In this document: one piece after another, positions 1-31,763 of the stretch | How the letters are laid out: each line of letters starts with the position of its first letter | Position numbering within the stretch: position 1 is the first letter of the stretch | Origin: Patescibacteria group bacterium | GTDB taxonomy: Bacteria > Patescibacteriota > Patescibacteriia > Magasanikbacterales > GWA2-37-8 | Assembly: GCA_004321885.1 (NCBI GenBank) | Contig: SCQK01000015.1 | Coordinates: forward strand, 1-31,763 | Reading direction: 5' to 3' | Length of the DNA stretch: 31,763 nt | The notes under the pieces: model-generated | What the model saw: only the letters and a program-made list of their open reading frames with translations | The model's database searches: none | Told to the model about the DNA's origin: nothing | Made by a program: the position numbers and the translations under genes

Positions 1-1
1 T

Positions 2-1600
2 ACCGAGGGCGGTAGCTGTGTCCAGCCCGGAAACCTGTGTCTGACAGGCCTTTCGTGCCTGTCCGGGTTCTGTGTGAAGCTCCCGCCCACCACCACGGAT
101 GGCGGGATCAAGATCGACGGCCCCAAGCCCGAGGCAGGAAAGACCCCCGGCACCGAGGGAGGCCTGTGCGTTCAGCCAGGCAATCTGTGCCTGTCGGGGC
201 TCAATTGCCTCTCGGGGTTCTGCGTGAAGCTCCCGGCCACGGCGGACAGCGGAGTCAAGACCGACACCGCCAAGACACCGGGGAGTGAGGGTGGGGCATG
301 TGTGAATGGCAATCAGTGCCTGTCTGGGCTGATCTGCCTGTCGCAGATCTGCGTCAAGGCGCCGTCCACGTGCAACACCGACGTGGATTGCAACGACAAC
401 AACGAGTGCACTGCTGACACGTGTGTGAACTTCGGCGGGACGTTCGGCAAGTTGTGTGTGACGTTCCCCGGAGACCCCTCGTGCCGACCATGCACCACGG
501 ACGCGGATTGCGGCGACAGCAACCCCGTCACGACCGACAAGTGCGTCGTCGCGAGCGGGAAGACCATGGGCAAGTGTCAGTACACGGCTTCCGGCGTGAC
601 GAAGTGCACGCCGGGCAACTCGCCCGTGGAGTGCGGCGACGGTATCGCCTGCACCACCGACAACTGCAATCAGGACGGGTCCTGCTCGCACACGTTTGGC
701 GCCAACTGCCCGTGCGCGAAGGACTCGGACTGTAATGATAAGAACTCTTGCACCAGCGACACCTGCAACACGGGGACCGGCAAGTGCGTCTTCACGCCTG
801 CCACGGGGTGCAAGGAGTGCATGAAGCTGGAGGACTGCGGCGGGGCTCTCTCCCGCGTGACTTCGCCCATTAGTTCGTCTGGCGCGGATTGCGCCGCGAA
901 CTCCTGCGTGAAGAACGTTGGGGACGTGGTGGGCAAGTGCGCCACCACGTTGCAGCCGGCGTGTGTGCCCTGCAACAGCCCCACCAACTGGCCCGCGTGT
1001 TCGTACTGGTCCTCGTGTTGGGTTTGCGACCCGACCGGAACCGGCAAGTACGAATGCGGGCCGGACCCAAAGGTGGCCGGGTGCCCGACTGGCCTGCCCT
1101 GGCCCCCGCCTGCCCAGCCCCCGACCCCGTTGTGCTCGTCCAATGCGGACTGCAAGGACTACGCGGGCGGCACGTGCGCGACTGGCGGGTTCTGCGTCTA
1201 CACGCTCGGCGGAGGCAACTCCGTCATCAGCGTGAAGGTGCCGGCCGCCGGCAAGGTGCACCTGTGGGTTGCCAACAAGGAGCTCACGGGTGTCGGGAGC
1301 GCGGGCACGATTCTCAACTTCCAGGTCTCAAGCGCAGACCTTTGCGCCTGGGGCTTTGATGTAAATATTGAAGACGGGTCCAACAAGTGGTGGGGTTGCG
1401 ACCTGCCCAGCCAGTCGAAGTCGAGCACCGACCTTCGGCTGGGTGGCGTGGGGAGCAACTCAAACCTCCTCTGCGTCGGCACGGCAGCCGCTTGCGGACC
1501 AAGCAAGTGCTACCTGTTGACCAGCGACCCGACCGCGTGTGGCGGCAAGGGCGGCGAGGGCAATATCAAGTGCCCCAAGACCGCTCTCGGCTGCCCGTAG
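2..1600 (+). CDS. 5'-truncated, secreted cysteine-rich repeat protein. The reading frame is open from the window edge, so the ATG at 74 is internal. About 150-nt near-identical tandem repeats lie at roughly 2-370, followed by several 'C-x-x-D-x-D-C-x-D-x-N-x-C-T-x-D-x-C' modules resembling Myxococcales-type Cys-rich (disulfide) repeats.
   Basis: The frame is continuous from nt 2 (TEGGSCVQPGNLCLTGLSCLSGFCVKLP...), and the same about 50-aa unit recurs three times at the DNA level. The sequence is very Cys-rich with regularly spaced Cys and Asp. GC is visibly much higher (about 60-65%) than in the rest of the window. The stop is at 1598-1600. Confidence 0.7.
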   Translation, partial: TEGGSCVQPGNLCLTGLSCLSGFCVKLPPTTTDGGIKIDGPKPEAGKTPGTEGGLCVQPGNLCLSGLNCLSGFCVKLPATADSGVKTDTAKTPGSEGGACVNGNQCLSGLICLSQICVKAPSTCNTDVDCNDNNECTADTCVNFGGTFGKLCVTFPGDPSCRPCTTDADCGDSNPVTTDKCVVASGKTMGKCQYTASGVTKCTPGNSPVECGDGIACTTDNCNQDGSCSHTFGANCPCAKDSDCNDKNSCTSDTCNTGTGKCVFTPATGCKECMKLEDCGGALSRVTSPISSSGADCAANSCVKNVGDVVGKCATTLQPACVPCNSPTNWPACSYWSSCWVCDPTGTGKYECGPDPKVAGCPTGLPWPPPAQPPTPLCSSNADCKDYAGGTCATGGFCVYTLGGGNSVISVKVPAAGKVHLWVANKELTGVGSAGTILNFQVSSADLCAWGFDVNIEDGSNKWWGCDLPSQSKSSTDLRLGGVGSNSNLLCVGTAAACGPSKCYLLTSDPTACGGKGGEGNIKCPKTALGCP

Positions 1601-1682
1601 GTAGCTCATTCAATCCCATTCTCAACGCGACTGATGCATCGGTAGAATACGAAAGCATCGCGCGCAGAAAGTGAGGTGAATC

Positions 1683-1730
1683 GCCGAGCCCTTCTCTGTC
1701 CTAAAGAGAACGGCTCGGCAAGTATTTTTA
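1683..1730 (+). terminator. Candidate rho-independent terminator downstream of the Cys-rich protein gene.
   Basis: A nested hairpin is formed by gccgagcc...ggctcggc (8-bp stem) with an inner ttctct/agagaa stem. It is followed by a tatttttA T-run. Confidence 0.45.
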
Positions 1731-1755
1731 CGACATAAACAATACCCCCTCTGCG

Positions 1756-1943
1756 CTCCCCCTTATAAAGGGGGAGAAAAGCGGACGGCCGATGCTTGTG
1801 GAGTGAAAATATTGGCTGACCCCCCCCTCTCCCACCCCCCCTTAAAGTCCCCCTCGGGCAGGGGGACATAAAGAGGAAGTCGGCCGACAAAAAAACCACC
1901 TAACGCATACCCCCTCTTCTGTTCTCCCCCTAAAATGGGGAGA
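1756..1943. repeat. Three GC-rich 'CCCCC-(T/A-rich loop)-GGGGG' hairpin repeats (B-type elements) in the convergent intergenic region.
   Basis: Perfect 21-nt palindromes are seen at 1756-1776 (ctcccccttataaagggggag), 1847-1867 (gtccccctcgggcagggggac) and 1923-1943 (tctccccctaaaatggggaga). The same motif type recurs inside genes elsewhere in the window. Confidence 0.75.
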
Positions 1944-1980
1944 CAAGACGGGGCGTGTTCTCTCTCGGGTGGTTTTTTTG
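1888..1980. terminator. Bidirectional terminator-like inverted repeat between convergent genes.
   Basis: A 13-bp perfect inverted repeat (caaaaaaaccacc / ggtggtttttttg) lies at 1888-1900 and 1968-1980 and encloses one B-type hairpin. The A-run on one side and the T-run on the other would supply U-tracts for transcripts from either direction. Confidence 0.4.
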
Positions 1981-1982
1981 TT

Positions 1983-2342
1983 TTAAGCGGCCGGTTGTAA
2001 GCGCAAGTGCTCTTCTATTCTTTTGATTCGTTGTTCAAGCTTGTCAAAATCGCCGGATATAACACGAATGTCATCCTTGGCCATTTTAGCAATTTTTTGC
2101 ATTTCTGTTTTTAAATAGTCGAGGTCAGCTTTTATGTTACGTAGTTCTTCCTTGATTGCAGCAACATCAAGCGTCAATTCGTTAAAATCTTTTTTTGTAA
2201 CAAGTGTAGCGATTGAATCGTCAAATTCTTTTTTTGCGACCAATCCGCCGATTTTATCATTGAATTCCGTTTTAGTAACAGCGTTATCTTTTATAAAAGA
2301 TACTATTTCTAAAATATCGTCTAATTTTTTTTCGTTTTCCAT
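1983..2342 (-). CDS. Hypothetical coiled-coil protein with internal 'TKxEF...LV.KK.F' repeats.
   Basis: The 119-aa ORF is low-GC and Lys/Glu/Asp-rich with a heptad-like repeat pattern. It lies immediately downstream, on the same strand, of the small zinc-ribbon ORF. No family was recognised. Confidence 0.4.
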   Translation of the reverse strand: MENEKKLDDILEIVSFIKDNAVTKTEFNDKIGGLVAKKEFDDSIATLVTKKDFNELTLDVAAIKEELRNIKADLDYLKTEMQKIAKMAKDDIRVISGDFDKLEQRIKRIEEHLRLQPAA

Positions 2343-2352
2343 ACCCTTTTTG

Positions 2353-2541
2353 TTATTTAAGTAATGCGGCGATTTTCGTAATAATTTTTTTTCCGCACGT
2401 TTCGCAAAGATTAAAAGTATTCCACCAGTTATCTAAACCATTAACTTTAAGACCGCGGGCGTTGATTTCAACGCGAGACCAGTGACCACTGTTTTGTGAA
2501 TTTTGTTTTTTATTACACTTGTCGCAGATTGTGATAGTGGA
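2353..2541 (-). CDS. Small zinc-ribbon protein (C-x2-C ... C-x2-C). The start is taken at the internal Met; the ORF could extend to 2649.
   Basis: The translation is MSTITICDKCNKKQNSQ...NLCETCGKKIITKIAALLK. Two CxxC pairs are spaced about 34 aa apart. It sits 10 nt upstream of the coiled-coil ORF on the same strand. Confidence 0.3.
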   Translation of the reverse strand, partial: STITICDKCNKKQNSQNSGHWSRVEINARGLKVNGLDNWWNTFNLCETCGKKIITKIAALLK

Positions 2542-2631
2542 CATGCGATTGTTTTTTAATGAGTTGAGTGCACCACTTATTATATTGCTCTCTTTTATTG
2601 TTGTCAAATTTGGGGTATAATAGGGGGCGTT

Positions 2632-4053
2632 ATGAGCCAAACCACACAATCACGGGCGTATTATGGGGGGATTGCTTTATTTTTTTTGGCGGTCCTGATT
2701 TTCGCCCTGCCTTCGCAGATTTTTTTTCAAGCCGGCGTTTTGGGTATCATTATTTTTCTCGTCGTTATTTTTCTTTTCAATCTGCGGCTCGGTTTGTACG
2801 CCCTGGCCGCCACTTCTTTTTTTTATGGCTGGGAAGTTGTGCTGGCAAAATATTCTTGGGCCAAAAATATCGCTTATTTGTCTTCTGTTAACGCGCCTAT
2901 GGTGGATATTATCGCATTGGCGCTTTTGTTCGCGGTGGGCGTGGTCCTGGCGACCAGGCGATGGATTCAGGGTCAAGTCCGGAATGACAGATGGCTTAGG
3001 GCGTTAAAAATTCCGGCGATTCTTTACGCGATTTTTCTCGTTTCGGCGGCAGTTTCCGCATATTTCTTCGCCTACGATCACAATATAAATTCCAGCTTAA
3101 AATATTTGGCGCGACCAATGTTTTTTGCTTTCGTCGCGTTTTCGTTTTTGCCTGTTATTTTAATAGACAGTGAAAAAAAATTACTGACGGTTTTAAAAAT
3201 TTGGTTTTGCGTGGGAACGCTGACTGCGATTTTTGGCCTTGCATCGCTCGTCGTCGCGCCCCAGCAGGAATGGTTTCGCGTTACTCCGTTTAGTATCGGC
3301 GGTTTCGCGCCGCTGGGATACAATCACAATCTTATCGCCGAGGTGCTGGTGGCCATTATACCGCTGGGAATTTACTTGGCGGCGCGCGCGCGCCAGCAAG
3401 GCGCTCGGTGCAATTTTTTTGTGTACGCGATTGGAGTTTTGTTAATGCTTTTGGCCGAGTTTTTAACTTTGTCCCGCGCCGGTTGGGTGGCAATTTTCAG
3501 CCAGATAGCAATGACGCTGTTTTTGTTTCGTGGATATCTGCCAGTTTATGTGAGAGAAATTAAAGGCGAAATATTGGCCGCCGGTGTATTGGCGGTTGTC
3601 TTTATCACGCTGTATATGGGCGCATTTCTCACATCTTCAATTGTTTCCAATTCCAATTCTTCGCGCGTTTTTTCCACGAAGATTGTTTTGTTTTACGCGG
3701 CTCGCTCCCCGCTGTTTGGCTATGGACCGGGCATGTATATCAGGGTGCTGGGCGATACCTGGGATTGGTTTTCCGAGTACGGCGACCCCTTGGAAGCGCA
3801 TGGTTTTATGCAGAAAATTTTGCTGGAAGAAGGCCTGGTCGGCCTGACGCTGTTTTTGATTTTTGTATCTTATCTAATTTATTTTCTTTGGAAGCGGGCG
3901 GCGCGAACGCGCGATTTAATGCTTACCGCGACGGTGATTTCAGTTTTTGGAGCGATTATTTTTCAGGTGTTTAATACCTCGTACTTTAACAGCGTGATGT
4001 GGATGCCTATAGGGGTGGCGCTGGCGGCGACGGGGTTGAAGGGAAAGGATTGA
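2632..4053 (+). CDS. O-antigen ligase / Wzy_C-family polytopic membrane protein.
   Basis: The 473-aa protein is very hydrophobic with many predicted TM helices and carries a 'LTLSRAGWVAIF' Wzy_C-like motif in a central loop. It is followed by glycosyltransferase and radical SAM genes. Confidence 0.55.
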   Translation: MSQTTQSRAYYGGIALFFLAVLIFALPSQIFFQAGVLGIIIFLVVIFLFNLRLGLYALAATSFFYGWEVVLAKYSWAKNIAYLSSVNAPMVDIIALALLFAVGVVLATRRWIQGQVRNDRWLRALKIPAILYAIFLVSAAVSAYFFAYDHNINSSLKYLARPMFFAFVAFSFLPVILIDSEKKLLTVLKIWFCVGTLTAIFGLASLVVAPQQEWFRVTPFSIGGFAPLGYNHNLIAEVLVAIIPLGIYLAARARQQGARCNFFVYAIGVLLMLLAEFLTLSRAGWVAIFSQIAMTLFLFRGYLPVYVREIKGEILAAGVLAVVFITLYMGAFLTSSIVSNSNSSRVFSTKIVLFYAARSPLFGYGPGMYIRVLGDTWDWFSEYGDPLEAHGFMQKILLEEGLVGLTLFLIFVSYLIYFLWKRAARTRDLMLTATVISVFGAIIFQVFNTSYFNSVMWMPIGVALAATGLKGKD

Positions 4054-4054
4054 T

Positions 4055-5110
4055 ATGCGAATTTGCCATATTATTCCCAAATTGAGTTACGGCGGGGCCG
4101 AGCGGATGCTGGTGGATTTGATAAATAATTCCTCGCCAAATTTTGAACATTCGGTGATTGTTTTTTTTGATTACAATCCATTGGCCGCGGATTTGAAAGA
4201 GGGAACGTGTGTTGTTGTCGTGCCAAAAAAAGGCAAGTTGAGTTTGGGATTGGTTACCGATATTCGCGACGCGCTGAACGGCTTGAAGCCGGATATCGTG
4301 CACACGCATTTATTTGGCGGCGATTTGTGGGGCCGTTTGGCAGCCAAGCGGCTGGGCTTGCCGGTTGTTACAACCGAACACAATATCAATGTCAGCGAGG
4401 GTTGGTTGAAAAATGAATTACGGCATTGGTTGCGAAAAAAAAGTGATGCCTACGTTTCCTGCTCGGATTTTGTGCGCGGGTACATGGAGAAAAGATGCCA
4501 AATTAAAGGTGCGACAGTAATTAAAAATGGAATTGAATTGGAGCGATTTGTGCATGTTGAACAGAGAAGAATTGATCGCCCGATACAGCTTCTTGTTTTA
4601 GGTCGGCTCACGAAACAAAAAGGCCACGCCGTGGCTCTGCGAGCGCTGGCGAAATTGAAAAATATTGAGTGGCGTTTGAGTGTTTTGGGTGAGGGAGAGT
4701 TGGCAAGCGGTCTGCGAACAGAAGCGCGAGAGTTGGGAATAGGGGATAGGGTGGAATTTTTGCCGGCCACGCGCGAAATTTCCGGGGCGCTGGCGCAACA
4801 CGATATTTTGCTGATGCCGTCTTTGTGGGAAGGGCTGGGCGTGGCCGCGATGGAAGCCATGGCGGCCGGGCGGCTGGTGGTGGCATCAAGGGTGGGCGGG
4901 TTGCCGGAGTTAATTAAAGATGGGGAAACTGGATTATTGGCGCGACCAGGCGACGTGAACGACTGGGTTGAGAAATTGCGCTGGTGTTTTACGCATCCGG
5001 ATGATTGCGAACGTCTTGCCGCATCCGGTCGGGAGTACGCGCGAATGAATTTTGGCGTTGATAAAATGGTGAGAGAATATGAAAAAGTTTATCTGTCGCT
5101 TGCCAATTGA
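4055..5110 (+). CDS. Glycosyltransferase family 4 (GT-B fold).
   Basis: The N-terminus 'MRICHIIPKLSYGGAERMLVDL' is typical of GT4. An E-x7-E motif (EGLGVAAMEAMAAGRLVVASRVGGLPELI) is present. The gene starts 2 nt after the preceding stop. Confidence 0.8.
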   Translation: MRICHIIPKLSYGGAERMLVDLINNSSPNFEHSVIVFFDYNPLAADLKEGTCVVVVPKKGKLSLGLVTDIRDALNGLKPDIVHTHLFGGDLWGRLAAKRLGLPVVTTEHNINVSEGWLKNELRHWLRKKSDAYVSCSDFVRGYMEKRCQIKGATVIKNGIELERFVHVEQRRIDRPIQLLVLGRLTKQKGHAVALRALAKLKNIEWRLSVLGEGELASGLRTEARELGIGDRVEFLPATREISGALAQHDILLMPSLWEGLGVAAMEAMAAGRLVVASRVGGLPELIKDGETGLLARPGDVNDWVEKLRWCFTHPDDCERLAASGREYARMNFGVDKMVREYEKVYLSLAN

Positions 5111-6104
5111 CTGCGTGCTGGCGGTTACGTACAACTGCAACGCGCGGTGCGTGATGTGCGATATTTGGAAAATCAAAAATTTTTCCGAGCTGGCGCCTGA
5201 GCAATTTTTGAAACTGCCCGCCAGCTTGCGCGATGTGAATATCTCCGGCGGCGAGCCGTTTTTGCGGCGCGACTTGCCCCAGATAATTCACAATGTAAAA
5301 AAAGCGTGCCCGGCCGCGCGGCTCGTGATTTCCACAAACGGCTTCGCGACTGGTTTGATTCTGGCGCAGATGCGAAAAATTTTTGAAATAAAACCCAATA
5401 TCGGCATTGCGATTTCCATAGACGGAATAGGGGAGAAGCACGACGAGATGCGCGGCATACGGGGCGGGTTTAATATGGCCATGAAAACCCTTGAAGGGCT
5501 AAAGAGAATGGGCATGAAAAATTTGCGGCTGGGTTTTACGGTGACAGAGAGAAATATCAACGAGTTGGGGCGCGTGTATAATTTGGCGCGCAAAGAAGGC
5601 GTGGAGTTCACCAACAGCTTTGCCCAGAGTTCGGATATTTATTTTGGGGGGAAACAGAATACGGATTTTAAGGATATGGATTCCGGCTCGGGGGCCGGAA
5701 TGACAAAAGAGGTCCTACGCGCGCAATACCGACATCTTATCAGGGCCGAGCTTTCCGGTTGGAATATAAAGCGCTGGGCGCGCGCCTACTACGCGCATGG
5801 GATGTACAATTTTATCACCGGCAAGCAGGCCGAGCTTTCCAGCGCGCCCGGGCGCGACTTTTTCTTTTTGGACCCGTCGGGCGAAATTTATCCCTCGGTG
5901 GTGCATAATTTTAGGATGGGGAATATTCGGGCGGTTCAGGGGTTTGAACAATTTTGGTGTTCAAGCGCCAGCGAGGGTGTGCGGGAAAAAATAGACGCGG
6001 CCAAACTGCCGGTTTGGATGATATGCACCGCGCGCACAGCCATAAAAAAGCACCCCTTCAAAGTGGGGTGGTGGGTTTTGAAAAATAAATTCAGCGTCCG
6101 GTAA
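5079..6104 (+). CDS. Radical SAM domain protein.
   Basis: A CxxxCxxC cluster (CNARCVMCDIW) lies near the N-terminus, and a 'NISGGEPFLRRDL' SAM/Gly-rich motif is present. The 5' end overlaps the glycosyltransferase gene, suggesting an operon. Confidence 0.7.
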   Translation: MKKFICRLPIDCVLAVTYNCNARCVMCDIWKIKNFSELAPEQFLKLPASLRDVNISGGEPFLRRDLPQIIHNVKKACPAARLVISTNGFATGLILAQMRKIFEIKPNIGIAISIDGIGEKHDEMRGIRGGFNMAMKTLEGLKRMGMKNLRLGFTVTERNINELGRVYNLARKEGVEFTNSFAQSSDIYFGGKQNTDFKDMDSGSGAGMTKEVLRAQYRHLIRAELSGWNIKRWARAYYAHGMYNFITGKQAELSSAPGRDFFFLDPSGEIYPSVVHNFRMGNIRAVQGFEQFWCSSASEGVREKIDAAKLPVWMICTARTAIKKHPFKVGWWVLKNKFSVR

Positions 6105-6987
6105 CAAGGCAAACCACAGGCCCGCCAAATTCCCAGCCCGCGGACAGCGCCTGGCGCAGACCCGCCACAGACAAAGCGCTGTTGGCCGAGATTTCAATTC
6201 CGGTCGTTTGCTTGAATAGCTTGATGGCCGACAATATCTCGGCATTCGTCGCTATCCATCCGGAGCCGTTGCTTTTTTTAATGGCGTTTACAACCGCTTC
6301 TTTGCGCCTGGCGATTCTATCCACAATCGCGCCGGCCAAACTAACCTCATCTTTTTTGGCGCTGTCTGGCAGGGGCAAACGTTTGGCCTCGGCCGCCGAG
6401 GCGATAGGGTGGCAGGTGGATGTTTGCACGATATGTATTTGCGGGCAAGCGCCGATTTTTTTGAAGCCTTCGTACAGTCCCTGGGCCGCGGCGCCGCTGG
6501 AAGTGGGCACAAAAATAGCGGACAGATTTTTGACCGCGCTTAATTCCTTGGCCAATTCAAAATAGCCGCTGAGCGCCGAGTCGTCGGTGGACTGGCGCAA
6601 GAGTTTGGCAGTGCCGGCCTTGTCGGCCTGGAAGGCGGACTGGCGCGGATTTTTTACCTGGCGCAGTTCAATATTTGGGCCGGCTAAATCCGTCAGTATT
6701 TTCATTTTCGCCCTATCTATTTTTTCTCCGATAAAGATTTTTAATTTTATCGGTTGCGAGTTGTGATTTTTAATGTGATAAGCCGCGGCCAGCGCCGCGT
6801 TGCCCGACGAAGAAATCACAAAATCCAACCAGCCTTCTTTGGCGTGTTTCTCTATCATCAACGGAATAGAGCGTCCCTTGTGCGAGCCATAGGGGTGCAA
6901 GTCTTCACGTTTCAAGTAAAGCTCTGTTGGCAGTCCCAAGGCCTCTGCCAACCGGCTTGCCTTGATTTGCGGAGTGGGTCTTGTCAC
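6091..6987 (-). CDS. PLP-dependent enzyme, fold type II (threonine synthase / threonine dehydratase / cysteine synthase superfamily).
   Basis: An 'LKREDLHPYGSHKGR' motif (S-x-K-x-R PLP-lysine motif) and a Gly-rich loop 'VPTSSGAAAQG' are present. The protein is 298 aa. Confidence 0.55.
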   Translation of the reverse strand: MTRPTPQIKASRLAEALGLPTELYLKREDLHPYGSHKGRSIPLMIEKHAKEGWLDFVISSSGNAALAAAYHIKNHNSQPIKLKIFIGEKIDRAKMKILTDLAGPNIELRQVKNPRQSAFQADKAGTAKLLRQSTDDSALSGYFELAKELSAVKNLSAIFVPTSSGAAAQGLYEGFKKIGACPQIHIVQTSTCHPIASAAEAKRLPLPDSAKKDEVSLAGAIVDRIARRKEAVVNAIKKSNGSGWIATNAEILSAIKLFKQTTGIEISANSALSVAGLRQALSAGWEFGGPVVCLVTGR

Positions 6988-7009
6988 AGGTGGAAAAATA
7001 TTGTATAAT
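6981..7009 (+). promoter_or_regulatory. Near-consensus sigma70-type promoter (TTGTCA-17 nt-TATAAT) reading into the small zinc-ribbon gene.
   Basis: TTGTCA is at 6981-6986 and TATAAT at 7004-7009 with a 17-nt spacer. An AAGGGG Shine-Dalgarno-like element lies about 20 nt upstream of the ATG at 7044. Confidence 0.5.
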
Positions 7010-7043
7010 GCTTTTTATAAAAGGGGAATAACAGGCGATTTTT

Positions 7044-7208
7044 ATGAAACTAATTTGTCCGGAGTGCAAAAACGACGTGGATTTGACGGCCTATCCCAAT
7101 ATGGCCGCGGGCAATGTCATAGAGTGCAATGTTTGCGGGATTACCCTCATGGTGAAAGACATGGACGGGGAAAATGTTATTGTTGAGGTGGTTGACGAGG
7201 GGAAATAA
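7044..7208 (+). CDS. Small LysW-like zinc-ribbon protein (54 aa). It is shorter than the 60-aa cut-off and so absent from the ORF track.
   Basis: The translation is MKLICPECKNDVDLTAYPNMAAGNVIECNVCGITLMVKDMDGENVIVEVVDEGK. The CPEC...(17)...ECNVCG spacing and the 'L-V-D' acidic C-terminal half resemble the LysW/ArgW amino-group carrier fold. The canonical EDWGE C-terminal tail is absent, as the protein ends in -DEGK. Confidence 0.4.
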   Translation: MKLICPECKNDVDLTAYPNMAAGNVIECNVCGITLMVKDMDGENVIVEVVDEGK

Positions 7209-8727
7209 GCCTGTCAATCATTCCCCTAAACCCACGCGAGCCCAAAAAGACGATGGTGTCTTCTTTTTGGGCTGTCTTTTTTAAATAAGCGACCAGTGCG
7301 TCGTCGTCCGGCATGAATTTCGCGTTGTTGTGCGTTTTGGAAATAATTTTGGCCAGTTTGGCGCCATTCATAAGCTCGTTGGTTGTCTCCCCCTTGATAA
7401 GGGGGAGATTCACTACCACACCAAAATTTTTGGTGTGGTAGTGAAGAGGGGGTAATTTTAATTTCGTAAGCGCGGGAACAATTACTTCGTTGGCATTGGC
7501 AAAAGCGTGAGCGTACGATGGGGCCGAGGCCGCGCTCCGGCCGCCGGTATTGGGTTCAAATACCGCGTAGATTTTTCCCTTATAAATTTGGCGCAAAGTG
7601 GCGAGGGTTGACTTGGCTTTGGCCGGCGAGTGGGCGATGTCGTCGTAGACATCGGCGCCGCTTGCTTGTCCGCGTTTTTCCAGCCGCCGCTTCAAGCCGT
7701 CAAAAGTTTTAATAGCTGAGAGAATTTTTTCCGGCGCGATGCCGATTGCCGAGGCCAGCGCGAACACCCCGCACAAATTTTGCGCCATAAATTCGCCGAG
7801 CATGGGCGAGGAAACTTTATAAATTTTTTTCCCGTGTCGCAGTTCAAATTTTATGCCGCTGCCGCTCTGGCTAATTTTACCGTATTGGTAGTCGCATCGT
7901 TCAGCTTTGCCATACGTTATTGTCATTGCGAGGCCGTTTGCGGCCGAAGCAATCCCATACGTATTATTAGTAGGAGATTGTTTCGCTGCGCTCGCAATGA
8001 CACTTAAAACCTTCTCATCATCAGCGCACGCCACTATTAGTCCATGTTTTGGTATGGAAGCGATCAAATTTTCAAACGCGTCAAAATAGCTTTCTGCGGT
8101 GGGATAAATATCAGCGTGGTCCCAGCTGATGGAAGCGAGGAGCAGGTGAGTGGGGGAGTAGTGGGAAAATTTTGGTCGCGCATCCCAGCGGGCTGATTTG
8201 TACTCGTCGCCTTCTATCACGCTCCACCCCTCTTTTTTTCCGCTGGCTCCATAGTCCCCCGCAGGGGGCTGTGGAGCCAAACTGCCCATACTCGCCGATT
8301 CAAACCCGCTTATCGCCAGACCGCCGAACATGTAACTCGGCGCGAAATTGGCTTGCGTCAAAATCCACGAGAGCAAAGCCGCGATTGTCGTCTTGCCGCA
8401 GGTGCCGGCGCAGACGATGGAGTTTTGTTTCACGAAATATTCAGCCAATACCTCGGGATATGATTTGTATCTCAATTTTTTTTCCTGCGCCGCCAGCCAT
8501 TCAGGGTTTTGCGAACCGGCCACATTACCCACCACCACTAAATCCGGAGAGTCCATGCGCTCCGGATGCCAGCCCGGGTAAAATGCCACACCCGCAGATT
8601 TCAACCTCGTGGAAACCGGCGGGAAAAAGCCAACGTCACTGCCAGTCACTTTCCATCCGGCTTTCTTAAAAGCAACAGCAATCCCGCTCATTCCCACCCC
8701 GCAAATTCCGATAAAGTGAACATGCAT
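7177..8727 (-). CDS. Mur ligase of the MurC/Mpl family (UDP-N-acetylmuramate:L-alanine ligase or murein peptide ligase). It carries an in-frame GC-rich palindromic insert.
   Basis: The N-terminus 'HFIGICGVGMSGIAVAFKKAGWKVTGSD...YPPVST' is MurC/Mpl-like, with the YPPxST pattern resembling Mpl. Mur ligase middle and C-terminal domains follow. Nucleotides 7386-7456 encode 'KLPPLHYHTKNFGVVVNLPLIKGE' from a palindromic element. Confidence 0.8.
   Translation of the reverse strand: MHVHFIGICGVGMSGIAVAFKKAGWKVTGSDVGFFPPVSTRLKSAGVAFYPGWHPERMDSPDLVVVGNVAGSQNPEWLAAQEKKLRYKSYPEVLAEYFVKQNSIVCAGTCGKTTIAALLSWILTQANFAPSYMFGGLAISGFESASMGSLAPQPPAGDYGASGKKEGWSVIEGDEYKSARWDARPKFSHYSPTHLLLASISWDHADIYPTAESYFDAFENLIASIPKHGLIVACADDEKVLSVIASAAKQSPTNNTYGIASAANGLAMTITYGKAERCDYQYGKISQSGSGIKFELRHGKKIYKVSSPMLGEFMAQNLCGVFALASAIGIAPEKILSAIKTFDGLKRRLEKRGQASGADVYDDIAHSPAKAKSTLATLRQIYKGKIYAVFEPNTGGRSAASAPSYAHAFANANEVIVPALTKLKLPPLHYHTKNFGVVVNLPLIKGETTNELMNGAKLAKIISKTHNNAKFMPDDDALVAYLKKTAQKEDTIVFLGSRGFRGMIDRLISPRQPPQQ
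7920..8000. repeat. A 12-bp perfect inverted repeat 'tgtcattgcgag / ctcgcaatgaca' with a 57-nt spacer inside the Mur-ligase gene. The 'gtcattgcga(g)' half-site recurs at about 13332 and 28598.
   Basis: The arms are at 7920-7931 and 7989-8000, and the spacer contains the small hairpin ggccgtttgcggcc. The same 10-11-mer is seen in the intergenic region at 13332-13343 and at the annotated start of the 28597 ORF. Confidence 0.5.
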
Positions 8728-8745
8728 ATTGAGCAGATCGTCTGA

Positions 8746-9498
8746 CTATTGTTTTAGTATCTTCTTTAGCTCCTCCAAATTCCTCTTCCACTCCTTCCCG
8801 TCAAACCATTCCAGTCCATTAAACTGTAATTTATAGACATCGGCCGGGCGCTGGGCCGAGCCGATATACACGTATTTTTTTCCCTCCACCTTCGCGTGCA
8901 AAATCGCTTTTTGCATCATGCCCAGGCCCAGGTCTTTTTGTTTGGATTCAAGGTCGTAAAAAGGATAGCTGTAATGCAAGATATTTTTTGTTTCAAAACA
9001 AATGCAGTAGCCCAATACCCCCTCCCCCGTCCTCCCCCTAAGAGGGAGAGGACTACCAGCGGTATTTCCTTCCCCTTTTAGGGGAGGGGCAGGCCACCAC
9101 ACCAAAGATTTTGGTGTGGTGGCAGGGGGTGGGGTATAAATCAATAACAAATTAAAGTTGCTTTTTGCCGGGTCAGTCAGCATCTCTTTTATTTTTTGTG
9201 CGGAGAAAATTTTCGGTCCAAATTTTTTTTCGTAAAAATCCTTGCCCATCTTGTGCACGCGCCAGTCATAATCAGAGTAGGGGAGAGGGGCCGCGTCCAG
9301 TTCAAAATTTTTCGTATGGCTCAAAATGCGCCGGTTCTCGCTGTTTAGAATAAATTTGCCCAAATCAATGCGCACACTGCGCGTTTGATTCATATCGCCT
9401 TTGCCCGTGCGCGTAAAAACAAAACCCTCACTGTAAAGTTTTTCTACATTTTCATCCGCGAAATCAGAAATTGTTTTCTTGTTCCAAGATAGATACAT
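8746..9498 (-). CDS. ATE/Bpt-family (arginyl-/leucyl-tRNA-protein transferase-like, ATE_C domain) aminoacyl transferase. It carries a large in-frame palindromic-element insert.
   Basis: An 'GFVFTRTGKG...MNQTRSVRIDLGKF' segment resembles the ATE 'GWRRSG...QT..IR...F' region. The C-terminus 'YSYPFYDLESKQKDLGLGMMQKAILHAKVEGKKYVYIGSAQ' matches the ATE_C pattern Y-x-FYD-[PL]...SLG...I..AK..G..Y.Y[IL]G. Nucleotides 9010-9135 encode a Pro/Gly-rich 'TPPPATTPKSLVWWPAPPLKGEGNTAGSPLPLRGRTGEG' stretch. Confidence 0.55.
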   Translation of the reverse strand: MYLSWNKKTISDFADENVEKLYSEGFVFTRTGKGDMNQTRSVRIDLGKFILNSENRRILSHTKNFELDAAPLPYSDYDWRVHKMGKDFYEKKFGPKIFSAQKIKEMLTDPAKSNFNLLLIYTPPPATTPKSLVWWPAPPLKGEGNTAGSPLPLRGRTGEGVLGYCICFETKNILHYSYPFYDLESKQKDLGLGMMQKAILHAKVEGKKYVYIGSAQRPADVYKLQFNGLEWFDGKEWKRNLEELKKILKQ

Positions 9499-9534
9499 AG
9501 GAATAATGGCTAAGTGTTTGGATATGTTTTTACC

Positions 9535-10656
9535 TTAGTTCATTGATATCCAGACAGCCAAAATGACCATAAACGCGTGCATCAGCCAAAAGCGCATCAC
9601 GATTTTTTCCTCGCTCCAGCCCTTGAATTCAAAATGGTGATGAACCGGCGCCATCTTGAACAGCCGCCGTCCCAGCAAGCGCCTAAAACACACCTGCAAA
9701 ATTACCGATACAATTTCCACGTAAAAAATAAATCCAAGCAGGGGAATGAGCAGGGTGCGGTTTATGGCAATGCCGTTTATGGCCACCAGGGCCCCCAGCC
9801 CCAGCGCGCCCACGTCGCCCATCTGAAAACGCGCCGGTTTTACGTTGAAATAAGTATAAGCAATCAAAGCGCCGGCCACCGTGCCGTTTAGGAGTGTAAA
9901 CGATTCGCGTCCGGCTGTCCAGCTCATTACCATCAGGCCCAAAAAGGTGATAATCATGGCGCCGCCGGCCAGACCGTCCAGCCCGTCGGCGATGTTGACC
10001 GCGTTGGCCGTAAACATCACCGCAAAAATCACCAGCGGAATAATCCACCAGCCGATTGGTATCTGCCCCAGCACCGGGGTCCAGATGGAATGCCAGTGCT
10101 CGCCCAGCTTGTAATAAATCCACCAGGCCGGAATGGCGCCGGCTACAAATTGAAAGAGTAGTTTTTCGTGCACCTGGATGCCGCGCCCCGGATGCGAGCC
10201 AAAGGCGGAAACAGCGCGTTTGTAAAAAGCCCAAGGCAAACTTAAAACATACCAAACCCGCGTCCGCCAAAATTTGTGCACCCGTATCAAAGTAAGCGTC
10301 TGTTTCAAAGTGCGCTCCCGCCGTGGCTTGCCGAAAATATTCAGCAAATCATCGGCCGCGCCCAGAAGCGCCGACACGGCCATGGCGCCGATGGGCACAT
10401 AGGTGCTTTCGCGGTTCCAATTCCAAATCAGCGTGATAATCGTAACCGTGGCTATCACCAGCAGTCCGCCCATTATCGGCGTGCCGGCTTTGCATCCGCG
10501 GTCGCCTTTCATTGTAAAATCAAATTCAGCGCGGCGCGTTATTTTATACTTGTACAAAAATTTCGTCAGCAAAGGCGCCCAAATAAACGCGCCCAGCGCC
10601 GAGAATATTAAGTAAAGCAAGGCTGTTTGTATTAAGTCTGGTGAAAACATATTCAC
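9535..10656 (-). CDS. mraY: Phospho-N-acetylmuramoyl-pentapeptide transferase MraY.
   Basis: An 'NAVNIADGLDGLAGG' motif and the 'APVHHHFEFKGWSEEKIV' motif are present, and the protein is a multi-TM. The start as listed is GTG at 10654-10656; an ATG lies 2 codons downstream (10648-10650). Confidence 0.9.
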   Translation of the reverse strand: MNMFSPDLIQTALLYLIFSALGAFIWAPLLTKFLYKYKITRRAEFDFTMKGDRGCKAGTPIMGGLLVIATVTIITLIWNWNRESTYVPIGAMAVSALLGAADDLLNIFGKPRRERTLKQTLTLIRVHKFWRTRVWYVLSLPWAFYKRAVSAFGSHPGRGIQVHEKLLFQFVAGAIPAWWIYYKLGEHWHSIWTPVLGQIPIGWWIIPLVIFAVMFTANAVNIADGLDGLAGGAMIITFLGLMVMSWTAGRESFTLLNGTVAGALIAYTYFNVKPARFQMGDVGALGLGALVAINGIAINRTLLIPLLGFIFYVEIVSVILQVCFRRLLGRRLFKMAPVHHHFEFKGWSEEKIVMRFWLMHAFMVILAVWISMN

Positions 10657-10660
10657 AGTT

Positions 10661-10723
10661 TGTCATGCTGAACTTGTCACCACACCAAAATTTTTTGGTG
10701 GTGGTGACAAGTTCAGGATGACA
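10661..10723. repeat. About 63-nt near-perfect palindrome (extended A-type element) filling the spacer between the NlpC/P60-like stop and the mraY start.
   Basis: The sequence is tgtcatgctgaacttgtcaccacaccaaaa | ttttttggtggtggtgacaagttcaggatgaca. The arms are complementary except for 1-2 positions. The core 'caccacaccaaa-tttggtg(g)tggtg' is shared with 4 intragenic copies. Confidence 0.8.
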
Positions 10724-10724
10724 G

Positions 10725-11564
10725 TTAAAATTTTAGCCGTCTGATTTCCAAAGTTTTCGCTTGCTTGGCTTCCAAAAACGTTTCGTTGGCTTCGCCCGTT
10801 TTGCCCAACTCAACCCACTCCTGCCCCAGCAATCCGGCTTTTGGATTCACGAGCCGGATAAATCCTTCGCTCACCCCGTGCCCGTATTTACCCTCACAGC
10901 CCCAGGCGCGGGCGCAGCCGTATCTAATAAACCCGCCGTCCGTTTCGGTAATAATCAAAATATGGTTGCGGTCGCGCCGCTGACCGGTGCGCAACATCAC
11001 AATCACGTCTCCGGCGCGCGCGTTTTCCAGCTTCACTTTTTCCGTATTCTCGTCGCTCGCGTAGGTACTCACGGAAATATTTTCCATTGGCCGCAATTTG
11101 GCGACAAGCCAGCGCCAAAAACGCGCCGGCGAAACCACGCGCAATCGCTTCAGCAAATTCACGTTTTTCGTTTCCAAAAAATGTTGCGCCAGCACGCGCG
11201 TGACAAAGCCCGAACAGTCCACGCCCAGCCCGTTATCAATCAAAAATTTGCGGATATCGCGCGCGACCTCTTCGCCGGCGCCGTGCTGCTCACCACCGCC
11301 GCCAGGCGGGGCCCCGCTCTGGCGGTGGTGCAAACAACAGCCCTCGTGGTCAAAGAGCTGTTTGTGGTATTGCAAAGAAATAATCTGCGCCTCTTCCGCG
11401 ATATCGCGCGGCGAACCCTTGCCAACAAGCACAGACAGCTGGCCGCGCCGGCCCCGGCGCGCGTTGTTAAAATACGGACAGCGCACATTGCCCGCGCCGC
11501 GAAAAGGCAGAGACAAATAATCATTTATGGTTCTTAGCGCCGACGGCGATAGGGTGTTTGGCAT
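10725..11564 (-). CDS. NlpC/P60-family (papain-like) putative cell-wall hydrolase or amidase with an in-frame GC-rich insert.
   Basis: A 'GVDCSGFV' catalytic-Cys motif is present, and a downstream 'GDVIVM....RNHILII' segment matches the NlpC/P60 'GDLVFF...HVGIY' pattern. Nucleotides 11291-11330 (a C-type palindrome) encode 'GAPPGGGGEQHGAG'. Confidence 0.5.
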   Translation of the reverse strand: MPNTLSPSALRTINDYLSLPFRGAGNVRCPYFNNARRGRRGQLSVLVGKGSPRDIAEEAQIISLQYHKQLFDHEGCCLHHRQSGAPPGGGGEQHGAGEEVARDIRKFLIDNGLGVDCSGFVTRVLAQHFLETKNVNLLKRLRVVSPARFWRWLVAKLRPMENISVSTYASDENTEKVKLENARAGDVIVMLRTGQRRDRNHILIITETDGGFIRYGCARAWGCEGKYGHGVSEGFIRLVNPKAGLLGQEWVELGKTGEANETFLEAKQAKTLEIRRLKF

Positions 11565-11580
11565 AATGTCATTCCCCCGA

Positions 11581-13338
11581 CTAAGTACGGGGGAATCCAG
11601 TACTTATTCGTTTAATCAATTTCGCCTTCAAAGTTTCCGGCAATAGATGAGTCTGCCCCAGTTTCTCCACTTCCACCCATTCCAATTGGTAGGAATTATT
11701 CGGATTATTGCGCGCCTGCTCGGGCCCGCCCAAAAATTCTTTGCCGGAAATATTTTTACCGAAAAAATAATGCTCTCGGCGCGGCGAGGCAATGGCGATA
11801 ATTTTTTTGCTTTCGTCAATTTCAAAATCCAAATTCGTCTCCTCTTTGGTTTCGCGCATGGCCGTGACGCGAAAATTTTCATTCGGCTCCACGGTGCCGC
11901 CGGGCATGGCAAAGTATTCATTGCCGTACTTGTTGCGCTTCATCAGCAAAATTTTGTCGTCTTTAATTAAAATCACGCCGGCGCGCGGCCGGTTCCAAAT
12001 CATATTTTTATGCGCTGAAATAATACCCACTAAAATAGACATCCCGACCTCGTTGAAAATGTTGTGTTTTTCCATCAACCCGCTCTCGCTTTGCACGCGA
12101 ATCAGGTCCGTGCCTAGTTTTACATTCTGGTACATTATGATATTAAAACTTTGCACGGCCTTGATTCTGGGTATTTCCAGTTCGTCTATGTTCAAAGTGA
12201 CCCTCTGCACGATTTGCGCGCCGTTTGTGATGGCCTGCAGGCGGTAGTCGTCCGGCGGCACGTCCAAAAGCGCGGCTACGTGCGCCTGAAAAGTGGTGGC
12301 GGCCGGCCGCGGCTTCATCAGTCCGCCCAGCCGTTTTTTGGGCGCGGCCTTGGCCATGGCCAACTCCTGCAACTGGGATTCAAAACTGGCCGAGGCCGGC
12401 TGGCGCGCGTTTACTTCCACCAGATACACTTGTCCGCCGGCTTCGTCTATCACCGCGTCTATGCCATAAAGCCCCTTCCATCCCTGGCTGGCCAGCCGTT
12501 CGCCTACTTCAATGGCTATTTTTTTGTACTGGGCCGCCTGTTCTTCGGTCAAAATTTTGCGCGGCATAGACCAGTCGTTGCCGATAGTGGCAAAGGGCAT
12601 GTCGGTAAAAGGCTTCAGGCCAGTGATTTGATAGCTGATGTTGCCGACAAACACCCTGTTTCCCCAGACCACGTTGTTGTTGGTAAAAAGCGGCCCCTTG
12701 ATGTACTCGGTTACGCGCACGTCGCGCCGCGGAAATTTTTCCCGTATCTCCTGCAGTTGTTTTTTGGATTCCACTAAAATTGTGCCCAGGCCCGTGTGCG
12801 AGCGGTTGAACTGCACGATAAACGGCTTGCCTTTCCACACCAGGTTGGCGCACAAGTCTATGCGGTGGGAAGGCAAGTGCGATGCCAATGGCCCCAGCCA
12901 ACGCACCTGGGAAATTTTTTCCTCCACTTCGTTGCAAAATTTGGCGCTCGGGTTGAGCAGGGCCCAGCCGTGGTCCGCGCAGAGCTCTTCTATATATATA
13001 TTGTTCTTAAACACCAAAACAAAGTCGCCTTTTTTGAGCAGAGACAAAGTTTTTTTGCGCGTCAGCAGTTCGCGCGTATCCAGCGGCCGCGGGTTGTCTA
13101 TCAAGATGATATTTTTGAAGCGCTTGGCCAGCTTGGACGAGTAGGAATTTTTGTTGGTGATGATATATATGCCGGGCTGGTGAAAATCCAGACCCTCGGC
13201 GCGCTCCACATCGCGGCAAACATAAAACAAACGCCGGCCAACGAGCTTGTTCGCGACTTCTTTGATAATATTTGATAACGGCATAGATTTAGTATATACT
13301 ACCTCAAAATTACCTGTGGCGCAATATCTGTTAGTCAT
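11581..13338 (-). CDS. Fusion protein with an N-terminal ATP-grasp ligase domain and a C-terminal NUDIX hydrolase domain.
   Basis: The ATP-grasp signature 'GLYGIDAVIDEAGGQVYLVEVNARQPASAS' (E-x-N) is present. The Nudix box 'PGGTVEPNENFRVTAMRETKEETNL' (GX5EX7REUXEEXGU) is in the last about 150 aa. A single uninterrupted 585-aa ORF encodes both domains. Confidence 0.7.
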   Translation of the reverse strand: MTNRYCATGNFEVVYTKSMPLSNIIKEVANKLVGRRLFYVCRDVERAEGLDFHQPGIYIITNKNSYSSKLAKRFKNIILIDNPRPLDTRELLTRKKTLSLLKKGDFVLVFKNNIYIEELCADHGWALLNPSAKFCNEVEEKISQVRWLGPLASHLPSHRIDLCANLVWKGKPFIVQFNRSHTGLGTILVESKKQLQEIREKFPRRDVRVTEYIKGPLFTNNNVVWGNRVFVGNISYQITGLKPFTDMPFATIGNDWSMPRKILTEEQAAQYKKIAIEVGERLASQGWKGLYGIDAVIDEAGGQVYLVEVNARQPASASFESQLQELAMAKAAPKKRLGGLMKPRPAATTFQAHVAALLDVPPDDYRLQAITNGAQIVQRVTLNIDELEIPRIKAVQSFNIIMYQNVKLGTDLIRVQSESGLMEKHNIFNEVGMSILVGIISAHKNMIWNRPRAGVILIKDDKILLMKRNKYGNEYFAMPGGTVEPNENFRVTAMRETKEETNLDFEIDESKKIIAIASPRREHYFFGKNISGKEFLGGPEQARNNPNNSYQLEWVEVEKLGQTHLLPETLKAKLIKRISTGFPRT

Positions 13339-13423
13339 TGCGAGCCCCGACGTTACGCCGGAGAGGAATCCCTTTTGGCATTAATAAAATCACAGTAAAT
13401 CGCTAATTTTACTAAATTTTATT

Positions 13424-14023
13424 ATGAAAAACGAAATAAAAGAAATAGAAAAAGACTTAGAATTTGTAAAAAATATTTATATAAAACTTCTAACGATATT
13501 GCCCAGTTTTAATATTACTGATAGCAAAATTTTGCCTTATGGCTTAAAAGCGCACACTAGATCGGTAAGTTGGTTAGTTGAGCAAGTTATTACACAGCAA
13601 ACTAAATTCAATGCAAAGAAACTTGATTTAGATGAAGTTAATTTTGACTTCCCAGATACCTCACTACATGATTGCGAAATTATTTATAAAGGGAGAAGTT
13701 ATTTTATAAATGTTAAAATTCACAATATTGGAAGCAAAGAAAATAAAAATGATATTTCTGCGGTAGAAAAACTTTATTTTCAATACAGTGTTAATAAAAA
13801 TTATACCTTAATATATGCTTGCTTTGGCATTAAATTTGAAAATATAAAAATAAATTTTGTTAAAGATTATTTAGAAGTTTTCTCGCCACAGTTTCTACCA
13901 ATTTATGTGAATCCTCGAAATGACAAAATTCAAGCCACCTATAGACATGATAAAGTATACAGAACGCGAGATGAATTTCTAAAAATGTTAAAAGAAAAAT
14001 CAAAAAGTATTATTTTAAAATAG
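13424..14023 (+). CDS. Putative type II restriction endonuclease, the R subunit of an AT-rich R-M islet.
   Basis: The 199-aa ORF has extremely low GC (about 20%). It lies 2 nt upstream of, and is co-oriented with, a beta-class DNA methyltransferase. No recognisable family motif was found, which is typical for REases. The assignment is by context. Confidence 0.45.
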   Translation: MKNEIKEIEKDLEFVKNIYIKLLTILPSFNITDSKILPYGLKAHTRSVSWLVEQVITQQTKFNAKKLDLDEVNFDFPDTSLHDCEIIYKGRSYFINVKIHNIGSKENKNDISAVEKLYFQYSVNKNYTLIYACFGIKFENIKINFVKDYLEVFSPQFLPIYVNPRNDKIQATYRHDKVYRTRDEFLKMLKEKSKSIILK

Positions 14024-14025
14024 CT

Positions 14026-14847
14026 ATGAATAAAATTTTTAACGAAGATATTTTATTAGGAATAGATAAAATAGAAGACAATTCTATTGATTTAATTTTA
14101 ACTGATCCTCCTTATTGTTTAGGCAAAGATTATGGCAATGATTCTGATCAAAAATCATCTGAGGATTATCTGAACTGGACATATCAATGGATTGATGCGG
14201 TTTTGCCTAAATTAAAAAATAGTGGAAGTTTTTATATTTTTTTAAGCTGGCAATATTCACCAGAAATTTTTTGTTATTTAAAAAAGAAATTACGAATGGT
14301 CAATGAAATTATTTGGGATAGACGAGTGCCAAGCATGGGCGGTTCTACTAGAAAATTTTCATCTGTCCACGACAATATAGGTTTTTTTGTAAAAAATAAT
14401 AATTATTATTTTGATTTAGATAGCATTAGAATTCCCTACGATGAAGAAACTAAAAAAGCAAGAACTCGATCAATTTTTGTTGGAAAAAAATGGTTAGAAA
14501 TGGGCTACAATCCAAAAGATTTATGGAGTACACCAAGAATACACACACAAGACCCTGAAAGAGAAAATCACCCAACCCAAAAACCTTTAGAAATAATTGA
14601 ACGAATGGTAAAAGCAAGTTGTCCTAAAAACGGAATTGTTTTTGATCCATTCATGGGAACCGGAACAACTGCTATCGCTTGCCTATCAAGCAATAGGCAA
14701 TATGTAGGATTTGAAATAAATAAAGATTATCACAAACTAATAACAAATCGAATCAAGAAACATAATAGTTGCCCGACTTTATTTCAACAACAGAAGCAAA
14801 AACAAGGTAATTTGACTCAAGGCATTCACCTATGCACGATAAATTGA
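14026..14847 (+). CDS. DNA methyltransferase, beta-class amino-MTase (N4-cytosine or N6-adenine), type II R-M system M subunit.
   Basis: An N-terminal 'DLILTDPPYCLG' (motif IV, DPPY) precedes a C-terminal 'HPTQKPLEIIERMV...VFDPFMGTGTTAIA' (motif I/SAM binding), giving the circularly permuted beta-class order. The composition is AT-rich. Confidence 0.85.
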   Translation: MNKIFNEDILLGIDKIEDNSIDLILTDPPYCLGKDYGNDSDQKSSEDYLNWTYQWIDAVLPKLKNSGSFYIFLSWQYSPEIFCYLKKKLRMVNEIIWDRRVPSMGGSTRKFSSVHDNIGFFVKNNNYYFDLDSIRIPYDEETKKARTRSIFVGKKWLEMGYNPKDLWSTPRIHTQDPERENHPTQKPLEIIERMVKASCPKNGIVFDPFMGTGTTAIACLSSNRQYVGFEINKDYHKLITNRIKKHNSCPTLFQQQKQKQGNLTQGIHLCTIN

Positions 14848-15758
14848 AACAATTCGGCCGCGTGAAAATCAACGAGCCGCTGGCCAAACATAATACATTT
14901 AGAATCGGCGGCCGGGCCAAGTTTCTTGTCATTGTGGATGACACGAACAAGCTCGTCGGCCTGCTTAATTTTTTGTCCGGGGCCGGAGAAAAATATTTTA
15001 TCGTGGGAGGCGGGTCCAATCTGCTGTTTTCCGACGATGAATTTGACGGGGTTATAATAAAAGTGCAAACATCCAAAATAGCGATAAAGGAAACCATGAT
15101 AGAAGCCGAGGCCGGGGTTTTGCTGTCCTTAGCCGTGAACATGGCCGCGCAAAACAGATTGGCTGGTCTGGAGTGGGGAGTGGGCATACCGGGCACTGTG
15201 GGCGGAGCCGTGCGCGGCAATGCCGGCGCCATGGGCGAGGATATGTCGTGCGTGCTTGACAGCGCGGATGTCTGGAGCGACGGTGAAATTTTGACCTTGA
15301 AAAAAAAAGAGTGCGGCTTTGGCTATCGCGACAGCGCGTTCAAAGCCGGCGGCGTGGTTTTACGCGCGCGTTTGGCTTTGCGCCGCGGCGACAAACAAGA
15401 AATCGCGGCCAAAATGGCGAAAAACGCGGCCCAGCGCGCCAGCCGCATCTCGCGCTTTGCCTCGGCCGGCAGTTTTTTCAAGAACATCAAGACCGAATTG
15501 TGGAAGCACGAAAAAACCGAAATGGATGAAATTTTTCATAAGCGCGGCAAGGTGCCGGCCGGCTGGCTGATAGAACAGGCCGGCTGTGCCAGGCTGGTTA
15601 GGGGCGGGGCGCGCGTTTCCGACGAGCACGCCAACATTATCGTGAATACCGGCGAGGCGACCGCCAAAGATGTTTTGGATTTAGTTGCTGAAATAAAAGA
15701 GAGCGTGTATAATAAATTTGGGGTGGAGTTGGAGGAAGAGGTGGAGATAGTGAGATAA
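14832..15758 (+). CDS. murB: UDP-N-acetylenolpyruvoylglucosamine reductase MurB.
   Basis: Motifs 'NTFRIGGRAKF', 'IVGGGSNLL' and the C-terminal 'SDEHANIIVNTGEATAKDVLDL' are characteristic MurB motifs. The start overlaps the methyltransferase stop by 16 nt. Confidence 0.85.
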   Translation: MHDKLKQFGRVKINEPLAKHNTFRIGGRAKFLVIVDDTNKLVGLLNFLSGAGEKYFIVGGGSNLLFSDDEFDGVIIKVQTSKIAIKETMIEAEAGVLLSLAVNMAAQNRLAGLEWGVGIPGTVGGAVRGNAGAMGEDMSCVLDSADVWSDGEILTLKKKECGFGYRDSAFKAGGVVLRARLALRRGDKQEIAAKMAKNAAQRASRISRFASAGSFFKNIKTELWKHEKTEMDEIFHKRGKVPAGWLIEQAGCARLVRGGARVSDEHANIIVNTGEATAKDVLDLVAEIKESVYNKFGVELEEEVEIVR

Positions 15759-15767
15759 AAAATCATT

Positions 15768-15860
15768 GTGTTTCTGAATGTGTTCTCGCTTTCCTCGGCC
15801 GCGAGGCCTCGGGCGTGGCGCTGTGGCGCCACAAGCCGCTGCGAACACATTCAGAAACAC
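15768..15860. promoter_or_regulatory. Large stem-loop between murB and hpf: an 18-bp perfect inverted repeat enclosing a 57-nt GC-rich self-complementary core. It is a candidate terminator, RNA structure or MITE-like element.
   Basis: The arm gtgtttctgaatgtgttc lies at 15768-15785 and gaacacattcagaaacac at 15843-15860. The core contains the sub-palindromes ggccgcgaggcc and ggcgctgtggcgcc. A T-run (caatttttatg) follows immediately before the hpf ATG. Confidence 0.6.
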
Positions 15861-15871
15861 AAACAATTTTT

Positions 15872-16231
15872 ATGCAAATACAAATAACCGGAAAGGGGAT
15901 AGAGCTGACAGACGCCATAAAGGATTACGTGGAAAAAAAGATGCTGGCTTTGGAAAAATTTTACGGCCGGATAATCCGCGCCGACGTGAGCGTGGGGGTG
16001 GAAAACCACCATCATCAAAAAGGAAAAATTTTCGTGGCCGAGTGCAAGTTGGAAGTGCCGGGCAAAGACTTGTTCGCCGGCAAAAATGAAAAAACTTTGT
16101 ATAAGGCAGTGGATAAAATCCGCGATTATCTGGAGGGCGAGCTGAAAAAACACAAGGTCAGATTGCAGGAAAAAAACCCCAAAGACAAGCGGCTCGTGCG
16201 CGCCAGCAAAGAATATCTTCCAGAAGAATGA
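15872..16231 (+). CDS. hpf: Ribosome hibernation promoting factor (short HPF/YfiA family).
   Basis: The translation 'MQIQITGKGIELTDAIKDYVEKKMLALEKFYGRIIRADVSV...' is the typical HPF N-terminus. The start is placed at the ATG at 15872. The longer track ORF from 15815 would read through the upstream hairpin. Confidence 0.8.
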   Translation: MQIQITGKGIELTDAIKDYVEKKMLALEKFYGRIIRADVSVGVENHHHQKGKIFVAECKLEVPGKDLFAGKNEKTLYKAVDKIRDYLEGELKKHKVRLQEKNPKDKRLVRASKEYLPEE

Positions 16232-18573
16232 AAGAGCAGGCAATAAAATTGATTAGGCGTTTTTGGCCGGCTGGCTATGGCTTGGTCGGCTCTTTTATTA
16301 TTTCCGCCGGCTGGAACTGGTATCACACCGCCCATCGTCCCCACTGGCGCATTATTCTCATCACGCTCGGCGTTTGGGTGGTTGTTTACGCAGGTTTTCG
16401 CGGATTCAAATGGCTTTATGCGTACTTTACGCGGCGCTTCCGCAGGCACGAGTTTTGGCAAAAGAATTTTTACGTTGTTTTAGACCAGCTTTATTTTATT
16501 TTCTCGCTTATTTTTTTGGTTTTTTTCTCGCGCGACGAAATCGTCTCGGCCCTCTACGCGCCCGTGATTTTTTTAATCTTTTATTGGCGCCTTGACCGGT
16601 ACCTCAAAAAGCACCCCGATGGCGGAATGTGGCGCCGCGTCGCGCGCGCGTTTTTTTTGTTCGGCTTTTTTATTTTTCTATTGATGGATGTTTTGCAATA
16701 TTTTGCTTTTCGTTTGTATATACTGGACCCAAACGCCAAAATTTTTAACATTGTTTTTTTCCGCGCTTGGGCCATGGCCATATTTTGGCTGGCTACATTT
16801 GCCGTCTGCGCCATCTGGTATCGCTTCACGCGCAAATGGCATCGCTACGCGCCACTCGGTTTTTGGGCGCTTTGCTTTGTCGTCTATGCCGCGCTGTGGG
16901 CGCTAAATGTAGGCGTGCTCTACTACTCGGGCTTGTACTTAAATCCGGCGCTTTTGGAACACGCCGAGGGCGGCGCCGGCGCCGGTTATCTTTCCACCGG
17001 CGTCAGCTATTTACTTTTCGCGTTATTGGCAGTAATGCTGGGTCTTTTCACTGTGCTATTTAAAAAAATCATGAAAGCGCACGGAAATTCGGCTACGCGC
17101 CACTGGAATTATTACCATTTCGCCCTCATTGCTTTGGCGCTGTTTACTTTTTTGGCCGTGGCCAGCTTCAAAACCACTCCCGAATATCTTATCATCCGTT
17201 CTTTTTATAAATACTTCCGCGGCGAAACCGAAAAAATAGAATTGAACCAGGCGGTCAAGACAAAATTAGAGCGATTTGGTCTGAAATACAACACGGACCA
17301 GTTCTACGTCGCGCACAAGGATACGGTTTATCGCTCAAATCCTCCACTCCTCGCCCCAAAATTCTCTACCAAAAAACCCAACCTCGTCATCGTTTTCCTG
17401 GAGTCCTTTTCCAGTCGCCTCACCGGCGTTTATAATCCCAAATACAAAGAGCTTACCCCGGGCCTCAACAAAATGGCCGCGGACAAAAATACCACTGTTT
17501 TCAAAAACTACTACAATGCCAGCACTCCGTCCATCACTGGCATTATTTCTTTGCTTTGCTCGTACCTCACGCCATTCGGCCACAATGAAATTCAAAACGA
17601 AAACCGCTTGCAAAGAACTGGCCTGATGTGCCTGCCGCGCGCCCTGAAAAAAAACGGCTACAAGGATTTTTTGTATATGACCGCGGTGAGCGAGGAATTC
17701 GCCAACAAGGGCTCCATTGCCAAAAGCATGGGCATAGAAAAAATGCTGGGCCAGGAAGAGCTGAAAAAATACATCAAAGCTCCGCCCCTGGCCTGGGGCT
17801 ACAGCGACCACCAGATGTTTCCGTTGTTTTTTGATTTGATGCCAAAACAGCGCGAACCGTTTTTGATGATGCTGGCCACAGTGGACACGCACCCGCCGTT
17901 TACCACGGCCAAGGATATTTTGAAATATAAAAGCGGGGGCAGCAACATGCTCAACACTTTTCACACCACCGACGACGGCTTCTCCAAATTTTGGGACCAG
18001 TTCAAGGCCAGCCCGTATTACGAGAATACAATTTTGATTGCCGTGGCCGACCACGCGGTTTTTCCGGTGGCCTACGACAAAAAGGGTTTTCCCGACGAGT
18101 ATGGCAAGCGCACTTTTTACGACGAAAATTTGTTCCTGCTCTACGCGCCTGAAAATGTTCTGCCCAAAGAGGTCAAGACGCTTTCGTCGGGGATTGATTT
18201 CACGCCAACGATTTTGCAAATGCTTGGGATAAACAAGGTGCCAAACGCGTTTGAAGGACATTCTATTTTTGACGACCGCGCCAAATTTCCAAACATCCTC
18301 GGCATGCACGAGTTCGGGCTGTATATAAACCAGGCGATTTCTCAAAATCCTACCCCTATTAGGGGGAGGGCGGGCCACCACACCAAAGAATTTGGTGTGG
18401 TGGCAGGGGAGGGGGTTGAACGTCGCACCGACTACGCGGTCCCATCGCATCTGGAATGCGCCGACGCCGAGGTCGGCGCTTCATCCAGCACCCCGCTCAC
18501 CCTTTGCGAATTTTTGCATTTCTACAAATGGAAACGCCAGATGATGGAAGAGGGCCGGTTTTGGGAGAAGTAA
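16228..18573 (+). CDS. LtaS/MdoB-like sulfatase-domain (alkaline-phosphatase superfamily) membrane protein. The N-terminal multi-TM is followed by an extracytoplasmic phosphotransferase domain, with an in-frame GC-rich insert near the C-terminus.
   Basis: About 300 aa of hydrophobic helices precede 'PNLVIVFLESFSS...NASTPSITGIISLLCSY...ATVDTHPPF', which is sulfatase/LtaS-like. Nucleotides 18353-18480 (B and A palindromes plus the gcgccgacgccgaggtcggcgc hairpin) encode 'PTPIRGRAGHHTKEFGVVAGEGVERRTDYAVPSHLECADAEVGASS'. Confidence 0.6.
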   Translation: MKEQAIKLIRRFWPAGYGLVGSFIISAGWNWYHTAHRPHWRIILITLGVWVVVYAGFRGFKWLYAYFTRRFRRHEFWQKNFYVVLDQLYFIFSLIFLVFFSRDEIVSALYAPVIFLIFYWRLDRYLKKHPDGGMWRRVARAFFLFGFFIFLLMDVLQYFAFRLYILDPNAKIFNIVFFRAWAMAIFWLATFAVCAIWYRFTRKWHRYAPLGFWALCFVVYAALWALNVGVLYYSGLYLNPALLEHAEGGAGAGYLSTGVSYLLFALLAVMLGLFTVLFKKIMKAHGNSATRHWNYYHFALIALALFTFLAVASFKTTPEYLIIRSFYKYFRGETEKIELNQAVKTKLERFGLKYNTDQFYVAHKDTVYRSNPPLLAPKFSTKKPNLVIVFLESFSSRLTGVYNPKYKELTPGLNKMAADKNTTVFKNYYNASTPSITGIISLLCSYLTPFGHNEIQNENRLQRTGLMCLPRALKKNGYKDFLYMTAVSEEFANKGSIAKSMGIEKMLGQEELKKYIKAPPLAWGYSDHQMFPLFFDLMPKQREPFLMMLATVDTHPPFTTAKDILKYKSGGSNMLNTFHTTDDGFSKFWDQFKASPYYENTILIAVADHAVFPVAYDKKGFPDEYGKRTFYDENLFLLYAPENVLPKEVKTLSSGIDFTPTILQMLGINKVPNAFEGHSIFDDRAKFPNILGMHEFGLYINQAISQNPTPIRGRAGHHTKEFGVVAGEGVERRTDYAVPSHLECADAEVGASSSTPLTLCEFLHFYKWKRQMMEEGRFWEK

Positions 18574-18579
18574 ATTTTT

Positions 18580-20211
18580 ATGAATCAAGAGCGGGCCCTG
18601 CAAATTTTAAAAACCGGCGCCAATGTTTTTCTGACCGGCGAACCCGGGTCGGGTAAAACGCACACGGTAAACGCTTATGCGCGTTATCTGCGCCAGAGGG
18701 GGATCGCGCCGGCGATTACCGCGTCCACCGGCATAGCCGCCACGCATATCGGCGGTTTTACGATACACTCGTGGAGCGGCATAGGCGTAGCGCCTCGGCT
18801 GGACAGATATTTGCTTGATAAAATTTCCACAAACGAGAGGGTGGTAAAGCGCGCGGGCGCGGCCAAAGTGCTGGTGATAGATGAAGTTTCAATGCTCGGC
18901 CCGGAAACTTTGTCCATGGTTGACGCGGTTTTGCGGGAAATCAAAAGATGCCGCGAGCCGTTTGGCGGCTTGCAAATAATTTTAGTGGGTGATTTTTTTC
19001 AATTGCCGCCGGTGGAAAAAAACCTTCCGGAAATTCAGAATAGTTTACTCCAAGATAGGCCGGCGCGATTCGCCTTTGATTCGCCGGGCTGGAAAAATCT
19101 GCGGCCAATGGTTTGCTATCTCACGGAACAGCATCGGCAGGACGATCCGCAATTTTTGGGTTTGCTTTCCGCCATCCGTGGAAATCGCTTTAGCGACAAT
19201 CATCTATCTTTGATAAACAGCCGTAAAACCGAATCCGCCCAAGCGCCCGATCGCGTTCCCAAACTTTTTTCCCATAACATTGACGTTGGCCGCGTAAACG
19301 ATGAAACATTGTCCAAGCTTCCCGGGCCGGAAAAAACTTTTTTTATGTCATCGCGCGGAAACCCGCGATTGGTTGAATTTTTAATAAAGGGTTGCCTATC
19401 GCCTGAAAAACTTTGTTTAAAAAAGGGCGCGGCCGTGATGTTCACGAAAAATAATCAGGCCGAAGGGTATGTCAACGGCACGCTGGGAGTGGTACAAAAT
19501 TTCAGCGAGTCAGGCGCTCCGATTATAAAAACGCGCGGCGGGCGGTTTATTGATGTGACAGCGGCCGAGTGGGCGCTGGAAGACAACGGACGCGTGCTGG
19601 CGACGATTGAACAATTGCCCCTACGTTTGGCCTGGGCCATTACCGTGCACAAAAGTCAGGGTATGAGTTTGGATGAAGCGACCATGGATTTGAGCCGTGT
19701 TTTTGAATATGGACAGGGATACGTGGCTCTGTCGCGCGTGCGGCGGCTCTCGGGCGTGCATTTGCTGGGCTGGAACGAACGCGCTTTCGCCGTGCACCCG
19801 GAGGTTTTGGAAAAAGATCAGGAGTTTAGAACTTCGTCGTTGGCATCGGAAGAGGCGTTCGCGAAATTGCCGGACGAGGAACTAAAAAAAATGAGCGATA
19901 ATTTTGTCGTGGCCTGCGGAGGCCAGGTCGGTGGCGTCGTGTCCCCCTCCTTTATAAGGAGGGGGCAGGGGGAGGTATTGCAGGGGTCATCGCGGTCGGG
20001 CGGCTTTGATAAAATCCGTCAAGATCACCCAAACGCCTATCGCCCGTGGGAGCCGGAGCAAGACGAAGAATTAAAAAAACTTTTCGCGCGAAAAACATCA
20101 ATCAAGGATATATCAAAAAAACTTGGCCGCAAAAAAGGCGGCATCACTTCGCGCCTGGTGCGTCTGGGCGTTGTTGAAAGCCGCGAGCAAGCCAGGGCAC
20201 AGCGCGGTTAA
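18580..20211 (+). CDS. SF1B PIF1/RecD-like ATP-dependent DNA helicase with a C-terminal HTH-like tail.
   Basis: Walker A 'TGEPGSGKTH', Walker B 'VLVIDEVSMLG' and 'ILVGDFFQLPPV' are present. The C-terminal portion is UvrD_C-like, and the last about 60 aa are 'KKLFARKTSIKDISKKLGRKKGGITSRLVRLGV'. Nucleotides 19943-19965 (B-type palindrome) are in frame, encoding 'VVSPSFIRRGQGE'. Confidence 0.75.
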   Translation: MNQERALQILKTGANVFLTGEPGSGKTHTVNAYARYLRQRGIAPAITASTGIAATHIGGFTIHSWSGIGVAPRLDRYLLDKISTNERVVKRAGAAKVLVIDEVSMLGPETLSMVDAVLREIKRCREPFGGLQIILVGDFFQLPPVEKNLPEIQNSLLQDRPARFAFDSPGWKNLRPMVCYLTEQHRQDDPQFLGLLSAIRGNRFSDNHLSLINSRKTESAQAPDRVPKLFSHNIDVGRVNDETLSKLPGPEKTFFMSSRGNPRLVEFLIKGCLSPEKLCLKKGAAVMFTKNNQAEGYVNGTLGVVQNFSESGAPIIKTRGGRFIDVTAAEWALEDNGRVLATIEQLPLRLAWAITVHKSQGMSLDEATMDLSRVFEYGQGYVALSRVRRLSGVHLLGWNERAFAVHPEVLEKDQEFRTSSLASEEAFAKLPDEELKKMSDNFVVACGGQVGGVVSPSFIRRGQGEVLQGSSRSGGFDKIRQDHPNAYRPWEPEQDEELKKLFARKTSIKDISKKLGRKKGGITSRLVRLGVVESREQARAQRG

Positions 20212-20337
20212 GTCAACTAAAACCGTCCCATTCGAGTCGCCTCAAAAGCGGCTTTTCTTGTAATTTCCGGCGGGGAGGAGTAAAATAAGGTTAAAAACCA
20301 AAATGAATGTCCAATTATAGACATAATAGGATCCAGC

Positions 20338-21171
20338 TTGTCGGGTATGTCAAAAATTTTGGAAAATATTAAGCAGCGACCATATTTTTCGAAGAACAAT
20401 TTTGTCCTGTACAGGGACAACTGTTTAAATATTCTGGGAAAATTACCAGAGAATTCGGTTGACATGATTTTTGCAGATCCTCCTTATTTGCTTTCGAACG
20501 GCGGAATGACGTGCAATGGGGGGAAAATGGTAAGCGTTGATAAAGGGCAGTGGGATGTGAGTAACGGTTTAAAAAAGGACTGGGAATTTCATTTGAGCTG
20601 GATTAAAGCGTGTCATCGAGTATTAAAGCCATGCGGAACAATTTGGATAAGTGGGACCTATCACTCCATTTATCAATGCGGATTCGCTTTGCAGGTCAAC
20701 AAATTTCATATTTTGAATGATATTGCCTGGTTCAAACCGAATGCGTCTCCAAATTTGAGTTGTCGATTTTTTACTGCTAGCCACGAAACGATTATTTGGG
20801 CTCGGAAAGATAAAAAAGGAAAACACAAATTTAATTATGAGCTAATGAAAAACAGAGACTGGACGGGTGATTTTATAAAAAAACCGAATCTTCAAATGCG
20901 AAGTGTTTGGGCTATTTATCCTCCCAAAAAAGAAGAAAAGATTTTTGGTAAGCACCCCACTCAAAAACCGATAGATTTATTGGTTAGGATTATCCTCGCA
21001 AGCACAGATAAGGGCGACATTGTTTTGGACCCATTTACCGGCTCTTCAACTTCAGGGCTGGCGGCATTTTTGAATGAAAGAAAATTCGTTGGTATTGATT
21101 TGGAAAAAAAATATCTAGATATATCCATTAAACGTTTCAGCAGTTTTAAAAAAGAAGCCCCTCATTTATGA
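20338..21171 (+). CDS. Orphan beta-class DNA amino-methyltransferase (N6-adenine or N4-cytosine).
   Basis: An 'DMIFADPPYLL' (DPPY) motif is N-terminal, and 'HPTQKPIDLLVRIILAST..GDIVLDPFTGSSTSG' is C-terminal. The islet is low-GC (about one-third). No intact REase ORF is adjacent. Confidence 0.85.
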   Translation: MSGMSKILENIKQRPYFSKNNFVLYRDNCLNILGKLPENSVDMIFADPPYLLSNGGMTCNGGKMVSVDKGQWDVSNGLKKDWEFHLSWIKACHRVLKPCGTIWISGTYHSIYQCGFALQVNKFHILNDIAWFKPNASPNLSCRFFTASHETIIWARKDKKGKHKFNYELMKNRDWTGDFIKKPNLQMRSVWAIYPPKKEEKIFGKHPTQKPIDLLVRIILASTDKGDIVLDPFTGSSTSGLAAFLNERKFVGIDLEKKYLDISIKRFSSFKKEAPHL

Positions 21172-21282
21172 AAATTGTTACTCGTGCAACGGCGATCGAA
21201 AATTTAAAAAAAGCTTTAGGAAAAAATTTGAGAGCCCTATCAAAAAAATATCAAGTGACCACTTTGGAATTGAGGTAAAATA
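21169..21282 (+). pseudogene. A 37-codon ORF translationally coupled (ATGA overlap) to the orphan methyltransferase. It is a possible 5' remnant of a lost restriction endonuclease gene.
   Basis: The methyltransferase stop TGA overlaps the ATG (ttATGAaaattg). The ORF reads MKIVTRATAIENLKKALGKNLRALSKKYQVTTLELR* and then runs into the transketolase 5' region. Confidence 0.25.
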
Positions 21283-21303
21283 TGGACACTAATAATTTTT
21301 AAT

Positions 21304-23616
21304 ATGGCGCAAAAAGTTTTCACGACGACAAAAACCCCACCCCCTGCCACCGCCGCGAGGCGGGGCCCCGCCGTGGCGGTGGCCCCTCCCCTAAAAGGGG
21401 AGGGGGCCAACTGGATTCCCGCCTCCGCTGGAATGACAACTTTAGAAAAATTAGCCCGGATGTTGCGGGCCCTGATATTCGCCTCGGTGGAAGCCGGCCA
21501 ATCAGGCCATCCGGGCGGCAGCAGTTCCAAGGTGGAGCAATTTTTAACAATGCTCCTCGGCGGTTTTGTGGCTTTTGACCCGGCCAATCCTAAAAATCCC
21601 GGGCGCGACCGCGTGGTGTGGAGCTCTGGCCATTGTACGCCTTTGCTCTACGGCGGTCTGGCCATGCTCTATGAAGCCATGCGGCGCGAGGGCAGGCAAT
21701 TTTCCAAAGCCGCTGTGGGCGCCGTGTTTCCCGAAGACCTGGCCAGCTTTCGCCAGACCCACGGCTTGCCCGGGCATGCTGAAAGCGTGTATCCGCTGGT
21801 GGATGTTTCCACCGCCTCATCAGGCCACGGGCTGTCAGCCGCGGTTGGGATAGCCATGGCACACAAATCCAGTGGTCTTGATACAAAAATTTGGGTGCTC
21901 ATGGGTGATGCCGAAACTGAAGAAGGCATCAGCTACGAAGCGCGCAATGTGGCCGCGGCTTCGGGCCTAAACAATGTTATTGTTTCTTTGGATTACAACG
22001 GCTTTGGCATAGACGGCCCCATCACCGAGGCCATGGTTTCCAGCCCGGGCGCGCAGTGGTCGGCCCTGGGCTGGAATGTGCTCATAGCCGACGGCCATGA
22101 TTTTTCCGCCCTGGCCGCGGCCTACGCTAAAGCACAGCGCGCGGACAAGCCCACGGTGGTGGTTTGCCGCACCATCAAAGGCAAGCATTATGGGGCGCGG
22201 GAAAACAGCCATTCTTCGCACGGCACGCCCTTGCCTCATGACGAGTATGCCGCGGCAGTCAAAAAATTAGGGTTTGATATAAAAGGAGAAAAGGGCAAGG
22301 CCATCGCGGACATAGAAAAAATTATAGACCAGCTGGGCGAACGCGAGGCTGATTTTATTTCCAAAGCGCTCAAAAAATGCGCGGCCAAAATCAAACCCGA
22401 AGAAGAGCTGGTAAAAAAAATGAAAACCGCCCTGCCGGGCAGGCCGTTTAAGGGCGTTCTGAATGTGCAGCGGCCGAAAAAATTGTCGCCCGAACTGGTG
22501 TTTGCTCCGGGCGCCAATGTCAGCGGGCGCAAGGCGGCCCAGGCCTGGTGCAAATGGCTGATGACCCAGAGCGCGTTTGTGTTTGCCGGCGCCGGCGACG
22601 TCAGCAAGTCCGTACTCACTGCCGCGGCGGAAAACGTGTACGGCGTTATCGGACCGGCCAATCCGCTGGGCCGCGGCATTCGCTTTGGCATTGCCGAGGC
22701 CAACATGGGCATGGTTGCCAGCGCGCTGTCGCAGGAAATTTTGCCCGGCGGCATTCGGCCCTCTTGTATTTTTGGCACCTACAGCGTGTTCGCCCCCATG
22801 ATGGCCAACAGCATTCGCATGTCTTTAATTGACAGAAAAATAAATAAAGACCGGCGCGGATTTTTTGTGGCTTTGGCGTCTCACGACGGACCAGAAACAG
22901 GCGAAGACGGCCCCACACATCAGGGTCTTTACTGGATGTCGCTTTTTGACGCCTATCCGGGCATAAAAGTGTACAAGCCCGCCGACGCCAACGAAACAAT
23001 AGAAATGCTTTTTCACGCCCTCCAAATCGGCGAGCCGATAGTTTTGTCTTTGCCGCGCGCGGACTGGCCCGTGATAGACCGCGCTTGCGCGCCGGCGGCC
23101 AGCGAAGCGAATAACGGCGCGTATGTTTTTAAGGATTACACCCCCTCCTCGCCACCACACCAAAGCATTTGGTGTGGTGGCGAGCCTCCCCCTTCTAAAG
23201 GGGGAGGGAAAACGGCTGCTCCACAAATAAGGGGAGGGAAACGTATCGTGCTCGCCGTCTGCGGAGGCCAGCTCTTGCAAAACACGCTGGCCATACTGCC
23301 AGACTTGGAAAAGAAAAAATTGAACGTCAAAATTATCGTGGTAACGGCGCCCGAGCTGTTTGAGGATTTGCGCGCTCGCGACCCGAAAAAAGCGCGCGCT
23401 ATTTTAAGCGACGAAGAACGCGCCGACATAATCACCCTGCACAACGGCTGGCCCGGATTTTTGCGCCGATTTTTACTGCCGGAAAATTACGCCGCGCGCG
23501 AAATCGGAGTCGCGGATTTTTTGGTTTCCTGCAAACCGGCCGACGCCTACGACATCGCCGAACTTTCGCCCAAAGACCTAATAAAAAAAATCCTAAAAAA
23601 TGTCAAAGATAACTAA
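21304..23616 (+). CDS. tkt: Transketolase (TPP-dependent). The likely true start is the ATG at 21433, because the first 43 codons of the long ORF lie in C- and B-type palindromic elements. It also carries an internal in-frame A/B element.
   Basis: Motifs 'SGHPGGSSS', 'GDAETEEGISYEA' and 'GEDGPTHQG' are transketolase hallmark motifs. Nucleotides 21346-21405 are palindromic repeats. Nucleotides 23150-23240 (A plus B elements) encode 'PSSPPHQSIWCGGEPPPSKGGGKTAAPQIRGGK'. Confidence 0.85.
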   Translation: MAQKVFTTTKTPPPATAARRGPAVAVAPPLKGEGANWIPASAGMTTLEKLARMLRALIFASVEAGQSGHPGGSSSKVEQFLTMLLGGFVAFDPANPKNPGRDRVVWSSGHCTPLLYGGLAMLYEAMRREGRQFSKAAVGAVFPEDLASFRQTHGLPGHAESVYPLVDVSTASSGHGLSAAVGIAMAHKSSGLDTKIWVLMGDAETEEGISYEARNVAAASGLNNVIVSLDYNGFGIDGPITEAMVSSPGAQWSALGWNVLIADGHDFSALAAAYAKAQRADKPTVVVCRTIKGKHYGARENSHSSHGTPLPHDEYAAAVKKLGFDIKGEKGKAIADIEKIIDQLGEREADFISKALKKCAAKIKPEEELVKKMKTALPGRPFKGVLNVQRPKKLSPELVFAPGANVSGRKAAQAWCKWLMTQSAFVFAGAGDVSKSVLTAAAENVYGVIGPANPLGRGIRFGIAEANMGMVASALSQEILPGGIRPSCIFGTYSVFAPMMANSIRMSLIDRKINKDRRGFFVALASHDGPETGEDGPTHQGLYWMSLFDAYPGIKVYKPADANETIEMLFHALQIGEPIVLSLPRADWPVIDRACAPAASEANNGAYVFKDYTPSSPPHQSIWCGGEPPPSKGGGKTAAPQIRGGKRIVLAVCGGQLLQNTLAILPDLEKKKLNVKIIVVTAPELFEDLRARDPKKARAILSDEERADIITLHNGWPGFLRRFLLPENYAAREIGVADFLVSCKPADAYDIAELSPKDLIKKILKNVKDN

Positions 23617-26143
23617 ACAATACCCCTCCCCAGCCCTCCCCTTATTAAGGGAAGGGGGGCCTTTTGACTCCCCCTTATTAAGGGGAAGATTAAGCGGGGG
23701 TAATTACCGCGGCTTGTCTTCGGCCGAAGCGGAAAAATTATTGAAACAGTACGGACTCAATGAGCCGCCCAAGCCCAAAAAGAGAGGCGTCATCGGGCGC
23801 GCGCTGAAAATTATTTCCGAGCCCATGATGCTTTTGATTTTGGCCACGGCCGCGATCTATTATTTTGTCGGCGATTTTATTGAGTCGCTGATCTTTGCCG
23901 GCTCGGTCGTCCCCATCGCCATCATGGAATTTTTACAGCAAAGGCGCACGGACCGGGCCCTGGAAGAATTGGATAAGCTGGCGGTTTCCAGCGCGCAGGT
24001 TTACCGCGACAACAAAATTAAAATTATTGATTCCAAATACATTGTGCCCGGCGATTTGGCGCACCTGACCGCCGGAGACAAAATTCCAGCCGACGGCTGG
24101 TTGCTGGAATCGCCCGGTCTGCTCGTGGATGAGTCGTCGCTCACCGGCGAATCGTTGGCCGCGGCCAAGGGCGCGTCGCTAAAAAAAGAGGCGGACGAAA
24201 ACAAGCTCTGGCAAGGCACCATCGTCACTTCGGGTGAAGGCGACATGGTGATTTCGGCCACCGGGTCCGCCACCGAGTATGGCCGGCTCGGTCTTTTGTT
24301 GGGTCAAATCAAAAAAACCAAAACACCCTTGCAGTTCAAAATCAGCCGTTTTCTAAAAATCGTGGCCATAGGCGGCATCGCGGCGGCCGTTATCGCGGGA
24401 TTGTTTTTGTGGCTCACGCGCGGCTGGGCGGCCGGTGTTTTAGGCGGGCTGACCATCGCCATGTCGCTCATTCCCGAAGAAATCCCCATTGTCTTTAGCG
24501 TGTTCTTGATATTGGGAGTATTGCGCATGTCGCGCCGCAACGCCCTGATTAGGGAAATGGTGCTGGTGGAAACCCTGGGTTCGGTAACTGTTATTTGCAC
24601 GGATAAAACCGGCACCCTCACCGAGGGTCGCATGTCTTTGGAAAAAATTTACAGACCCCCGCACATACAGCTTAAAGAATTTATAGAAGCCATGCTGTTG
24701 GCCCTGGAGCGCGTGGCCGTGGACCCTATTGAAGTAGAAGCGCAAAAATTCGCGCGTGAATCGTCTATTGAACCGCACGCCCTCTACGACGAATGCCGGC
24801 TGGCGCAAGACAAGCCGTTTGATTCCAAAAGCAAATCCGTGCACCATCTGTGGCAGAGAAAAAACGGCGAATTTTGGCAATACAGCGCCGGCGCCCCGGA
24901 ATACATCATTGAACAGAGCGCAATGAGTAAAAAAGACAAAGACAAAGCGAGCGGCGCGTACGTCGAAGCCTCGGAGCGCGGCTACCGGGTAGTGGCCGTG
25001 GCGCGAAAAAAAATGAAGGAAAAAGAAAAAATCAGTACCGGCGGGTATGAGTTTGTGGGCCTGATGCTCATGAGCGACCCGCCGCGGGCCGAAGTGAAAG
25101 AAGCGATTGATATTTGCCAGAAAGCCGGCATCCGCGTGGTGATGATTACCGGCGACAACAAACTGACGGCCCACAGCGTGGCCGACAGTATTGGTTTGAT
25201 TCACGACGAGGAAATCATTGACGGCGCGGAAATAGAAAAAATATCGCCCGAAGCCCTGAAAGAACGGGTGAAGCATTGCCATATTTTCGCGCGCGTCAAG
25301 CCCGAACAAAAACACAATATCGTCAGCGCCCTGCAGGAAGCGGGCGAGGTGGTGGCCATGACCGGCGACGGAGTCAACGACGCGCCGGCGCTGAAAAAAG
25401 CCAGCATCGGCGTGGCCATGGGCGTGCGCGGCACCGAGGCGGCGCGCCAGGCCGCGGGCATGGTTTTGCTGGATGACAATTTTTCCACTATCGTCAAAGC
25501 GGTGCGCGAAGGCCGCAGAATCTTTGACAATATGCGTCAGGCTTTTTTGTTTTTGCTTACTTTTCACATTCCGATTGTCGGTTTGGCGTTCGCCCCGCTT
25601 TTTTTCGGCCAGCCTTTGATATTTTCGCCCATTCACATAATTTTTTTGGAATTTATTTGCGACCCGGTTTCGGTGCTGGGCTTTGAGCGCGAGCCGGCGC
25701 GGCATTCGCTGATGAAAGAAGGGCCGCGGCCCGCAGGCGAACCGATTATTGGGCCATGGCACTGGCTGCTCGCGCTGCTGCGCGGCGGAGCCATCTTTTT
25801 GACGAGCTTTGGCTTTTATTATTATTTCGGCGCCCGCCTGGGCGATTACGAGCTTGGCCGCAGCGCAACGTTTTTCGCTTTGGTTTTATCGCAGTCATTG
25901 CTTTTGCTGTTCACGCGCGAGTGGCATCAATTCAAAACAAACAAAGTAATTTTGGGGCTGGCGCTTGGCACGATACTTTTCATATCAATGATTATCGTCT
26001 TGCCGACCCTGCGCGGCCTATTTTATTTTGTGCCGCTGTCCCTGAAAAATTACGGCTTGATTTTCGGCGTGGTGTCGCTGGCCATGATATTTATCGCCGC
26101 GCTGACCGGGCGAATTAAACGGGTGGCCTATGTACAGCGCTGA
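23600..26143 (+). CDS. P-type cation-transporting ATPase (type II/III, Ca2+/Mg2+-like; not CopA-type).
   Basis: Motifs 'ICTDKTGTLT', 'MITGDN', 'TGDGVNDAPALKKASIGVAMG' and the TM4 motif 'IPEEIP' are present, with no CPC or HMA domain. The first about 35 codons (23618-23700) are B-type palindromic repeats, so the start codon is uncertain. A 'GLSSAEAEKLLKQYGLNEP' segment is the usual N-terminus of this class. Confidence 0.85.
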   Translation: MSKITKQYPSPALPLLREGGPFDSPLLRGRLSGGNYRGLSSAEAEKLLKQYGLNEPPKPKKRGVIGRALKIISEPMMLLILATAAIYYFVGDFIESLIFAGSVVPIAIMEFLQQRRTDRALEELDKLAVSSAQVYRDNKIKIIDSKYIVPGDLAHLTAGDKIPADGWLLESPGLLVDESSLTGESLAAAKGASLKKEADENKLWQGTIVTSGEGDMVISATGSATEYGRLGLLLGQIKKTKTPLQFKISRFLKIVAIGGIAAAVIAGLFLWLTRGWAAGVLGGLTIAMSLIPEEIPIVFSVFLILGVLRMSRRNALIREMVLVETLGSVTVICTDKTGTLTEGRMSLEKIYRPPHIQLKEFIEAMLLALERVAVDPIEVEAQKFARESSIEPHALYDECRLAQDKPFDSKSKSVHHLWQRKNGEFWQYSAGAPEYIIEQSAMSKKDKDKASGAYVEASERGYRVVAVARKKMKEKEKISTGGYEFVGLMLMSDPPRAEVKEAIDICQKAGIRVVMITGDNKLTAHSVADSIGLIHDEEIIDGAEIEKISPEALKERVKHCHIFARVKPEQKHNIVSALQEAGEVVAMTGDGVNDAPALKKASIGVAMGVRGTEAARQAAGMVLLDDNFSTIVKAVREGRRIFDNMRQAFLFLLTFHIPIVGLAFAPLFFGQPLIFSPIHIIFLEFICDPVSVLGFEREPARHSLMKEGPRPAGEPIIGPWHWLLALLRGGAIFLTSFGFYYYFGARLGDYELGRSATFFALVLSQSLLLLFTREWHQFKTNKVILGLALGTILFISMIIVLPTLRGLFYFVPLSLKNYGLIFGVVSLAMIFIAALTGRIKRVAYVQR

Positions 26144-26981
26144 GGTTTTAACCCAGGTGCACAAAAAATTGCAGGATATTTTTCCGGGCGGCCTGGTGCT
26201 GCTCGGCGGCAGTTATCTCTACGGCGAGGCTAGCGAAAAAAGCGACGTGGATTTTTACGCCATTATTTCCTGGCGTGATTTTTTTGAGCGCGGCGAATTT
26301 CTGCACCGCATCAAAGCCCTCAAGCTGGATTATCCCGAGCTGAAAGTCACCTTTATGCCGCGCCTGCTCTTCCGGCGCGGTTGGTACTATGTTTATGGCA
26401 AAGACCTCGGCGGCGCCTTGCATTGCTCAAAGATAAACCGCAAGATTATTTTTAGAAACGCCGTCAAGCTGTCGTATTTTCATTACGTTAATTCTTTGTT
26501 GGCCGAAGAGCCGCGCCAGAAAAAAATCAGCGTGCGCAAATCAGCCCAGCAACTGACCCTGGCCGCCTGGGCCGCGTCGGCGCGTGAAATGAAAAGCCCG
26601 CTTTTTCTGGTCGAGAATTTACAACGGGGGATTGGGGATTTGCCGGCCGAAAAAAAAGAAATTTTAAGCGCTATTATCGGCCATAAGTTAAACGACCAGT
26701 GGTGGCAGGACAAAAATTTATCCGAGCTCGGACGCGCGATTTTTAACTGCATTGTTTTTATTTATAATCTGGAAGGGAAGAAATTTTTGAATTTTTCCAT
26801 CGTGAATTATCTGCTGTACAACGCGCGTTTTTTGGCCAAGGGCAATTACAAATTTTTATTCCGCAATCCGGACAAGTACTTGCTCGGCAAAATTTTCAAC
26901 TGTCTTACCTCGCCGGCTTGCGATATTCGCGAACTGTCGGGCCAATTGCGCGAAGTCATCTTTCCAATATATATTGTGTAA
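26130..26981 (+). CDS. Pol-beta-superfamily nucleotidyltransferase-domain protein (ANT/KNTase-like).
   Basis: The N-terminus carries 'LVLLGGSYLYGEASEKSDVDFYAI' (G[SG]x9-13Dh[DE]), with a helical C-terminal domain. The start overlaps the ATPase stop by 14 nt. Confidence 0.55.
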   Translation: MYSAEVLTQVHKKLQDIFPGGLVLLGGSYLYGEASEKSDVDFYAIISWRDFFERGEFLHRIKALKLDYPELKVTFMPRLLFRRGWYYVYGKDLGGALHCSKINRKIIFRNAVKLSYFHYVNSLLAEEPRQKKISVRKSAQQLTLAAWAASAREMKSPLFLVENLQRGIGDLPAEKKEILSAIIGHKLNDQWWQDKNLSELGRAIFNCIVFIYNLEGKKFLNFSIVNYLLYNARFLAKGNYKFLFRNPDKYLLGKIFNCLTSPACDIRELSGQLREVIFPIYIV

Positions 26982-27024
26982 TTCGCAAAAGTGTGCTACG
27001 CTTTTATTATCAAGCGAAGCGAGA

Positions 27025-27051
27025 GAAATGGTCGCCTGAGGCGACCATTTC
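27025..27051. terminator. Perfect 12-bp-stem hairpin between the nucleotidyltransferase gene and the blaI-like gene.
   Basis: The sequence is gaaatggtcgcc tga ggcgaccatttc. No T-tract follows, so it may be a terminator or a regulatory structure. Confidence 0.3.
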
Positions 27052-27092
27052 CGAGCGAGCGCGGATAAAATACCCCGTAGGGTTTATTTACT

Positions 27093-27476
27093 ATGCGGCC
27101 ATCATCGGGTTTGGGAACACTGGAGCGAAAAATAATGGAAACAATCTGGGACGCCGGCGACTCGGCATCGGTGCGCGCTGTTTTTGATTGCCTGAAAACG
27201 AAAAAAAAGATTTGCTATACCACGGTGATGACTATAATGACCCGCTTGTGCGAAAAAAACATGCTTAGGCGCGCCATGGGCGAAGACGGCGCGTATATTT
27301 ACAGCGCCGCGCAAAGCAAAAAAGATTTTTTGAGATCGGTGTTTAAGCGCACCGTGGGCGCCCTGGTGGGGCAATTCGGCGAGCTGGCCGTGGCCCAGTT
27401 TATAGACGCGGTGGAATCCAGCAACCTGAAAAACTTAAAAGAGTGGCGCGAGAAATTGAAGAAGATTCTGAAATAA
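27093..27476 (+). CDS. BlaI/MecI/CopY-family winged-helix transcriptional repressor.
   Basis: An 'LGTLERKIMETIWDAGDSASVRAVFDCL....YTTVMTIMTRLCEKNMLRR' segment matches the Penicillinase_R fold. The protein is 127 aa. An M56-peptidase gene lies immediately downstream. Confidence 0.8.
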   Translation: MRPSSGLGTLERKIMETIWDAGDSASVRAVFDCLKTKKKICYTTVMTIMTRLCEKNMLRRAMGEDGAYIYSAAQSKKDFLRSVFKRTVGALVGQFGELAVAQFIDAVESSNLKNLKEWREKLKKILK

Positions 27477-27500
27477 ATTCAGAATGACAATGAATATTGA

Positions 27501-28529
27501 ATGAGCGAAAATAATTTTAAGGCAAAAGCGAACGCGCTGTTCGCGTTTATAGTTATCGTCGGCCTGATATTTAGCGCCGCGATGTTTAGGCTGGCGCTAA
27601 AATACATTCCAACGTTTGGCAATTTCCTAACCTCGGCCAGGCATGGGTTGGACGCGCTTTGCGGTTGCGGGGCGCATTTAAGTTTTTCCACCCACCCCTA
27701 TATCTGGAGCGGCCTGCTGGCGGTCGGAATTATTATAAGCGGATTCTTTGTGGCGGCCGGAGCGCGCGGGCTAGGGTATTTTTTTAGAAATAGAAAGTAT
27801 TTAAAATCGCGCCTGGCCCGGGCCGTAAAGCCGGCCGGCAAACTATCGCGCGCGGCGCGCGCCCTGACCCTGGAAGACAAGGTCCGGCTGGCGCCCTCCG
27901 CGGCCGTGGAGGCTTTTTGCTGCGGTTTTTGGCGCCCAAAAATTTACGTTAGCGGCGGCCTGGCCGCGCGGCTGAATCTAACGGAGTTGGTATCCGTATT
28001 ATCGCACGAAAAACAGCACCTGCTGTCGCGCGACCCGCTCAAAATTTTTATTGCTAATCTGGCGCGCAAAATATTTTTCTTTGTGCCCGGATTAAAAAGC
28101 CTGGTCAAGCGATTTTCGCTTTACAGCGAACTGTCGGCCGACGCGCGCGCCACCGCCGGTTTTAAGAATAAAATTTATCTGGCCTCGGCCCTGCTCAAAA
28201 TAATTAAAACAAAAGAAAATTTCGCCTGGCAGACCCCGTTTGAAGCATTGCCCCTGTCCGGGTTTGCCAATCTTACCGGAGAACGCATCAGCCAACTGGC
28301 TGATGGAAAAATTGCGCGACACCGCCTTGCTCCAATCAAATCATTCTTCTTATTTTTCGGCGCCGCAGGAACCCTGATTGTGCTGACGTTTGTCCCGATG
28401 CTGTTGCGCGCCGACTGGCTAGACCGCACTGCCAAAGAGACATGCTCGGCTTTTTCGCATACGCACGAGACCCATGCCGCGTCAAAGTCGTGCGCGCAAT
28501 CATCCCGGTACGTGGCAACGAATCCTTAG
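27501..28529 (+). CDS. BlaR1/MecR1-like M56-family membrane metalloprotease (signal transducer), lacking a C-terminal penicillin-binding sensor domain.
   Basis: The N-terminus has TM helices. The zinc motif 'SHEKQHLLSRD' (HExxHxxxxD) is characteristic of BlaR1/M56. The protein is 342 aa with a C-terminal TM and tail only. Confidence 0.75.
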   Translation: MSENNFKAKANALFAFIVIVGLIFSAAMFRLALKYIPTFGNFLTSARHGLDALCGCGAHLSFSTHPYIWSGLLAVGIIISGFFVAAGARGLGYFFRNRKYLKSRLARAVKPAGKLSRAARALTLEDKVRLAPSAAVEAFCCGFWRPKIYVSGGLAARLNLTELVSVLSHEKQHLLSRDPLKIFIANLARKIFFFVPGLKSLVKRFSLYSELSADARATAGFKNKIYLASALLKIIKTKENFAWQTPFEALPLSGFANLTGERISQLADGKIARHRLAPIKSFFLFFGAAGTLIVLTFVPMLLRADWLDRTAKETCSAFSHTHETHAASKSCAQSSRYVATNP

Positions 28530-28546
28530 CTGTGGATAAGTTTCAC

Positions 28547-28584
28547 TTGACAACTTTTCCTGCCTACTACATAATGTAGTAGGC
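28547..28584 (+). promoter_or_regulatory. Promoter (TTGACA-17-CATAAT) with an overlapping 23-nt perfect palindrome containing TACA-N3-TGTA. This is a candidate BlaI/CopY-type operator controlling the downstream redox cluster.
   Basis: TTGACA is at 28547-28552, CATAAT at 28570-28575, and the palindrome gcctactacaTAAtgtagtaggc at 28562-28584. The BlaI/MecI/CopY operators are TACA/TGTA dyads that overlap the -10. Confidence 0.55.
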
Positions 28585-28596
28585 ATTGAATTTTTA

Positions 28597-29355
28597 ATGT
28601 CATTGCGACTATTATATATGGCAAACTTAAATAGGTTAACGCGGCCGCGCCAATACTTGGCGGTCGTAAATATAATTGCTCTAACGGTTTTTCTTTTTGC
28701 GACGGTCACCAATCAGGTGGTTATCGCCTCCACCAGCAGCGCCCTGGGCGGCACGCGTTATATGGCCAAACTGCTTTCCCTGCTTGGCGGAGGGCTGAAA
28801 CTTTCGGGCGACGCGGCCGCGGACGCGATGAAGTTAGTGCTCTCGGCCGGCGTGCCCGCGGTGTACGGCGCGGAAATGGGTGTGGACTTTGAACATGTCC
28901 AGCCGGCGATAGACAAAATGAAAATCTACGACCCGACCTACGGGGCGCAAAAAATCGTTCTCGCCGGCGATGACCTGAAACGTTATATAGAAATCGCCCT
29001 GAAAATTTCCTGCGAATATTGTTGTGGAGCCAAAAGCATTATCCGCGAAAACGGCGAAGCGGCCTGCGGTTGCGCCCACTCGCAAGCCATGCGCGGGTTG
29101 GCCGCTTACCTGCTCAAAAACCACTCGCAAATGAGCAATGATGAAATTTTGCGCGAACTGGCGCGCTGGAAAGGCATGTATTTTCCCAAACAGATGATGC
29201 AGAAAATGAGCGGGCATCTGCAAAGCGGAAGTTTCACGCCCGATACGGCCGCGCTGATTATGGGAATGAAACTGCCCAAGTATGGCCAAACCAACGGCGC
29301 GGCCCCGCTTCCGTCCGAAATTAAAGACATGCCTGGAATGGTGGGGGGATGCTAA
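28597..29355 (+). CDS. Membrane-anchored Cys-cluster protein (CEYCCGAK...CGCAHS) with a flexible C-terminal linker ending in MPGMVGGC. An alternative start lies at 28618.
   Basis: An N-terminal hydrophobic anchor 'YLAVVNIIALTVFLFATV' is present, with central Cys motifs. The C-terminal octapeptide is shared with the next ORF. It is the first gene after the candidate operator. Confidence 0.5.
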   Translation: MSLRLLYMANLNRLTRPRQYLAVVNIIALTVFLFATVTNQVVIASTSSALGGTRYMAKLLSLLGGGLKLSGDAAADAMKLVLSAGVPAVYGAEMGVDFEHVQPAIDKMKIYDPTYGAQKIVLAGDDLKRYIEIALKISCEYCCGAKSIIRENGEAACGCAHSQAMRGLAAYLLKNHSQMSNDEILRELARWKGMYFPKQMMQKMSGHLQSGSFTPDTAALIMGMKLPKYGQTNGAAPLPSEIKDMPGMVGGC

Positions 29356-29378
29356 ACTCAAAAAAATAATTTTATTCT

Positions 29379-29663
29379 ATGGAAAATTTATCGCCAACGC
29401 CAGCAGGGCAAACGGAACTTCAGCAGATAAAGCAGGAAATTTTAAGCGAGCTCGGCGCCAAGCCCAAAGCCGGACCGCTCAACTGGGGCAGTCTGCTGGT
29501 AACGATTATTCTGCTCGCGCTGACGGCGCTGTCCATCGTGCAGGTGGCGCAGTCGTACACAATCATGAACAAGGTGCGCGCGGGCGGAGGCACAGTCGCG
29601 CCAGCGGCGGCCGGGGGTTCCAGCGCCAACAGCGCCATGCCCGACATGGTGGGCGGATGTTAA
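29379..29663 (+). CDS. Small single-TM protein (94 aa) with a Gly/Ala/Ser linker and a C-terminal MPDMVGGC tail.
   Basis: A TM 'LLVTIILLALTALSIV' is preceded by a Lys-rich segment, suggesting N-in/C-out topology. The tail is 'AGGGTVAPAAAGGSSANSAMPDMVGGC*'. At the DNA level it ends catgcccgacatggtgggcggatgttaa, and the previous gene ends catgcctggaatggtggggggatgctaa. Confidence 0.5.
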   Translation: MENLSPTPAGQTELQQIKQEILSELGAKPKAGPLNWGSLLVTIILLALTALSIVQVAQSYTIMNKVRAGGGTVAPAAAGGSSANSAMPDMVGGC

Positions 29664-29672
29664 TTACGGTAT

Positions 29673-30485
29673 ATGCAAATTGAATTTAAGCTCGGGACGC
29701 AAAAATTTTTAATCGCGGCCGTTTTAATGGCAACAAGCCTGGCGGTCGGCATTTTCGTGTCCGCGCGCGCCAATTCTGCTCTGAAAGTCAACATTGCGGC
29801 CAGAACCGAAGCCGCGCGTCCGGCCAAATTAAGTGTAATCGCAGTGGTGGACTATGACTGTAAAGAATGCTCGCAAGCGGATGATTATTGGAAAACGCTT
29901 TCAGCGCTGAATATGGACAGCAACGGCTATAAAACTATTTCCGCCGACATTGACGAGGGCAAAAATTTAATCGCCAAATACAACATTACCAAACTCCCGT
30001 CAGTGATTGTTAGCGGCGAAACCAGCAAAAACGAGGATGTTAAAACTTTTCTGCAAAAAAATGGCGTAACAGCCGGCGACGCCATCGTTCTAAAAACCCG
30101 CGCTCCGTATCAGGAAATAAAAACCGGCGCCGTGCGCGGAATCACACAACTTGCGGAAATAGGGGACAGCCGCTGTAAAAATTGCTACAGCCCCGCGGAG
30201 CATGAAAAGATATTAAAAGGCATGGGAATTTATTTTGGCGAACCGCAAAAGTTGGACTATTGGAGCGGCGCCGGAAAAAATTTAGCCGTCAAATACAAGA
30301 TGAAACAAATTCCCACGATAGTTTTAACCGGCGATCTGGCGGCCTACGACGGCTTTGCCAATATTTGGAAGCAGGTCGGCACTGTGGAAAAAGACGGGGC
30401 TCATATTTTTAGAAACGGCGTCGCCAGCATGGGCGTTTACCGGGATTTGCAAACCGACAAAATCGTTGAGCCGCCCAAGCAATAG
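29673..30485 (+). CDS. Exported tandem thioredoxin-like protein with two CxxC motifs.
   Basis: A signal-anchor 'FLIAAVLMATSLAVGIFV' is present, followed by 'VVDYDCKECSQ' and 'GDSRCKNCYSP' about 100 aa apart, each in Trx/DsbA-like context. Confidence 0.55.
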   Translation: MQIEFKLGTQKFLIAAVLMATSLAVGIFVSARANSALKVNIAARTEAARPAKLSVIAVVDYDCKECSQADDYWKTLSALNMDSNGYKTISADIDEGKNLIAKYNITKLPSVIVSGETSKNEDVKTFLQKNGVTAGDAIVLKTRAPYQEIKTGAVRGITQLAEIGDSRCKNCYSPAEHEKILKGMGIYFGEPQKLDYWSGAGKNLAVKYKMKQIPTIVLTGDLAAYDGFANIWKQVGTVEKDGAHIFRNGVASMGVYRDLQTDKIVEPPKQ

Positions 30486-30486
30486 T

Positions 30487-30918
30487 ATGAATAAAATGCT
30501 AATAGCGATCGGGGCGGTTTTACTGATAGGGCTATCTATTTTTGGCTACTTGAAGGCCGTGCCCAAGCCGGCCAGCGACAACGCGCCGCGGCCCCGGGCA
30601 AAAATAGAAAATCCGGCTTTTGATTTTGGCGAAATCGTTTTTGGCGTGATGGCCACGCACACGTTCAAGCTCTTTAATAATGGCAACGCGCCTTTGGAAA
30701 TAAAGCGGGTGGCCACTTCCTGCTCGTGCACCACGGCCGAGGTGAGCAAAAAAATGATTGAGCCCGGGCAGTCGGCTGAAATAAGCGTGCGCTACGACAC
30801 CAAAGCCATGGGTTCTGGCCCGCATGGCGTCGGATTGCAAGAACGCATTATCTATATAAAGACCAATGACCCCGCAAACCCGCAGGTGGAAGCCAATATT
30901 TCCGCTTTTGTGAAGTAA
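30487..30918 (+). CDS. DUF1573-family protein. The start is at the ATG at 30487; the longer track ORF from 30355 overlaps the preceding gene.
   Basis: An N-terminal TM is present. An 'FDFGEI..G....HTFKLFNNGNAPLEIKRVATSCSCTTAEV....PGQSAEISVRYD' segment matches the DUF1573 consensus (F.F.N.G..L.I..V..SCGCT...PG). Confidence 0.6.
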   Translation: MNKMLIAIGAVLLIGLSIFGYLKAVPKPASDNAPRPRAKIENPAFDFGEIVFGVMATHTFKLFNNGNAPLEIKRVATSCSCTTAEVSKKMIEPGQSAEISVRYDTKAMGSGPHGVGLQERIIYIKTNDPANPQVEANISAFVK

Positions 30919-30921
30919 CTA

Positions 30922-31641
30922 TTGCCGATAATTATGTTCCTCCTCACTGCCATCAACGCCTCAAACCCCAAAATAATGCTGCCGCTCGTGGCCGGCACCG
31001 GATTTTTAGATGGCATCCATCCCTGCGCCATTGCCATTCTGATTTTTTTTATCGCCTTTCTCATCTCCATGCAAAAGGCGTTCAAAAATATCCTGGTAAT
31101 GGGCCTGGTGTATGTGGGCGTGATATTTTTAACCTACCTGGCCGTGGGCGTGGGCCTGCTTTCAGGCATAATGTTTTTCGGCCAGCATCATTTTTTCGCC
31201 AAGGTCGGTTCTTATCTTCTCATTTTGCTGGGTGTTTTGTCTTTGCGTGACGGTTTTTTGCCCCGCTTTCGCTTAGGATTAAAGATGCCGAAATTTTCCA
31301 ATGACAAAATTCGCGCCCTGCTGGAAAAGGCCACGCTCCCGACTGTGGCCGGCGCCGCCTTTCTGGTGGGCCTCTGCTCCATTCCCTGCTCGGGCGGCAT
31401 TTACGCGGCCATCACGTCTCTGCTCGCTTCGCAGACTACTTTCTTCACCGGTTTTTTGTATCTCATTTTGTATAATTTGATGTTTATCGCGCCGCTCGTT
31501 ATACTGCTCCTCGTGGCGGCCAATCCTTTTACGCTTGTAAAATTGGGCGAATGGCAGCAACGCAACCGGCGGCAGCAGCTGATTATTATGGGCATCGCCA
31601 TGCTGGCGCTCGGTATTTTATTTTTAATATTTATAGTATAA
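30922..31641 (+). CDS. CcdA/DsbD-family transmembrane thiol-disulfide electron transporter.
   Basis: The protein is a multi-TM with one Cys in TM1 (GIHPCAIAILIFF) and a Cys pair in a later TM (LCSIPCSGGIYAAI), as in DsbD_2/CcdA proteins. It is the terminal gene of the Trx-like cluster. Confidence 0.55.
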   Translation: MPIIMFLLTAINASNPKIMLPLVAGTGFLDGIHPCAIAILIFFIAFLISMQKAFKNILVMGLVYVGVIFLTYLAVGVGLLSGIMFFGQHHFFAKVGSYLLILLGVLSLRDGFLPRFRLGLKMPKFSNDKIRALLEKATLPTVAGAAFLVGLCSIPCSGGIYAAITSLLASQTTFFTGFLYLILYNLMFIAPLVILLLVAANPFTLVKLGEWQQRNRRQQLIIMGIAMLALGILFLIFIV

Positions 31642-31763
31642 TAATATAAGGGATGATTAAATTAATTCGGTTGAAAAACTTTTGGTTTACAGGCAATGGT
31701 TTTACGCATACGAATTAAGCAGGCGCTCCTTACAATTAAAGATTTAGCCGTTCGCAAGTGCCG

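Follow-up and report, generated by a model that had tools for sequence, protein, structure and literature searches.

A putative BlaI/BlaR1-type derepression switch with a conserved palindromic operator precedes cysteine-motif envelope genes in Patescibacteria

We analysed a 31,763-nucleotide stretch (the window) of contig SCQK01000015.1 (assembly GCA_004321885.1), which comes from a member of the Patescibacteria (CPR), an ultra-small groundwater bacterium. Toward its end, on the forward strand, the window carries a blaI-like gene followed after 24 bp by the gene for an M56 protease, then a palindrome overlapping a promoter, and then five closely packed genes for envelope proteins with cysteine motifs. 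The contig ends 122 bp past these genes. A P-type ATPase encoded nearby (23600–26143) is assigned by Pfam to the Cation_ATPase_N/C type and not to the heavy-metal type, and no copper gene was found in the window.

The first gene (27093–27476) encodes a 127-aa winged-helix repressor of the BlaI/MecI/CopY family, as an earlier note made from the sequence had proposed. The protein matches Penicillinase_R (PF03965, E = 5.5e-21), and its nearest solved relatives, both aligned over the full length, are BlaI of M. tuberculosis (2g9w, 2e-10) and of S. aureus (1sd4, 4.8e-6). Residues Q102-F103 align with the S. aureus BlaI cleavage site N101-F102, and F103 is kept in at least 95% of 31 aligned sequences. 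The C-terminal CxC copper motif is absent from the repressor, whose only cysteines are at residues 33, 41 and 53, and the NCBIfam model CopY_TcrY scores 36 bits, below its cut-off of 122.

The second gene (27501–28529) encodes a 342-aa M56/BlaR1-type membrane zinc protease (PF05569, 1.7e-13) with HEKQH at residues 169–173. The protein had been described as lacking a sensor domain, and a Pfam search indeed found no transpeptidase or PBP domain in it. The top Foldseek match of its AlphaFold model is the cryo-EM structure of S. aureus BlaR1 (8ext, E = 3.8e-5, probability 1.00), with 8exq, 8exs and 8exr also among the top matches. There are three hydrophobic segments (13–31, 68–86 and 284–302), and the segment from 87 to 283 contains 35 lysines and arginines. 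The topology predicted from hydropathy and charge alone would place C54, C56, C315 and C331 all outside the cytoplasm, the first two as C54-G-C56 in the TM1–TM2 loop and the others in the C-terminal tail. C54, C56, H169, E170, H173, E210 and C315 are invariant among aligned relatives, C331 is more than 90% conserved, and the four cysteines are the only conserved features in the predicted extracytoplasmic parts. Signal transmission in S. aureus BlaR1 is shared between EL1, an extracellular loop, and the sensor domain at the C-terminus (PMC9834060). The four cysteines are a candidate sensor site only, since the AF2 model is of low confidence in loop and tail (pLDDT below 50 at residues 45–65 and 288–342).

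The promoter following the protease gene consists of a -35 hexamer TTGACA (28547–28552) and a -10 hexamer CATAAT (28570–28575) on the forward strand, separated by 17 nt. A promoter scan bore out the earlier reading of this element, which is the best sigma-70-like match between 26900 and 31763 (11 of 12 positions) and has its -10 at the centre of a palindrome. The palindrome is perfect as claimed, however, it is slightly longer than the 23 nt given: TGCCTACTACAT-A-ATGTAGTAGGCA spans 25 nt (28561–28585), its two 12-nt arms are complementary at every position, and we regard it as a putative operator. Its conserved core is CTACTACATAATGTAGTAG (28564–28582), and TACANNNTGTA occurs once in the window compared with 0.10 copies expected. 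TACA/TGTA is the recognition core of BlaI, MecI and CopY, and the canonical box is TACA-N2-TGTA (PMC1935004, PMC7253601). The dyad here matches that core, as had been suggested, but its spacing is N3. A search for an autoregulatory copy upstream of blaI found none in the window with up to three mismatches allowed. A second element, the 9-mer TGTGGATAA (28531–28539, forward strand), lies 7 nt upstream of the -35 and is the reverse complement of the DnaA-box consensus TTATCCACA. Exact copies are found at 23 of 31 orthologous promoters; the total in 0.91 Mb is 33, including these 23. Given this conservation, at least one further factor may act at the cluster promoter.

The five downstream genes are all on the forward strand. 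The first (28618–29355, with an alternative upstream ATG at 28597) encodes P3, a single-pass membrane protein of an unnamed family with 866 homologues found and no Pfam or NCBIfam match. The P3 ectodomain contains 6 Cys, 14 Met and 4 His and carries invariant CEYCC and ACGCAHS motifs and a C-terminal PxMVGGC tail; the AF2 model (pLDDT 69.7) has no fold match in the PDB. The protease loop motif CGCxxH resembles ACGCAHS. The second gene (29379–29663) encodes P4, a 94-aa single-pass membrane protein whose tail (LPDMVGGC) is kept in 34 homologues, and P4 is next after P3 in more than 40 loci. The description of these as two tail-sharing membrane proteins is correct, both ending in MxGGC tails (MPGMVGGC and MPDMVGGC). 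The third product (29673–30485) is membrane-anchored with two thioredoxin-like halves, in keeping with the tandem arrangement first suspected, and its two CxxC motifs (C63/C66 and C168/C171) are both conserved in 46 sequences. Its thioredoxin/PDO similarity is weak: Thioredoxin_3 at 5e-4 (below cut-off), NCBIfam PDO_seleno_TRX at 8.9e-5 and PDO in the PDB (1j08/1a8l) at 6e-3. The fourth product (30487–30918) is the expected DUF1573 protein (PF07610, 1.1e-21). It is anchored in the membrane, its TSC(G/S)C motif is conserved, and it also matches the NCBIfam OS_HP2 (seleno)protein family (2.5e-20).

The fifth product (30922–31641) is a polytopic membrane protein with two Pro-Cys motifs (HPC at residue 35, IPC at residue 155), conserved among 25 homologues as NPCA and FPCSGG. 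Its sole Pfam match is SfLAP (PF11139, 5.7e-10); DsbD_TM and DsbD_2 give no match even at E 10, and no relative was found in the PDB. The two conserved Pro-Cys motifs hint weakly, and by themselves, at a CcdA/DsbD-like protein, and the CcdA label of the earlier note was overstated.

We compared 80 genome loci containing a P3 homologue, of which the 39 closest are all of Patescibacteria type. In 32 of these 39, blaI and the M56 gene lie directly upstream of P3, in the order blaI-M56-P3-P4-Trx2(-DUF1573-CcdA-like). The palindrome's absence from the equivalent position in relatives retaining the cluster had been named in advance as grounds for giving up the regulatory link. It is present: the core CTACTAYA-N3-TRTAGTAG is located 13–47 bp before the first cluster gene in about 30 of the loci and always overlaps the -10. 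The aligned promoters share the 9-mer box, the -35 (a TTGACA-like hexamer in 29 of 31), the 17-nt spacer and a -10 (TACAAT, TACACT or TATACT) at the operator centre. Zero-mismatch cores, for which the calculated chance expectation is about 0.001 in 0.91 Mb, are nearly confined to the cluster promoter or to sites directly after M56. About 19 relatives have a weaker second copy over the blaI -10, and the suggested autoregulatory palindromes are thus found there. In one locus (L007) the intergenic site is absent and an operator copy is located 10 bp ahead of blaI; since this is the sole operator, blaI, M56 and P3 would there form a single autoregulated unit. Woesearchaeota have blaI-M56 and P3 in divergent orientation, with a different TGTA/TACA palindrome, TGTAAAGCTTTACA, between two TATA boxes. 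Of 120 exact-core matches from a scan of metagenome contigs, 28 have BlaI/M56 no more than 300 bp away, and the core also adjoins M56 or blaI in metagenome loci with different target genes.

The neighbourhoods support the earlier suggestion that the module controls the reduction of disulfides or the handling of metals and not beta-lactamase, and they point to copper or thiophilic metals. The operator after M56 precedes CsoR-HMA/DsbD_2/cupredoxin-CopA genes in two loci (L099, L193), and elsewhere the operator and BlaI/M56 module precede DsbA-like CPFC genes. P3 itself occurs within CsoR-box/CsoR/CopA operons of genomes without BlaI (L050, L019). The CsoR, HMA, cupredoxin and SHOCT assignments in these neighbourhoods were confirmed by Pfam, and Met-rich neighbours were read from the sequences. 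A recognisable metal gene is present in the flanks of 14 of the 38 BlaI-containing genome loci and absent from those of the other 24.

As a whole, the locus is probably best explained as a BlaI/BlaR1-type proteolytic derepression switch, and the link between repressor, operator and operon, taken separately, is very probable. A dimer of the BlaI-like protein would bind the 19–25 bp palindrome and, by covering the -10 of the sigma-70-type promoter, keep off an operon of P3, P4, the double-CxxC thioredoxin-like protein, the DUF1573 protein and the CcdA-like membrane protein. The protease, having lost the penicillin-binding domain, would expose its short Cys-Gly-Cys loop and two-Cys tail to the outside. 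A thiol-reactive envelope signal would alter these cysteines, with metal bridging or oxidation as the likeliest route; the candidates are copper, some other thiophilic metal, and the oxidation of thiols to which such metals lead. The cytoplasmic zinc-protease domain would then become active and cut the repressor near Q102-F103, in the dimerisation helix. The derepressed operon would supply Cys/Met-rich proteins anchored in the membrane together with a reducing pathway that may keep surface thiols reduced, buffer metal, or both. The signal that we infer is either a thiophilic metal, copper or another, or stress on thiols, and we put the chance that it is a metal of this kind at about even.

The palindrome may also have a second role. 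It is possible, if somewhat doubtful, that it is an operator in DNA and a terminating hairpin in blaI-M56 read-through RNA, insulating the operon from the regulator promoter. All of the operator evidence is compatible with this, and TGCCTACTACATAATGTAGTAGGCA followed by TTGAATTTTT was flagged as terminator-like in a scan. Arms are longer at the sites after M56 than at the copies upstream of blaI (median 10 compared with 7 nt), and the median dG is lower (-9.4 compared with -4.4 kcal/mol). In many relatives the arms are extended by compensatory changes, often as differing, mutually complementary sequences; this is not required of a pure protein-binding site and counts against a pure operator. 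L007 also fits, as with its sole operator before blaI the whole set would be one transcript. However, about one third of the sites are short-armed (7–9 nt, dG above -9 kcal/mol) and have no clear U-tract.

It is rather unlikely that the switch operates as proposed but responds to envelope disulfide or oxidative stress, or to the redox state of the reducing pathway's own substrates, instead of a metal. Thiol-disulfide proteins do dominate the regulon (in the window two CxxC motifs, the DUF1573 CxC and the CcdA-like protein), and relatives carry DsbA-like CPFC, GILT-like, DsbD_TM and AhpC/TSA proteins. The likeness of the protease loop to the P3 motif and the 24 loci without a flanking metal gene point the same way. 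However, the operator and BlaI/M56 module directly precede CsoR-CopA-type genes in several contigs, and elsewhere P3 is embedded in CsoR/CopA operons. Metal and redox signals are not mutually exclusive, since in the envelope copper is toxic largely through its effect on thiols.

We consider it very unlikely that another regulator binds the palindrome, or that something other than M56 is the sensor (M56 could, for instance, be constitutively active and BlaI otherwise controlled). The conserved TGTGGATAA hints at a further factor, and AF2 yields no confident sensor structure. However, operator, blaI and M56 are found as a set across Patescibacteria and in metagenome contigs whose targets differ, blaI and M56 stay adjacent, TACA/TGTA is the family recognition motif (PMC1935004), and in those members that have been studied the protease is the sensor (PMC9834060, PMC7896320). 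That the palindrome is solely the terminator of the blaI-M56 transcript and resembles a BlaI box by coincidence, a reading that the terminator-like features above favour, is hardly credible, as the 16 core positions are conserved in sequence across genomes whose P3 proteins are just 50–60% identical, the same core lies over the -10 upstream of blaI, the core precedes targets without an upstream gene end (L026, L106, L111, L125, L149, L164), and the T-content of the tail is near the AT-rich background (5 compared with 4 of 10). Terminators conserve structure, not sequence.

The proposed derepression switch resembles BlaI-BlaR1 of S. aureus and B. licheniformis and MecI-MecR1 in its repressor fold (PF03965, with 1sd4 aligned over the full length), in the adjacent M56 gene, whose product has HExxH...E and the fold of 8ext, and in a TACA/TGTA dyad operator overlapping the promoter; the Phe at the P1' position of the BlaI cleavage site is also retained. 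Unlike BlaR1, the protease has no penicillin-binding sensor domain (342 compared with 585 aa) and three rather than four or more hydrophobic segments. The operator has N3 in place of the N2 of BlaI/MecI operators, regulators and targets are co-oriented instead of forming a divergon, and the targets are Cys-motif envelope proteins in place of beta-lactamase or PBP2a. The operon is reminiscent of Salmonella ScsABCD, in which thioredoxin-like proteins of the envelope and a DsbD-type conduit for reductant in the membrane are linked to copper tolerance, and of the CsoR-CopA operons that contain P3 in other Patescibacteria. However, no homologue among described proteins is known for the MVGGC-tailed P3 and P4, and the ScsABCD and CsoR-CopA systems are regulated by Cpx or CsoR and not by a BlaIR pair.

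CopY/CopR of Firmicutes (PMC7253601) belong to the same repressor family, recognise TACA...TGTA and control copper genes. CopY senses Cu(I) itself via a C-terminal CxC...CxC, with no partner protease, whereas that motif is absent here. The BlaI/BlaR pairs Rv1846c/Rv1845c of M. tuberculosis, whose BlaI (2g9w) is the repressor's best solved relative, and CenIR of C. difficile (PMC13492132) likewise have non-PBP extracellular parts and non-beta-lactamase regulons. Their regulons and extracellular segments are different, and a Cys-only sensor or a thiol/copper cluster is not described there. Synechocystis PetR-PetP (PMC7896320) is a copper-responsive BlaI/BlaR1-type pair with protease-dependent repressor loss; its regulon comprises plastocyanin, cytochrome c6 and two unknown genes, and PetR also activates. 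The metal response belongs to PetRP, and copper dependence is only inferred for the present locus. Compared by description, both combine a BlaI-type repressor with a BlaR1-type protease lacking a beta-lactam sensor. Reuse of BlaIR pairs for non-beta-lactam signals is already published for PetRP and CenIR (PMC7896320, PMC13492132), and in Patescibacteria a regulator pair of the type that usually switches on penicillin resistance appears to be tied to copper/thiol defence genes.

The gene blaI (27093-27476) encodes a repressor whose N-terminal winged-helix domain matches the Pfam family Penicillinase_R (PF03965; 5.5e-21, 75.5 bits against a cut-off of 22.6). Among PDB entries the product is similar to Mtb BlaI (2g9w, 2e-10) and, over its full length, to S. 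aureus BlaI (1sd4, 4.8e-6). In the sequence alignment N101-F102 of S. aureus BlaI corresponds to Q102-F103 of the repressor, and the surrounding AQFID stretch is conserved; Q102-F103 may be a counterpart of the cleavable Asn-Phe-type site in the C-terminal dimerisation domain of the BlaI/MecI subtype. The CopY-type C-terminal CxC-x4-6-CxC site is absent, no cysteine occurs beyond residue 53, and the score against the NCBIfam CopY model TIGR02698 is 36.3 bits, under the cut-off of 121.95. Direct metal sensing of the CopY type was rejected because the CxC motif is missing, and the repressor itself is therefore not a metal sensor.

After a gap of 24 bp, blaI is followed by a gene for an M56 protease of 342 amino acids (27501-28529) with the motif HEKQH. 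The protein matches the peptidase family PF05569 (1.7e-13), and H169, E170, H173 and E210 (HExxH and a downstream glutamate) are invariant. The top Foldseek matches to its AlphaFold model are the BlaR1 structures 8ext, 8exq, 8exs and 8exr (probability 1.00), with an E-value of 3.8e-5 for the S. aureus BlaR1 cryo-EM structure 8ext. No penicillin-binding (class D beta-lactamase-like) sensor domain, and no PF00905-type or other additional domain, was matched in Pfam or NCBIfam; the chain ends 40 residues past its last hydrophobic segment and scores 17.6 bits against the NCBIfam model blaR1_generic (cut-off 400). Sensing of beta-lactams was rejected, as the protein lacks a PBP domain and none of the more than 80 loci compared contains a beta-lactamase or PBP gene.

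The stop codon of the M56 gene is followed by TGTGGATAA (28531-28539), TTGACA (28547-28552), a 17-nt spacer, and CATAAT (28570-28575). TTGACA-17-CATAAT is the top promoter-like match of the region in a promoter scan (11/12 positions), and its -10 lies in the middle of the perfectly palindromic TGCCTACTACAT-A-ATGTAGTAGGCA (28561-28585). All the components reported in the earlier note, namely a BlaI-family repressor, an M56 protease lacking a sensor domain, this promoter, and a -10 within a palindrome, are present by Pfam, PDB, Foldseek and promoter scan; however, the palindrome is 25 nt long rather than 23. TACANNNTGTA is found once in the window, where 0.10 copies are expected. As in BlaI, MecI and CopY operators, a TACA...TGTA dyad overlaps the -10 of the target promoter and is conserved in relatives. 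The dyad proposed as the family's operator core thus stands, but its spacing is N3 in the window and N4 in two relatives (L033, L037), whereas the canonical box is TACA-N2-TGTA (PMC1935004, PMC7253601).

Five genes follow the operator, with intergenic gaps of 23, 9, 1 and 3 nt. The first encodes P3 (28618-29355; alternative ATG at 28597), a membrane protein identical to the NCBI hypothetical protein EPN28_04720 [Patescibacteria group bacterium], with the motifs CEYCC and ACGCAHS and the C-terminal tail MPGMVGGC. The second, P4 (29379-29663), is a membrane protein of 94 aa ending in MPDMVGGC. Trx2 (29673-30485) is a thioredoxin/PDO-like protein with two CxxC motifs, the fourth gene (30487-30918) encodes a DUF1573 protein, and the last (30922-31641) encodes a polytopic membrane protein with two Pro-Cys motifs. 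By hydropathy, each of the first four products has a single N-terminal hydrophobic anchor with its cysteine motifs beyond it; the P3 ectodomain contains 6 Cys, 14 Met and 4 His.

The P3 family comprises 866 matches with invariant CEYCC and ACGCAHS motifs, and an invariant PxMVGGC C-terminal tail is common to P3 and P4 (window and L002-L081). It is found in Patescibacteria, DPANN archaea, and a few loci of Nitrospirota and Anaerolineae. No Pfam or NCBIfam model matched the family, and a Foldseek search of the PDB with the P3 AlphaFold model (pLDDT 69.7) gave no match with E <1 and hence no fold-based function. In six loci an inserted gene encodes a GILT-like thioredoxin protein whose GGCGG tail is similar to that of P3 and P4. 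Trx2 matches fall below the curated cut-offs (Thioredoxin_3, 20.4 bits vs 24.8; PDO_seleno_TRX, 21.9 vs 185), and its similarity to PDB entries 1j08 and 1a8l is weak (~6e-3); both CxxC motifs are conserved in homologues. The DUF1573 protein matches PF07610 (1.1e-21, 77.1 bits vs a cut-off of 26.1). The last product had been labelled CcdA, a tentative label that rests on its two Pro-Cys motifs, kept among 25 homologues, and on its only match, SfLAP (PF11139, 5.7e-10). Neither DsbD_TM nor DsbD_2 is matched even at E 10, nor is there a PDB relative.

We fetched 80 loci with P3 homologues from species-representative genomes via a P3 alignment and searched their ORFs with the window proteins. The blaI-M56 pair lies directly upstream of P3-P4-Trx2 in 32 of the 39 closest loci, often with DUF1573 copies and the CcdA-like gene downstream. 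These loci are all Patescibacteria-like, several carrying wrong labels in their records. The operator core, CTACTAYA-N3-TRTAGTAG, is conserved as sequence 13-47 bp ahead of the cluster's first gene, and in the six loci with the GILT-like gene it precedes the inserted gene. Approximately 30 copies are seen in 0.91 Mb against a chance expectation of ~0.001 (14 fixed and 2 two-fold positions), essentially all at the cluster promoter. The aligned promoters share one architecture: yTGTGGATAA, 6-9 nt, TTGACA, 17 nt, and a -10 (TACAAT, TACACT, TATACT or CATAAT) within the operator centre. Retention of the palindrome at the equivalent position in ~30 cluster-bearing relatives means that the regulatory link suggested in the earlier note survives. 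In ~19 relatives the blaI promoter has a weaker copy, ATACTAC-N5-GTAGTAx, across its own -10, which indicates autoregulation there. The anticipated autoregulatory copy is therefore borne out in relatives but not in the window, where none occurs upstream of blaI at up to 3 mismatches.

When metagenome contigs were scanned for exact matches to the 16-base core, 120 loci were returned. Of these, 34 contain a BlaI or M56 homologue, which in 28 cases lies within 300 bp of the site. In such contigs the operator is followed by P3, by a DsbA-like CPFC protein with a membrane anchor, or by CsoR. On two contigs (L099, L193) CsoR is succeeded by a fusion of HMA, DsbD_2 and cupredoxin and then by a P-type ATPase. 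The other ~86 matches, of mixed GC and with neither BlaI/M56 nor related genes nearby, are probably chance matches in a very large collection and are not counted in the regulon. Extra perfect copies of the core are located 4-5 kb upstream of blaI in five loci (L013:502-520, L016:305-323, L023:431-449, L039:792-810, L165:6288), where a TfoX-like gene ends or beside a YbaN-like gene and RmuC; these copies have neither a recognisable -35 nor a TGTGGATAA box.

The palindrome could also act on the transcript. A scan flagged the element as terminator-like, and the copies that follow M56 have longer arms, extended via compensatory changes. The hairpin in the window has a dG of -15.7 kcal/mol with T at 7 of the next 10 bases, whereas hairpins at orthologous sites have a median dG of only -9.4 kcal/mol and a median of 5/10 T. 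A dual role as operator and terminator would account for the extended arms and is a plausible, if tentative, reading. It is unlikely that another regulator binds the palindrome or that the protease has no sensing role, given that operator, blaI and M56 are co-inherited with varying targets. A pure terminator, although favoured by the scan and the arms, is highly improbable because conservation of the core is at sequence level and because copies are also found across the blaI -10 and in places where no upstream gene ends. We consider the link between the operator and the operon to be well supported.

The consensus 9-mer of the DnaA box is TTATCCACA, and TGTGGATAA at 28531-28539 matches its reverse complement at 9/9 positions. 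This box is 6-9 nt upstream of the cluster -35 in the window and at the corresponding place in L002-L040. Of 31 orthologous promoters, 23 contain it and account for 23 of its 33 copies in 0.91 Mb; a second factor, perhaps DnaA, may bind there. The box abuts the other side of the operator in inverted orientation in L026 and L125; the operator copies upstream of blaI are without it.

A second perfect palindrome, GAAATGGTCGCCT-G-AGGCGACCATTTC (27025-27051), has arms of 13 nt and precedes the blaI start by 42 nt. It occurs once in the window (0.03 expected) and no T-run follows it. It could be a terminator for the preceding nucleotidyltransferase gene or a control site for blaI-M56 replacing the autoregulatory operator of relatives. 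The nearby ATACCCCGTAGGGTTTAT (27070-27087) was considered as a CsoR box; it resembles one half of such a box, fails the pattern TACCC-N2-8-GGGTA, and is not relied on. The start of the nucleotidyltransferase-domain gene (26130-26981) overlaps the stop of a P-type ATPase gene (23600-26143) that has Cation_ATPase_N/C domains (P2) and is not of the heavy-metal type. Genes for two N6/N4 DNA methylases (14026-14847, 20338-21171) and for a PIF1-like helicase (18580-20211) lie farther upstream.

Gene neighbourhoods in relatives bear on the signal. In loci lacking BlaI, P3 is found near CPC-type P1B ATPases with HMA/HMBD/YHS domains. In genomes that have no BlaI/M56 (L050, L019, L042:6330, L052:6482), P3 or CopA-P3 clusters come directly after CsoR-type boxes (TACCC-N-GGGTA) and CsoR genes. 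The order in L050 (L050:445-1529) is a CsoR box, TACCCCAGGTTGGGGTA, CsoR and P3, and in L019 (L019:2003-7705) a CsoR box, CsoR, a small His-rich protein, CopA and, further on, P3. Elsewhere P3 is thus under a bona fide copper-sensor family. Pfam confirms CsoR (PF02583), HMA-DsbD_2-cupredoxin and SHOCT as recurrent neighbours of the cluster; Met-rich neighbours, judged by composition only with no Pfam match, recur as well. The fusion protein joins an HMA metal-binding domain to a DsbD_2 membrane domain and ends in a cupredoxin-like domain (L005:12958-14277, L018:9759-11084, L099:3907-5691), which physically ties a DsbD-type thiol conduit to copper binding.

These neighbourhoods suggest that the signal is copper or a thiophilic metal. 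However, a recognisable metal gene lies within 7 kb in only 14 of 38 BlaI-containing genome loci, with none in the window, and the regulon has a predominantly thiol-redox character. For these reasons we give the copper reading about an even chance. Disulfide or oxidative stress as such, which overlaps mechanistically with copper, would fit such a regulon, but the module of operator and BlaI/M56 adjoins CsoR, HMA and CopA genes, and P3 itself occurs in CsoR/CopA operons; we regard stress alone as rather unlikely.

Conservation in the M56 protein was taken from the M56 ORFs of the fetched loci, as word-indexed homologue searches gave only 3 and 9 proteins. Beyond the protease motifs, C54 and C56 (Cys-Gly-Cys) and C315 are invariant, and C331 is more than 90% conserved. 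Hydropathy indicates three membrane segments (13-31, 68-86, 284-302). The segment 87-283 carries HExxH and 35 Lys+Arg and is expected to be cytoplasmic, which would put the loop with CGC (32-67) and the C-terminal tail (303-342) on the extracellular side. In S. aureus BlaR1, the extracellular loop EL1 directly precedes the helix entering the protease domain and relays the signal jointly with the C-terminal sensor domain (PMC9834060). At the positions matching EL1 and the sensor domain, the M56 protein offers only cysteines and histidines. The AlphaFold model, built on an 11-sequence alignment, is confident for the protease core; the Cys loop and tail have pLDDT <50, too low to examine a four-Cys site. 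A conserved LS(F/G)F at residues 252-255 is, speculatively, the counterpart of the BlaR1 autocleavage site S283-F284 (PMC9834060).

In the mechanism we propose, a repressor dimer on the operator would occlude the -10. A thiol-reactive signal would modify or bridge the outer cysteines of the M56 protein and thereby activate its cytoplasmic zinc protease; all of these activation steps are inferred. The repressor would then be cut, presumably at Q102-F103, and the operon expressed. It is possible, though we hold this tentatively, that the four extracytoplasmic cysteines (CGC in an EL1-like loop and two in the tail replacing the PBP domain) form a direct copper or thiol-redox sensor. The same tentative proposal has P3 and P4, a previously undescribed family of surface proteins at the centre of the regulon, with their invariant Met-x-Gly-Gly-Cys tails and CxxCC/CGCAH motifs, as a new extracytoplasmic copper- or thiol-buffering system that CPR and DPANN share, the regulator module having moved across domains and been rewired to archaeal promoters.

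In loci of Woesearchaeota and related DPANN (L055, L058, L062, L065, L072, L080), blaI-M56 is divergent from P3. Between them a palindrome, TGTAAAGCTTTACA (TGTA/TACA, unlike the bacterial operator), lies between two TATA-box/BRE-like elements (e.g. L058:6846-6911). The gene linkage has therefore outlasted a change of domain, promoter type and orientation. TTACA-N5-TGTAA adjoins the P3 start in some Woesearchaeota-type loci. Eight archaeal loci without BlaI (L057, L061, L063, L067, L071, L074, L076, L081) have a different conserved palindrome, TGAAACTAGTTTCA, upstream of P3 and a neighbouring gene for a membrane-anchored MarR/TrmB-like winged-helix protein (e.g. L057:4424-4921), which suggests a third type of regulator for the P3 cluster. 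In three other loci without BlaI/M56 (L010:3530-3610, L019:6860-6925, L036:6830-6910) a long hairpin, AATCTTACTTT...AAAGTAAGATTTTTTG, with a T-run precedes P3. An Rfam scan of these loci found no family at gathering thresholds, and the hairpin may be a plain terminator or a regulatory leader.

The regulator pair and the thiol/metal-type genes to which the earlier note tied it form a real, conserved regulatory unit, and the reading given there is supported. BlaI/BlaR1 pairs are best known from beta-lactam resistance, and few non-antibiotic members have been studied (PetRP, CenIR, Mtb BlaIR). Unusual features are an operator with N3 spacing at the -10, a sensor with cysteines only, the tail proteins P3 and P4 found across CPR and DPANN, the occurrence in two domains, and the highly conserved 9-mer identical to a DnaA box next to the -35. 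The unit offers an unusually clean, comparatively validated N3-spaced operator inside a -10, and a sensor reduced to a few cysteines is a tractable model for switching an M56 protease without a ligand-binding domain. It also provides a defined regulon for Patescibacteria, in which transcriptional regulation is almost unknown, with the same module documented in DPANN archaea, and a first functional handle (copper/thiol envelope defence) on the P3 family of more than 860 homologues, whose tail P4 shares.

The pair resembles BlaI/BlaR1 in its repressor domain, protease domain and fold, gene adjacency and TACA/TGTA dyad, but differs in that its M56 protein has no penicillin-binding sensor. It differs from CopY in that the repressor lacks the metal motif. 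Scs is a copper-linked envelope thiol system; the genes regulated here are like those of the Scs and CsoR-CopA operons, although the set in the window is built around the unannotated P3/P4 family. Functionally closest are the sensor-less pairs PetRP, Mtb BlaIR and C. difficile CenIR; PetR/PetP is a known copper-responsive pair of the BlaI/BlaR1 type (PMC7896320), and the sensing domains of BlaR proteins are described as diverse in the work on CenIR (PMC13492132). The unit is a variant on the existing BlaIR concept rather than a new principle, and leaves the general concept of BlaIR-type signalling unchanged.

Follow-up and report, generated by a model that had tools for sequence, protein, structure and literature searches.

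A terminal-cysteine tail shared by two adjacent membrane proteins of ultra-small bacteria and archaea, and its possible role in a copper-responsive envelope thiol system

Thiol systems that act in the cell envelope under copper stress include ScsABCD and the DsbC/DsbD pair. Redox-active flexible C-terminal arms are found in thioredoxin reductase (GCUG), MerA (CC), Erv2p (the CGC tail) and DsrC. The ECGLH tail of APS/PAPS reductase is a further arm of this type (PMC1175818). CcmH, a three-helix thiol oxidoreductase, has its redox CxxC in the loop that joins its first two helices (PMC3884852), and regulation by Cu(I) in the CsoR family is marked by an x-C-H-C fingerprint (PMC8643695). CPR bacteria and DPANN archaea account for a large share of microbial diversity and are attached to other cells, and almost none of their envelope biochemistry has been characterised.

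Here, we have analysed a window of 31,763 nucleotides from a tiny uncultivated bacterium (Patescibacteria; contig SCQK01000015.1), in which two adjoining membrane-protein genes, here called BIG and SMALL, share a C-terminal peptide. The features of the locus are collected in Table 1. The neighbours named in the preliminary description were all recovered with Pfam and NCBIfam models, namely a Penicillinase_R repressor, a Peptidase_M56 protein with HExxH, a thioredoxin-like protein, a DUF1573 protein and a CcdA/DsbD-clan protein, and its candidate operator is indeed a palindrome. The DUF1573-type protein also matches the NCBIfam OS_HP2 (seleno)protein model (2.5e-20, under the cut-off), and the CcdA/DsbD-clan protein is a probable importer of reducing equivalents.

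Table 1. Features around the BIG and SMALL genes, in window coordinates
Feature	Position	Strand	Evidence or remark
BlaI/MecI/CopY-family winged-helix repressor, 127 aa	27093..27476	+	Pfam Penicillinase_R E=5.5e-21
BlaR1-like M56 membrane metalloprotease/sensor, 342 aa	27501..28529	+	Pfam Peptidase_M56 1.7e-13, Peptidase_M48 9e-9
Candidate BlaI operator, palindrome CTACTACA-TAA-TGTAGTAG (CTACTACATAATGTAGTAG)	28564..28582	.	14 nt 5' of BIG start codon
BIG, 252-aa membrane-anchored protein	28597..29355	+	ORF; ends in EIKDMPGMVGGC, then stop
BIG, NCBI gene model EPN28_04720	start 28618		245 aa
BIG invariant Cys cluster, C139-E-Y-C142-C143 ... C157-G-C159-A-H161-S	29011..29073	+	
BIG tail, M-P-G-M-V-G-G-C and stop codon	29329..29355	+	
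SMALL (EPN28_04725), 94-aa single-pass membrane protein	29379..29663	+	ORF; ends in ANSAMPDMVGGC, then stop
SMALL tail, M-P-D-M-V-G-G-C and stop codon	29637..29663	+	
Membrane-anchored protein, two thioredoxin-fold units, CxxC in each (CKEC, CKNC)	29673..30485	+	
DUF1573 / OS_HP2-type Ig-like protein with C-S-C motif	30487..30918	+	Pfam DUF1573 1.1e-21
CcdA/DsbD-clan membrane protein, TM Pro-Cys motifs HPC and IPC	30922..31641	+	Pfam SfLAP 5.7e-10

That the two adjacent proteins end in the same octapeptide, as claimed in the preliminary description, is borne out, and the case is stronger than could be seen from this one locus. The DNA-level similarity of the tails was also confirmed, with 82% identity over 28 nt (29328-29355 versus 29636-29663); the two stretches form the sole long direct repeat in the region and differ mainly at synonymous sites. 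BIG has 866 relatives in the databases (274 clusters at 50% identity, from 484 species genomes), which belong to CPR bacteria, DPANN archaea and a few Nitrospirota. Complete proteins of this family terminate in [L]-P-x-[M/Q]-V-G-G-C, with the terminal Cys and the Gly at -3 invariant, and 114 of the 120 best relatives end in MVGGC. Among 80 genome loci picked by the Cys-cluster motif, a choice independent of the tail, 76 BIG homologues end in GGC, and a second ORF with the same ending lies just 3' of BIG in 66 locus pairs, the window included. GGC endings were found in 147 of 13,578 ORFs where about one was expected (our estimate, based on typical residue frequencies), and with a single exception the 147 are genes of the BIG or SMALL type; in an unbiased DNA scan, 187 of 189 tail-ending ORFs belong to one family or the other. 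In 65 of the 66 pairs, both proteins have the same last five residues, and a genome with one of the rare variants QVGGC, MAGGC and QQGGC invariably has it in both genes. The shared tail is therefore neither chance nor a local artefact. The search of other genomes and metagenomes proposed in the preliminary description finds the pair again in hundreds of ultra-small bacteria and archaea, so that its concern that the tail might occur on only these two proteins is answered in part: the tail is present in hundreds of species, but is confined to orthologues of these two proteins. In many genomes, BIG and SMALL have a longer module in common, APLPSxLxNLPxMVGGC. Replacement of the terminal Cys by selenocysteine was looked for and not seen; the four BIG ORFs of the genome loci without a GGC ending (L010, L049, L067, L068) have no TGA readthrough pattern. 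Our literature search found no description of the MVGGC motif or of the BIG family.

The gene next to BIG encodes SMALL in most genomes. A word-seeded search with the 94-residue protein matched only itself, and the SMALL family was therefore recovered by position and tail, which gave orthologues in the 66 locus pairs and 41 more from a metagenome scan. The N-terminal part of SMALL is predicted to be cytoplasmic; its TM helix spans about residues 38-60 and leads to a low-complexity linker on the outside. Profile comparison of BIG with SMALL gives E=5e-11 across the C-terminal part, whereas only a generic match between TM helices is left when the last 18 residues are removed. The statement that the two proteins are not alignable apart from the tail therefore holds; paralogy along the full length is rejected, and an 'EIL.EL' similarity between the two is lost by the same truncation.

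In BIG, an N-terminal TM helix (about residues 21-43) precedes a helical domain predicted to be extracellular (mean pLDDT of the AF2 model, 86) with five invariant Cys and one His (C-x2-C-C ... C-G-C-A-H-S). No Pfam or NCBIfam family matched BIG; Pfam DUF6551 gave weak matches in 9 of 97 members (best E=2e-4) and was absent in ten others. Nothing was found in the PDB by sequence search with the family profile or by Foldseek, and domain fusions among long members of the family were not informative. The Cys-rich core weakly resembles CcmH. The cluster sits between helix 124-134 and helix 160-175, so that C139-E-Y-C142 is placed as the redox CxxC of CcmH is, and three independent alignments pair it with CPKC/CPQC. 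Profile comparisons reach just P of about 0.02, Pfam CcmH (PF03918) gave no match to BIG even at E<=10, and three-helix bundles are common. We also sought a residue of BIG that co-varies with M/Q at -5 and could locate a docking pocket; no clear signal was obtained, the best position being residue 163, beside CGCAHS, with a mutual information of 0.24 that is confounded by phylogeny.

The gene order is conserved as regulator, BIG, SMALL, tandem thioredoxin-fold protein, DUF1573 proteins and CcdA. CcdA-like orthologues are present in 25 of the 80 genome loci, and such a gene is absent from the examined flanks in 14 of 37 long loci. A DsbD-clan protein with two TM Cys and a non-cytoplasmic thioredoxin-fold partner with CxxC, the pair that makes up a DsbD/CcdA-type pathway, are both found, and in one Nitrospiraceae locus (L055) a bona fide DsbD_TM protein adjoins BIG. 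The copper context of the BIG family across loci is well supported. CopG (DUF411), CPC-type P1B ATPases and cupredoxins recur near BIG, and in two DPANN loci (L064, L066) the CopG gene is immediately 3' of the BIG-SMALL pair. Like BIG, CopG is a Cys-rich (CxCC) envelope protein with a link to copper, but the two are not homologous, the fold of CopG being thioredoxin-like and that of BIG helical. The operon of the window has no recognised copper gene; a P-type ATPase in the window was considered as a copper pump and rejected, as it is a P2-type cation pump and not of the CPC type, and it lends no weight to copper at this locus.

A CsoR of the Cu(I) type, with the x-C-H-C fingerprint (...YCIDIMQQ...NHLNTCF...), lies directly 5' of BIG on the same strand in 12 loci, ending 0-45 bp before it; the window has BlaI and M56 genes instead. 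The BlaI-type repressor of the window matches NCBIfam CopY_TcrY at 5.9e-9, under the cut-off, and it is of the protease-cleaved type, since it has no C-terminal CxC metal site. Such a repressor is 5' of BIG in 36 of the 80 genome loci. The M56 sensor has HEKQH (HExxH) at residues 169-173, scores 17.6 bits with NCBIfam blaR1_generic against a cut-off of 400, and ends 38 residues past its last TM helix without a C-terminal penicillin-binding (class D beta-lactamase-like) domain. In 35 orthologues, a CGC (residues 54-56) is conserved in a loop predicted to be outside, from a topology deduced from the cytoplasmic protease domain, and further Cys residues are conserved in the tail past the last TM helix. 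The operator palindrome occurs once in the window and in none of 100 shuffles, and the pattern CTACTA[CT]A-N3-T[GA]TAGTAG is found 5' of BIG in about 20 CPR loci. The copper context, with CsoR, CopG/DUF411, CPC-type ATPases and cupredoxin, upholds one part of the earlier reading of the tail as a soft-metal ligand; the Met-x-Met...Cys ligand set proposed with it does not stand as a conserved feature, because the first Met is usually Leu across the family and the second is Gln in 33 of 131 BIG-family clusters. With Gln at -5 in a quarter of the clusters, a chelate of Met and Cys cannot be the general mechanism. The invariant part of the tail is V-G-G-C, chiefly Gly(-3) and the terminal Cys.

To understand how the tail may work, we propose that BIG and SMALL form the core of a thiol system in the CPR/DPANN cell envelope that is probably induced by copper, in which the tail would be a flexible arm presenting Cys to a shared pocket; we judge this reading about as likely as not. 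BIG would be held by its one N-terminal helix with the Cys/His helical domain exposed outside, while SMALL would display little besides its linker. The slim Gly-Gly-Cys tip of either tail could thread into one shared pocket and there pass a disulfide bond, or a Cu(I) ion, between its free thiol and a cysteine centre. Candidates for this centre are the cluster of BIG itself, the tandem thioredoxin-fold protein and the membrane-embedded Cys of CcdA. Electrons imported by CcdA would pass to the thioredoxin-fold and Ig-like DUF1573 proteins and keep the arm reduced, an arrangement that would amount to a DsbD divided into separate proteins and feeding a CcmH-like end point. That the terminal Cys may be kept reduced by the Trx/CcdA pair was suggested earlier, and it fits the conserved operon and the weak likeness to CcmH. 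In the window, the operon would be controlled by BlaI and the BlaR1-like protease with its Cys-rich outside-facing loops; other lineages have a Cu(I)-type CsoR instead of this pair. The cluster would thus probably guard the cell surface from copper and thiol damage. More tentatively, the arms of BIG and SMALL could be a new split active site or tethered thiol shuttle that is specific to the radiations of ultra-small cells. The thiols would then either pair across the two proteins, in an intermolecular redox disulfide or a bis-thiolate Cu(I) site, or each arm would reach the membrane-embedded Cys of CcdA and take electrons straight from them; either way, the arms would stand in at the cell surface for low-molecular-weight thiols, which these organisms cannot make. 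In a variant, SMALL would be cleaved after a V-Q-A motif and freed as a diffusible peptide ending in Cys.

Several other explanations can be weighed against the thiol-arm reading. A role in metal handling alone, with the tails as capture arms for soft metals (Cu(I), Ag(I) or Hg(II)), is in our view rather doubtful. The terminal thiolates of BIG and SMALL would meet in the membrane in a two-coordinate or Met-assisted site, the ion would be sequestered or passed to the BIG Cys cluster, CopG or Cys-bearing membrane proteins, and the Trx and CcdA genes would merely keep the thiols reduced. Besides the copper genes nearby and CsoR 5' of BIG, this agrees with CC/His-rich N-termini in 19 of the 66 SMALL proteins, with GETYEEMMARMHP and WTxxEKMxYEHHG motifs immediately N-terminal of the tail in archaeal SMALL proteins, with CxC and CxxCC motifs, which are typical of Cu(I)-thiolate clusters, and with a membrane protein nearby that has a CC pair and weakly matches MerT (E=1e-3). 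One subfamily has BIG without SMALL (L051, L053-56, L059, L062), however, which rules out a two-tail site as the general case; Met(-5) is replaced by Gln, Trp or Phe in 28% of clusters, and the strictness of Gly(-3), together with a small residue at -2, suggests steric threading rather than a chelate. It is unlikely that the tail Cys is a ligand read by the BlaR1-like sensor, reporting the thiol or copper status of the envelope to BlaI, for example through a mixed disulfide or metal bridge with the CGC or C-terminal Cys of the sensor. Many lineages with a tailed BIG carry CsoR, or no BlaI and M56 genes, nearby, and the function of the tail therefore cannot depend on the M56 sensor, even if this protein has conserved Cys predicted outside in place of a penicillin-binding domain, BlaI and M56 genes are directly 5' of BIG in 34-36 of the 80 loci, they are present in archaeal loci as well, and an operator precedes BIG.

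Quite unlikely is a tag for processing, sorting or lipid attachment, whether as a C-terminal lipobox for Lgt, a sortase-like site (LPxM/VGGC, cut after M) or the target of a Cys-modifying enzyme. V-G-G-C fits the loose lipobox pattern, 'LPxM' is superficially like LPXTG, and an Lgt gene is in the examined flanks of 9 of 204 loci, two Nanoarchaeota among them. Yet the lipobox, [LVI][ASTVI][GAS]-C, requires a small neutral residue before Cys, whereas 10 of 131 clusters (about 8%) have D, E or K at -2; moreover, VGGC is at the extreme C-terminus behind a hydrophilic linker and not behind the hydrophobic region of an N-terminal signal peptide, and DPANN versions lack LP. Short conserved C-terminal motifs on envelope proteins are also seen in LPXTG, PEP-CTERM, GlyGly-CTERM and PGF-CTERM signals, but here the stop codon directly follows Cys in the window and all homologues with no TM helix or basic cluster 3', the cargo is limited to two families, and the operon conserves neither a sortase- or exosortase-type gene nor any other candidate enzyme. 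The earlier view that the tail is none of the known sorting signals (PEP-CTERM, LPXTG, GlyGly-CTERM) is upheld by these data, and its suggestion of a recognition tag for processing or attachment is disfavoured by them. We consider it very unlikely that BIG is an accessory of cytochrome c or heme maturation, in which case it would be a CcmH paralogue with apocytochromes as its substrate and would use its terminal Cys on heme or CXXCH motifs. The CcmH-like fold would suit this role, and in the Nitrospiraceae locus BIG is within a DsbD-CcmH-CcmG-CcmE-CcmF cluster; this is the only one of 204 loci with ccm genes, the remaining loci point to copper, and, to our knowledge, c-type cytochromes and heme synthesis are generally missing from CPR and DPANN genomes. 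It is scarcely credible that the two tails share no function and arose simply because neighbouring genes underwent local duplication or gene conversion. Codon identity of the tails within genomes is 203 of 389 against 145 expected from codon usage (z=6.3) and some pairs are identical in DNA over at least 50 nt (L042, L043), and part of the within-genome identity reflects concerted evolution. As the sole explanation this is already contradicted, since the tail is kept across the 274 clusters and two domains of life, is also present on BIG without a SMALL neighbour, and about half of the tail codons differ between paired genes though the peptide is identical.

The BIG-SMALL module is among the few multi-gene cassettes common to CPR and DPANN, and no family model covers it. 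Its signature, Cys as the last residue and Gly as the third from the end, is very clear and testable, and the tail offers an easy sequence mark by which metagenomes can be searched for the system. If the copper/thiol reading is true, it would show how organisms that lack outer membranes, Dsb systems and glutathione-type thiols protect their surface Cys and handle copper, and would represent a new redox or metal 'swinging arm' design, with one type of arm on two proteins. The BlaR1-like sensor, in which Cys take the place of the penicillin-binding domain, would bring a new type of input to that signalling family.

Compared with BlaI/BlaR1 (MecI/MecR1), the window has the same Penicillinase_R repressor, M56 zinc protease with HExxH and palindromic operator of the TACA/TGTA type, but its sensor differs as described, and its target operon is a thiol/metal cluster rather than a gene for beta-lactamase or PBP2a. 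In common with Scs and DsbC-DsbD, the system would counter copper in the envelope with a DsbD-like importer of reductant and thioredoxin-fold proteins, and it is linked to copper-resistance genes and copper regulators; neither BIG nor SMALL has a homologue among the Scs proteins, control is by BlaI/BlaR1-like proteins or CsoR, and the Ig-like DUF1573 proteins and terminal-Cys arms have no Scs counterpart. From the CcmH-CcmG-DsbD/CcdA branch of System I, BIG differs in its N-terminal anchor, its extra helical subdomain, its three additional invariant Cys and His, and its terminal-Cys tail, and nearly all of its host genomes lack ccm genes; we know of no CcmH with a tail common to a second protein. 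In design, the tails would resemble the redox-active C-terminal arms, in which a near-terminal Cys on a flexible tail, given reach by the glycines beside it, enters an active site and is recycled by a thioredoxin-type partner. The known arms belong to single enzymes that work in the cytoplasm or an organelle, whereas the Cys of BIG is the very last residue and probably extracellular, and the same arm is present on SMALL, an otherwise unrelated membrane protein.

Two adjacent genes in the window encode membrane proteins with the same C-terminal peptide, as the preliminary description had claimed: a cysteine-cluster protein (BIG) and, just 3' of it, a single-pass protein (SMALL). The translations agree, and the DNA encoding the tails forms a 28-nt repeat, 82% identical with mainly synonymous differences, which is the sole notable direct repeat of the region. 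Neither protein matched a Pfam or NCBIfam family. The contig is metagenome-assembled and comes from Patescibacteria (CPR).

Positions of the features discussed (L numbers, genome or metagenome loci carrying BIG relatives)
Feature	Location	Strand	Details
M56 protein	window 27501-28529		
Palindrome	window 28564-28582		CTACTACA-TAA-TGTAGTAG
BIG	window 28597-29355	+	252 aa, ends ...EIKDMPGMVGGC; EPN28_04720, 'hypothetical protein'
SMALL	window 29379-29663	+	94 aa, ends ...ANSAMPDMVGGC; EPN28_04725, 'hypothetical protein'
N6/N4 DNA methylase genes	window 14026-14847, 20338-21171		Pfam N6_N4_Mtase, 4e-58, 2e-55
PIF1-like helicase	window 18580-20211		
Palindrome 5' of BIG	L001-L004, L007, L010, L013-L015, L017, L024-L026, L031, L033, L034, L040		
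CsoR directly 5' of BIG	L048, L049, L053, L054, L056, L062, L134, L156, L157, L159, L184, L196		
Farther CsoR-family member	L007, L018, L031, L202		H-C-H-H (RcnR-like)
SMALL, His-flanked CC N-terminus (examples)	L008, L015, L022, L027, L029, L031, L034, L040, L060, L065, L066, L074, L076, L079		
SMALL, C2H2 zinc-finger-like N-terminus	L024, L036		
Archaeal SMALL, Met/His-rich motif before tail	L061:6630-6941, L066:6507-6827, L175, L178, L191; L073:6671-6952, L107, L112		
BIG without any Cys tail	L049:4294-4929, L067:5827-6468, L068:5920-6735, L010		
Same tail variant in BIG and SMALL	L026, L030, L031, L034, L040		QVGGC
Same tail variant in BIG and SMALL	L037, L046, L050		MAGGC
Same tail variant in BIG and SMALL	L044		QQGGC
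BIG-only subfamily	L051, L053-56, L059, L062		…EFPDFLPxMVGGC
Nitrospiraceae cluster	L055:4994-10156		chromosome CP070737.1; DsbD_TM - BIG - CcmH - Redoxin (CcmG-like) - CcmE - CcmF
Lgt near BIG	L064:9452-10210, L068, L067, L026, L079, L137, L149, L153, L200		L064: Pfam LGT 2e-65
DUF1573 protein with extra domain	L202:11950-12780		276 aa
Uncharacterised recurrent neighbours (example)	L202:12780-16735 region		

BIG is an undescribed family with 866 detectable relatives; among the best 120 of these, 114 end in MVGGC, and the others have QVGGC, MIGGC or MVGDC at the end or are cut short. When one genome per species was scanned, with the Cys-cluster motifs alone and the tail left out of the query, relatives turned up in 484 genomes: many CPR lineages (Magasanik-, Buchanan-, Uhr-, Peregrini- and Saccharibacteria), DPANN archaea (Woese-, Nano-, Pace- and Aenigmatarchaeota, Iainarchaeum), one Methanosarcinales bin and Nitrospirota. 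In 80 fetched loci, 76 of the 80 BIG genes have GGC as their ending. The ORF right after BIG encodes, in 66 locus pairs with the window counted in, a 53-140-aa single-pass membrane protein that terminates likewise, and one locus (L065) has three SMALL-type genes with the tail. GGC-ending ORFs number 147 of 13,578 in the fetched loci, against about one expected by our estimate from typical residue frequencies, and all except one are BIG- or SMALL-type genes.

Searched exhaustively with the family profile, a library clustered at 50% identity gave 274 BIG clusters, and 131 of the best 150 are Cys-terminated, the remaining 19 being mostly fragment-like or with ends apparently mis-called. Counting back from the terminal cysteine (-1), all 131 Cys-ending clusters have Gly(-3), with Val(-4) in 119, Gly(-2) in 112 (otherwise S, D, E, A or K), Met (94) or Gln (33) at -5, Pro(-7) in 97 and Leu(-8) in 80. 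This makes [L]-P-x-[M/Q]-V-G-G-C-COOH the conserved signature; of the octapeptide first proposed, M-P-x-M-V-G-G-C, the V-G-G-C part stands, and the M-P-x-M part does not, given Leu(-8) and the frequent Gln(-5). A few BIG homologues have no Cys tail, one of them (L010) being frameshifted in appearance.

A DNA scan of a metagenome collection for P-x-M-V-G-G-C-stop, blind to protein family, returned 120 loci with 189 ORFs ending in [MQ]xGGC, namely 146 BIG homologues, 41 SMALL-type proteins and two short chance ORFs. As 187 of the 189 are of the two types and no third protein type appeared among them, the scan is strong evidence against a general signal for sorting or attachment. The tail is found on these two types alone, but it recurs over hundreds of species and is no local artefact. 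Profile-profile comparison of BIG with SMALL gave E=5e-11 with the tail kept, and without the last 18 residues the TM helices alone align. The two proteins have a common C-terminal module, ~17 residues long in many genomes (e.g. AAPLPSSLQNLPNMVGGC, shared by the two genes in L042 and in L043), and no full-length paralogy, in agreement with the preliminary description.

The paired tails also vary together. A rare variant in one gene is always matched in the other gene of the genome, and the last five residues are identical in 65 of 66 pairs, which was reached by 0 of 100,000 permutations; as variant genomes are phylogenetically clustered, the independent events are fewer than apparent. Codon identity between the tails of one genome exceeds expectation (203/389 against 145 from local codon usage, z=6.3), which indicates some concerted evolution. 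Since nearly half of the tail codons differ while the peptide is retained, there is selection on the peptide.

BIG starts with basic residues and a TM helix, followed by a confidently modelled domain (mean pLDDT 86) with predicted helices at 73-81, 101-109, 124-134, 160-175, 181-195 and 197-210. Residues 139-159 form a short beta/knuckle region, with invariant C139-E-Y-C142-C143 and C157-G-C159-A-H161-S. Tail residues 241-250 have a pLDDT of 83, so that the model treats them as other than free coil. Weak matches to Pfam DUF6551 (9 of 97 BIG relatives, best E=2e-4) and to C_GCAxxG_C_C, a putative redox-active protein (1 of 97), were absent with ten other members.

SMALL has an N-terminal part with Lys/Arg ahead of it, which makes the protein N-in by the positive-inside rule, and then one TM helix that closes with a conserved V-Q-x-x-Q motif; the tail follows on a Gly/Ala/Ser/Pro linker. 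From this orientation and the layout of both proteins, the two tails most likely lie outside the cytoplasm, as first suggested. In 19 of 66 SMALL proteins the predicted-cytoplasmic N-terminus has a vicinal CC with histidines (HEHCEHC, NNCCENHEH, MDCCEN...) or a C2H2-like motif; the window SMALL has neither there. Archaeal linkers have a Met/His-rich motif directly before the tail, GETYEEMMARMHP(D/E)Q or WTxxEKMxYEHHGTLPARL, and the latter terminates the tail-less BIG of L068. The V-Q-A / A-Q-x at the outer TM end of SMALL (SIVQVAQSY, residues 52-60, in the window; ...SAVQAFQL... in archaea) resembles a signal-peptidase (-3,-1) site, and judging from such motifs a soluble peptide with a cysteine end might be set free from SMALL. 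At the matching position BIG has a conserved N-Q, which might alternatively serve TM-TM pairing.

The Trx, CcdA and BlaR1 neighbours recur beyond the window. In CPR the order BlaI - M56 - BIG - SMALL - Trx-like - DUF1573 (1-3 copies) - CcdA is conserved, where M56 is a BlaR1-like membrane metalloprotease/sensor, BlaI its repressor and Trx-like a tandem thioredoxin-fold protein. In archaeal loci BIG and SMALL are retained, frequently together with the Trx-like gene and a divergent BlaI/M56 pair. The Trx-like gene tracks SMALL. A BIG-only subfamily keeps the tail with no adjoining SMALL, and so the tail must make sense with BIG alone. Many MAG records titled 'uncultured Gammaproteobacteria bacterium' (e.g. 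L001, L003-L007, L010, L013) have a BlaI-M56-BIG-SMALL-Trx operon of the CPR type, 55-59% identical, and these titles are therefore probably wrong.

Among other recurrent, uncharacterised neighbours are a protein with IHWHPH...PIHTHD motifs (31 loci), membrane proteins bearing GxGC-x2-CG (37 loci), and a membrane protein that has a CC pair within a TM helix and matches MerT weakly (NCBIfam E=1e-3; 44 loci). A DUF1573 protein of L202 has an extra N-terminal domain, CGCCG-x9-CCG...GLSKDEIMIAAVKEFG, reminiscent of a CcmH/BIG helix motif (S-x-x-E-I...[YF]-G). Bacterial-type Lgt (prolipoprotein diacylglyceryl transferase), unusual in archaea, is encoded near BIG in 9 loci, two Nanoarchaeota bins included; V-G-G-C is a loose lipobox fit. 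The methylase and helicase genes of the window sit amid cell-wall genes (MurB, Mur ligase, MraY-like), and no restriction enzyme was recognised.

The palindrome lies 14 nt upstream of the BIG start codon, and its consensus, CTACTA[CT]A-N3-T[GA]TAGTAG, is found again ahead of BIG in some 20 CPR loci, which bears out the candidate operator noticed earlier; the window has no second copy 5' of blaI. The palindrome is probably the BlaI operator. The M56 protein has HExxH and no penicillin-binding sensor domain. Its first predicted outward-facing loop carries a conserved CGC (residues 54-56), and a further three cysteines past the last TM segment are conserved as well; the protein may be a thiol- or metal-sensing BlaR1 variant with a new input module. 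In 12 loci without BlaI/M56, a CsoR-family gene ends 0-45 bp upstream of BIG on the same strand. Its product has the x-C-H-C pattern (…YCIDIMQQ…NHLNTCF…), the fingerprint of Cu(I) sensors, H-C-H-H denoting Ni/Co and x-C-x-C persulfide (PMC8643695).

A neighbour census of 204 loci (1.5 Mb) found CsoR-family genes in 25, DUF411/CopG in 19 (as the gene that follows BIG-SMALL in L064 and L066), HMA-domain P1B ATPases of the CPC type in 14 and Cupredoxin_1 in 9, against a chance baseline that we estimate at ~1% for a single-copy gene in 12 kb when the genome is about 1 Mb. In Vibrio, the copper-induced CueR regulon includes CopG/DUF411 (PMC12341060). As no copper gene was recognised in the window locus, whose ATPase is P2-type, its copper role is inferred from orthologous loci.

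We propose, with about even confidence, an inducible, copper-stress-linked envelope thiol system, with the tail acting as a flexible arm. That Gly(-3) is invariant and the residue at -2 is small suggests a steric constraint: the tip would have to thread into a tight pocket, much as Gly-Gly tails behave in other systems. Val(-4) and the large side chain at -5 (M, Q, W or F) would dock the arm. Its terminal thiol would then swap a disulfide or Cu(I) with a cysteine centre and be held reduced by CcdA, the Trx-like protein and DUF1573. Candidate pockets are BIG's own CxxCC/CxC cluster, the Trx-like protein or the CcdA cavity; one common pocket would explain the same, co-varying tail on two unrelated proteins.

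Alternatively, the tail could be a purely metal-chelating arm, which we consider unlikely, or a regulatory ligand of the sensor, which seems improbable. The recognition tag for processing or attachment suggested earlier, or a lipidation tag, finds no support in a tail restricted to two protein types among 189 ORFs, and we regard it as very unlikely. That the system is a heme or cytochrome accessory is more doubtful still, in spite of the Nitrospiraceae locus, where BIG, with no SMALL gene, lies between DsbD_TM and CcmH-CcmG-CcmE-CcmF in a cytochrome c maturation cluster. A shared tail without function is scarcely credible, given the peptide retained over diverged codons.

We found no precedent in databases or searchable literature for one terminal-cysteine arm on two different proteins. 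That the arms are a truly new mechanism, either a thiol site split between proteins or a tethered thiol shuttle, is a tentative and rather doubtful suggestion. The components of the operon itself are known ones: BlaI/BlaR1 or CsoR, a thioredoxin fold and CcdA. By analogy with the established DsbD, CcdA, the thioredoxin-fold protein and the Ig-fold protein here would be counterparts of its beta, gamma and alpha modules. Ccm thio-reduction and Scs/DsbC-DsbD under copper stress are known reductive envelope pathways, and we infer that the operon works alike.
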